Assembly: GCF_016433145.1 (NCBI RefSeq)
Contig: NC_058132.1
Coordinates: 15,567,968 to 15,631,824 of the forward strand
DNA length: 63,857 bases
DNA from: Gracilinanus agilis
Taxonomy: Eukaryota
Direction of reading: 5' to 3'
The position numbers were made by a program, and so were the translations under genes. The number at the start of each line of letters is the position of its first letter. The stretch's first letter is position 1. Positions 1-63,857 of this stretch are shown one piece after another. The notes under the pieces are model-generated. The model was given only the letters and a program-made list of their open reading frames with translations, did not search any database and was not told the origin of the DNA.

Positions 1-37
1 AGTTATAATCTATAACAGACAATGGATTTTAAGCCAT

Positions 38-1000
38 CTAGGCATTCCCTTTTTTTCTGCCTAAAACCCTGCAGAGAGCAGCTTTAACCTCCTTGTTCCT
101 CAGGCTGTAGATGATGGGGTTGAGCATGGGAGTGACAAGGGTGTAGGACAAGGACACAACTTGCTTGCTCTCAGGAGAGTAGGTGGACTTGGGCTGGAGG
201 TGGATGACACAAGCTGTGCCATAAAAGAGAGTCACAACAAGAAAATGGGAAGCACATGTGGACAGGGCCTTATGGCGCCCAGTGGCGGAAGGCATGCGTG
301 CCACAGCAGCCAGAACGCGGCCATAGGACACAGTGATGAGGGAGAAGGGGACCATTAGAACAAGAACTGTAGCTACCCGGATGTAGGCTTCAAAGACAGA
401 AGTGTCCGCACACACCAGCCTCAGGAGTGGTGCCACATCACAGAGGAAGTGGCGAACCCCTCGGGGCCCACAAAAAGGGAAGCGAAAGAGCCAAATGGTG
501 AAGAGCAGGGAAACGGGAATGCCTGCTACCCAGCATGCCACAGCCAGAAGGAGACAGAGCTGCTGACTCATGAGGACCCCGTAGTGCAGTGGGTGGCAGA
601 TGGCCACATAGCGGTCATAAGCCATCACGGTCAGGAGGAAACACTCTGATGTGACACAGGACAGAATGAGAAAGAGCTGGAGGGCACAGCCTGGCAGGGA
701 GATGCTCCTATCAGCCACCAGGCTTTCTAGCATCCTGGGCACAATGTCCAAGGAGAAGCAGATCTCCACCAGGGCCAAATTCCGGAGGAAAAAATACATA
801 GGTGTGTGGAGGGCAGCGTCAACCATAGACAGGAATACAATGAGACCATTTCCCAGTATTGTGATTAGAAACATCCCCAGAAACAACACAAAGAGAAGTA
901 GCTTCAGCCTGGGAACATGGGAAAAACCCAAGAGGACAAATTCCAGGACAGAACTCTGGTTCCTCCCAATCAGGCTTTCAGTGGGGTCCTTGGAATGCAT
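38..1000 (-). CDS. Class II olfactory receptor, family 10 (OR10A-like), intact
   Basis: OR motifs LHTPMYFFLRNL, MAYDRYVAICHPL, KALSTCASH, PMLNPIIYSLRNKEV and N-terminal sequon NQSS. Segments WLFRFPFCG, LVCADT and SPESK-VSLSYT are typical of OR10A. Start placed at Met 1000, 13 codons before the sequon Asn as in the paralog. The six-frame ORF extension to 1165 crosses a splice acceptor. Confidence 0.95.
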   Translation of the reverse strand: MHSKDPTESLIGRNQSSVLEFVLLGFSHVPRLKLLLFVLFLGMFLITILGNGLIVFLSMVDAALHTPMYFFLRNLALVEICFSLDIVPRMLESLVADRSISLPGCALQLFLILSCVTSECFLLTVMAYDRYVAICHPLHYGVLMSQQLCLLLAVACWVAGIPVSLLFTIWLFRFPFCGPRGVRHFLCDVAPLLRLVCADTSVFEAYIRVATVLVLMVPFSLITVSYGRVLAAVARMPSATGRHKALSTCASHFLVVTLFYGTACVIHLQPKSTYSPESKQVVSLSYTLVTPMLNPIIYSLRNKEVKAALCRVLGRKKGNA

Positions 1001-1077
1001 CTGTGCCCAGAGTCCAGACATGTTTGAGGAGGCACCACCTAGAAGGGAAATGATGAGTTCAAGAGTACAAAAGGAGC

Positions 1078-1105
1078 CTGTAGCAAAAAAAAAAACAAAC
1101 AAAAG
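1078..1105 (-). promoter_or_regulatory. 3' splice acceptor of the OR coding exon
   Basis: Minus strand reads ttttgtttgtttttttttttgctacAG|gctcc (AG at 1079-1078). A second candidate is tttcccttctAG|g at 1040-1039. The paralog has a positionally similar aaccAG|gtcc at 35321-35320. Confidence 0.65.
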
Positions 1106-3667
1106 CCATGCATGTTTATGTACATAAGAAAAGCCAGCAGAAAGAATTGGATGTTTGTCTCTCAATACTGGTCAAAACAGAGAGAGGATTTGAATCCTGC
1201 TTCTGATACCGGCCAAGGGAAAATCCACATAACTTTTTGAGACTCAGTTTCCTTATTTGTAAAATGGGCAATGTGGTAGAATGGATCAAGCTCTAGAGTT
1301 AGCAAATCAGCACTGGGTTCAAATCCCACTTCAGACTCAAGCTGTATGACTTTAGGCAAATCACTTAACCTCCTTGAGCCATAGTAATCTTTTGTAAAAT
1401 TGGTGCAGAGCAAACTAGATGACATCTAGGATCTCTTCCAGCCCTAAATCTATGAGCCAGTGGTTCTCTGACATACACTGCAGGGTTTTGGGGAGAATCA
1501 AATGTTATGGTAAAGTGCTTTGAAAACTTTAGAGGCCTTTACGAATGTCAGGAAATGCTACTATTTTCTAAATATCCTTCCCAGGAATTGATGAATTTCT
1601 GGATATCATGGGACAGCAGAGTTAGATGACACCTCCTGTGCCAATTTAACCCAATTCTTATCTGTAGAAATCTATGGAACCAAGAAATTTGTCATTAAGT
1701 AGGATTTAGAGAATCCTGGAGATATTTCCAAATGATGTCATTATAATAGGTAAGAGCAGATTTTTAGATAGCATTTTCTGATTTCAATGCATTATGTGTG
1801 GTATTTGATTCTCACTAGGTAATGGTGGCATAGTATAGAGCAGGCTGGCCCCAAAACCAAAGGAATCTGGTTTTGACATCTAGTGGATGTATGACTCTGG
1901 GCAAGTCATTTAATCCCTTTGTATTCTAGCCAACTCTTAATGATAATATGTTGTAGAAAAGGTGCCAGCCCGCATTGGGGGAGGAAATTTCCTCACTTGG
2001 GAGTTCCCTGTGCCAAAGAAACCACTGATCCAGTCACTTTCCCTATAAGCTATCAAGGTAGTAGAATAGATGTTATTATCCTTAGTTTACAAATGAGGAC
2101 GTTGAGGTACAAAGGGCTAAGTGATGAACCTTTGGTAGTAAGTGCTAGATAGCCTCCTTTACAAGTCTTAGCCTATACTTTTCTCCTTTCTTCACTCTAT
2201 GTTCCAGCCACACTGAGTACCCTGGGTTTTTCTAGACATTCTCTCTGCTCTTCCATTTCTCTGTTCTTCCATTTCCTGCTATTCCTCGTCACTGGAATAT
2301 CCTACATATCCTTCTCTTCACCAGTTGAATTCTACTAACACTTTTAAGCCCAACTCAAATACCCTCTTGTCTAGGGGGCCTTCCAACATAGCTTCCTATC
2401 TTGGTCAGTGAGACTTGCCTAGTGATTGGTTTTACACCTAAATAATAACTTTCTCTGCATTATTTTCCATCCATGTTTATGTCTTTTCTTGCCACCACCT
2501 ATCCTCCTTCCCCTCCACCAAGCTCCATTAGGACAACAACTCTGTCTATCTAAACTTTATCAGGAAGCTAACATTGGCTTCAAATCCCATCTTAGAGACA
2601 AGCTGTGTTACTAGGTAAATCACTTAAGCTCACTGAGCCAAGAAGCATAGAACATTGGAGATTTGAAGGGATTAAACACACAGTAGGTGCTTAATAAGTG
2701 CTCATTGAATTTTGTTGAATTTAAATCATCTCCTTAGTAGCAAGTTTTGGTGAGTCACCAAAGACAAAATCCTCCCCTTTTTCCTGAATTAGAAAGGTCT
2801 TCTTCTACGTTTCCCTCCACATCCTTCCTCTAAATTCCCCTGTTTTGTTAATGCCACTATTCTTCTAAACAAATGGGTTCACATCTTTGGAGTTGCCGTG
2901 GACTCTCTCACCTCTCCTACTTTGATATTCAATCAATTGCCAAAAATTACCAATCCAACCTCCATTACATCTTCTGTGTCTCTCTTCTTCTTTCTACTTA
3001 TACAAACCTCTCCCTAATTCAGGCTTCCTTCAACTTGACTATTCTAATAGTCTCTTTGACCCTTCTTTTCCAAATCCACCCTTCCCAAAGCTGCCAAAGC
3101 AACATTCTGAAAACACATCCATAACTTTGTCATCTTCCTACTGAAAAAAGTAGGTTCTCTTGCTTCTATGGTAAAATACAAATTCTTCATCTTGGCATTA
3201 AAGTTCACAATATGGTTCCCATCCACTTTTCCAATCTCATTTTACATAATTTGACTTTGACTCCATAAACTCTCTCAGGATCAAACTGGCCTTCTAGTTG
3301 TTCTTTAGAGCAGTCTATCTCCCATCTCCAGACTTTATACAAGTGGTCTCCCATTCTGGAATACACTTCCCCTTCCCCTCCACCTTGAAAATACTAGCAC
3401 CTTTCAAAATACAACTCAAATGCCACCTCATATATGAAACCTTTCCTGATTGTACTCTCTCTCATCAACAACATAACCTCAACCCCAATAGAATATAAGC
3501 TTTTTGAGGAGATTATTATCTCATTGTCACTTTTATAACCCCAACACTTGCACATAGAGGACCTCAAGAAATGTGTATGGAATGGCATGGAGTTGTTGAC
3601 CAGAATTCCCATAGTTCCCTTCTACCCCCTGAGAGGTCTTCATGGCTCCCATACTTTAAAAGCTCTC

Positions 3668-3677
3668 TCTTACCCAT
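3668..3677 (-). other. Candidate end of upstream exon (ATG G|GTAAGA) for the 38..1000 OR
   Basis: Minus strand ataATGG|GTAAGA: ATG 3677-3675, donor GT 3673-3672, phase 1, matching both candidate acceptors. Confidence 0.35.
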
Positions 3678-3997
3678 TATTTATGTATCTCTGACTCTGG
3701 GTTATTTCATACTGTTTCCCTGTGGAGTCTCTCTGGACTCAATGTCATGCTTTGATATTCTGGAGATCTGTGATTTCATCTGTACTGGTCCTTTCTTCAT
3801 TGATATGGATCCCATTTCACTGACATGTCAATCATGTCAGGAATATCTTAGCTAATTTCAAAGAAGTCTCCGTAGAAAGTTGTTCAATGCATGGTTAAAT
3901 GGAAGTGGAGAAGATGGAATGGAGAGGGAAGATAACTCATAAACAGATGAAAAAAAAACATATGGTGGCTCTTGGTCTTGTACAGTACATTTCTGCT

Positions 3998-4024
3998 TCC
4001 CCAGGGATGGTAGAGAAATAATGA
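3998..4024. promoter_or_regulatory. Candidate OR promoter: O/E (Ebf) site plus homeodomain (Lhx2-type) site
   Basis: TCCCCAGGGA at 3998-4007 and TAATGA at 4019-4024 in apparently non-repeat DNA about 3 kb upstream of the minus-strand OR. Confidence 0.4.
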
Positions 4025-5940
4025 ATTTTTGGAAAGAGTGAGCTAAAATCCCAACTCCCAGAATCTAAGGGTTTGAAGGGATGCTCAGAGGTCAACCACA
4101 AAGGCTGACCTCTTTGACAGCTAGGGGGTGCAGGAACTAGAATGGTGGGCATGGAATCAGGAAGAAATATCTGAGTTCAAACCTATGTGACCTGGAAAAA
4201 ATCATTTAGTCTTTTCCTGTCTCAGTTTCCCCAACTCTAAAATGAAATTATTTGCAGTACTCACTTCCCATACAGGGCTGGGCCTGGACTCAGGAAGACC
4301 TAGTTCAAATCCAGCCTCTAGACATTTACTAGCTGTGCAATCTTGAGCAAATCACTTAACTCCTTGCTTTAGTTTTCTTAACTGTAAAATGGGGATAATA
4401 ACAGTACCTACCTCCCAGTATTGTCATAAGGATCAAATGAGATAACAATTGTAAAGCTCTTAGGCACAGTGCCTGGCACATAGTAGGTGCTATATTAATG
4501 TTAGCTATTATTGTTGTTAAATTATATTTGTAAAGCATCTGGCACAGTGCCTGGAATATAGTAGGTATTTAATAAATGCTTATTTCCTCATTTTTTCTGG
4601 CCTTCTTCCTTCTTTCCTACTTGTCTGTCTTACTTCATCCTTAACCTATGTCTCAGTTTCCTCAACTGTAGAATGGGGACCATAATTATACCTGCCTCAT
4701 ATGGTTGATGTGAGGATCAAATGAGGTTAATACTTATAATTCAATTAGCACAGTGCCTAGGCACTTAATAAATGTTTATTTCTTTCCTTTCTCCTTAAAT
4801 ATTGTCAGCAATGTAGAATTCTCTTCCATGAGAAATCCTCTTCCATTGATGAAAATCTCTAATTATTAGGAACCTCTCCCTTACATAAAACCAAAATGTA
4901 CTTCCTTAGCATATGGTCTACATCAGGAAAGTGTGCTAGAAATCATCTTGTCCAGACCCTTCACTGTTAAGGATGAGGAATCACCAGTGGCTCCAGAGCT
5001 AACAGAATTTCAATCTGCAGCTCTTCTCACTAAACCACATTGCTGCCATCCTTAGCTTCCACTCATTAATATTAGTTCTGCTCCAGAAGCTAAAAAGAAT
5101 GAGCCTAATCCATCTTTTATGTGACAGATAACTCAGCCAATTCCAAAAATAGTGATCATGGCCCCCTAAGACAACTCTTATTTAAGCCAAATAGGTGCAA
5201 CTGCTCTTACACACTTAACCACTCACCACTTGTGAGGGATCCAAAGCACAATTAGTAAGACACTTGGTAAATGACATGAGAATAGGTAAAGTCAAACCCC
5301 TGACCTTTATGAGGAGAATAGAAACCATGATCCTAACTTTACCAACACTGAATTCTAACCAGGGATTAATTGGCTGAATGAATAATAATACTATTTCCTC
5401 CTCCAAAACTTGTTTCTCTTCTTCTGGCTTTCTCTAGCTCTGAAAGGTAAACCTTTTGCCTTCTATTGCTAGGAACTAGGACTCCATCTCATTTCTAAAA
5501 GTTGCATTGCCATCATCCCCCTCAACCTCCTTTCCCCCTAAAAAATCATTGCAACATGAGGACACAATGGATAGAATATAGGAGACCTGGAGTAATGAAG
5601 ACCCAAGTTAAGATTGTACCTCAGGTACTTAGCAGCTTCATGCACACCACTTAACTTCTCTTTCACTTGGTTTCCTCATCTATAAAATGAGGGCAATATT
5701 ACATACTTCACAAGACTATTGTAGATCAAGGAAGATAATACATGTAAAGCTCTTAGTAAACCTTAAAATTCTATATAAATGCTAAGTAGTCTTCCTGCCT
5801 CTTCTGTGCCTGCTTTATGTGCTGTCTTCCCCATTAGAGTAGAAGCTCCTTTAGGGCAAGAACTGTCTTACTTATTTATATGTACCCCCAACACTTAGCA
5901 GAGCACAAGTACATTGTAAGCACTTAAAACAGTAAAAGTT

Positions 5941-5990
<50 letters not shown>

Positions 5991-6130
5991 ATCTACCTAT
6001 CTAAGCTATCTGTCTGTCTGTCTACTTATCCATCTATCCATCTATCTATCTGTCTGTCTAGTTATCCATCCATCTATCTATCCATCTGTCCATTTACCTA
6101 TCATGTATTTATCGATTTACTATCTATCTA
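5941..6130. repeat. (TATC)n / (TCCA)n microsatellite
   Basis: Pure tatc run from about 5943 that then degenerates into tgtc/tcca variants. Confidence 0.95.
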
Positions 6131-7723
6131 CCCACATCCATACTAATCCTCTATTCACATATGTACATATATCTTCCTATTCTTCCATCTTCCAATCTTT
6201 CTATCCATCTATCATTCTGAATTTGTCTCTCTATTTAACGATAATAGTATGTGCCATTTCCACTACCTGACCTGTGGGAAAACATAAAAATCACTCCTGT
6301 GGCATATAAAGTTTTACCCAGGCCCTGCTTCACAAGAATAATGTCAGATGAATTTATTCCTATCTGACAAATGAGGAAAATAAGGCTTAGAAAGATGTGG
6401 GCCTGAGGCCTTACTGTTTGTTGGACCTTGGGGAAAGTCACTTAATTTTTCTGAGCCTCATGAGATAGGAAAATGTTGTAGTCAGGGAAGTGCATATTGC
6501 TTTCTGGTGGAGAGACAAGCTGGTCTAGCCTCTTTTCAAAGGACTAATAGTGAGGTAGGGCAGGGCCAGATATCTTCACATGTAGAATGGAAATCAGTCT
6601 CTTATAGCTTCCTCTCTCTCTGAATAATCATTCGCACACACTCCCCATCCTCATTTAGTGCTCAGTATTCCTGCTTTGGTAAGGTAGAAAGTGAGATCTG
6701 GAGTTAAGTGATTTGCCCACACAGCTATGCGAGGTTTGCCCATGACCCTGCAGCAATGTCAGGTCCATGATTTGAACCCAGGTTTCCTGAATCTAGCTCT
6801 AGTGATCTTTTCTATACCATGTTGACTAATCAAAAATTATGGCCACACCAAAGGAGGAAGAATAGACCTACCTTGGGTTTTGCCCACTCACAGTTGTCTG
6901 AGAGCTTAAGAGGGAGGAATTTCAATATCTGGCTATGGCTATTAGAACTGGAATGCCATGAGCACTCCCCACAGGACCCAGCCAATAGGGAAAATGAGCT
7001 CATTAGCCTTATCTGCCTTTGCTTCCCAAGCGAAGATAGTATAGGGAGACAGCTAGCTTGGTTTCAAACATTTTTGTTCATAACCCTAACCTCCTTTTTA
7101 AGTGTGAGATTGTCACACTTTACCATAACAACCACCACCCTCATTCAGGTTCTCATCACCTGTCATTTGGATTATCAATCAATCATTCAATCAACAAACA
7201 TTTATTAAAAGTTTGCTACATGAAAGCTGTTTTGCTATATAGTTATGTACATAAATAAATAGCAAATATGTATGTAACACACAGTAAAGTAAGACTTTTA
7301 GAAAATATGCTGATATATGCATAGACATGGCATTTCAGAGCCCAAATAAAGCTTTGATATCCTTTAGTTCAATTCTTTCACTTGGTATGAAGAAAACAAG
7401 GCTCACTGAGAGGGGATTTGTATACGATCAACCAACCAATCAATCAATCGATCGATCGATCAGCAATCCTTTATCAAGTGCCTACTATGTGTCATGCATT
7501 GGGAAGATATAACTATATAACACATACACATACAGATGAACAGTTATAGGTGTATATATGTGTATACACATACATCAAAATATCTTTCATATAGTAAGCA
7601 CTTAATAAATATTTGTACATTGAGTGACTGATTGATCAATAATCCAAGTGAGAATCGATCAGGGCCCAAACTAAGTGAGCGTGGTTGTTCTGAATTAGAG
7701 TTTGAGCTAATCTTATCTGTAAG

Positions 7724-7735
7724 ATGGATGGATAC

Positions 7736-7767
<32 letters not shown>

Positions 7768-7960
7768 ATGGAGAGATGGATAGAAAGGAAGAGAGATGGA
7801 TAGACAGATAGATAGATAGATAGACAGATGGATAGATGGATAGATAAATAGACAGATAGATTGATAGATGAATAGATGGATAGAGAGAGACATGGATAGA
7901 TGGATATATAGAGAGATGGATAGAGAGAGACAGATGGATGGATAGAGATGGATAGAGATG

Positions 7961-8003
<43 letters not shown>

Positions 8004-8170
8004 GAATAGATGGATAGAGAGAGGCATGGATAGATGGATATATAGAGAGATGGATAGAGAGAGACAGATGGATAGATAGAGATGGATAGAGATGGATAGA
8101 TAGATAGATAGATGGATGGATGGATGGATAGAGAGATGGATAGAGAGAAAGAGAGATGGATAGATGATAG
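7724..8170. repeat. Compound (GA)n/(GATA)n/(GGAT)n microsatellite
   Basis: Visible tandem gata/gatg/gaga units. It explains the low-complexity SIYL ORFs at 7544-8257. Confidence 0.95.
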
Positions 8171-8534
8171 TTTAAAGACAGGGTAGGTAGCAAGGCCTGT
8201 TGGCCTGTAGGAGGCAATGGCAGGGTTAATGGCAAGGACTTTCTTCCTCCTTTGCATGAAAATAAATAAAGCTCATGGCTCCCATCTCATCTAAGCAGCC
8301 TGTGGACCACAGGAGAGGATGAAAGGTGAAAATAGGAGAGCAAAGGTAGTTCCCAGTGATGGCAGCATGAATTCATATAAGAAAATAGCACTTAAACTGA
8401 ATCTTGAAAGAAACTAGGGATCTGAGCTGAAGAGCAGAGGTGGAAGTTTAAAAAAATAAAAACCATGGAGAGATATGACTAGATTATAAAACATTTAAGT
8501 GGTTTGGGACACCCTCAATGACCAAACTCAAAGA

Positions 8535-9075
8535 GTAATCATTAATGGGTCAATGCTAATTTGGAGAGCAGTCTGGAGAGAAATGCCCTGGAGACCCGTG
8601 TTTTGTTCCATGCTGTCTGACATTTTTATCATGGAATTTGACAAAGACTTAGAGGGCAGGGCTATCTGATGGCACAAACTGGAAATGGCACAGTTAGAAC
8701 CCAAATACATTATGATTGCCAATGGGAAGAGTTAAAATCTAGTTAAATGAAATTTAAAGTTTTATAGTATTTAGGTTAAATAACCTACTTTGTTTGTACA
8801 AAAATAAGGAAAGATTGTTACCTGGAAAAGGCCTGGGGGTTTGAACGAAAAGTTCAATTTGAATCAACGGTATGTTTGGGTAGTCAAAATGTCCAGTGCT
8901 ATCCTAGACTGCATCAAAGGAGCCTTGGTATCCTGAACTAGGGAGGTCTGAGTCCCACTGAATTCTGTATGGCTCAGATTATCTAAAGTAATGGGTCCAG
9001 TTCTTCACACCTTATTTTTAGGAAAGACATTAAAAGGTTGGAAGATGTCCAGAGGAGGGCTACCAAGATCATGGA
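8535..9075 (+). mobile_element. CR1/L3 LINE RT and 3' remnant
   Basis: Degenerate match to CR1 RT (VIING..W..V.SG.PQGSVL..LFNIFI.DLD) and to the typical 3' segment ...ttttaggaaagacatt...gtccagaggagggctaccaagat. Confidence 0.7.
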
Positions 9076-10424
9076 ACTATATAATTTAAAGCAGAGAGGG
9101 ATTAAAGAGGCCATCAATCCCATCCACTCATTTTATAGATGAGGAAACTGAGGCCCACAAAGATGATTAATAGTAGCTAGCATTTATGTGGCCTTTTAAA
9201 TTTTTCAAAGAACTTTGCATATGTCATTTAATTCTATTTTCACAACTCTATGAGACTGAGTAGTGGTGGTGGTGGTGGTAGTAGTAGTAATAGTAGTAAT
9301 AGGAGGGGAAGTAGGAACAGCAGTAGTAGTACACAGGTGAAAGCCATTATTTCTATAGCACCTTTAAGGTTTGCAAAGTGCTTTACACATGCTATCACAC
9401 TGAACCCCCCACAAGAATCCTGAAAAGTAGGTGCTATTATTATGCCCATTTTACCTCCGTAAAAAACTGAGAAGGTTTAAGTGACTTGCCCAGGGTCACA
9501 TAGCTAATAAGTGTCTGGGGCAGGATTCAAACTCAGGTCTTCTGTATTTCAAGTCCAACTTTCTATCCACTGTCTAGCCTAGCTACCTCATATTATACCC
9601 TCATTTTACAAAGGACTGAACTGAGGCTGCTGGAGGGTGAATAATTGACTAAGATTGTAATCAAAAAGAATCTAAGTGGAGCAACTGGGTGGCTCAGTGG
9701 ATAAAGAACCAGACCTGAAGTCAAGAGGACCTGGGTTCAAATATGATCTCAGATACTTTCTAGCTTGTGATCCTGGACAAGTTACATAACCCCATTTGCC
9801 TAGCCCTTGCCCTCCTGTTTTAGTTTTTTTTACTAAAACAGATATCAGTGGTTACTTTTTTAAAGTGTGTAGGGAGGGATTTGAACTCATGTCTAGGTGA
9901 TTTAAGCAGTACACTTACAGTCAGTTCAAATCCAGCCTCACTTGCTTACTAGCTTATGTCCCTTAACTTTTGTCTCAGTTTCCTTATTAGTAAAGTGGAT
10001 ATATTAATAGCACCTACTTCCCTGGGTTGTTGTATGGCTCACAGAGGGTAATGTTCATAAAGCACTTAGTGTAGTTCCTGGCACATAATAGGTGCTGTGT
10101 AAATCTTGCCTATTATTAATATTACTATGATAGATGGGGTTTCAACCCAGAGCCTCCCCAGAGTCAATGCCAGTTCCTTTAGCCCTGGAGGTATCTCTGT
10201 TATCCAGTTAAATTTGAATGTGTTTATCAAGAGAGCCCTGGGCATCAGGGCATGAAAACTGTCACTGCATCAACTCACAATCTCTATCTGCTAGGGCACA
10301 GAGAGATCGCTACTGTAGCGGGGGTGGGGGGCGGGGGGGTGGAAATAAGAGCAGCAATGTTCAATAAGGGACCACACCTAAACAAGAAGAGCTACTATTT
10401 ACCACATTTAGGTTCATAGTGCCA

Positions 10425-10980
10425 GATAGATAGATGGAGAGATAATCAGAGAGAAATTGGATGGGGAGAGAGAGACAGACAAACAGATAGATAGACAGAG
10501 AGCTAGAGATGGANNNNNNNNNNNNNNNNNNNNNNNNNNNNNNNNNNNNNNNNNNNNNNNNNNNNNNNNNNNNNNNNNNNNNNNNNNNNNNNNNNNNNNN
10601 NNNNNNNNNNNNNNNNNNNNNNNNNNNNNNNNNNNNNNNNNNNNNNNNNNNNNNNNNNNNNNNNNNNNNNNNNNNNNNNNNNNNNNNNNNNNNNNNNNNN
10701 NNNNNNNNNNNNNNNNNNNNNNNNNNNNNNNNNNNNNNNNNNNNNNNNNNNNNNNNNNNATAGAGATAGATGATAGATCTCAATAGAGATACAGAAAGAG
10801 TTGATTAGAAAAAGATATATAAATACAGAGATTAGAGAGAGATAGAAATAGAGAGATAAGATAGATATACATAGGCAGAGAGATAAAAAGACAGAAATAG
10901 TTTGATAGAGGTAGAGATATAGATAAGTGATAGAAAAATATATACACATAAATACACACACATATATATATACACAGAGA
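10425..10980. repeat. (GATA)/(GA)/(TA) simple repeat spanning an assembly gap (N 10514..10759)
   Basis: gata/gaga units on both sides of 246 N. Confidence 0.9.
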
Positions 10981-11066
10981 TAAAAACATCTATGTGTATA
11001 TGTGTGTACAGATTGCATGTATATACATACACATTACATGCACATATATAAACACACATATGGTAT

Positions 11067-11300
11067 TATTGTTCAGACATTTCCATTGTGTCAGATTCTT
11101 CATGACCCCATTTGGGGGTTTTCTTGGCAGAGAACCTTGAGTGGTTTTCCATTTCCTTCTCCCACTCATTTTGCAGATGAGGCAAACAGGATTAGGTGAC
11201 TTGCCCAGGGTCACACATCTAGTAAGTGTCTGAGGCCAGATTTGAATTCAAGAATTTGAGTCTTCCTGACTGCAGTCCTGGCACTCCATCCACTGGACCA
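11067..11300 (-). mobile_element. MAR1-type marsupial CORE-SINE
   Basis: Diagnostic gaccccatttgggggttttcttggc...ccatttccttctc...cattttgcagatgagg...gtgacttgcccagggtcacac. Confidence 0.8.
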
Positions 11301-12079
11301 CGTAGCTTCTATTGCACATATGTATATTAGCATACAGACATATTTGCTCAGATACTACCTGGCTTTTGGCCTTGGTCAAGTCACAAAGTCCCTTCGGGCC
11401 TCAGGTTCCCCTTTTATTAAGCTGAATAATTCTTGCCCTATCTACCTCACAGGGTTACTTTGAGGATAGTTTTAAAATGCCAGGTGATACAATGGAAAGA
11501 ATGCCAGAGCTGGAGTCAGGAAAGTCCTGAGTTCAAATCAGATCTCAGGTCATTTCTAGCTATGGAACCCTGGGCAAATTTCTTTCTGCCTTAGTTTCCT
11601 CATAGGTAAAACATATATGTGAGCATATATATGTATATATATGCATATATTCTGAGGATTATTTACATATGTATAATGTTATCCTTCAACAACCCCAGGA
11701 GGTAATCCCCATTTTACAGATGAGGAAACTAAGACAGACAGAGGTTAGTAACTAGCCCAGAGTCACACAGCTTATAACTGCCACATTTGAACTCAGGACT
11801 TTCATGACTCCAGCTCTGGCATTCTATCCACCACATTACCTAGCATTACCTACCACTATATTCAAAGCCACTTGGTGAGGTCCATAGTACAAGTATTATT
11901 AATCTTAATAAAAGAGGAAGCTGATGCCCAAAGGGACTAAGTGACTTGTCCAAGGTCACAAAACAAATGAGGGTCTGAGCTAGAGTTCAAACCTAGGTCT
12001 TCTTATTCCCAGATCATGTCTTTTCAGTGACTTTCTGGCTCCTTGAAATAGTGTAATATGATCATTCTGACACTAGATC

Positions 12080-12410
12080 TCGCTGGCCCGAGACCCCAGA
12101 CCATACTTCATTTTCCTGTGCCACCTTGGGGGCCACCAAGGGCACTGGGCCATCTGCCTGCTGTGACCAGCATTCCCCTACCCTGCTCACAGAGCAGTAA
12201 TATCTCTTCACACATCTGTCCGCCAATCCTCCAGGGCTTCGCCTGAGGTCTCTGAGGCTGCAGGCTCGGGTTTAAGCTGCCCTCACCATCCATCGGTTGG
12301 CAGAGGAAGCTATGAAGACTCCGAAGCTGAGTCTGGGGGAAGGAGCCCTGGCCTTGGAATCTTCTGATGACTTGTTTGGGAGACTGGGTACGTGCCTTCG
12401 CCTGTCCATG
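12080..12410. other. GC/CpG-elevated unique island with a CTCF-like motif
   Basis: Clearly GC-richer than its flanks, with several CpGs. The minus strand reads CCCCAAGGTGGCAC at 12131-12118 (12/14 to CCASYAGRKGGCRS). Confidence 0.35.
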
Positions 12411-12589
12411 CCTTAGGATGCTCCTCTATCAGTTAAGTAGAGCAGAGTAGGCAAAATAGTATCTCAGATCCCCTCAAGCCTTGAGTCCTACGACTAGCAT
12501 CTCCCTTATCCTATGATGCCACGACCTCCTCTCTCTAGGCTTGTTTCTTTATTGTTTAAAAAAAACCTTGCTTTCTGTCTTAATAACAA

Positions 12590-12925
12590 TATTACATATT
12601 ATATATAATAGTACATTATCTATCACTACATATGTTATATTATTGCATAATGAAATAACTTATGTAATAAGTTATATATAATATGCATGTTATATATAAA
12701 TCTATATAATATAAATAAGTTATATGTATGAAATAATTTATGTAATAAGTTATATATAATATGCATGTTATATATAAATCTATATAATATAAATAAGTTA
12801 TATGTAATATATAATTATATATTCTATCTAATAATCCATTATATATAACTATATGATATATATTATAGTGTTATATTATATATAATAAACATAATTCTAT
12901 ATTATGTAATAATATATAATAAAAT
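12590..12925. repeat. AT-rich low-complexity array with a 78-bp tandem duplication (12650 and 12728), inside a SINE1 copy
   Basis: atgaaataa(c/t)ttatgtaataagttatatataatatgcatg... occurs twice at period 78. SINE halves flank it (aaaaccttgctttctgtctt... on the left, ...ggcaagggctagg...gtgacttgccc on the right). Confidence 0.85.
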
Positions 12926-14514
12926 AACCAAAAGGCAAGGGCTAGGAAAACGAGGTGAAGTGACTTGCCCAGCTAGAAAGTGTCAGAGATCAGATTTGAA
13001 CCCATGTCTTAACCCAACTCCATGCCTAGTACTCTATCCACTGTGCTACCCAGCTGCCTTCAAATCCTTTATTTGTAAAGAGACTGGATTGTATGAGATA
13101 ATTTCTTGCGGCCCTTCCAGCTCTAACAGCTTGAGTCTAGGAGTTCCTGAGGCCAGACAGCACACAAAATCTTGAGCAGCTCAACAAATGAGGGGAAGTT
13201 AGCCAAGACCGCTCTGGTGGCTGAGGCAGCACTAAAGAGATTGGGCAGGGGATGGGGTGGGAGGGATGGGGCAGTCTTCTTCTCTTGGGCATAACCTTGT
13301 GCCTTTTATTAAATTGATAGTTATCATTTCATCTCCTACTCAACAAATCTGGAGGTGCCTGTAATGGATTGAATGCCCAGGGCTTTGCCATCCTTTCCCC
13401 AAGATGCCCCATGGTCAGGCCACTGGATTCAAGTCTCTAAAGAACAGCAGAAGCCCAGACTCAAACTGAATCCTGACCATACTCAGGTAAGGAGACAAGA
13501 AGTAGTGAGGGGAAGAGGGCAGAGATCTGGGTTTGAAGTTAGTAGACATGAGCCAAAGTCCTGACTCCTGTTTCTAAAATCTCAATGACTTTATACAAGT
13601 CACTTTTTATTAACACATTAGAACCCTTATCTGGAAAATGGTAATAATAACGATTACATGACCTGTCCCCCAGGACTGTTGGCAGGAAAGCTTTCTGTCA
13701 ACCTCAAAATGCCATTAAAACAAGATAAAGACAAACAGGAGATTTGAACCAAACATCCTATGAAAATTGAAAATGAAAACGTCCCTTTCAGCACAGAGTG
13801 AGGACTAAGGTTAGGCAAAAGGGGTGGTAAGAAGAGGAGGTCCTGAGCAGGGACCTGAAAAAGGGAAAGATCAAGTAGAGGAACCATGAGATACCGCCTA
13901 ACTGTGTGACCCTGGGCAAGTCACTTAATCCCATTGCCTGGCTCTTACCACTCTTCTGCTTTGGAACCAAAACAGAGCATTGATCCTAAGACAAAAGGTA
14001 AGGAGTTTTTTAAAGAATATTCTAATCAACTACCAATTCAATTAATTCTTGAAGAATAAATTGTGACTGTCACCTCCAGAGAATGAACTGAAAAAATGGA
14101 CACATGAAAAACATGATTTATATAGACTTATCTGTCTCCCAGATGATGCTTTCTATGATGCAGGGAAAGGAGACACTTGTAAATAAATTCTATTAATAAA
14201 AAGGGGGAAAAAAGAGAAGGATTTCGATGAAGAAGTAAACACAGGATATCCCATGCATGGGGGGGGGGGGACTGCCTGGGGGAATGCTTGGCAGGAGAGA
14301 GCAAACAAGATTGGGAAGAGCTCTGTGGAGAAAGAAAGATTGAATGAATGAAAATGCCTTCATTAAGTGTTTACTATGTAGCAAGAATTAAGCAAAAGTT
14401 TTGCCACAGGATGGCAAAAAGTGAGATAAGCCTCTGCCTTCAAGGAGCTTACAATCTAATTAGAGGAAATGACACAGATAAAGGAGTCCTGGCTGGAAGG
14501 AAATTTCAATTTGA

Positions 14515-14733
14515 TTTTCTTTTTTTTCTTTTCTTTTTTTTACCCTCACCTTCTATCTTAGAATCAATACTGTCTATTGGTTCCAAGGCAGAAGAGTGGT
14601 AAGGGTAGGCAACGGGGGTTAAGTGACTTGCCCAGGATGACAAAGCTAGGAAGTGTCTGAGGTCAGATTTGAATCCAGGACCTCCCATCTCTAGGCCTGG
14701 CTCTCAAACCACCGAGCTACCCAGCTGCCCCCA
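14515..14733 (-). mobile_element. Full-length SINE1_Mdo-type SINE with 15-bp TSD
   Basis: Reverse complement of gggcagctgggtagctc...; TSD gaaatttcaatttga at 14500-14514 and 14734-14748. Confidence 0.9.
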
Positions 14734-15334
14734 GAAATTTCAATTTGAGTAATAACAGAGATGATGAATTGACCTATAGATCAATCAATTGCCTCTCCAG
14801 ATGAAAGCTGTAGCCAAAGCAAGAAATAGAAAGATAGGGAGGAGGCATGTACATCATAGCAAGAAGATGGCAACATAGATTGGTTGACTGGCTGGATGGG
14901 ATGGGAAGATGAAGCATGGTCTGAGACTCCAGAAAAAGTGGATTAACAGAGTTTAAATTCACGCAGCAATCCAGAAAACCATGGTCCCCAAGGACAGACA
15001 TGGATAGCATTTTAAGTAGCCTGCAATTAAGATAAAAAGATAATTAGAATAAGATTGTAAAGGACCTTAAATATAAGGCTAAGAAGGCTATATTTTGTGC
15101 TAGAGACACTAGGGAAGCAATGGCATTTATTTTGCTTATTCTTCAAGTTGCATGAATATGTTTTATTGTTTCCATCTTATAACCAAGAAAAAACAATTGA
15201 GGAATACAATGAACACATCTATCAGTATATATACCATTTCCCCAATGATCCTATTCCCTGCCCCCTCCACCTGAACCTTCCCATATATATGTTCAAACCT
15301 CTTTTGAGAGTTTTTTTTAATTGTTGTTATTTCC

Positions 15335-15560
15335 ATTCAAGTCTGACCCCATTTGGAGTTTTCTTGGCAAAGATACTAGAATGATTTGCCATTTTCTTCT
15401 CCGGTTCATTTTACACATGAGGAAACTAAGGCAAGAAGGGTTAAGTGATTTGCCCAGGTTCACATAGCAAGTAAGAGTCTGAGGTCAGATTTGACTTCAG
15501 GAAGATGAGTCTTCTTGTCTCCAAGCTCAGCATTCTATCATCTTCTGCACTACCTAGCTA
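15335..15560 (-). mobile_element. MAR1-type CORE-SINE
   Basis: gaccccatttggagttttcttggcaaagatactagaatgatttgccatttt...gaggaaactaaggc. Confidence 0.8.
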
Positions 15561-18340
15561 TCCATGGTGAATTAATATTCCATTGACATACCCAACTTAT
15601 TCATCTACTTTCTACTTAATAGATGTTTATGGGATTTCCAAGGGATGGAGGTAATATCAAATGTGCCACTAGGAATATTTTGTCATATTTAAGACCTTTC
15701 TTTCTGCCTTTGCCTTCCGGGCATTTCATGTCAGGGAGTGATATTTCTGGATTAATGACTTTGAACAGTTTCCTAATTTTACTCACAAAATTCCAAATTA
15801 TTTTTCAAAATGTTTGGACAGTTCACTGTTTCTCCAGTGGTGTGTTAAAGTATTTCTATTTCTACCCTATGGATTTCTATCGTTCATGATGATCTTTGCC
15901 CCTTTTTTGAGTTTCAGGTGAAAGTCAAAGTTTTTTATTTTAATTTCTCTTATCCCCTGTCAGTCTGACTTAAAAAAAAAGATATGAATTTACTCATCAC
16001 TTGTTTATTTATGCGTATTGGAGGATTGGGTTTTTTAAGATTATTCACTTACAAAAATGAATCATATGGAAATATGTTTTGTGTGATAATACATGGATAA
16101 GCCAGATGAAATTGTTTGTCAGCTCCAGGAAGGGAGACTGAAGAAGGGAAGGAGACAATATGGATCATATAACTTCAAAAAACTTATGTGGAATTTTATT
16201 ATTAAAATAATTAATTAATTGATCAATTAACTTTTTAAAAAAGATATGGTTTACAGTTGTTCTTTTGCTCATATAGTTCAATGAATAGAGGACTGAGCTT
16301 AAAATTGAGAATCCTGATTTGAAATCCTGCTTCAGAAAACTATTCGCTAGATGACCCTGAGAAAGTTATATAACTTCTCCCTGTTTCTGTTTCCTTGTTC
16401 ATAAAATGAGGGAGTTGACTTCATGAACTCTAAGGTTCCTTCCAAAACTACCCTGAACATCCAATGAGTATTGGGTATTGAGTAAGAGACCTTGAGTTGG
16501 AATCTTATCCCAGCCACTGGTGTGCCTGTGGTGTAGTCATTTCTCTTCTCTGGGCCTCCATTTTCTCATCTGTAAAACAAAGAGATTGGATTTGATGACT
16601 TCCAAGATCCCTTCCTGCCCTTAAATCTTTTATGATGTTATCCATTTAGATCATTAATCCACAAAGGATTTCTGAACAGCAGAGTCATATGACTAAACCT
16701 GTGTGCTAGAAAGAATATTTTGTCAGTGGTATGAAGAATATCTGGTGAGAAGAGAGGCTGGAAGCAAAGAGACCAATTTGGATGCCATTAAAATAGTCCA
16801 GGTGAGCATGACTAAGGATCCCAACCAAGCACAGTGGCAAATACTTAAGTGGAGAGGAGGAGATGGAAGCAAGAGATGCTGGGAGAGGGATGTAGAACAG
16901 CCAACAGGGCTTGTATCTGAGTGGCTGTAAAAGGTAACAGAGAGAGAAATGTCAGATGTGATTCCAAAGTTTTAAGCCTAGAACATGGCAGCAAAAAGAA
17001 ATTGGGACATTTGGAAGATGAGTGAATTTAGCATCAGAAGAGGACTTATGGTTTCCATTTGGCAAATGGTAGGTTTGAGGGGCAAGAAAGGCTCTTAGGT
17101 GATATTCACTGGGCAGATGGAGTTGCAGGACTAAAGGCCAGGGGAGAAGTTAGGGCTGGGCATCCATTGTAGACATCTACATAGAGGTGATACCCAAGGC
17201 TGTGATGGTAGATGAAAGTCCCAAGAAGAGTTCTACAGCAAAAAAGAGCAATGGGTCAGGGAGAGGCTTACAAAGACACACATGAAGTATGTGTACTACT
17301 CCTACTCCTACTCCTATTATTACTACTACTTTTGTAGTAGGAAGAAGAAGATAAGTCAAGGAAGGAGGAAGAGAAAGAGAAAACAGAGAGGTAGGAGGAA
17401 AATCCACTAGAACTGTGTCAAGGTAGACAATGGAAGACCATAAACTTAGAAACTTTACGGGGGGCGAGGGGTGGGGGGACTCTCAAAGAGGTTAAGTGAC
17501 ATTCCCATCTAATAAATGTCAAAAAGGAGATTTAAATCCAGAGCTGTGACTCCAAACTTAGCAGGCTATCTGCTGTGCAACTTAGACTCTCATTGTTGGG
17601 GTGGACCCAGAGTGTTTTGGTGAATTGAACCAAGCAGGATTCTTGGAATGGCTTTGCCAGAGATGTGAAAACTTTTAACAGTTCATAACCAGCCAAGGTC
17701 CTTGATGAGAGAGTAACCAGAATGATGGAAATGGTCACCAACATTTGGGAACCGCATCAAAATAAAAGAAAATAATGACGGTCAAAAGAACAATGGGCTT
17801 GGAGTTCATGAAGTGACCTTGAAGGGAACAAGGTGTGGCTCATGGGAATGACCCAGAGTGGAAACCTCTAATGTACTTTTGTGTTCTTATAGTGAGAGAA
17901 CAAGAATGTCTAAAGGATAGAAAAGTCCACAAGAGCCGTGTGAAGTGGGAGAGTGACTGGAACTGGCAGAGTTCATTAAGGAAGTCTCCATGGAGGAGGT
18001 AAGTCTCAAAAAGGGAGATGGAAAGAAGGAAGCTAGTGAGCTAGCTTGTCTGGATGTTGGGGATAGAGGGGAAGAAAGGGAAGATGGGGCAGGGATTGAG
18101 GCTGTACTTATGATTTCACTGGTACAAGAAACTCCCTGGATAATAAAATTCTCTCTACCAATTAAATAATCTCTTTCTCTGAAACCTCTACCTAACTGCC
18201 TCAAGCATTGAAAGGCTGTGACTTGCCCAAGATCACACAGCCAATAAAGTATCAAAAGGCAGAACTTCAACCCAAGTCTTGCTGAGCCAGCTCTCTCTAT
18301 CTCTGCCACCCCCAACTCTCCCCTTTAACAAGTTCTATAT

Positions 18341-18540
18341 GGGGCAATTGGGTAGCTCAGTGGATTGAGAGCCAGGCCTAGAGACGGGAGGTCCTAAGTT
18401 CAAATCTGACCTCAGACACTTCCCAGCTGTGTGACCCTGGGCAAGTCACTTGACCCACATTGCCTACCCTTACCACTCTTCTGCCTTGGAGCCAATACAC
18501 AGTACTGGCTCCAAGACAGAAGGTGAGGGTTTTAAAAAAA
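18341..18540 (+). mobile_element. Full-length SINE1_Mdo-type SINE
   Basis: ggggcaattgggtagctcagtggattgagagccaggcctagagacggg...ttggagccaatacacagtactggctccaa...A tail. Confidence 0.9.
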
Positions 18541-18789
18541 ATGTCCTATAAGTCAAAAAACTAGGTAATAGAAGTAACACCTCGCTTGGGCAGGTTACAA
18601 AGCTCTTTGCTAATGATAAACTTTTAAATGAAGTGAAGCAAATATTCTTTGACTGCTTTCCACAGGTGAGGAAATAGACTTAAAGAGAGACGGGGACTTA
18701 CTCATGGTCTCATAGCTAGGAAATGAACCCAGGTCTTCTCGCTCTTGGGCTAAGCCTCTTCACTAAGTGACATCTACCTTTGTTGTATG

Positions 18790-19025
18790 TTGCTGTTGTT
18801 CAGTCATTTCAGTTTCCTTGGGACCCTGTTTGGAATTTTCTTGGTAAAGATACTGGAATGGTTTGTCATTGCCTTCTCGAGTTCATTTTACAGGTGAAGA
18901 AACTGAGGCAAACAGGGTGAAGTGACTTGCTTGGAGTCACACAACTAGTAAGTGTCTGAGGCTGGACTTGGACCCGGATCTTCCTGACTCCAAGCCCAGA
19001 ATTCTATCCCCTGGGCCACCTAGCC
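18790..19025 (-). mobile_element. MAR1-type CORE-SINE
   Basis: gttgttcagtcatttcag...ttttcttggtaaagatactggaatggtttgtcattgcc...gaaactgaggcaaacagggtgaagtgacttgc. Confidence 0.8.
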
Positions 19026-20725
19026 AAAGAAGCTTTAAGGCAGCTATGTGGGAAAGCTCCTAACAGGAACAGTCTGTGCTTTCAGATATTCCTGGCTTCC
19101 TCCAACTCTATCTGTGCCTTTTGCCCATCCCCTAGGGTTATTATAATACTCAAAGTTCAGGGTACTAAGATCCAGTACAAGGAAACAGGGGGCACACAGC
19201 AAGACAGAGCAAGCCAGCTTTCTTGAGGGAACATGCATACATCATGAAAGGTAGACAAAGAATTTGGAGGAAACAGGACAGGTTCCTCTGAGAATGGAGT
19301 GTCCATGCTGGTAAAGTCTGGTCAGTGATAGAGGGTTCTTGTCTGGATCTATAAGGATGAGGCATGGAAGGAATCAATCAATTATAAAACATTTATTAAG
19401 CTCCTATTGTGTGCCAGACACTATCCTAAGCCCTGGATCATTGTGCTAAGTGCTGGAAGGAAGTCACGGACTTGGACCTGAAGACTAGTAGTGACTGATG
19501 CTAGAGTGTCTGAGGTCAAATTTGAACCCAGGATCTCCTGCCTCTAGGCCTGACTCTCAATTCACTGAGTGACCTAGCTGTCTCTCAGCTGCCTTATTTT
19601 ATAAAGGAAGGATCTTAGGCATAATCTAAGGAAAAATTCCCTCCAATCAGAACCATCCATCAGTGCAATGGACTACCCCAAGAGGAAATGGATGACCCAC
19701 CACACACACACCTATCAAATGAAAGCTTGAGTGATAATGGATATCAGAGGAAACTAAGAGATCTGAAAGAAATGAAACAATTTTCAGTTAGTGATATAGT
19801 CGGGACTAGAAGCTAGGTCTAGCTCCATTTAGGACTCATTGCACTTGATTAAGTGGTCCCTCAACAGTATATCTTAATTGCCATGACAACTACTTTGGGC
19901 AGAAAGGTAGAGGATTTCTATAAATGTAAATCCTTCCTATTGCTCTTCTTTGGGCCTACTGTGGCATTTAACAGATGAGGAAGCTGAGGTAAACAGAAGT
20001 TAAATGACTTGTCTAGGGTCACACTGCTAGTATGTCCAAATTTGAAGTCCTATTTTCCCGACTCCAGACTCAATTCTCCTTTCTCTGTACCACCTTTATC
20101 AGCAACAAAAGTCCATCGTTGCACCCTAGCTTAGAAAAAAAAATAGAATTCTTGATTTTATGTCTATGTTTGTCAAGGTTTCCTAGAGAGGGAAAAGAAA
20201 GGAAATAGGCATTTATAAAGCACCTGCTATGTGCCAGGCACTTTACAATTATCTCATTGGATCCTCACAACAACCCTGAAATTTATTATTGCTGTTATTA
20301 TTCCCATTTTACAGATTAGGAAATTGAAGTAGATAGAGGCTAAATGACCTACCCAAAGACACAGAGCTCCTAGTAAGTGTCTGAGGCTAAATTTGAACTC
20401 AAAATTCCCCAATTGCAATCCTGTACTCTGTGCACTGTGGATATCCCTAGCAGCCTCAGAACAAGCTTGCCAACTCCTTGTGTTTAACACGGTGCCGTAG
20501 ATTTTAAAATTAATATTCAATATCTCCAAAGTATAATATTTATAAAGATTTATTAATATTTAACTAGAGAGCTAGAGAACACAGGGAACATTCACCACTC
20601 AATTCACGTGGAAGAGAGCGCAGGAGCCAAGAAACCGCAACTCTATACAGACAACGTAGCAATGCATGTATACAAAAGGCAAAAGGAATTGTGGGTGATA
20701 CAGGAAGGAATTTGGGGCAAAGCAG

Positions 20726-20752
20726 TTCCAGGGGTTCAAGATTTTCCAATTA
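20726..20752. promoter_or_regulatory. Candidate OR promoter: O/E-like site plus homeodomain site
   Basis: TTCCAGGGGT at 20726-20735 and CAATTA (reverse complement TAATTG) at 20747-20752, about 110 bp before a GTAAGT donor and 1.3 kb upstream of the OR6 ORF. Confidence 0.4.
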
Positions 20753-20832
20753 TGCAGGACTCTGCAGGTAGCAAGCCATTGGGATAAGAACCCTACCTGG
20801 GATCTCATTGTTGAAGGGAACACCCTTCACCG

Positions 20833-20862
20833 ATGCAGATCAACCCCTTCTCTACAACTCAT
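20833..20862 (+). CDS. Candidate coding exon 1 of the OR6-family gene (MQINPFSTTH)
   Basis: ATG at 20833 is the first Met after an in-frame TGA (20812-20814). Ten open codons end at a GTAAGT donor (20863-20868) in phase 0, matching the acceptor at 21993-21994. Confidence 0.45.
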
Positions 20863-21994
20863 GTAAGTTCCGAGAGGTGACTAGACCACCAAAGGGTTAT
20901 GGGGCTTGTGTAGGGTGGTCACACAGCAGGCAGATATGGGGCAAAGTTGGGAATTGAACCCAGTTTCCATATACCTAGAGAGTATGTATTATCATCCAGA
21001 TGGATTCCGAGTTTTCTGTGGAATACCACTTTTTTAGAACCATTAAATTTTCTAACAACTATAACAATAAATGACAATGATGTTTTTGATAGTATAGAGA
21101 GTAAATCTGAATATTAGAATGAATAATCATAAAATGGTGAAAGTTCAGAGGCAAGGAATAGGCAAGGAACCAGAAATAGGTTCATGAGGATTCATTTGAA
21201 GACCTGGGGACCATTAGGATGGAGAAAGGAAGACTTGAGAGGGAGATAAGAGCCTTCAAATATTAGAAGAATTAGATGTGTTTCATGTGGCCACATAAGG
21301 CAGAAGGAGGGCAGAATTTATGGGGGGTTGAGGGGGAGGAACAACTCCATAATTTTATCTGCTTGAAAGTGGGCATTACCTTTGTTGAGAAGAAGTGAGT
21401 TTCCAGTCATTTGAAGTCTGCAATTGGCAACTGATTGACCATTTATTTGGGATATTATAGAATAGGTGAGCAGATATCATCTCTGAGGTCTCTTTCACCT
21501 TCATGATTTAGATTCCATGACTGTAGAAGAATCATTCTCTCATAGGTCATGGAATCATGGCAATGTAGAATCTCAAAACAGGATAAAGTTTCAGAGGTCA
21601 TAAAGTCCATATCATACCGGAAGAAGCGTGCCCTTTAAAGCATCCTTAACAAAGCATCATCCAAGACTTCATTTGAGAACCTCCAGGTAGGGGATTCCAA
21701 CAACTCTTAGGTAAAAACAGCCCGGTGAACCAGTACCTTTAGGTATCCCAACTAGGATCCCAGGCTCACAACTCCTCTTTTTTCTCAGTTTCCTCATCTG
21801 TAAAATAGAAGTGATTTTACTTTCACTATTGACCTCACAAGATTTCTGTCAGGAAAGCCCATTGTAAAACTCACCATGTTGTAGGAATGGGAGCTACGGA
21901 CTTTTTCAGGGAATATAGACACCTTGTCCAACTGTTTCCTTGAATAGATCAATCAGCATCATGAAGTCATAAATATATTGCTCTTTGCCCCTAG

Positions 21995-22957
21995 CCTGGC
22001 AGACACTGGGAGGAGGCCAACATGACCCAGGTCCAAGAGTTCATCCTGTTGGGTTTGTCACCAAGGCCAGGCCTGCGGGGTGTCCTCTTTGCCGTGTTCC
22101 TGACCCTCTACCTGCTGACTCTCTTGGAGAACACCATCATCATTCTGCTCATCTGGAGTCACGCAGAACTCCACAAGCCCATGTATTTCTTCCTGGGGAA
22201 CCTGAGCTGCCTGGAGATGTGCTATGTGTCGGTCACGATGCCCACCCTGCTGCTCGGGCTGTGGTCAGGATCCTGCCACGTCCCCTTCACCTCCTGCATG
22301 ACTCAGCTCTTCTTCTTCATCACACTCATCTGTGCCGAGTGCACCCTGCTGGCCTCCATGGCCTATGACCGCTATGTGGCCATCTGTCGTCCCCTCCACT
22401 ACCCCATCCTCATGAGGCCGCAGGTCTGCCTCCTGCTGGCTGCTGCCTCCTGGATGGGCAGCCTCAGTGTCTCTGTGATCAAGACAGCCTGCATTGCTGG
22501 CCTCTCCTACTGTGGCCCCAATGTCCTCAACCACTTCTTCTGTGATGTCTCCCCTCTGCTCAACCTCTCTTGTACCCACGTGGCACTGACTGAGCTGGTG
22601 GACTTCATCTCCGCCATCGTCATCCTGTGGGGCTCACTGCTGGTTGCCTTGGCTTCTTACACAGCTATCGGGGCAGCTGTGATACGAATGCCCTCGGCTG
22701 CTGCCCGACGCAAGGCCTTCTCCACCTGTGCCTCCCATCTCATTGTGGTGGGCATCTTCTATTCAGCCACCATTTTCATTTATGCCAGGCCCAGTAGAAT
22801 TGAGGCCATGGACCTCAACAAACTGCTCTCTGTCATCTACACGGTACTCACACCCATGTGTAACCCCATCATCTACTGTCTGCGGAACAAGGAGGTCCAA
22901 GGAGCTTTGCGCAAGACACTCCACAAGGTTGGATTCAGTCAGAATTCAGACAGCTAG
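21995..22957 (+). CDS. Class II olfactory receptor, family 6 (OR6B/OR6Z-like), intact coding exon; internal Met at 22022
   Basis: LHKPMYFFLGNLS, MAYDRYVAICRPLHY, HFFCDVSPLLNLSCT, ELVDFI, KAFSTCASH, NPIIYCLRNKEV; LLNLSCT/ELVDF/YCLRN are typical of OR6. The acceptor ctctttgcccctAG at 21993-21994 is followed by open codons PGRHWEEAN-MTQ. Confidence 0.95.
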   Translation, partial: PGRHWEEANMTQVQEFILLGLSPRPGLRGVLFAVFLTLYLLTLLENTIIILLIWSHAELHKPMYFFLGNLSCLEMCYVSVTMPTLLLGLWSGSCHVPFTSCMTQLFFFITLICAECTLLASMAYDRYVAICRPLHYPILMRPQVCLLLAAASWMGSLSVSVIKTACIAGLSYCGPNVLNHFFCDVSPLLNLSCTHVALTELVDFISAIVILWGSLLVALASYTAIGAAVIRMPSAAARRKAFSTCASHLIVVGIFYSATIFIYARPSRIEAMDLNKLLSVIYTVLTPMCNPIIYCLRNKEVQGALRKTLHKVGFSQNSDS

Positions 22958-23182
22958 AGGTGGAGTTATGTGGTCAAGTAAAACATTTATTAAGCACCTT
23001 CTTTGTACTTCACATTACACTAGATCCTGGCAGAAATCCAAAGTTCATAGCATCACTCCAAGTTGGAAGAGACTTCAGATGGCATCTTGAGTCAAACACA
23101 CAAGACAGTAGCTTTTGCATTTTCCAAAAAGTAGGTTCCCTCTTCATATCTTCCCTGACCCTATCAATAATACCAGTACCTC

Positions 23183-23366
23183 GGGCAGCTGGGTAGCTCA
23201 GTGGAGTGAGAGCCAGGCCTAGAGACGGGAGCTCCTAGGTTCAAACCCGGCCTCAGCCACTTCCCAGCTGTGTGACTCTAGGCAGGTCACTTGACCCCCA
23301 TTGCCCACCCTTACCACTCTTCCACCTATGAGACAATACACCGAAAGTACAAGGATTTAAAAAAAA
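23183..23366 (+). mobile_element. Young SINE1_Mdo-type SINE with 15-bp TSD, 226 bp after the OR6 stop
   Basis: gggcagctgggtagctcagtgg...; CpGs retained (gacggg, cccggcc); TSD aataataccagtacc at 23166-23180 and 23367-23381. Confidence 0.92.
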
Positions 23367-24296
23367 AATAATACCAGTACCATCCCATTTATCCAGGCTC
23401 AGAACCTCAAAATGATCTATGGTGCCTACATCCCTCCCATTTTCCATTTAGAAACAGTTGCTAATTCCTGTTAATTATTTGATATTTAAAAGGATCTGTG
23501 ATCTATTTGGTATGGGTATTTCTTCTCCTCCTGGAGCTAGCGATCTATCCATGCCTTCAGGTTCTGGGTAGATCTTGTCCAAGCCTTTCCATAAACCAAC
23601 TCCATTGACACCAACCCAACATGCCAAAGGCTTCCTCGGAGTTATTTATTTGTTCTTTAATATTATTTGGAAATGAGTGGCATGATCAGGCTATTCAACT
23701 CTACCTAAGTGACTTATCTCCTTTGGATGCAATATATAGCTTCAAGGAGGTCTGTGGTTCCATTTCTGATGCCCAACTCATCAACCACATCATTTCTATC
23801 TGCAGAAAATCTCCTATATTTACCTCTTTGTCTCCCTTTTCACTGTCTGCTAAGTCCCTCACTTCTTAATTCCTTTCACAGCACATTCCTTCAGTTCCCT
23901 TCTCTTCCATCTTTATTTGTTATGAATGCAATATACTCTTATGTACTTAATAGGGAGAAGCTATAGAATTATGCTCATTGAGAGATTATGAAACATGGGC
24001 TGAGTCTTCCATATAGATCCCTTGGATATTTGTGGTGATCCAATGCCAACACTGTGTTAGAGGTAGAAACTTATTAAACAGGTAAAGTGACAGAGCCATT
24101 GGTTCTTCCTAGAAACACATGAACAAGCACAAACATTTATTAAGCACCTGCTGTGTACTGTGCATTATTCCAGATCCTGGAGAAAAATTCAAAGATGATA
24201 GATACTCAGAGTTGGAAGACACCCCAGATGTCATCTAGCCCAACACATAAGACAGCAATCCAACCAACAGAACAAGGCAAAATATGATCTCTGCCT

Positions 24297-24745
24297 AGTC
24301 TGGCTGGAACAGGCTACTAAGAGGCTTGGAGACAAAGGGATTCTCTCACCACAGGAGATACTGATCCAAGTTGAATCTTTGATGGTAAGGTAACTGGAAC
24401 AAATCCTTGGTCAGCCAGTAAAATCACAAGACTAAGGAGAAAGGCACTCTGCAATTGGTCCACCCAATTGCAGTGGCATAACCTTTCCTCAGCCTAGGCA
24501 CTTGCTTGGTGTTGACACCCAAGATCTCCAAAGGTTTCAGGTTACAGACAGTTAGCTGGATCACAGCTGCTGAGCTCCTTCTTCCAGCCTTGGCAATTCA
24601 CTCCAGCTCCTTCTCTAGCTCCTGCTGCATTCTATACAGAATTGTTCATGTCTGCCAACCAAGATCTTGCCTCTAGCTGCCTGTGCATTTCTATATATCT
24701 ATCTTATCTATCTTTATATTCTATCTCATAAATTTGCCTGTAACA
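24297..24745. mobile_element. 449-bp LTR-like insertion inside an L2 remnant
   Basis: Splits L2-like ctctgcc|...|ttcaaggag. 4-bp TSD gcct at 24293-24296 and 24746-24749; right end ...tgtaaCA, but the left end lacks TG. Confidence 0.5.
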
Positions 24746-26714
24746 GCCTTCAAGGAGTTTCTCATTTATGAGAGGGAATAAAAAAATAATTATTCTATTT
24801 ATATAACACTTAAATACTTTCAAAGTGCTTAACATAATATCTCATTTGACTGGTCAGTTATCAAACACTTACTCTATGCCAAGTACTGTGCTAAGAACTA
24901 AGAATACAAAAACAAGATTATAACTGACTGCCCCCATGGAGATTACACCTATTAGGAGAAACATTTCACGTATAAATGTAAATAGGAAAAAATGCAAGAT
25001 GAAAGAGAAGGAAGGACACTAACAGCTGGGGGAGCCAGGAGAGGATTCATGGAGAGGGATTTCAAGGGGCAGAGGAAAGGAGGAAATGCATTCCAGATAT
25101 CAGGGGATGAATGTGCAAAGGTTTGGGGATGGGAGATGTGTGAGGAACACTAAGTAGGTCAGTATGGCTGGACTGAGGAGTTCAGGGAGGGAAATGATGT
25201 ATAAGCAGAATGGAAAGATGTCAAGATACCAATGCAAAAAACTATGCTAACATTTCCTAATAAGTGAATTAAAGAAGTATCAAAAACAACATGAGGAAAT
25301 GAGAAATCAGGACCCCATAACCTTTCTGGATGTCAAGAGAGTGGATATCTGCAGATACAGAAGAGAGAGGAACGCACAGGCATTATTCTTCACAGGCAAA
25401 AGTGGAATTTTCCCCATCGTAGTGACATACTCATTTCTGGTCAGAGCCCCATCTGGAGTAGCTCATTCAGTTGTGAACACTATTGTTGTTGTTGTTCAGT
25501 TGTTTCAGTCATGTCTGATTGAAAACCCATTTGGAATTTTCTCAGAAAAGATACTAGAAGCGTTTTACCATTTCCTTCTCCAGCTCATTTATATAGAGGA
25601 GGAAACTGAGGCAAATATGGTTGAGTGATTTGCCTAGAGTCACACAGCTAGTAAGAGTCTGAAACTGAATTTGAACTCAGGTTTTCCTGCCTTGGAACTG
25701 ACACTCAGTATTGATTCGAAGACTAAAGGTAAAGGTTTAAAGAAGAAGAATCTGGATAACCATTTGTTAAAGATGTTATTGAGTGGTTTTTGTTCAGGAA
25801 TGAATTGTATTAAATGAGCTTGGAGGTTGTTTCCAACACCAAAATATTGTAAATTATTATATATGTATATATGGAAATATATATGTTTGTATAGGTCTGC
25901 CTCATCCTTTGTAATTAGTAAACTCTAAAGTTTCTTTTTTCCAGCCTTTTTTTGAGGAGGGAAATTATAATAATGTCTCACATTTTGATAAAACTTTAAG
26001 GTTTACATAACACTTTGTTTAAAATGAACCAGTTAGTTAGCTAGTGCAAGAGTCAATGTTTCATTAAAGTAAAGGAAATGAAGTTTTCAGAAAGCTGACA
26101 CAGTGAAGGTGAGAGGTGGGATTCGAATCTTGGTCTCCTGACTCCCAAACCAGCAGGTTCCAACTGTTTGTTTAATACACCCCACAGGGAAAGAGGGGCT
26201 GAATCCATAAAGGAGGGCGTTCTTGATGCCACTCTGAAAGGAGTTCTTGGGTAGCAAAATGTTGATCTTTGGCTTTTTTTTGCCAGAAAAATGAGTTTAA
26301 TCACAGAGTAAAGGAATAACTGGAGGGATGCCCAGGGTAGGACCAGAAAATGATGTGCCTTCCCTAGAGACAGAGGATTCAATGTTTTCTGTGTTCTTTT
26401 TTTTTTTTTTCAGTAAACGCTTATCTTCTGTCTTAGAATCAATACTAAGTTTTGTTTCCAAGGTAAAGGATTGGTCAGGCTAAGCAAAGCAACTGGGATT
26501 AAATGACTTGCTTAGCATCACACAGCTAGGAAATGCTCTTTCCACGTTTTTTCCAGCAATGCCTGTGATACAATATCACATATTATCCCTGTGAAAAAAA
26601 TAGAAATCTATAAGCTAGATAAGTGCCTTGAAGAATAGTCCTGAAGAGGTCAACATTAACTTGGAAGGAGGGCCCTAGTACAAAACCCTTGGACCAATGC
26701 TATTCACCATTTTT

Positions 26715-27125
26715 TTATTTAAAATTTTTATTTTTATTTCCCCATAGTTACCTATTTCATGTTCTTTCCCTCTCTCCCAAGCCCCCCTACCCCCCCCCCT
26801 TAGGCGACACACAATTTCACTGGGTTTTACATGTATCATTGATCAAGACCTAATTCCATATTATTGATAGTTGGACTAGAGTTATCGTTTAGTGTCTTCA
26901 TCCCCAATAATATCCCCATCAGCCCGTGTGTTCAAGCAGTTGTTTTTCCTCTGTGTTTCTCCTCCCACAGTTCTTCCTCTGAATGTGGCTAGTTTTCTTT
27001 CTCACAAGTCCCTCAGAGTTGTTCTGGATTATTGCGTTGCTGCTAGTAGAGAAGTCTGTTACATTCAGTTGTACCACAGTGTATCAGTCTCTGTATACAA
27101 TGTTCTCCTGGTTCTGCTCTTTTCA
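26715..27125 (-). mobile_element. 5'-truncated L1 3' end with 15-bp TSD
   Basis: T-rich tail on the left and marsupial L1 3'UTR sequence; TSD ctattcaccattttt at 26700-26714 and 27126-27140. Confidence 0.88.
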
Positions 27126-28520
27126 CTATTCACCATTTTTAATTGGTAATTTGGATGAAGGCATAGATAACATGCTAATAAACTGGCAGATGATCTGAAT
27201 GTCTGAGAGGCAGCTATCAAGTTCTGTGTCAGAGCTGAGATTTTAAAAGGTTTACGTTTATAGTGAAGAAAAATAACAATAATCTTTATTAAGTGCTTTG
27301 TAAACCTTAAAGTGTTATATGATCACTAGCCAGTATTTTTATTATTAAAAATATCAAACACTGGAGATTCTCTTAGGTCTTTTCCATTTCAAAATCTATG
27401 TTCCCATGAACATGGGCAAACCATCTAATCCCTCTAAGTCTTACCTTTCTCAACTGTAAAATGGGATTAATAACTATCATGTTATCTGCTTCACAGCTGT
27501 GTCATCCTGGACAAAACACTCCATGCTCACAAAACTGATCACCATGCATTCGTTGCCTTCCCTGTGACACTGCTAGAATTTAAGCTCTTTAAGGGCAGAG
27601 ACTGTCTCTTACTTTCTGTCTTAGAATTAATATTAAGTATTAGTTCCAAGGCAGGAGAATAGTAAGGGCTAGACAATTGGGGTCTCTAGGCTTGGCTCTC
27701 TATCCACTGAAAGAAGCTCTGTTTGGGGATTTTTATCTCTCAGAACTTAGCCAGTGCCTGGCACATAATAAATGTTTGTTGAAGATGATAATGATGCCTC
27801 AAAGGGAGAGGTAGAGAAGGCAGCTAAGCGACTTAGTGCATTGAAAACCAGACCCAGAGATGAGAGGTCCTGGGTTCATATCTTGCCTCACACATCTGCT
27901 CTCTGTGTGATGCTGGACAAGTCACTTAACCCCCATTGCCTAGCCCTTTCTGCTTTTCTGCCTTAAAACCAATACTTAGTAATGATTCTAAGACAGAAGG
28001 TTTTTAAAAAGTTAAATTACAATTTTAAAAAAGAGAGAAGAAAATCTAAGGAATAAAATATTAATAAGAGCTTGAAACTTCTATAACAACCAGTGTACCT
28101 TCATGTTGACCCACCTTCTCATCCTTCCCATTGGATAGGACCAAGGAAGTAGCTGTTTTAATCATCATGGAATGCTTAGGCAGGTAAAGAAACTGAGTCT
28201 CAGGAAGGTAAGCTAGCTTGGCTGGACCACATTGTAAGTGTTTGAATTGGAATTCGAACAGAGATTCCAAATTGATCATTTTAAGAAATGCTATTAATGT
28301 CATTTTTATATTGTTTGGCTTATGATTCCAGCCTGATGAGATGTTTTTTTTTTCAAATAAGCGATGTTAATTTAATTCTTCCAAATAATTAGTAGTATTC
28401 ATAAGTATCAACATTTAAATTTATTTCAAGTATCTTCTCAACTTTTCAAGCTTTCCCTCTAAGCATTCAACAAGATTTAGGATTCTTTATTCATTTCTGC
28501 TATATCATTCACTCTTAAGG

Positions 28521-28715
28521 NNNNNNNNNNNNNNNNNNNNNNNNNNNNNNNNNNNNNNNNNNNNNNNNNNNNNNNNNNNNNNNNNNNNNNNNNNNNNNNN
28601 NNNNNNNNNNNNNNNNNNNNNNNNNNNNNNNNNNNNNNNNNNNNNNNNNNNNNNNNNNNNNNNNNNNNNNNNNNNNNNNNNNNNNNNNNNNNNNNNNNNN
28701 NNNNNNNNNNNNNNN
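28521..28715. other. Assembly gap (195 N) next to a (CT)n tract
   Basis: Run of N. Confidence 1.
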
Positions 28716-30929
28716 CTTTCTCTCCCTCTCTGACTGTCTGTCTGTCTCTCTTTCCCTCTCTGTCTCTCTCTCCCTCTTTGTCTGTCTTTCTCTGTCTATA
28801 GAGAGACAGAGATTCTGTCTTTATTTATTCTAAGGCAGAAGAGTAGTAAGATCTAGGCAATGGGGATTAAGTGACTTGCTCAGGATCACACAGTTATGAA
28901 GAAACTGAAGAGACTGAGGCTAAACTTGAACCTAGGACTTCCCATCCTCAGGCGTGGCTCTCTCTTTTTGCTCATTTCATAAAAACAAACAAAAACAAAC
29001 AAAAAAACTAATTATTTGTAGTTTTCCTAAGGAAGTGTCTTCGCCTCCTGTGTTCTCCAGCTTCAATCAGTTCTCCACAAAGATGTCAAAATGATGTTCT
29101 CAAAACACATTTATGAATAGGTCTCTTTTATACCACCAAATCTTCAGTGTTTCCCTATTACCTCTTGGAAAAAGTAAAGTTCCTCATCCTTACATCTAAT
29201 ACCATTCACAATAGCATTTTTATCTCTCACTACCACATGTGAGTTTCTATCATATATAGAAGGACATTCCTCATCACTCTAAATTTCAGAATCCCTAGTT
29301 TCCTTCAGGACATAGCTCAGCTGTCATCTCCTAAATAAAGCCTTTCCTGATCAGCACAGTTATTAACACCCCTTCCTTCTAGTATTCTGTCATAAAAAAA
29401 TATGTGTTATTGCCCATTATCTTTGCACAAATCATGGTCTTGAAATCCAACATGAGCTGAGTGAGGAAAGGGAATGTATCATTTCTGTCTTTGTCCTTCC
29501 ATTTCTCAGCACAGTGCCTCCTCTATAGTTGGTATTTAATTAGCATTTAATTATCTTTTTAAAATAATTCTTATGAATATGAATATGTAATAATAAAAAT
29601 TCACTTCTAAGAAAAGGATTGGCTGTAATCTGTCAATTTTGAGATACTGCACTATTTTTTAGCATTAAGTCTTTTAAAATAAAACATAGAAGATCAAATA
29701 AAGTGGTAAAAGATAAAATGTTATTGTGAAGGGCATTAGATGAGAGGAGGAGGAGTTTTACTTTATCTAGGATATGACAGAGAACCACAGAAGATTTTGG
29801 GGACTAAGAGTGACCTATTCAGAAATGTGTTTTAAGAATATCACTTTGACATCCTTAGGGAGAACTTATTAAAGATGGGAAACACTGGAGAAAAATAAGT
29901 TCCTATCAAGTACCTGACCCAATGCTAAGCACTGGAGATTCAGACAAAAATGATTCCTGATCACAAGAAACTTATATTCTACTGGGGAGGGGGAGACAGA
30001 TTAAGTTGTAATTCAAGGATGGGGAAAATCTCAAAGAAAGGCTAGATGTGGGTGATGTGGGTCTCTAATATGAACCTTGAGTGGAGCTATGGATGTCAGG
30101 AAGCAGAAGATAGGTGGAAGGGATATTTCAGGCATGGGGGACAACATATACAAAGGTGTGGAGGTAAGAAATAGAATGCTATGAATAAGGAAAGAAAAAA
30201 AAAGTAAGAAGACCAGTTTGATTTAGTCACAAAACACATGAGGGAAAGCAATGGGAAGCAGATCTATAAAAACAGGTCATAATCAGACTGTGAAAGGAAA
30301 AGGAAAAGAGTAAAGCTTGTATTTTATCCTAGCCATAATAGAGATTCACTGAAGATTCTTGAACAAGAGAGTAACACAATTAGACCTATCCCTTAAAAAT
30401 AACATTTTAAAAAGTTAATATATAGGATGGATAAATGGGCGGAAGTTAGACTGAGGTCAGGGAAACAGAGCAGGAGACTTCTTTGGTAGTTCAAGTGAGA
30501 GGTTGGAAGGCGAGAAGCTAGGTGATTCAGTGCACAAGAGATGGGAGGTTCTCAGGCACTGGCTTCAGACACTTCCTAATTGTGTGACCCTGGACAAGTC
30601 ACTTAACCCCCATTGCCTAGTCCTTACCCCTCTTATGCCTTGTAACCAATACACAGTGTTGATTCTAAGATGGAAGGTAACTTTTTTTAGAGTTTATGAG
30701 GGCATTAGGAAAGCTAAGAACTGAGATTAGACATACTGAGAAAACTGAATTAGAAAAAATGAGGAACTGAATGAATGGAGGAAGTAAAAGGGAAATAACA
30801 TTATTTTGGAGATGTGAAATTTAAGATGGCTAAAGAGAATCCAGCATTCACTTGGCAGTGTGGGACTATAACCTAAGAGAGATATCATATCAATTATAGT
30901 TCTAAGGAATTGGGGGCCCTTCCTGGGTA

Positions 30930-32740
30930 TGGATCAGACTGTAGACCAAAGGAACAGTAATGACACCTCTCACCATAACATACCATATTAAAAGAACTGA
31001 AAATTCCCAAATCCCAGTAACTAGCTCTGAAAACAAAAATGCAAGAAAGCTTGAAACGTGAGATAGAGTCACTTCCCATACATGCTAGGAGTGGAGCCCA
31101 ACATTAACATAAATTACCAAATCAAGAAATGGGGTGAAAGAATGAATCAACAACCAAAAAAGAACATAACCATAAAAATCTGCTATGGCGATATGGAACA
31201 CAACCCAGAAGACAATGAAGTCAAAACAGCTACAAGCAAAGCCTTTGAGAAAAATATGAATTGGACATAAACCTAATAAGAATTCCTAGAAGAGCTAAAA
31301 TTTTTTTTTCAAAATGAAATAAGAGTGGTAGAGGCAAAATTAGGTAAACAAATGAAAGCAGAGGAAGAAAATTAAGAAAAGACAACGTATAGCTTGTCTT
31401 TCAAAAGGCACAGAAAAATAACACCCTAAGAAGAGAATAGGACAAATGAGAAAAGATACAAAAATTCACTGATGAAAATAACTTCTTAAAAAGCAGAGTT
31501 AGCCAAATGGAAAAGAGATATGAGAGCTCACTGAAGTAAATAATTTATTAAAAACTAGAATTAGGCAAGTAGATGCTAATGACTCCATAAGACAAAAAGA
31601 AACAATAAAACAAAATGGAAATTTTTAAATAGCAAAAATGTAAAATATCTCATTGGAAAAATAATTTACTTAGAAAATAGATCAAGGAAGGATAATTTAA
31701 GAATTATTGGATTATATAAAATCCATGATCAAAGAAAGAGCCTAGAAACAATATTTTCAAAAAATTACCAAGGAAAACTTCCAATGTTCTAAAACTAGAG
31801 GATAAAATAGAAATTGACAGAATCCAATAGACACTACCTGAAAGAGATCCCCAAATGGAAACTCAAGAATAGCATAGTCAAATTCCAGACTTCCCAGGAT
31901 AATAAGAAAACATTTGAAGCATCCAGAAAGGAACTATTTAAATACAATGGAGTCACAGTCAGGATCACACAAGATCTATCAGCTCCCACTTTAAAGAAGT
32001 GGAAAGCTTGGAATATGATATTCTAGACAGCAAAAGAGTTGGAACTACAACCAAAAATAATCTACCCAGAAAAACTGAGTATAATCCTTCCAGAAAAAAA
32101 ATATTTAATGAAATAGAGGACTTTCAAGTATTCTTATTGAAAAGATTCAAGTTGAATGGAAAATCGGAGGTTCAAATATAAGATTCCTGAGAAACATAAA
32201 GAAATAAGTATGAAAGAGAATAAAGGTCTCTAAAACAAATGTTATCATTATTAAGACAGTTTGAAGTATTCTATATAGAAAGAGGGTACATGAAGGAGAC
32301 AATCATATTAGGATGACATAAAAATGGATGGGCAAGAAAGAGGATGCCTTAGGAGAAGGGAGAAGGGAGAGGAAGAATAAGGGAAATTATTTCACATAAA
32401 AAATATTCAAGGAAAAGCTTTTACAAAAGAGGGAGAAAGAACAGGGAGGGGATAGCAATGTTTGAACCTCACTTCAATCTAAATTGAATCGAAAAGGAAA
32501 TATATGTGTTTTGATAAGATAAAATTACTTTGATCAATAGAGAAGGGGGAGAAAAAAGGGGTAAGAGAAAAAGGGGTGATAAAAGAGATGGCAATTAAAG
32601 AAGGCAATGGTCAGAAGCAAAACAGGCTATAAGAAGGATAGGATTAAAAGAGAGAAAAAGAGAAAAAGAAGAAAAGAGTGGAGGAAAATGCATTGTTAGC
32701 AATCATAACTGTGAATGAAAATGAGATAAACTCATTGGAT
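30930..32740 (+). mobile_element. Degraded L1: 5' region, ORF1 remnant and start of ORF2
   Basis: ORF1-like peptides QQPKKNITIKICYGD..EDNEVKTATSKA and IVKFQ..KYNGVTVRITQDL...KAWNMIF with frameshifts; ORF2 start ITVN at about 32702. Confidence 0.85.
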
Positions 32741-33119
32741 GGTGGTATCCAGAGTGTAAGATTGTGACCTATGACTTTATGAAAAATGTAGATCACTTTT
32801 ATCATAACTGTAAATGAGAAAAGAAGCTCCAACCATCCCATGGGAAAACTTACACATGACCATCGGCCATCCCTCACATTATGCCTTCTTTGTTCTGTTT
32901 CTATATAACATCTGATCTGGTCCAAGGGAGGTTGTAAGAATCCATTGCTCTGTCCTGTCACTGCCACAGAGTTCACCTCATAAGTAAGCTGACTTTACCA
33001 TCTTAATTATTCCTATAACCCTTTTAAATCAACATATAAAATCCATACCAGCATGATCTGCATCTTTCTTTGGAATCAAAGTACCTTCCTCTTATGGTGG
33101 GGTTATATCTTTGAATGTG

Positions 33120-33250
33120 TCCATATATTCACCTATAAAACAAAAGCTGATAACAGATAAACCAGAATCCAACAATAATATTGTTTACAAGAAATACACT
33201 TGAAACACAGAGTCACATAGAGTTAAAATAAGAGGCTGGAGTAGCATCTA
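33120..33250 (+). mobile_element. L1 ORF2 endonuclease fragment
   Basis: Encodes a degenerate version of NPTICCLQETHLK..THRVKIRGWS. Confidence 0.7.
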
Positions 33251-33548
33251 TGGTGATTTAGCTAAAATTAAAAAGATTGAAGTGCCAATTAGTTATAAGC
33301 TACAAAGCCTCAATCAATCACCTCACTTTTTCCCATCCTTTGTTTTATTATCAAATTTTTAAAGGTTCAGATTACATTATAAGGTCCACAGCTCAGATTC
33401 TTTAAGTTCTCTTCACTCTAGTTCTTTATTCAGAGACTAAATGACACTTCTCAAGAATGATATATTGGATGACCAGGTATGTGTTAGACTAGATGTCTCT
33501 TGGGGATATTTCCAACTCTGAGAGTCTATAATTTAACAATGATTTTGG

Positions 33549-34108
33549 TGTTGCAAGTGAAATCTAGTAGACTAAGACACATTTTCTCCAAGCAAGAAGA
33601 CATTTAATTAACAAGGTACAAACCTGTCAATAAGATGGATCAATAAGACTGCCTCAGTTAGCCAAAAGAACCCAAGATAGAAACTCAGTTTCTTTTTATA
33701 AGATTAGAACAGAGAACAGAACAGAGTAGATGGAGAATATAATACAATTGGTTATAAAGTTGATAACATGTGGTTGAGAACAACATAATTGGTTATATAG
33801 ATAAGGAGTGAGGAGCAATATGATTGATTAGAAGTTGGGAATGAGGGGCTATGACCAACCTTCTCCTTCCTTCTTGTGAATAAGAAATGTTCATTGTTTG
33901 AGTCCACATGCAAGGCCAAAGATAATAGTCCAGAATTCTTTTGGATTATAATCCAGACATCCATTAAGGAGAGCTTTGTGGTATAAAGATACTAGATCAG
34001 ACTCGCTGGTGTTCACTTGCATCGTCCAAGAATAACAGTATTCTTTGAGATAGAATAAAACAGTGATTATTAGCAAGAAAATTGGATTTCTAAACTTAAC
34101 ACGTAACA
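33549..34108 (-). mobile_element. Solo LTR-like element directly 3' of the second OR10 gene
   Basis: In minus-strand order: TGTTAC start, CCAAT boxes (33792-33788, 33751-33747), TATAAAAA (33700-33693), ATTAAA (33608-33603), ...gcaaCA end. No TSD found, so the upstream boundary is uncertain. Confidence 0.55.
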
Positions 34109-34288
34109 GACCATCTGAGCTTCTACACTAAATTCAGAGACAAAGAACCATGACAGGCAGTTAACAGACAAAATCAATTAATTATAAATACAAAAAATGA
34201 TACAGAATCAATCTCCCTGGAAAGCAATCTCTGATCTCTGGATATTGACTATCAGAGGTCCCATTCCCCTTTGGTTTGCCATTAGGGC

Positions 34289-35260
34289 TCAGGTTGTCTT
34301 CAAACCACTTTTCTTCCTACCCAATAATCTCCACAGAGCAACTTTCACCTCTTTGTTCCTCAGGCTATAGATGATGGGGTTGAGCATGGGAGTAACAAGA
34401 GTGTAGGACAGGGACACAATTTGTTTGCTCTCAGGAGAGTAAGTAGACTTGGGTTGGAGGTGGATTACACAAGCAGTGCCATAGAATAGGGCCACAACAA
34501 TAAGGTGGGCTGTACAAGTAGACAGGGCTTTATGGCGCCCAGTAGCAGACGGCATCTGAATAACAGCTGCCAGGACATGACCATAGGACACGATGATGAG
34601 GGAGAAAGGTACCATCATGACAAACACAGTGGCTACAAGAACATAAGCCTCAAAGAGAGAAGTGTCAGCACACACTAGCCTTAGGAGTGGTGCCACATCA
34701 CAGAGGAAGTGGCGAACCCCTCGGGGTCCACAAAATGGGAAGCGAAAGAGCCAAATGGTAAACAGCAAGGAAACTGGGATACCCGTCATCCAGCACGCCA
34801 ATGCCAAAAGAAGGCAGAGTCTGGGGTTCATGAGGACCCCGTAATGCAGTGGGTGGCAGATGGCCACATAGCGGTCATAAGCCATCACAGTCAGGAGGAA
34901 GCACTCTGATGTGACACAGGACAGAATGAGAAAGAGTTGGAGGGCACAGCCTGTCAGAGAGATGCCCCTACCAGCCACCAGGCTTTCCAGCATCTTGGGT
35001 ACGATGTCCAAGGAGAAGCAGATCTCCACCAGAGCCAGGTTCCGGAGGAAAAAATACATAGGTGTGTGGAGGGCAGCGTCAGCCACAGTCAGGAATACAA
35101 TGAGGCCGTTTCCCAGCATGGTGATTAGAAACATCCCCAGAAACAACACAAAGAGAAGCGGTTCCAACCTAGGAATGTGAGAAAAACCCAAAAGAAGAAA
35201 TTCCCCAATTGAAGATTGGTTGCTTCTCGCCACAGTCACAATGGGATCCATTAGGTCCAT
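34289..35260 (-). CDS. Class II olfactory receptor, family 10 (OR10A-like), intact paralog of 38..1000
   Basis: Same motifs as the first copy with about 41 aa differences over 307 aligned residues. Start is Met 35260 (MDLMDP...NQSS); alternative Met at 35251. Confidence 0.95.
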   Translation of the reverse strand: MDLMDPIVTVARSNQSSIGEFLLLGFSHIPRLEPLLFVLFLGMFLITMLGNGLIVFLTVADAALHTPMYFFLRNLALVEICFSLDIVPKMLESLVAGRGISLTGCALQLFLILSCVTSECFLLTVMAYDRYVAICHPLHYGVLMNPRLCLLLALACWMTGIPVSLLFTIWLFRFPFCGPRGVRHFLCDVAPLLRLVCADTSLFEAYVLVATVFVMMVPFSLIIVSYGHVLAAVIQMPSATGRHKALSTCTAHLIVVALFYGTACVIHLQPKSTYSPESKQIVSLSYTLVTPMLNPIIYSLRNKEVKVALWRLLGRKKSGLKTT

Positions 35261-36536
35261 TCCTTCCCAGGAGTTCCAGAGAGCATAAGGAAGTGATGAG
35301 CTCAAGGAGATAGCAGGACCTGGTTCTAAAATTAAGGAAAATCCACTGAGAAATGGGACTATACTTTCTCTATCAAAAGTTATCACAATTGTCAATATAG
35401 GCAGAGAATTCAAACCCTACCTCTGAAATTGATCATTCCCATGAATAAGTCAGATTCTCTGCACTTTGTGGAATCTCATTTTCCTCAGAGGTAAAATTAC
35501 TTACCCAGATAGAAGCAGAATCAACACTGAATACAGGCCATCTGACTCCAAATTAAATGTTCTTTCCAACATATCTTATGGTCTTTGTTACTTTTTTTAT
35601 TAGGTCAAGAAATGGCAGATCAATAATCCACAAGCTCCACTGGTATCCTCATGATGACAGGAGAAAGCAAAGAATACTAGCACATTGGATGGACCCCCCC
35701 CCCCACGGCAAATTTATGCATGTACCTACGCAAGAGTTCATCAGGTAACCATGGAAAAAATTTTTTTCTAAAAAATAAAATTTAAAAAAAAAAGAGTTCA
35801 TCAGAATGGGCTGGCACTAATCAATAGAATCTGCAACACTGGAGGAAAGATTCATCTTCGAGATCACATACCTACTTGAGTATTTTAAACAAGAGATTTA
35901 ACTTGGGTGAAAGGAAGTGTTGAGTGAAATACATTTGGCTAAACATGGTAGAGGTTTCCTTTTTTCTTGAAAACCACGACTCCTGCACCTTCACAGATTA
36001 GTTTGAGTTTCCATGACCAACAGAAGACACCATCATTACGTACATAGCCAACATTCTGGTGCCGAGACTCTCCTTTACAAAGTTAATGCTCTGACAATAG
36101 GCACGGTCAGACAGCCAGGCTACACTCAAGAGTCTTTGGAAATTGGTGGAATAAAATAGATTATGGACTTCTTTTTTTGCACTCTTTAGAAATGAAGATG
36201 CACTGTCATGCTCTACCTCTTATGGGAAGGTAAACCTGACTGCCTTAAACATTATTTTTTTTTTTTTGCTCCTCCTCCAGTTATTATGTGTAGAGTTTTA
36301 AGTCTATATGGTAAGATGGTAAGAATCTGAGCTCAAGGACTGATTTTACTTTGTTTCTCTTTGAATCCTCCAAACTTGGCATAGTCTTCCTTAGAATGGG
36401 TTTTTAATAAATTTTTTGCTACCCTGGATTGGAGAGTCACTTCCATGCCAAGATGAGTCATCAAAGGTGACATTAGTGGATGGGTTTAAAATTTGATGAG
36501 TTTGTAGGAATTCAAATTACTTCATATTTATTTATT

Positions 36537-36538
<2 letters not shown>

Positions 36539-36577
<39 letters not shown>
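36539..36577. repeat. (TG)19 microsatellite
   Basis: Pure tg run. Confidence 0.98.
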
Positions 36578-36579
<2 letters not shown>

Positions 36580-39500
36580 TCCAAATGCTTGAGGGCACAG
36601 ACATTTCATTTTCATCTTTACGTGTATGGCACCTAGTAAATGGGATAGAAATTTCCAGGATGGCAGAATAAACTTTCAAAGTGAAGAAATAGGCACTGTA
36701 TTTTGTAGTCAGAGAATCTGAGTTCTAATACTAATTCAGTAACTTAATACTCATGAGACTTAGGGAAAACTTCATATCTGTGAGCCTTAGTTACCTCTAA
36801 ATGAGTGACTTACCCTCCAAGATCTCTTATGCTTCTGGATACTATGAATATATGATCTCTCAGGTCCCTTGAAATGCAAAGGTTTTAGGTTCACCTAACT
36901 GAGCAATCTGTAGCAAACCATCCTTTTCAATAATTAGGACTGGAGGGGCAGCTAGGTGGTTCAGTGGATAGAGATCCAGGTCTAGAGGCAGGAGGTCCTG
37001 AGTTCAAATCAGTCCTCAGAAACTTCCTGGGCAATTTGTTCCATTTCTCCCTGTCTTAATCAGATCACATCTGACTGGTGTTCTAGCGACCACATTTTGA
37101 GAAAGACATTGACAACCTCGAGACAATGCAAAGGAAGATGACTAAAGAGACTACGCGCCAAGATTTAAAGAAGTGTGAGACCTTTAGTTATATGGCCTCA
37201 GTTTAAATACTTTCTTTGACACGATGTCTGTGACCTTCAGAAAGCCGCTCCATCTCTCTGGTCCTCAGTTTCTCATATGTAGAAATCATAAGATTGAACT
37301 ACATTACTTATAAATTCCCTTCCAACTCTAAATTCTATGATTCTATCATCCTCATGATGAGATGGAGAGGAGAATTGAGCCAATATCATCCCAGAGTTTG
37401 TTAGAGGAACTGGACATATTTAATTAAGGAAATATTTAATTAATTTAATTAATAAAATTTAATTAATTTTCAAAATTAATTAAAATGATTTAATTAAGGT
37501 AAGATTTTTTTTTTGGTGACTGGGAGAGAAGGTGATGATATCTGTCTCTCAAGTCTCTGAAGGACTCTCATGAGCAAGGAAATTTATTTTGTTCTTCTTG
37601 GCCTCAGAAGCAGAGGCAGGAACAATGTGGGGAAGTTACAGAGAAGCAGATTTCAGATCAAAGAAGAGAACTAGTTATCTACAAAGGACCTCAAAGTTAA
37701 TGCTATGAAGGAAGTTAGGATTGAAGGTCAGGAAGACAAGTCAAATCTGGCCTCAGCCATTGATTAATTGTATTACCCTGGGCAAGTCATTGAACTTTTT
37801 TTGCCCATTTCCTCAAATGCAAAATGGGAATAATGAGAGCACTTACCTCCCTGGTTCCTGAGAAGATCAAATGTGATAATATCTGTAAAGTTCTGAGCAT
37901 GGTTCCTGGCACAAGGTTTGTTTGGGGGCAGCTGGTTACCTAATGCATAGAGAGCCATGCCTGGTGATGGGAAGTCCTGGGTTCAGATCCGGCCTCAGAC
38001 ACTTTCTGACTATGTGACCCTGAACAAGTGATTTGACCTCCAATGCCCAGCCTTTGCTGTTCTTCTGCTTTAGAACAAATACTTAGTATTGATTTGAAGG
38101 TGGAATACTTTGTATTGTTTTTTAAAAATGTCTGTTTGCTTCCCTCCTTTTACAGCTATCTAATTTTATTTTTACTATTCTGAAAAATAGATGCTAATAT
38201 CATTATTATTTTATAGTTGAAGAAATTGGGGGATGGGAGGTCATGGATTCAAATCTGACCTCAGACACATCCTAGCTGTGTGATCCTGGGCAAGTCACTT
38301 AACCTCCCTTGCCTAGCCCTTACTGCCTTGGAGCCATTACACGGTATTAATTCCAAGAAAGAAGGTAAGAGTTTTTTAAAAAGAGTTTTTTTTTTAAAAA
38401 AAGTTTAAAAAAAGAAATTGGGGCAAATGGAAGTTAAGAAATTTGCTCAAGGTCATACAATAGTAACTTTCTAAGGCTAGATTTGAACCCTAAATTCCAA
38501 GTCCAACACAAGAAAAAAAAAGTCTTAGTAATCAAGATTGTTTTAAAACAAAAGATACTGTCCTGTGCAATAGCAAGTTCCCCAATTCTCATCATTTTGA
38601 TATGTAGACTGAGAGACTACTCTTTGAGAATGTTTTACAGTTGATTCTTGTCCATCATAGTCTGATTCAAAGGGTAAAACTGCAGATAATTATAGAAGTT
38701 ATTACAGAAGCTGTGCTTGATGCCTGGCTCTTTTCCAGTTTGAGGATCATTCGCAGTGGCAGTGAACCTGCACAACTGTTCCGAGTATTCTGGGAGTGCT
38801 CAAACCATGTCATTGTTAAAGGACGGGAGATCCTTTTATTTCTGGCTGTCAGTCCTGCTCTGGACAGTGTCTAGGATTCTGTTAGACTTCATGGTCATAG
38901 GATTTTGGATCGATATTTTCAGTCACATCAGTAGCAGCTATCCATCCCCTTTCTTTGATTACAATTCAGCTCTCACATTTTGAAAATAATTAATATTTCT
39001 AGCTGTAAAAGGCTACCTGGATTCATTTTATTTGTTTTTCTTTTTGAGATGCTTATCTTCTATTTTTGAATTGCTATGGAGTGTTGGTTCCATGGCAGAA
39101 GAGCAGTAAAGGCTAGGCAATGGGGGTTAAGTGACTTTCCCACGGTCATACAGTTAAGTAGTGTTCCCTTAGTTGCCTCTACATGCAGACATTTTAATAT
39201 CCTCATTAACTAGTTAGGTACTATTTTTCCCTCTACAGACTACTTCGCCTTTTTTTCCCCTAGAAATTTCTCAAAGTATCACAAAATTAAATGGAAAGAA
39301 CTGAAGCATAGAGATCAAAATCCAATCCTTTCACTGTATAAATGAGGCAGCTAAGGCTCCAAAGGGAAATGACTTCCCCTAGGCTGAATAGCTACTGAAT
39401 GGCAGCAATAGGATTGAAACAGAGAACTCTTGCCTGAATTATGAGATGTCTCCTTTCACTTTTTGACAGCTCTTGTGCTGAGGAAGTTTTTTCCTATACC

Positions 39501-39699
39501 GAGACAGCATTTCTCTCCCTGAATCTTTCCTGATCCACAGCTGATTCTGGTTCTTTCTTATACAGCCAAGAAGAAAAGAAAATTTAATTCCTTAAAGAGA
39601 CATCAGTTGTCAGAAAAAAAAAATCAGAAGACTTGGCACTAACAATGGCTCTGCCCCTTGCTGAGCCAAACTTTTCTTTTCTATAAAATAAGAGCTATG

Positions 39700-40400
39700 A
39701 TTTTATATTTATTTATAATTTATAATCACATATAATTAATCATATAAATATGAATAATCATGTACTATATAACAAATGATATAAATATAATTATTTTATT
39801 AAAATTTAAAATATAATAATTCATTTATAATTTATGGCCACATATAATTAATTATATAATGTGTGATATAAATATAATTATTTTATTAAAAATCAAAAAT
39901 ATAATAGAATAATTTATTTACAATTTGTGATTATATATAATTAATTATATAATATATAATTAATTATATAATTAATAATTATATAAAATATAATTATTTT
40001 CTTTAAAAAGTAAAAATAAAATATAATTATTTATTTATTGTTTGTGACTGCATATCATTAATTATATAATATGTGATATAAAATATAATTATTTTATTAA
40101 AACTTTAAAAACATAATATAATTAGTTGTTTATGATTTGTGATTATATAATGAATTATGTAATATATGATATAAAATAGAATTATTTTATTTAAAATTAA
40201 AATAAAATATAATTATTTATTTATGATTTGTGGCTATATATAATAAGTTATATGATATATGATATAAAATATAATTATTTTATTTAAAATTAAAATAAAA
40301 TATAATTATTTATTTATGATTTGTGGCTATATATAATAAATTATATAATATATGATATAAAATATAATTATTGTATTTAAAAATTAAAAATAAAATAAAC
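39700..40400. repeat. AT-rich minisatellite, about 7 units of 91-118 bp
   Basis: An anchor of the ttatgatttgtg type recurs near 39715, 39828, 39920, 40038, 40130, 40221 and 40314; the last two units are nearly identical. Confidence 0.85.
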
Positions 40401-41049
40401 TAAGGACAATCTCACCTCCATTACCTACCTATTAGGGCAACCGACAGCAAACATTTTGGATACTTTAATGGGTTATGTAAATAGGGATTCCTATTGTTAT
40501 GAGGGAAGGTGGGAGGGGTAGAGGTAGCCTAATACAGTGGAAATTTCACTGGATTTGGAATCAGAGGACTTGGGTTCAAATTCAAGGTCTGCCACTTGGT
40601 ATCTTTATGATTTTAGGCAATTCCATCAATCTGCCTCTGTTTTCTCATCTGTAACATTAGGTTTGAACCTAATTATTTCTAAGTCCTCTTCTAGTTCTAA
40701 ATATATGGTCCTAAGACATAAAGGATAGCCTGCTGGCCTTGGAATCATGAAGTCCTAGATCCAAATCTCACTTCCCACATAGTCTATGGTAATGAGCAAA
40801 TCATTCAACCTCTCTAAAGCTCAGAATTTTTAGCTATAAAATGGAGATAATAATTCCAGGAGTAGACCTTTCACTAGGTTATTTTAAGGTTTAAATAAAG
40901 TAATGTAAATAAAAGATCTTCACAAGCCAGACAGTAGTTTGCCAAGCATATAATGAATTAGCATTATCATTTTGGAAAACAATATAATTATAGCAATAAA
41001 ATGGCCAAAATGTCTACATACTTTGACTCAGAGACTTCACCACTAGCCT

Positions 41050-41600
41050 TATACATCAAGGAGGTCAATGACAGAAAGAAGAGATCCATACACAGCAGAA
41101 GAGCTCTAGCAACACTTTTTGTGTTAGCAAAGAACTGATATGTAGTCATTACTTGATAAATGCTCGATGATTGTTTGGAAACGAAGTAGATGCCCATCCA
41201 TTGGGAGAATGGCTAAATAAAAATGGAATATCACACATATACATATAGACATACATATACATAGTATGTATATATGTACATATATGAAATGAGGAGCCTG
41301 ATAAGTCCAGAGAAACATGGAAAGGCTTACACAAACTCATGCATAGTGAAGTAACCAGAAACAAGGAGTCAATTCACAGAATGACCACAGCAATGGAAAT
41401 GGCAGTCACAACCACCTCAAAGGTGCCAAAAAATTAATATTGTAATAGTTTAAAGAATAAGATGACTCCAAAAGAGATATAATATGATGACTTTTCATAT
41501 TCTGATTCAAAGGGTAAAACACTGCAGATAATTATAGAAGTTATTTTAATGGGTTGATTGATTTTTCTAGTTTTTTTAAACTTCTTTCTTTTTTTAATTA
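41050..41600 (+). mobile_element. Old L1 3' remnant
   Basis: agatgcccatccattgggagaatggctaaataaa...atgcatagtgaagtaaccagaaacaagg, typical of the L1 ORF2 end and 3'UTR. Confidence 0.65.
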
Positions 41601-43899
41601 AAAAAAGTTTTATTTTAGGAATGGCCAACTGGGAAGCAGAAAGAGAAGGATATTTTACATCCCTGAATATGTGTTATATCCACTGAAATATCATATCTAT
41701 CTTCAGAAATATAAGTGATACAAAATCAAAATAAATCATTAAAAATCTATTTTTAAAAACAATATGTAAATTTGTTATTTGTACTCTTTTCCAACTAAGT
41801 CACCTACATCTCTTAGGACCAGATTATCCTACATATTTGTATATTTGATATAGAAGCCCCGGATATTCTGGGCACCCAAAAGGTACTCAGTAAATATGTG
41901 TTCATTACTTGATTTCCAAGACATTTTGATGCCCCTGGCCCTTATGTTTCTTATGGAGTGGAGGAGTTTTTGCATTCACAGAAGCTGTGATCTCAAAATC
42001 ACTGTAACTTGAATCACAGACTACAGAATTGAAATATGTCTTAATGATTGACTAGCTCAAAACCTTCCCTACCCATTCTAAAGAAGAGTAAACTGAGATT
42101 TAGAGAATGTAGGTAACAAAAGCATAGAGCTCTAAGGTTCCTCAGACCACCAATCCGACCTATATCTGAATGCTGTCCTTATAAAATGCTTGACAAGGAA
42201 TCATATAGTTTATGTTTAAGAACCTTCTCTCTCTCCTGTATCTTCCCTAAGCAGTCCATTTTACTTTGGGGCATCTTTAATTCTTTAAAAGTTTGGGGTT
42301 ATTTTTTTTCCTTGAAGGAGATAGAAATAAATTTTAGCTGGAGAAAATGAATAAATTTATAGATGTAATGGCAGTGGAAATGCCTAGATAAAATAAATTC
42401 TCTGGAGTTTTGTCCCATTGGATGACTCGATGACTTCAACCCCTAGAAATTCTCATGTGTCATTTTTTTCTCCATCGATGGATTGTTTCATGCTGAGTTC
42501 TCCTTAAAATAACGATGACTTTAGCCATTAAACTAAATGACTAATGAAATAACTTTAAAATACTTCACATTTCTATGAGTTTTATCCAGCCCACACCTCA
42601 CAAGAATGTCATGGGGTAGGTAGAGTAGAAGTAAGTTATTTCCATTTCACTGATGAAGAAAGCTGAAGCTCAGACAAATTAAGTAGCTTACACGTGGTCA
42701 CATCTGATAACTGTGAGAATTTGAACTAGGATGGAGTCTTTTAACTTTAAGGATTTAAGTCTAGGACAAGTCTTCTTTCCACCATCCAATGTTGCTTTCT
42801 GGTAGAGTCAGAGAGATTTTCTCAAGACCAAAGAGAAGGGTGATCATAAAGACAAATATCTGAAGTGTTAGATGAGCAATCTGCCTATTTCATCTCCCTA
42901 AAAAATGGCTCACAAACCATATTCCTATAGGCTTTTCTTACAGAAACTCTATGAGACAAGTCATCTAGGTCAATTTTCTAGAGGGGGAAAGGAGGCTTAA
43001 GGTTAAGGTTAAGTGATTACCCATGGCTATGAAGTTATTGAGTCAGACCTGGGACCAAATCCAAGTCTCTTGAGTTTTTGTTCAGTGTCCTTTATGCATA
43101 TAGATTGAACAGAAATGTTTAGTTCTAATTCTGACCCAACCCAAGAAAAAAAGCTCCTGACCTACCTCTAGATCTAGCTGTTTTCTGGATTTCTTTCCTG
43201 AGTGCACAAAAGGATGAGATTTCAACCTTTGGCTATGGCTACTGGGACTGAAATCCAGGGAGCTATCCCAGAGGACTCAGCCAACAAAGAAACTAAGCTC
43301 ATTACTATCCTCTCCTATGGGTTCCCAAGTAAAGATGGGGAAGGGAGCTGGGCATCTAAGGCCTTTTTTAATTTCTGCTCAAACTCCAACCTTCATCTTA
43401 TATCATAGAAAATGTCAGGCATTATGCTAAGTGCTATATACACAAAAAAATCAGTCCATAACTTCTAGGAACATATATACATGCTAATAGACATGCTTCA
43501 CAACATATAACATAGAATATTAAATATGGTTTTACCTTCAGAGATCAATGATCTTATTAATGCCAATGTTGCCTCCAATGATGCAGGTAGCAAGCTCTTT
43601 GTGTTAAGTCATAGTGAGTCCCTGAATCCCCAATAATAACTCATTTGTGTTGACCAATTTTGTCAACCTTATTCCCCATTTACACTGTTAAATTACAAAA
43701 TTAGTCCTAAAACCCATTTTTGACTCTAATTACAATGATCTGTCCTTTGCATAGAACCAGAGTATCTCAGAGTTAGAAAAGACCTTGGAGGATAAGTAGA
43801 CCAATATGTACTTAGAATAGAATCTCCTCTACAACAACACTGACAATTGGTCATTTCAATTTTGCTTGAGGATTTCTAGTGATAGATAACTCACCACCT

Positions 43900-44290
43900 G
43901 CCAAGGAAGTCATTGCACTTTGACGTAGCTCTCTCATATCATGAGGAAGGCTTTCTTTATGTGAAGCTAAATCTGACTATGTAATTTGCACTCATTGCTC
44001 CTATTTCTGATCTTTTGGGCCATGTAGGATAAACCATACCCCTGGTTCACTTAATGGTCCTTTAAAAACTTGAGAAGAGTCATTATGTCCCTCCTTCAAG
44101 CTTCTGCTCTCTAGGCTATCCATCTCTGGTTCATCCTCATATGACGTGATCTCAAGGCCCATCACTATTGGGACCCACTTTTTTTGGATGCTCTCCATTC
44201 CATGCTTATAATAGTGTACAGTGCTCTTCCTAAAGAGTATTTACAAGAACTGAGCACCATCAAATGTTGTCCAGCTAGAACGGAGGAAGA
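43900..44290 (-). mobile_element. CR1/L3 3' remnant
   Basis: Minus-strand peptide MESIQKK..VMGLEITSYED..LESRSLKEG..FKG resembles the CR1 C-terminal LERVQRRATKM..GLE..YEE..LEKRRLRG. Confidence 0.65.
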
Positions 44291-44312
44291 TGGGACTGTC
44301 ACAAAGACTTTT

Positions 44313-44583
44313 TTTTAAATTTGGAAATTTTTATTTAATTAATTTAGAATATTTTTCCATGGTTACATGATTCATGTTCTTTCCCTCTTTTCCTCCCATA
44401 GCCAATGCCACATTCCATTGGGTTTTACATGTATTATTAATCAAGACCTATTTCCATATTATTGATATTTGCACTAGGGTGCTCGATTAGAGTCTGCATC
44501 CCCAATCATATCTTCATCGAACCATGTGATCAAGCAGTTGTTTTTCTTCTGTGTTTCTACTCCCACAGTTCTTCCTCTGAATG
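44313..44583 (-). mobile_element. 5'-truncated L1 3' end with 16-bp TSD
   Basis: Same 3'UTR type as 26715..27125; TSD tgtcacaaagactttt at 44297-44312 and 44584-44599. Confidence 0.88.
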
Positions 44584-45199
44584 TGTCACAAAGACTTTTG
44601 ATCTCTTAGTGTTGTATAAGACACATTAACTTTCTTGGCTTTCTAGTTGACTTCTAAAGAGTTTGGAGTCCATTAAAACACTCAATTCTTTAATGGACAG
44701 ACTTTTGCTTAATGACATACACTTTTTCCCTAATTAGCTCATTTTTTAACCTAAGTGAAGCAATCTACATTTTTGTATGAATTGTCATCATATTAGTTGT
44801 TCCTCAATGTTGTGAGTTATGAAGTTCTCTCTCCTGTCATTTTAGCAACCTACATCCCAACCTAGTCCTGTCTGAAATTTTGGTCGTCATGTCATCTTTT
44901 CCGTTATCTACATTTTTATAAAAATAACAGAAAGATACTTTGATTTGTAGTCAGAGGACTTGGGTGTGAATTCGAGCTCTGACTCTTTCTACTTTTGTCC
45001 AGTGATTAAAGGTCTTAGGGCTTCAATTTACCCATGAAAATGAAAGCCCTGACTAACATGATCTCTAAAACCCTTTCAGTTTTAAAATGATCATATGTTT
45101 AAATTATAGAGAAAAGGACATATTCGTATTGCACTCTACTAGAAATCGCCTTCCTACCTGGCACTGTCCCTCTAAGAATTCATGGGGGAGAAGGGGGAG

Positions 45200-45405
45200 G
45201 GTTAGCTAGGTGGTTTCAATGGATTGAGAGCCAGGCCTAGAGACAGGACCTGGTCCTGGGTTCATATATGGACTCAGACACTGCCTAGCTGTGTGACCCT
45301 GGGCAATTCACTTAACCCCATTGCCTAGCTTTTACCACTCTTCTGCCTTTAAATCAATACTTATTGATTCTAAGACAAGGTAAGGGTTTAATTTTTTAAA
45401 AAAGA
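45200..45405 (+). mobile_element. SINE1_Mdo-type SINE
   Basis: gctaggtggtttcaatggattgagagccaggcctagagac...gtgtgaccctgggc...ccactcttctgcc...taagggttt. Confidence 0.85.
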
Positions 45406-46002
45406 ATTCTCATACATATAAAGGGTTTTTGGAGAGAGGAAGAGGCACAAATTTATTTTCTTAAAGCTTAAATCCTTTCACTAATGTCTTCCCCTTATGC
45501 CTAAATGTAATACAGAGTCTGATTTCTCATAAACTTTGGCAATAAAGCAGGTCTGTTTTGTCTTTCTATTCAAATGACCATTTTTTTATGTTATGTTTTT
45601 GACCTGCTTCTGCTAATCTCCTGACAGAACTCCACAAGCTCCAGTGGAGTTCATAAAATTTGTCCTCTTTTGTCATTTACTCCCATAACCAGTCTTGTGA
45701 TCTTGTTCTTTATTATTACAGCTATTGGATAGATTTCTTTCTTTCTCTTTTTTAAGGTTTATTTATTTTGATTTTTTAAATTATTTTGGTTTATGATTGT
45801 GATAGAAAACTACTGCACTATAAAAAATGATGAGCAGGCTAATTTTTAAAAGCAACTTTGAAAGAACTACATGGGATAATTAACAGCAAAATGAGTGGAA
45901 GCAAAAGAAAATTATACATAGTTAAAGATTGAATCCTTGAAGATTAACTTGTAAACGTCACCTCAGGGAATTAACCGAAAATTGGAAACATAAAAGATGT
46001 TT

Positions 46003-46041
<39 letters not shown>

Positions 46042-46169
46042 GTACACACACACATACACACATACACACATACATATATTACATATATATGCTTCTCAGA
46101 TGATGGCTCCTATGATATGGGGAGAGAAGGAAGGGGTTGCGAAATTTGTAAATAAACTATTAATAAAAA

Positions 46170-47170
46170 TCAACCAATCAATATTATTTCCAAATACATG
46201 TAAAAACTATTTTAACATTTTTTAAGTTCCAAAATCTCTCCCTCTCTCCCTCCCTCTCCTCCCCTCTCATTCAGAAGACAAACTATTTAATTAGGTTATA
46301 CATATGCAGACATGCAAAACATATTTACATATTAGTCATTAATGTAAAAAAAAGAGACCAAAAATAAAAAGAAACCAAGAAAAAAAAGGATTTTTCAAAA
46401 AAAATGTGTGCTTCAACAGATTTCATCAATTATTTCTCTGGAGGTGAATAGCATTTTTCATCATAAATCCCTCTGAATTGCCTTGCATCATCATATTGCT
46501 TAGAATATTTGATTCATTCACAATTGGTCATTGTATAATATTGCTATTACAATGTTCTCCTGGTTCTGCTCATTTCACTTTCTATCAGTTCATGTAAATC
46601 TTTCCAGGTTTTTTCTGAAAGAATCGTGCTTGTCATTTCTTATAGCACAATAATATTCTATTGTTAAAGGGATTTTCTGAAGCTCTACCTCTATCTCTTT
46701 AAGAGGCAGGGAAGAAAGCAGAAGGATTTCTAAGTAGAAGAGAGCTGACAGGCTACTGTGAGAGTTAGCCAGAACTGAAGAATCTGTTACCTAGGAGACA
46801 AGACATAGAAGAGAGAAATCAGTTGGCAGTTGAGGGGCTTTTACCTCTGGACCTGTAGGGAGCAGGAGGTTGGTCTGGGTCTCTCAGTCAAGAGCCACTA
46901 CTGTCACTATCTTAGTTATATACAAATACTTGTTTATCTATTTTGATGAGCATCCCTTCAATTTCTGATTCTTTGCCATTAAAAAAAAAAAAACTTCTAT
47001 CGATATTTTTTGATACAAAAGCATCCTTTCCTGCCCCCTTTTTTAAAATCTCTTTGAAATACAGACCTAATAGTGGTATTGTTGAATCAAAGAGTATGCA
47101 TGATTTTATAGCCCTTTGGGCATAATTCCAAACGTGTGATGGATTTTTAATAATGCAACTTCTTATTTTT
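46170..47170 (-). mobile_element. L1 ORF2 C-terminus and 3'UTR, interrupted by an LTR
   Basis: Minus-strand peptide WNYAQRAIKSCILFDSTIPLLGLYFKEI is the L1 ORF2 C-terminal motif. Confidence 0.85.
46662..46906. mobile_element. 245-bp solo-LTR-like insertion with 4-bp TSD
   Basis: TGttaaag...ctgtCA flanked by ctat at 46658-46661 and 46907-46910; L1 sequence resumes on both sides. Confidence 0.7.
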
Positions 47171-47735
47171 TTGGTAACAAAGGCCAAATATCAGTATTAT
47201 GAGAAGCTACTGTTAGAAAAAGAGTTTGTTTTTATTTCTAGGTGGAATAAGTAGTTCAAGGGTTCTCTGTGATATGACCCAAATGACAATGACATCAGCC
47301 CCCTCTCTCCTGCCATATTCACCTCTCTCACACCACTCCACCAAGTTCTGCTAGTGAGAAGGGAAGGCTGGCTATGAGTTACTCAACATCAAAGAAAAGA
47401 CATATAAGCTCCTAGCATTTACTAGGCACTATGTAGATTATAGGATTATGAAGGCAAATATTAAAGTTTTTGCCCTCAAGCAGTCTATGTTCAGCTAGTG
47501 AGACATATCACGCAATTTGCAATTAAAGATAGAGATCAGGACTAGATCTGTGATCACTGGCACAGAGAATTCTCAAGGAAGGAAACTCTTTCTATTAACA
47601 CAGTTCACCATCTTCTCTACAACTTAAAATCTTAGAGAATGGCCCAGAGAAATGAGAGGCCAAGTGATACATGCAGGTTCACATAGCCAGATAGCAGAGG
47701 TGGGATTTGAATAAAGATATTCCTGGATGCATAGC

Positions 47736-48777
47736 TGTTATCAAGAAAAGTAGGTGATCTTAGGATCTTTAGGTTAAAGGAAGGAATAAAGGTGAGATAG
47801 GTATTAGGAAGAGGAATGAAAGGGATAACTAAGTGTAGGGAGGAATGGACAAGGTGGTATTTGGGTGGTAAGGGTACAGGTGAGGTATTCAGGCGTGGCA
47901 GCTAACACAGACAAGACACTCAGGCTAGAGACAGAGGACAGTGAGGGGAAATAGACTGAACCCTTCCAGGCAGGAAAGGTACTTCTACAGACACAAGGAA
48001 TAGGGCCAGTCAGAAGTGGTTTAAATCTGACTTGAGGCCTTTCTTGTCAGTTTCTCAAGTCCTCAAAGGAGGAGTCGCAAGGCTCCTCCCTGTCAGTGAA
48101 ACTGAAGGGATTCAGGAGGAAGTGTCAAGCAACTACTTCCTCCCAAGATGGATGCCTCCAGTTCCCTCAGGAAATAAAGAGAATAATTCCTTTCCCTTCA
48201 ACCCTTGGCTAAATCTTCAACACAATGATTCACTAAAGGGTTTGATTAGGTAACAAGGGGATTTATTAATGTTCAGGGTTAGTCAGAGGGAGAGAAGGGT
48301 TTGGGGTTTCTGACAGCCGCTAGGGAGAAACTCAAGATGGGGGAGGGTCACAGGAATGGGTTAGACTGAGAGAGAACCTGCTCTCTCAGCCAGGGAAAAT
48401 TTGGCTGCTTTTAAAGTAGAGGATATACTAAATCAATGAAGTAAGGGATAGTTTGATTCAAGGATGTTCTACTTGCCTATGGGGAAATTAAACTCACAAA
48501 GTCACTAAAAACCCAAAAGCCACCCTTCCTCCCAGAGCCCACAGGAAAACAGGAAAGGAAATGTGGAAATAGTATGGAGGTCAGGGAGAGGTCCAGAGAC
48601 AAGACACAGGCCAAAAGCAAAGCCAAAAGCCAAAGGCAGAGCTCCAGTTGGTCCTTCTGCTCTCTTCAAGCCTCTAGAACCAACTGACAGCTCTCAGGAT
48701 TCTAAAGCATCTAACTGCCAGAAGTTTTCAGTTAACTTTTTCAAGGGAAAAAGCCTTTATTGCATCTTTGCATTACA
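47736..48777 (-). mobile_element. Long solo LTR-like element
   Basis: Minus strand TGtaatg...gataaCA, with a TTTAAAA TATA-like motif near 48410 and AATAAA at 48267-48262. TSD does not match. Confidence 0.5.
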
Positions 48778-49079
48778 GACCTTAATATGAGTTAAATTAA
48801 TTTTAGTGTTTCTCTTATATCAGCTGAAAACATAGACTGATAAGTGGTTTTCCATTTCCTTCTCCAGCTCATTTTATAAATGAGGAACTTTGGCAAACAG
48901 GGTTAAGTGTTTTAACCAAGGTCACATAGCTAAGAAGTATATAAGGCTTGAACTTATGAAGATGAATCGTCCTTAATTTATGCCAGTCATAAAAAGGCAT
49001 AATATTAAGACAACTGTCAGAATAATTCACCATATCAAAAACAAAGGCAACAAAAATAATTTAATCACTGAAATAACTC

Positions 49080-49870
49080 TGAGTTACTACCCCACACCTA
49101 TCATGTTGGCTAATATGATAGAAAAAAAAAATAAATGTTGGAGGGAATGTGGAAAAATTGGGATGCTAATACATTGTGGATGGAGTTGTGAACTGATTCA
49201 ACCATTCTGGAAAATGTGCCCAAAGGACTATAAAACTGCACATACCCTTTGCCCTGAAATATCACTAGTAGGTCTCTACCTCAAAGAGATCAAAGAAAAA
49301 GAGAAAATGATCTATATATACAGAAATATTTATAACGGCTCTTTTAGTCATGACAAAGAATTGGATATTAAAGAGATATCAATCCATTGGGGAATGGCTG
49401 AACAAACTGTGGTGTATGATTGTGATGGAATACTAGTGTGCAATAAGAAATGATGAGCAGGGGCAGCTGGGTAGCTCAGTGGATTGAGAACCAGGCCTAG
49501 AGACAGGAGGTCTTAGGTTCAAATCCAGCCTCAGACACTTCCCCACTGTGTGACCCTGGGCAAGTCATTTGACCCCCATTGCCCACCCTTACCACTCTTC
49601 CACCAAGGAGCCAATACACAGAAGTTAAGGGTTAAAAAAAAAGAAATGATGAGCAGGATGCTTTCAGAAAAATCTGAGATGTACATGAACTGATTCAGAG
49701 TGAAGTGAGCAGAAGTAGAACATTCTACATGCTAATAGCAATACTTCATGATGTTTGAGTATGAATGATTATTATTCTCAACAATACAATGATCTAAGAT
49801 GATTCAAAAGGACTTCTGGTGAAAAATGCTACCCATCTCCAGAGAAAAAGCTGATGGAATCTAGATGCAT
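49080..49870 (+). mobile_element. L1 ORF2 C-terminus and 3' region, interrupted by a SINE
   Basis: KCWRECGKIGMLIHC...LVGLYLKEIKEK. Confidence 0.85.
49462..49640 (+). mobile_element. Young SINE1_Mdo-type SINE with 16-17-bp TSD, nested in L1
   Basis: TSD aagaaatgatgagcagg at 49445-49461 and 49641-49657. Confidence 0.92.
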
Positions 49871-49969
49871 ATAGAAGAATACTTTTTAAAAAAATTTTAT
49901 TATTCTTGGGGAGACACGGAGTTGGTCTGTTTTCTTTTCAACGTGGCTAATATGGATATGTTTATCACA

Positions 49970-50195
49970 TGGGTCAATGGGGATATGATTGGGGATGTAG
50001 ACTCTAAGCAATTATCCTAATGCAAATATTAATAATATAGAAATAGGTCTTGATCAATGACACGTGAAAACACAGTGGAATTTCTCATTGGCTATGGAAG
50101 GGGGAAGGGAAGAGGGGAGGGCAAAATATGAATCATGTAACCATGGGAAAATATTCTAAATGAATTAATTAAATAAAAATTTTCTAATTAAAAAT
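49970..50195 (+). mobile_element. Short L1 3' end
   Basis: Same 3'UTR as 44313..44583 but on the plus strand (ggtcttgatcaatgacac...aatcatgtaaccatgg...A-rich tail). Confidence 0.75.
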
Positions 50196-51004
50196 GTGTT
50201 TACATATAATTAAGAAAAAGAAAATAAAAAGTAAAATAAATAGTAGCTAATATTTATATATTACTTTAAGGTTTGCAAGCACTTTCTAAACATTATCTCA
50301 TTTTATCTTCACAACAAACTGGGGAAATAAATATTATTATTCTCATTTTTCAGGTGAGGCAACTGAGGCAAACAGAGGTTAAATGGATTTTCCAGGTTCA
50401 CATAGTCAATAAATATCTGAGATCATATTTTAATTCAGGTCTTCCTAACTGCAGGTCCTGTGCTCTTCCCACTGCACTGCCTTATTGCTAGATCATTTTC
50501 CAAGTATTACATTTGATATTATACTTTGTACTACATGGTATCTCTCAAATTCTGTGATTCTCTGAATTATCACCTTGTTAGAGATAAGGAAATAAAAGTT
50601 GAAAGTGATAAAATAACTTGTCCATTATCATACAAAAGTCAGAGACCTGGTTCTGCTCCTATGCTTTCTTCATTCCAAGGATAACACGTCTCCAAGATAT
50701 GAGGGAAGGATGACATTTCAGAAAAATGGAACAGTTTGAGTAAACTGAGATAAGTGAAAAGTCTGTGGTATGTTTAAAAGATAAGATATTGGACATTTTG
50801 ACAGGTATAGAGGCCTTGAATGCCAAGCAGAAGACTTTGAACTTTGCTATAAAAAGCCACTAAAGATTTTTTGGTAAAATGAGTATGTTTAGGAGCATTT
50901 GTAGAATGAAATGCAGGGTGGGCGTGAAGAGTAGTGGTAACACGACTTGTTCTAGAGCTTCTGTAATAGTCCCAGTGGACATTAAGAAGAGAATGCATTA
51001 GGGT

Positions 51005-51770
51005 AGTATAAGAATTAAATTTTAATGGTTTGACTTAAATATATGGAGATTATAAATAATAGTGATGGTTGCCAATTCAAAGTATTATTGCTCAAAGTTG
51101 AAATAACCTTTAATAGCCTTTATTTACAAAAGGGGTGGAAAGAGTTAAAGTAGAGCAATACAAAAGGGTAGAGAAGACATTAGCCTAACTAAATATTGCT
51201 CCACTGCTCCACTCAGCCAGGATTTCTTGACCTTCAACCAGAATTAAATCCTTTCCAGAAGACAGGAAGGGAAAGCCAGCTATCCACTCACCCAAGTTCC
51301 CTCCAAGAGGCAGGTCAAGATAATAACACTTGCTGAAGGTGACTCCTGAGACTGACTTTCTTCCTTGGGGCAACCTTCTTGAAGCAGACTTCCTTCTTGG
51401 AGTTGACTTCCCTAGCCCCAGAAATTCAAGGCTTTTTATAGTGCTTTCCTGTCCCTTCCCCTTTTCACAAGGGCCAATCACAGCTTCCAAATTGCCCAGC
51501 ATTGCCCAGGGGGCAGTATTTGTGGGAACCACTTCTCACCTTCTGGAAAGGTCAATACTTATCAAAAGAGTTCACAGATTCCTGGCTGACTGAGATATGA
51601 GTTCTCATTTCCTGACTTATCCAGTTGAAAGGGTGTGAATTCTCTGGTTTGGAGGTCCTCCACCTAGTTCAAATTTTGTTGATCCAATCAAAAGGTGTGT
51701 TAACTCGAAATAGACAAAGGTAATAAGAGAAAAATTTTGGAGTTTTCAGTTCTTTTCAGTCTGGACCCAA
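51005..51770 (-). mobile_element. Solo ERV LTR
   Basis: CCAAT at 51474-51478, TATAAAAA (minus) at 51440-51433 and AATAAA (minus) at 51124-51119 give U3-R-U5 order. Ends are approximate. Confidence 0.6.
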
Positions 51771-52385
51771 CAAAGAAGCAGCAACACCATAAAATGAAAA
51801 TACTGGACTAGGGGGCCAAGAGCATTATTCTAATAGAGGAAGCTAAATGGCACACTAGATATCAAGTCAGGAAGATATGACTTCATACACAACCTTAGAC
51901 ATTTACTAGCTGTATGACCCTGGGCAAATCATTTAACTTCTGCTTTCTTCAGCTTCCTCAACTGTAAAATGGATATAATAATCATACCTATAAATAAATG
52001 AGATATTTGTAAGGCACTTAGGATGATATCTGATACATTGTAGGTGCTTAATAAATCCTTATTTACTTCCTTTATTCCTAGTAAATCTATCCCTGACTTT
52101 CTGTGTATCTTCCATAAATCAGATCCCTTCTCTGGAACTATTTCTTTATCTGTAGAAGAGAATGGCAATGAAAAAAATCTCTAAGTCTCCTTACAGAGCT
52201 AACATTCTCTCTTCTAAGGTACCTTCTAGCTATGACATTCTAAAGGTCTAAGATCTCTCTCTTTCCAATTCAGCCATTCTTTGTTCATTCAGTGATTCAA
52301 GGGAAATTAATCGATAACAACAATAATGTATTCAATCTCTCCAGTTGGTGTTTCTCTGTCTACATCTGTCTATCTCTCTGTCTCT

Positions 52386-52527
52386 NNNNNNNNNNNNNNN
52401 NNNNNNNNNNNNNNNNNNNNNNNNNNNNNNNNNNNNNNNNNNNNNNNNNNNNNNNNNNNNNNNNNNNNNNNNNNNNNNNNNNNNNNNNNNNNNNNNNNNN
52501 NNNNNNNNNNNNNNNNNNNNNNNNNNN
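52386..52527. other. Assembly gap (142 N) in a (CT)n tract
   Basis: Run of N. Confidence 1.
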
Positions 52528-52588
52528 TTTGCTAAGTAGCTAAATTACTTTTTTTTTTCCAATCAGATATCTTCCAAAACTTCTCCAC

Positions 52589-52820
52589 TAATGACTAGGG
52601 AAATCAGAAAGTTTACTCTGGATTCCCAAGCCAGACTCAGTACTTCAGATTTTAATGAGCATTTTGTCCCTTGGAGGCAACCTCTTGAAATCTCCGGAGT
52701 CAGCAAGGAGAGAAGATGAAAGTCAATTTTGCCTCCTTCCTGAATTAATCTCCTCTTTTTGCATTGGCTTAATCCATATGCCACTCTTCCATCATCAGAG
52801 GATTTCCTGAGATTGTAAGT
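52589..52820 (+). promoter_or_regulatory. Candidate OR promoter/enhancer with first-exon donor
   Basis: TAATGA at 52589-52594, AGATTTTAATGA at 52647-52658, O/E-like TCCCTTGGAG at 52667-52676 and GTAAGT at 52815-52820, in apparently non-repeat DNA. Confidence 0.4.
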
Positions 52821-53702
52821 GTTCGGAAAAGAGAGGCTAGATGGGAAAAAAGAGTGAACTTAGTCTTTGGGACCTGCTTGGAGATTCAGCTTCACAAACT
52901 TTTCTACTTTTGTCAGACTGAGACTTATTGATTTATGACATCTTCTTGTGGCTACCCATTTTGCAGTTGTAAGAAAATAGTTTGGCCCTCTTTGGAGGGG
53001 ACTTCTTGTCCTAAGTATGTTGTTTTGAGGGTAACTAAATAGAGAATGGAATTATGAAGATGGGGGAGGATGCCGATGCAGGGACAGCTTCTGTTCTCTT
53101 ATTGTCCTCCATATGCTTCAAAGAGGAAATGAGAGGCCCTTGAGAAGTGGATCATGGATGTAGTGAATATGTGAAAAAGAGGAAAGTATGGAATGAAGAG
53201 AAAACTAAACTTTGTTGGGAGGTACTTCTTCATAAAAGAATAAAATATTGGACCTTGGAACCTTAGAACATAGGCTATTAGGAAAGAAAATTGAGAGATA
53301 CTTTAATATGTACATTGTTAGAACTTAGAGGGTTTTATTAACCTAGAAAGTAGAATGTCAGAACTAAGATGAACCTTAGAACATAGAACAGAGAAGTCAG
53401 AGCTTTATTGGATCTTTCAGACCAACCTTATATAATAGAATATGGAATATTAGATATAGGATATGGAAGTAAGAAAGTATATTGATATCCCTGATGTCTT
53501 AGAGCAACTGATATTCTTTTTATTTTTTTTTTTGCCCTTACCTTCCATCTTAGAATTAATACTGTTTATTGGCTCCAAGTCAGAAAACAGTAAAGACTAG
53601 GCAATGAGAGTTAAGTGATTTGCTCAGAGTCACACAGCTAGGAGGTGTCTGAGGTAAGATTTTAATCCAGGACCTTTCATGTCTAGGTTTAACTCTCAAT
53701 AC

Positions 53703-54065
53703 ACATATTCAAACTGGTCAAACACTTCATTTAAAGTGGGCTGTCTGGAGGAGAAACTACCCGCTCCGAGTGAATGGTACACGTGGCAGTAACAGGCTCT
53801 TGTCAAAAAGTGGAAGCATACATTCATGGAACTGTACATCAAGCTTAAGAATAGCATCAGGAGGCAGCATAGGAGAAGGAAAAATTCACTAGAATATCTA
53901 TCAAAAGATCTTGTTTTTCATTACAGATTTACTCACTATTAGGAGTGGACATGAATTACAGATTGGCTGATAAGATCTTCATCCAGAATATCAGTTGGTA
54001 AGGTAACTGGGTGTCTCCTCCAGACAGCCCACTTTAAATGAAGTGTTTGACCAGTTTGAATATGT
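53703..54065. repeat. Perfect 52-bp inverted repeat with 259-bp spacer
   Basis: 53703-53754 is the exact reverse complement of 54014-54065. Confidence 0.95.
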
Positions 54066-55619
54066 TTTTTTTTCTCCCCAAGGAAATAAGTTTAGAACTG
54101 AATCAAATGAGCTGAAATAAAACTAATGACAATAACAATAGTAATAAGAGTATTTATATAGTGGTTTAAGGTTTGCAAAGTGCTCTAAAAACATCACTTT
54201 ATTTTATGCTAAAACAACAGCTCTAGTATATAAGTGCTACTATTATCATCCATTTTTAAGATGACAAAACTGATTAAGTGATTTTCTCAGGGCCACAAAA
54301 TTAGTAAGTTTCTGAGGCTATATTTGAACTCAGGTCTTTGTGATATCAAGACTGGCTCTGCAATCATGGTGTCAGCTACCATTAGAGGATGAATTTATAT
54401 CATTGTCCTACATGTTACAAAACCTATGTGGAAAATCTTTAGCAGGTCCAAGGAACAGTGGCTAGTATCACCAGGAGAATAAACCAGGGCAATTTGGTAT
54501 TGATTGAAAGATCTGATGATGCTGAGCCTATACAAGAGAAAGCTGATAGGAATATGATCACTATCTTCGGATAGCCCACACTCTCTCATGTGGAAATATA
54601 AATTGGATTTTATGTAGATCCAAGGAAAGAATGGAAACACGGTATAGTAGGAAGGACACTGAACTTGGACTTAGAAAACTTGGTGTAAGTCTGTCAATCC
54701 TTTTACTTTACTATCTTTGTGATTTCTGGACAATAAGTTGACTTCTTTGAGTCTGTTTCCCCATCTGTAAAATGAGGTAGTTACAATTAGATAACCTCTA
54801 ATGTCTCTTCTAGCTATGAAATGCTATTATGTTTTGATTCTATAAGTAACAGGGAAGCAAATATTAACTCAATGTAAAAATAAACTATTAAACTATTAAG
54901 ACAAAGAATTAGACTACCTTTCAAAGTAGTTTCAAAAACACCTCCTCACAAGAGGTATTCAAGGAGAAGAGAGATGCATGTCATTTCATTTCAACAAATA
55001 TTTATTAAATGCCTACTATGGGCAAGATAATCTGCTAAACACTGGTGATCCCATTTCAAAACCAAAACAATTCCTGAATTCAATGGACTTATAGTCTGTT
55101 AGGTAGAATGCAGCATTTATAAAAATAGCAAATTTAGGGGGTAGCCAGACTATGAGATGGGAGATCTTCAGTTCAAATCTAACCTCAGAAATTTCCTAAC
55201 TGTGGGAAGTAAACTTCTGTATTTGACTTTTAAAATTCCTTCCAATGTTGTGAAAGATATATAGACAAACAGACAGACATATAGATAGATTAGATAGAGA
55301 GATGCACATATATTACTCTGATATAAAATAATAATGCAATATTTTTAAAAATAAAGGTACAAAATGTATAGTTTTATATATTACGAGGAAGAATTATACT
55401 ATTTTATTAAAGGCTAATATTATACAACCCCCAATTTGCCTAGAATAGCCTGTCTGCTCTCTTTCCTTGTGCAATTCCAACCTATTCTTGAAACTGATTT
55501 CTCATTATGCTTCCTCTATCCTATATTATGAATCCGTTTGGAGGTAAATGGACCATGGCACTGATTGGGGGAAATATGGAGTGTCTTTTTATCTTTTAAA
55601 AAATTTAATTAATTTCTTT

Positions 55620-56760
55620 TTATTTTTAACATGTCAATATAATTTTTTAATAATCATTTGCTGACATTTTGTGACCCATATTCTCTCTCTTTTCCACCCC
55701 TTTCCCCTCTCTAATATGGCAGGAAATATGATATAGATTGTACATATGGTATTATATAATACATATTTCCATGTTCATCATGTAAAAGAAGGCATATATT
55801 GCTTACATTGGCAAAAAATCATGGAAGAAATAAAGTGAAGAATAGATTGTTTCAATCTGCATTCAGACTCCCTCAGTTCCTTCTATGGTTTTGGATAGTG
55901 ATTTTCATCATGAGTCTCTTGGAGTTGGTTGTCCTAATCCTCGCATTGATGAAAATAATTAATTTATTCAAGTCGATCATGATCATTGTTGTTGTTACTA
56001 TGTATAATATTCTCCTATTTTCTTCTCTTTGCATCATTTCATATAAGTCTTTCCAGGAGTTTTTTTTGGTGATTGTCTTGCTCATTATTTCTTATGGCAC
56101 AATAGTATTCCATTACAATCACATACCACCCCTTGTTCAGTCATTCCCCAAATGTTGGTCAACTTTTCAGTTTCCAATTCTTTGCCACCACAAAAAGTGC
56201 TGCTAAAATATTTTTGTACAAGTAGGTCATTTTCTCCTATCTTTGATCTCTTAGGAAGCAGTCCTAGTAGTGATATTGCTGGATCAAAAGATATGTTGTT
56301 TTATGTCCTTTTGGCATGGTTACAAATTTCTCTCCAGAATGATTGTATCAATTCACAGCTTCACCAACAGTGTATTAGTGTCCCAGTTTTACCACAATCT
56401 CTCCAACATTTATCATTTTTCCTTTTTGTCATATTAATCAGTCTGATAGTTAAGAGGTGATACCTCAGAGTTGTTTTAATTTGCATTTCTCTCATTAATA
56501 GTGATATGAAGCATTTTTTCACATGATTAAAGATAGCTTTAATTTCCTTATCTGATAATTGCCTATTCATTTCCTTGAACATTTGTCAACTGGGGAATGC
56601 TTTGTTTTCTTATGAATTTGTTTCAGTTCTCTTTTTATTTGAGAAATATGACCTTTGTCAGACAATTCCTAAAACACTTTTCTGCTGCTTTTTATTTACC
56701 TTCTAAGCTTGGTTGCATTGCTTTTGTTTATGTAAAAGCTTTTTAATTTAATGTAATCAA
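55620..56760 (-). mobile_element. L1 ORF2 C-terminus and 3'UTR
   Basis: KEMNRQLSDKEIKAI.NH.KKC..SL..REMQIKTTLRYHL...KNDKCWRDCGKTGTLIHCW. Confidence 0.9.
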
Positions 56761-57319
56761 AGTTATCTACTGTACATTTTGTAGACAGTCTTCTCAAAAA
56801 TATCATTTCCCTTCCAGAAGTCCATAAACTCATCATCCCTTTCCAGAACTGACAATGCTTTGATCTATGAAGAATGGCCTCATCTATGATTTGACTAAAG
56901 GATTCAAAAGTGAAACAATGTCAGGTCTGCAGACATGAAAATACATCAACTCTGGACAATCTATTGTTTCTATGACCTCTACATTTTATTCTATCACTGG
57001 GTTCTCAGTGCATGGCTATCCAGTTACAAACCCCCATACCTGGAGTTTCCTCAGGAATCCATAATGATCTCAGATAATGTCTATTCCATCTTATTATTTG
57101 GGCCATATGGTAAGGAATATCTTTTTTTTTACCATCGTTTTAAATCTATCATAGGAAAGTAATGCAAAAATCATTCCCATTTTGTGGATGAGGAAACAGA
57201 GATATTGAGAGCTGATTTGATTTGCTCACTGTCACAAAGTTCATAAGTAAAAAAGTTGGGTCTTGAACAAGGGTCTCCTAGATCTGTGATAAATACTTTT
57301 TTCCACTATCAGCAATACC

Positions 57320-58370
57320 ATATTTGGCAGAAAACTTATAAGTAAAAGAAAATTTATATCGCTAAATATTTATGTCAATAAAAGAGAAAAAAACTTAATA
57401 ATGAATTGAGTATACAATTCAAAAATTAAGGGGAAAAATTAAAAATCCCCAATTAAATACAAAATTGGAAATCCTAAAAATCAAATGTGAGATTAACAAA
57501 ACTGAATAAAGAAAGCCATTAAATTAATAAATAAATAAGAGTTGGTTTTGTGAAAAAGCAACCAAATAGATAAACCAATGGTTAATTTGATTTTTTTTAA
57601 AGAGAAGAAAACCAAATCACTAGAAACAAAAATGAGAAGTGAATAAAGTTACTACCAGTGAAGATGAAATCAAAGAAATTATTAGCAGTTGTTTCACCTG
57701 GTTATATGCCAACAAATTTACTAATTTAAGTGAAATAGAAGAATACTTACAAAAATATAAACTGCCTAAACTAGTGATGGCAAACCTTTTAGAGACCATA
57801 TGTCATGTTCCTTCCCCTCAGACTGCATGCCATTCCCCACCAGAGACCAAGTGCTGCCCCCCCCCCACTTTACTCCAGATAGGGGAAGGAGAAAAGGAAG
57901 GGAGTGGCCTGAGTGCTCCGCTTAGGGGAGGGAATAAGCACTTCCATTGTGCTGCTGGGCAGAAGGGCAGGGAGTCATGGTGGAGAGGGGAAAGGGACCA
58001 GCTCCACCTGAGTATATCTGACTTTGTAGTAAGTAACTCTGGTAGGAGATGGAGCACATGCCCATAGAGAGGTTTCTGTGTGTCATCTTTGGCATATGTG
58101 CCACAGTTTTGCCATCTTGAGCCTAGTCTAACAGTGGAAGAAATAGAATGTCTAAATAAATCTATTTTAGAAAAAGAATTTGAACAGGCACTAAATAAAC
58201 TTCCTAAGAAAAAAGCACTAGGATCAGATGAATTTACAAATGAATTCTACCAAACATTTAAAGATCATCTAATTTCACTATTAAATTAATTAATTAGAAT
58301 GATTAATAAAGAAAGAGTCCTACCAAGCTCCTTTTATGAAACAAATATGGTGCTGATATGTAAACCAAAA
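57320..58370 (+). mobile_element. L1 ORF2 internal remnant, interrupted by a hAT MITE
   Basis: EIKEII..LYANKF.NLSE..EYLQKYKLP | LT.EEIE.LNK.I.EKE.EQA.N.LPKKKA.G.DEFT.EFYQTFK. Confidence 0.88.
57772..58120. mobile_element. Non-autonomous hAT DNA transposon (349 bp) with 8-bp TSD
   Basis: Ends tagtgatggcaaacc...cagttttgccatcttga match the hAT TIR CAGTGATGGCGAACCT; TSD gcctaaac (57764-57771) / gcctagtc (58121-58128). Confidence 0.82.
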
Positions 58371-59353
58371 AGAGATCAAGTCCAACTTATTGTTTTGCAG
58401 ATGAGGAAGAGTGACTTGCTAGTCATTAACACTCCTAAGAACTTCCAAAGCCAGGACATAAACCAATGCTGACTCCAAATTCTATGACCTTCCCTCAATG
58501 CTATTCCTTCATGCTTTATTTGGAATCAAAGTACCTCAGTTTGAAGCTGATATGTCAAAAAACATATGTCACCTGTTTTTATCTAGGGCCATTTTTCTTG
58601 TCCAGTCATTGATCTGAAAAACTACTTGTTCATTTTTCCCCTTCTTAAGTCTCTAATAGGTTTATCAATGAAGACACTTAAGTGAGTCTTCTCTTTAGTA
58701 GGCTGAACATAGCAACTGTTCTGCTCTTCCCTCCTGGTAAGGATTTTCCATTTCTTTAAATATTACTGTTCCTTTCTTGTTTCTTCTTAACCTTTACATG
58801 TAAAGTGACCAGCTTGGGACTCATGTAAAGACAAAATTCCTACAGGATTTGCATAGAACAAGCCATAGAATATTTCAGAATATCATAACCAGAACGTAAA
58901 CACCACAGGTAATACAGGAGCCTCAAAATGTAAATCACAGAAGGAAAAAGCTGAAAAGTAACTTAGATCATAGAAAAGAGAAGGTTAGAGCTAGAAGGAA
59001 ATTTGAATCACACAACACAATACAATGTTCCAGATAGAAGGGAATTTAGAACATGAACTAGAGAACCAAGAAGTAGATGGATCACTAGAAGACAAAACAT
59101 AAAATGTCAGAGGTGTGAGAGGTGTTAAAATCATGCAGCCTAACCCCTCCAATTTACAGATATGGAAACTAAGGATCAGAGAGGCAGACTGAGTCACTGA
59201 GTGCTATATAGTGATCTTGAGTTAGCTCTGAATAGAGTACTGAACCTGGACTCAGGAAGAGTTCAAATTCAACCTCACTTATGTGATCCCACGAAAGTCA
59301 CTTAACTCCTGTTTACTTCAGGCTCCTCAACTATAAAATGGGGATAACAATTA

Positions 59354-59740
59354 GTTGTTTTCCTTCATATTCATAAAAGGGCATCACTGGCAATGTCTTT
59401 TAACTCACACATAAATTGGATTTGAGCAAGGCATAGTGACACAAATTTATCAGTCTCACTGTCTTTTCCAGAGTCATCCAAATCTGGCAGCAAGTCTAAA
59501 GCCAGGATAACTGGGGATGGCTCAGGATTCAGCGGATGACCATGGCTTCTTTGATGTCTAACCAAGCTCTAAGCACCCTACAGCACCTTTTTCCACCCCC
59601 TTCATGGTCACTAAAACAAATTGTTCTCATTTGCCTCTTCCATCAAAAGAAATCTTCACATGACTGGGGTAGACATTCTCTAGTTCACCAATGGGTTTGA
59701 GACCTGCTAGTTACCCTCAACCTAGTTTAGGCTCAGTTGA
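59354..59740. mobile_element. MdoRep1-like marsupial repeat
   Basis: gttgtttttccttcatattc...aattggattt...ccagagtcatcc...caggataactggggatggc...gttaccctcaacc, recognised from memory of the consensus. Confidence 0.5.
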
Positions 59741-59964
59741 AAGATAAAATGAGATAATTTATGTCATAATCTCTTTGAGATTAGAAATTGTTCCTTACTT
59801 TGTGTTTTAATCCTCAGTGTCTAACATAGATCGAAGAGTAGTTATTTAATAACAGCTTGTTGGTTGTTCAATTAGTTGATTGCTATCATATGATAGTTGA
59901 TTGCTATCATAGAATATCTAGGAAAGCATCATTTAATCAAATTAAATTAAATTAAAAACTATAG

Positions 59965-60215
59965 CAGCTAGGTAGTGCAATGGATAGAGTGCCAGACTTG
60001 CAGTCAGGGAGACTCATCTTCCTGATTTCAAATCTGGCATCAAATCCTTACTAGCTATATGACCCTGAGCAAGTCACTTAACATTGTTCACCTCAGTTTC
60101 CTCATATATAAAATGAGTTGGAGGAGGAAATGGCAAGCCACTCCAGCATCTTTGCTAAGAAAATCCCAAATGGGGTCATAAATAGTCAGAAATGACTAAA
60201 ATGACTGAACAACAA
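59965..60215 (+). mobile_element. MAR1-type CORE-SINE
   Basis: gcagctaggtagtgcaatggatagag...atgagttggaggaggaaatggcaagccactccagcatctttgctaagaaaatcccaaatggggtca. Confidence 0.8.
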
Positions 60216-61050
60216 CTCTAACAACAGATTGACAAAATTGCTTGGCTAAGACACGCATAAAATTTGTGACAAAGCAAATTGGAACTTGAGACTCCTGACA
60301 TCTAGATCAGTACTCTTCCCAGCATTCCATACTGCCTCTACATGCTTTGTAATTTTTAAGTTTATTGATGTGTGAATTGGTTCTTTAATTACTTAATTTA
60401 ATTATTTATCTAACCAATCAGCCATTTGATTAATTAATTATTGTTTGATTCTTTGATTGATTGTTTGATTAATTAATAATTTGATTATTTAATCCCATAT
60501 TTCCACAAAAGTCCTATATCCATTTCTTATCAAAGCAGCAAAGTTGATGCTGGACTCTTAAAGTTCATATTAGTGGATACACACTAGTGAGTGCTACCAA
60601 ATGGCAAAGAACTAAAGTATGAGTTAAATGATGGGTTAGGTATATGATATATGGGAAGCTACCTGAGTACAGAAAGTCACAGCAATCCATTAAGGAGACA
60701 TACTCATACATAAATGTGTATAGAGTGAATATGTATATGCACATATGTAACATCACATAGTATAATATGATATAATATAAAACACTTAAAAGATACTTAA
60801 GGGAAGAAACTGGCATTTGGAGGAATCAAGAAAATCTTCAAGTAGAAAGTGGTCTTACAAAAAAAATGGAAACTGTATTATTTCTGCTATTGTTATTGTT
60901 GTTATTTCGTAATTTCATGAAGTCTTTTTGTGGAGATGGGCAGGGCTTTGTGAAATCATCGTTATTTAGACGTAGGTCAAAATCACCATGCAAACTGCTC
61001 TGACATTTAAAATATTTGTCAAAATAGTTACAATTTACAAAAAGTTATGA

Positions 61051-61069
61051 CTTTTTCCTTTTATTATAG
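61051..61069 (+). promoter_or_regulatory. 3' splice acceptor before the OR13 coding exon
   Basis: ctttttccttttattatAG, 19 nt before the ATG. Confidence 0.65.
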
Positions 61070-61088
61070 ATAGAGAAGAAGGAAGGAA

Positions 61089-62021
61089 ATGGATGGAGGA
61101 AATGAAACAGATGTGACCTATTTTATTCTAGTTGGTTTCTCAGAGCATCCCAAAGCCCAAGTCATATTCTTCTGTTTTCTCTTAATGTCCTATCTTATCA
61201 CATTAATTGGGAACAGCCTCATTCTCTTCTTGATCCACTATGATTCCCGGCTCCACACCCCCATGTATTTTTTCCTAAGTAACCTGTCCTTCCTGGATAT
61301 CTGCTACACTTCATCTAGTGTGCCTCAGGTTCTCATCAACTGCTTGGTCAAGATTCCATCTATTTCCTTGGGCCAGTGTCTGGCACAGATGTGTGCTGGC
61401 CTCTATTTTGGGGTTGCAGAATGTCTGCTGCTGGCTGTCATGGCCTATGATCGTTGCATTGCCATTGGTGACCCACTACGCTATTCAGTTAGGATGAGTT
61501 CCCAGCTCTGCCTCAAGCTAGCAGTGGCGTCCTGGGTGACAGCCTTTCTGCTGACTGTGGTTCCAACCCTTACAATGCCACTGGAGTTCTGTGGCCACCA
61601 CATGATCAATCACTTTTCTTGTGAACTCTTAGCCATCCTCAAGCGTGCATGCAATGATCTGAAGTTCTATGAGTGGTTGATGATGGCCACCAGTTCTCTG
61701 ACTCTTCTTGCACCCTTTACCTTCATCCTCTCCTCCTATGGGCGCATCCTTAGGGCTGTTCTGAAGATGCACTCAGCAGAGGGTCGAAAGAAGGCTTTCT
61801 CCACCTGCAGCTCCCACATAACTGTGGTAGTTATCTTCTATGGTACAGCCATTTCAGCGTACATGATTCCCCAGGACAAAGCTAGCCAGGATCAGGACAA
61901 GATCATCTCTTTGCTGTATGGCATCCTTCCACCCATGCTCAACCCTCTCATCTACAGCCTTCGAAATAAGGATGTGAAAGAGGCATTAAGGAAACTAATG
62001 GGGGAGAAAAATATCTCCTAA
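61089..62021 (+). CDS. Class II olfactory receptor, family 13 (OR13H-like), intact
   Basis: NET sequon, LHTPMYFFLSNLSFLDICY, MAYDR, NHFSCE, KAFSTCSSH, DQDKIIS, PMLNPLIYSLRNKDVK; HFxCE and DQDKxIS are typical of OR13/OR2. Confidence 0.95.
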   Translation: MDGGNETDVTYFILVGFSEHPKAQVIFFCFLLMSYLITLIGNSLILFLIHYDSRLHTPMYFFLSNLSFLDICYTSSSVPQVLINCLVKIPSISLGQCLAQMCAGLYFGVAECLLLAVMAYDRCIAIGDPLRYSVRMSSQLCLKLAVASWVTAFLLTVVPTLTMPLEFCGHHMINHFSCELLAILKRACNDLKFYEWLMMATSSLTLLAPFTFILSSYGRILRAVLKMHSAEGRKKAFSTCSSHITVVVIFYGTAISAYMIPQDKASQDQDKIISLLYGILPPMLNPLIYSLRNKDVKEALRKLMGEKNIS

Positions 62022-62087
62022 GAAGAAATGTTTGGTTAATTTTAACAAAACTGGGGAAATGGAAAAAGTGGTAGTTTTACTAACCAA

Positions 62088-62093
62088 AATAAA
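62088..62093 (+). terminator. Candidate polyadenylation signal of the OR13 gene
   Basis: AATAAA 67 nt after the stop codon. Confidence 0.4.
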
Positions 62094-62984
62094 ATATATG
62101 TTTCAAAAATTCCTGCAATCACTAGGGTGTTAAATGATGTTGCAGCATCTTGAGTAATTGCATTCTCAAAAATGGAGTTTCAACTGTCTAAGAAAGTCTG
62201 AACTCTTTCTTTCCACATCACCACATGCTCACATGAAAGAAAAATCTTAAGAATTTCCATCAGGTCATCAATGATCTTCCCATGCAACAAGAAGTTCATC
62301 TGGGAACAAGGAGTCTGATTCAGTGGAAAGAATTCTGGTTTGGGAATCAGAAGACGTGGAACCAAATCCCACCTCTGTCACTTACTACTAGCATGAATTT
62401 GAGCAAATCATTTAAATTCTATGAATGTCAAATGAATGAATTTTATACTATGACTAATAATAATAATAATAACTGACTTGTGTGTAGTGCTTTAGTCCTG
62501 CAAAACACATCATGTATATTTCCTCCTTTTGTTCTTTACAATCATCTTAAGAGCCAAATGAAATCATTTTAAAAGTTACTACTTTTTAAAAAGTGATAAC
62601 AAAATGAAGATCACTAAGTGATTTGATCATGAACAAAAAACCAATGAGTGTGTGGTGAAATTTGGATGGAGGTCTTCTTAACTGCAAGTCTAGTTTTCAA
62701 CTCACCCAGTCAAAGTGTCTTTTTAAGATTTCTTTTATTTCTAAATCCATGGATTCTATAAGAGATAAGTTTTCTGTGAAATAATAACTTCCCAATAGCT
62801 CCACAATAGAGGGCATTCGGTAAAATTTTATAAGGCTCTAGTCCTCTTCCTGAAACTTTTCTGATACATGTTCTTAGTGCCTTTACAATTTAACAACAAA
62901 ATAATGGCAATTTGTCATATTAGTAATAATTATAACAATAGTAATCATCATCCAAATAACATTTATGTATATAGTGCTTTTTTT

Positions 62985-63210
62985 AGGGCAGCTAGTTGGC
63001 ATGATGGATAGAGTGACAGGCCTAGAATCAAGAAGATCTGAGATCAAATTCAGCCTCAGACACTCACTAGCTTTATGATCCTGGGGAAATCACTTAATCC
63101 TGTTTGCCTCAGTTTCTTCATCATCAGTAAAATGAGCTGGAGAAAGAAATTGCCAAGGAATTGGTTAAGAAAACTCTAAATGGTGTCAGGCAGACTGAAA
63201 TGACTCACCA
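62985..63210 (+). mobile_element. MAR1-type CORE-SINE
   Basis: gggcagctagttggcatgatggatagag...atgagctggagaaagaaattgcc. Confidence 0.75.
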
Positions 63211-63760
63211 GCAACATAGATTGCTGAATGGTTTGCAAAGCACTTTACATATATAAATTATCAGAAACTAATTAATTATTTTCTCTAGCCATGGTATTGA
63301 ATGAATTGATTGCTACTCTTTACCATGGTATTGGCATGAAGAGGAATACGCTTGTCCCCTACTAAGCACAAAGTTATTGCATCAGCATTATTATCCTATC
63401 AGAAAGCATTTTCTACAACTATATGGGATTCTCTTGAAAGATCAACTAAATGAGCAATGATTACCTCTCCTAAATTCGACACTTTGATCCTTTCTGTGTT
63501 CCTTAGAAGCCCTGAAGGGATTCTTGCATTAGGTACAACCTTTGTACCTACCTTTAACAATTTGGTCAACACCTCTGATAGCTTCCAGAGCACAAAGCTG
63601 GCTCCCCTCTTCTAAGATCTCTAAATGGATAAAAGTGCTCCGTGCCTATGAGTGCTTCAAGACCTTGCTTATTGGACTAAACCATTAATTTACCCCTAGA
63701 CTGTGCGTCTCATTCTAGTTCATGGAATCAGGAGCTCCCAAAGGTGAAAAAGGAAAACAA

Positions 63761-63857
63761 GAGAAGAGAAGACAAGAGAAGAAGAGAAAAGAAAAGACGA
63801 GAAGAGAAGAGAAGAGAAGAGAAGAGAAGAGAAGAGAAGAGAAGAGAAGAGAAGAGA
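63761..63857. repeat. (GAGAA)n purine microsatellite, running off the window end
   Basis: Tandem gagaa units. Confidence 0.97.

What the first reader, a model, noticed from the sequence alone, without database searches (positions are those of the whole stretch)
20833..22957. OR6 gene probably has its N-terminus split by an intron
Seen: the called ORF begins MTQ and has no N-terminal sequon, yet the codon just before that Met is AAC (22019-22021), which would form N-M-T. The frame is open back to a TAG (21992-21994) whose AG ends a pyrimidine-rich acceptor. About 1.1 kb upstream, ATG 20833 gives 10 open codons ending exactly at a GTAAGT donor in the same phase. The spliced product is MQINPFSTTH|PGRHWEEA-NMT-QVQEF. 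Established: OR N-terminal N-glycosylation is near-universal and supports trafficking, and most ORs are single-coding-exon, although a minority of split-CDS ORs are known in human and mouse. Inference: this is an intron-split OR that single-exon ORF callers would truncate. The upstream ATG has a weak Kozak context and the internal one a good context, so leaky scanning could give glycosylated and unglycosylated forms.
Basis: partly seen in the sequence, partly recalled or inferred. Interest (0 to 1): 0.75.

Follow-up and report, generated by a model that had tools for sequence, protein, structure and literature searches.

The report
Opossum smell receptor with split start

Summary
The window is Gracilinanus agilis (agile gracile opossum). 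The gene is an OR6Z7-like/"olfactory receptor 5-like" receptor.

The idea that the coding region is split is well supported.
- The acceptor before 21995 is identical in position in 10 marsupial gene copies.
- The 9 codons after it are open and free of indels, and they vary mainly at third positions.
- They carry the Asn of the N-x-T sequon.
- In 3 of 10 copies the "internal Met" is Val, so those copies must start upstream.

- ATG 20833 and donor 20863 are exon 3 of the existing 396-aa NCBI model for this gene.
- In the syntenic Monodelphis ortholog the donor is GA and the ATG is ATT.
- The segment is missing in possum and wallaby.
- An in-phase open ATG precedes 13 of 41 strong donors by chance.

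What is conserved is ATG-GAG-GAG|GTAAGT at 17990-17998. It closes a 106-nt exon whose two splice sites are both conserved, and it is present in 9 copies from 8 species in all five orders sampled. Joined to 21995 it gives MEE-PGRHWEEA-NMT…, 323 aa, matching 323-aa models in other marsupials.

This is a new member of a known kind, of modest interest.

The parts
17893..17998 (+). Conserved 106-nt upstream exon ('exon B'). It is mostly 5' UTR and ends with the start codon.
   Evidence: The acceptor TTTGTGTTCTTnYAG| and the donor GAG|GTRAGT are both conserved in 7 aligned marsupial copies (A9; A4). The exon is part of the NCBI model P0139.
17990..17998 (+). Proposed true start: ATG GAG GAG (M-E-E), in phase 0 at the donor.
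   Evidence: The motif ATGGA[G/T]GAG|GT[A/G]AGT lies upstream of the main exon in 9 gene copies of 8 species. It is the annotated CDS start in Sarcophilus (L002:10001) and Phascolarctos (L011:4001). By a rough PWM its donor is the best of 451 GT sites.
17999..21994 (+). Intron of 3,996 nt between the conserved start exon and the main coding exon.
   Evidence: Inferred from the conserved donor and acceptor. The size is within the range for split receptors in PMC7055050. No reads were available.
21995..22957 (+). Main coding exon (7TM body, stop TAG 22955-22957).
   Evidence: Pfam 7tm_4. 81-94% identity to OR6Z7-like proteins. The acceptor position is identical in 10 marsupial copies and in 2 eutherians.
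21995..22021 (+). Nine codons PGRHWEEAN ahead of the internal ATG, including the sequon Asn codon (22019-22021).
   Evidence: There is no indel, stop or ATG here in any of 10 copies. Variable columns by codon position are 2/2/6.
22022..22024 (+). Internal ATG (the M of N-M-T). It is a possible second start by leaky scanning, and the start of the 311-aa ORF that callers report.
   Evidence: This codon is GTG in 3 of the 10 marsupial gene copies (Sarcophilus x2, Trichosurus), so it is not the conserved start.
20817..20862 (+). 46-nt exon of the NCBI model ('exon C'). It is not conserved.
   Evidence: Recovered from P0139. In Monodelphis the donor is GA and the ATG is ATT (A7). The exon is absent from Trichosurus and Notamacropus. 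Because 46 is not a multiple of 3, including it puts ATG 17990 out of frame.
12312..12387 (+). First coding exon of the NCBI 396-aa model ('exon A'). Probably a non-coding 5' exon.
   Evidence: A 7-nt indel against Monodelphis changes its reading frame while the DNA stays alike.

Best explanation
The gene is the Gracilinanus agilis member of the marsupial OR6Z7-like ('olfactory receptor 5-like') group. Its coding sequence is split by the intron that in most receptors lies in the 5' UTR.

Proposed structure:
- The start codon and two acidic residues (ATG GAG GAG, 17990-17998) sit at the 3' end of a conserved 106-nt exon.
- A 3,996-nt intron is removed from donor 17999 to the acceptor AG at 21993-21994.
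- Translation continues in phase 0 into the main exon at 21995.
- The product is 323 aa and begins M-E-E-P-G-R-H-W-E-E-A-N-M-T. This puts the Asn of the N-x-T sequon into the protein, where it can be glycosylated in the ER and help the receptor reach the cell surface.

In the two eutherians examined the same acceptor is followed directly by the ATG. The split therefore most likely arose because the start codon sits in different exons on either side of an old intron, not because an intron was inserted.

What is shown: conservation of both splice sites, of the ATG, of the phase, and of the open 9 codons. What is inferred: that this junction is the one used in G. agilis, that the Asn is glycosylated, and that the internal ATG 22022 (with its -3 A) may give a shorter unglycosylated form by leaky scanning.
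For: Identity of the window:
- It equals G. agilis CM028237.1.

Acceptor and the codons after it:
- TAG| plus 9 open codons are identical in register in 10 marsupial gene copies.
- Variation there is concentrated at third positions (2/2/6).
- No ATG lies in between.
- Three copies have N-V-T, so they have no internal Met (proteins).

The conserved start:
- ATGGA[G/T]GAG|GT[A/G]AGT lies 1.7-7.2 kb upstream of the main exon in all 9 copies with enough upstream sequence.
- These are the window, Monodelphis x2, Dromiciops, Sarcophilus, Macrotis, Trichosurus, Notamacropus and Phascolarctos.
- It is always 9 nt from the donor.
- The exon's own acceptor is conserved too.

Existing models:
- Sarcophilus, Antechinus, Sminthopsis and Macrotis have 323-aa NCBI models starting MEE, and Trichosurus has two starting MDE.
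- The Phascolarctos model starts with the same MEE, followed by one extra in-frame exon (352 aa).
- The start was mapped to this motif in Sarcophilus and Phascolarctos.

Frame and splice sites in the window:
- Joining B to D in the window is in frame and gives 323 aa (local frame check only).
- The B donor GAG|GTAAGT scores highest of 451 GT sites. The D acceptor tract is 75% pyrimidine.

Eutherians:
- Loxodonta and Dasypus keep the same acceptor, with AG|ATG.

Literature:
- Split receptors with the start Met in the adjacent upstream exon are an established class, with intron sizes of 550-22,628 bp (PMC7055050).
Against:
- The only RNA-seq reported for this species is from kidney, muscle and liver (PMC8390783).
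- The NCBI model for this very gene (XP_044524423, 396 aa) uses a different path, A-B-C-D. It reads exon B in another frame.
- The context of ATG 17990 is only moderate (T at -3, G at +4).
- The window's exon B has a 4-codon uORF (ATG 17906).
- If exon A precedes exon B in the mRNA, its ATG 12312 opens a 70-codon ORF that overlaps the start.
- Conservation of CCATGGAGGAG could in part serve splicing or a regulatory site rather than coding.
Confidence: 0.65

Rival explanations
1. A short exon ending at 20862 supplies ATG 20833. It splices to 21995 and gives a 321-aa protein, MQINPFSTTH-PGRHWEEA-NMT….
For: - The letters and the phase are right.
- The donor CAT|GTAAGT is among the 7 best of 451 GT sites by a rough PWM.
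- The same junction is used in the NCBI model XP_044524423.
- It is the only frame-restoring open AG..GT segment with fair splice sites in the intron.
Against: - It is not conserved in the nearest relative available. In the Monodelphis ortholog the donor is GA and the ATG is ATT, and the 350 bp upstream are missing.
- It is absent from Trichosurus and Notamacropus.
- An in-phase ATG ahead of a strong donor is expected by chance in about a third of cases.
- Both key positions of the Kozak context are weak (C at -3, C at +4).
- The exon's acceptor is poor (gttgaAG|G).
- If exon B lies upstream in the same mRNA, the conserved ATG 17990 comes first and reads out of frame for 142 codons, across the receptor start.
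- The NCBI model had no olfactory RNA-seq to lean on.
Confidence: 0.1
2. The NCBI 396-aa model is right. Translation starts at ATG 12312 and runs through exons A, B, C and D, giving an 85-residue extension ahead of the sequon.
For: The four exons are in frame and open. ATG 12312 and the exon A donor are conserved in Monodelphis.
Against: - A 7-nt indel makes exon A read in a different frame in Monodelphis. The peptide is therefore not conserved although the DNA is.
- The frame used through exon B has a stop (TGA) in Trichosurus and Notamacropus (read from A4/A9).
- Exon C is not conserved.
- An N-terminal tail of about 95 residues is unlike eutherian orthologs, where the sequon Asn is residue 9.
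- NCBI models of the orthologs in other species carry mutually unrelated N-terminal extensions, as expected when a gene predictor maximises ORF length.
Confidence: 0.07
3. The plain single-exon gene. Translation starts at ATG 22022 only and gives a 311-aa receptor without an N-terminal sequon. The conserved upstream features serve only as 5' UTR and splice signals.
For: - ATG 22022 has the best context (A at -3).
- NCBI and Ensembl models in Notamacropus and Vombatus start at this Met.
- The 311-aa ORF is a complete 7TM receptor.
Against: - The 9 codons upstream are open in all 10 copies, have no indels, and vary mainly at third positions.
- The Asn codon lines up with the sequon Asn of eutherian orthologs and of paralogs.
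- Three of the 10 gene copies have Val at this position, and Petaurus models have Arg. In those copies the next Met lies after TM1, so they cannot use this start.
Confidence: 0.13

Closest known systems
Split olfactory receptor genes of mouse and human (Barnes et al. 2020, PMC7055050): 41 mouse and 13 human genes
   Same: - The intact receptor has its initiating Met on the adjacent upstream exon.
- The intron lies in the extracellular N-terminal part.
- The intron size (3,996 nt) is in the reported range.
- The Met and the junction are conserved in orthologs.
- A possible second isoform from an in-exon ATG would differ by 12 residues, like their second class (3-15 residues).
   Different: - This is a marsupial gene from a different receptor subfamily.
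- Mouse Olfr5 appears only in the general gene table, not among the split genes, in the supplementary text held.
- No RNA support is available here.
- The two eutherian orthologs examined keep the same acceptor but have the ATG as the first codon after it. The split therefore looks like a shift of the start codon across an old intron. Barnes et al. describe the mouse cases as intron insertions.
Annotated 323-aa marsupial OR6Z7-like / olfactory receptor 5-like models (e.g. Sarcophilus XP_031817553, Antechinus XP_051846852, Sminthopsis XP_074158709, Macrotis XP_074073894, Trichosurus XP_036599601/2)
   Same: Same acceptor, same 9-11 residue stretch ahead of the sequon, same M-E/D-E start taken from a 3-codon exon end, and the same total length (323 aa).
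   Different: In G. agilis and Monodelphis the DNA motif is present, but the current models use other upstream exons.
NCBI model XP_044524423 of this same G. agilis gene (396 aa)
   Same: Same main exon and acceptor.
   Different: It starts at ATG 12312, reads the conserved exon in another frame, and needs the non-conserved 46-nt exon to stay in frame.
Eutherian OR6Z7 / Olfr5 orthologs (312-314 aa)
   Same: 81-86% identical 7TM body. The sequon N-M-T is in the same place. The 3' splice site is homologous.
   Different: The start codon is the first codon of the main exon (AG|ATG), so the coding region is in one exon.

Membership tests
Olfactory receptor, family 6 subfamily Z-like (OR6Z7 / Olfr5 group) | 7TM olfactory-receptor domain over the whole ORF | tested here: met
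   Pfam 7tm_4 at E 2e-50, residues 27-301, and 7tm_1 at E 3.6e-31.
Olfactory receptor, family 6 subfamily Z-like (OR6Z7 / Olfr5 group) | Closest relatives are named members of the subfamily | tested here: met
   Best hits are 'olfactory receptor 6Z7(-like)' or 'olfactory receptor 5(-like)'. Identity is 88-94% in marsupials and 81-86% in eutherians.
Split olfactory receptor genes (criteria of PMC7055050) | Initiating Met on an upstream exon and conserved in orthologs | tested here: met
Met for ATG 17990, which is present in 9 copies of 8 species.
Split olfactory receptor genes (criteria of PMC7055050) | Splice junction conserved in orthologs | tested here: met
The acceptor is identical in 10 copies. 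The donor GAG|GTRAGT is conserved in 9 copies.
Split olfactory receptor genes (criteria of PMC7055050) | Intact full-length ORF (about 320 aa) across the two exons | tested here: met
   The B-to-D join is in frame and gives 323 aa. This was a local frame check only. The joined product was not sent to any search.
Split olfactory receptor genes (criteria of PMC7055050) | Transcript model with junction reads from olfactory tissue | not testable with these tools
The published RNA-seq for the species is from kidney, muscle and liver.
Split olfactory receptor genes (criteria of PMC7055050) | Intron within the N-terminal extracellular part or TM1 | tested here: met
   The intron falls after codon 3, which is 9 codons before the sequon Asn.

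The most novel reading that the evidence does not exclude
The whole marsupial OR6Z7-like clade, across five orders and including paralogs, has kept a three-codon start (M-E/D-E) on an upstream exon since before didelphids and Australidelphia split. By textbook dating (not tested here) that is roughly 70-80 million years. Eutherian orthologs have the ATG abutting the very same acceptor. That would be a clean natural example of a split receptor arising by relocation of the start codon across a pre-existing 5' UTR intron, not by intron insertion. It would also mean that the current models in both didelphid genomes are mis-started.
Probability: 0.55. Interest if true: 0.4.

Novelty: new member of a known kind. 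Interest (0 to 1): 0.3.

Why it matters
- For annotation: the 311-aa single-exon call drops the glycosylation site. The 396-aa NCBI model probably adds 73 residues that are not real and misses the three-residue MEE start. Both would mislead receptor-repertoire counts and expression constructs, where the N-terminal sequon affects surface delivery (PMC13486327).
- For evolution: the case shows how a split receptor can arise without any intron gain. The intron and its acceptor are shared with eutherians, and only the position of the ATG differs.
- The general phenomenon is already published for mouse and human, and it is already annotated in several marsupials. The gain is therefore incremental.

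Tried and rejected
- Exact look-up of the 311-aa ORF found nothing, because the gene is recorded with its 396-aa product.
- I first assumed the window came from a diprotodont, from the 94% identity to wallaby. The cluster listing and the identity to L007 showed it is G. agilis.
- L008 (Monodelphis P0147) turned out not to be the syntenic ortholog. Homology stops 19 nt before the acceptor. L009 is the ortholog.
- The first global alignment of the exon C region misplaced the Monodelphis sequence. The local alignment was used instead.
- No exon-B-like sequence was found within 10 kb upstream in elephant or armadillo. Whether eutherians keep that exon is open.
- An N-terminal region search with Sarcophilus P0006 found no further extended proteins beyond those in the clusters.
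They are a ranking aid only, because MaxEntScan was not available.
- The joined (spliced) product was deliberately never sent to any search tool. Exons were handled by reference.
- L007 carries letters where the window is masked with N (10514-10759). These were only counted as mismatches and were never read, printed or used.
- The large representative-protein search and structure prediction were not needed.

Full report
**Observation.**
- ATG at 20833 is followed by ten open codons (MQINPFSTTH) and then GTAAGT at 20863.
- A pyrimidine-rich tract ends in TAG at 21992-21994.
- The frame is open from 21995 (PGRHWEEAN), and AAC at 22019-22021 lies directly before ATG 22022.
- The ORF 22022-22957 is a 311-aa olfactory receptor (Pfam 7tm_4, E 2e-50).
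- The ATG-plus-donor arrangement is not improbable in itself. In the 20 kb upstream, 13 of 41 GTRAG donors and 218 of 893 GT sites are preceded by an open in-frame ATG in the required phase.

**What the gene is.** The best protein matches are marsupial and eutherian "olfactory receptor 6Z7(-like)" or "olfactory receptor 5(-like)" proteins.
- Eutherian orthologs begin M-E-R-S-L-E-L-A-N-M-T-R-V-Q-E-F within one exon. The window's Asn codon before ATG 22022 therefore aligns with a real sequon Asn.
- The cluster listing held a Gracilinanus agilis model, XP_044524423 (396 aa).
- The locus of that model (L007) is identical to window 9312-25957 apart from the window's masked N run. The masked letters were not read or used. 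The window is therefore G. agilis chromosome record CM028237.1.

**The split is real.** I compared exon D starts in ten marsupial gene copies: the window, Monodelphis x2, Dromiciops, Sarcophilus x2, Macrotis, Trichosurus, Notamacropus and Phascolarctos.
- All ten have YYYYTAG| at the same position, followed by nine codons with no indel, no stop and no ATG.
- Variable columns fall 2/2/6 on codon positions 1/2/3, which is the pattern of a translated sequence.
- In three copies the codon after the Asn is GTG (N-V-T), and Petaurus models have N-R-T. In those copies the next Met lies after TM1, so they must start upstream.
- The NCBI models mapped here all use this same acceptor: Trichosurus, Sarcophilus, Macrotis, Monodelphis, Dromiciops and Phascolarctos.

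**Which upstream exon?** The Sarcophilus 323-aa model starts M-E-E, taken from a three-codon exon end.
- Its flanks match window 17953-18028, where the window reads CC ATG GAG GAG|GTAAGTCTCA, with the ATG at 17990.
- The motif ATGGA[G/T]GAG|GT[A/G]AGT occurs once, in the right orientation, 1.7-7.2 kb upstream of exon D. It does so in every copy with enough upstream sequence: nine copies, eight species, five orders.
- The ATG is always exactly 9 nt from the donor.
- About 100 nt further upstream, a second conserved block, TTTGTGTTCTTnYAG|, marks the exon's own acceptor. This makes it a bona fide 106-nt exon.
- Sarcophilus, Antechinus, Sminthopsis and Macrotis have 323-aa models starting MEE, and Trichosurus has two starting MDE. 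The koala model starts with the same MEE plus one extra in-frame exon.
- In the window, B joined to D is in frame and gives 323 aa, MEE-PGRHWEEA-NMT…. That was a frame check inside a local script.

L009 is the syntenic Monodelphis ortholog, collinear with the window from 11000 to 23100 at 82-91% identity.
- Window 20496-20847, which holds the 46-nt exon's acceptor and most of the sequence up to the ATG, has no counterpart in L009.
- Trichosurus and Notamacropus lack the whole of about 20400-21170.
- Exon C is 46 nt long, so including it puts the conserved ATG 17990 out of frame. That ATG would then open a 142-codon ORF running across the receptor's start.
It is also the only frame-restoring open AG..GT segment with fair sites in the intron.
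- That is what one expects either from a real young exon or from a gene predictor looking for a bridge.
- The only RNA-seq reported for this species is from kidney, muscle and liver (PMC8390783), so olfactory transcript support for the model is unlikely.

**The 396-aa model.** Exon A's DNA is conserved in Monodelphis. A 7-nt indel shifts its frame, so the two species' models read different peptides from the same exon.
- The frame the model uses through exon B contains a TGA in Trichosurus and Notamacropus (read).
- Models of the orthologs carry unrelated N-terminal extensions from species to species, several of them low-complexity (MVVVV…).
- I therefore read the long extensions as artefacts of ORF maximisation.

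**Comparison with eutherians.** Elephant and armadillo keep a homologous pyrimidine tract and AG at the same place. The next codon there is the ATG: AG|ATG GTG AGA… in elephant and AG|ATG GAG AGG… in armadillo, against AG|CCT GGC AGA… in the window.
- The number of codons from the acceptor to the Asn is the same.
- The intron is therefore shared, and what differs is the exon that carries the start codon.
- Which state is ancestral was not determined, because I had no outgroup.

**Known context.** Barnes et al. [quoted passage not shown]
- Nearly all are split in the N-terminal part.
- In one class the Met is recovered in the adjacent exon. In a second class the alternative isoforms differ by 3-15 residues.
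- Introns range from 550 to 22,628 bp.
- This gene meets their comparative criteria through the conserved ATG 17990. It lacks only transcript evidence.
- Mouse Olfr5 appears in their general gene table only.
- Loss of the N-terminal sequon Asn is reported to abolish membrane localisation of another receptor (PMC13486327).

- Use of junction 17998^21995 in G. agilis, glycosylation of Asn12, and leaky scanning to ATG 22022 are inferences.
- The context of ATG 17990 is moderate (T at -3, G at +4), and that of ATG 22022 is better (A at -3).

**Verdict.**
- It is a new member of a known kind, of modest interest.

Noticed in passing
window 12291-12314: The NCBI model of the neighbouring minus-strand receptor (body at 38-1165) begins its CDS at 12293. 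That is 18 nt from ATG 12312 of exon A on the plus strand. The two receptor models therefore start head-to-head in one block that is 86% identical to Monodelphis. This could be a shared bidirectional first-exon or promoter region, or a pair of predictor artefacts.
   Followed up: partly
window 12312-12387 vs L009:10715-10783: Exon A differs from Monodelphis by a 7-nt indel. As a result the two NCBI models translate the same conserved exon in different frames: EGALALESSDDLFGRL in the window against KEPWDLLMTCLGDW in Monodelphis.
   Followed up: yes
window 17906-17920: The window's exon B has a 4-codon uORF (ATG TCT AAA GGA TAG). The ATG is absent in Monodelphis and the other marsupials aligned.
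   Followed up: partly
This resemblance is from memory and was not tested. The donor 20863 lies at the edge of one such fragment.
   Followed up: no
window 7544-8257 (-): A 237-aa ORF made of a degenerate tandem repeat (…SIYLSIYP…). It is a low-complexity repeat, not a gene.
   Followed up: no
L008:10001-10063 and L009:6001-6099 (Monodelphis): The first coding exons of two Monodelphis models are runs of Met and Val (MVVVVMVVVL…). They are most likely predictor artefacts in microsatellite sequence. Both loci also carry the conserved ATG-GAN-GAG exon, which those models do not use.
   Followed up: partly
window 38-1165 (-) and 34289-35413 (-): Two related receptors in the window have frames open far upstream of their sequon (N-Q-S), with several candidate ATGs. 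Their true starts may also need checking.
   Followed up: no
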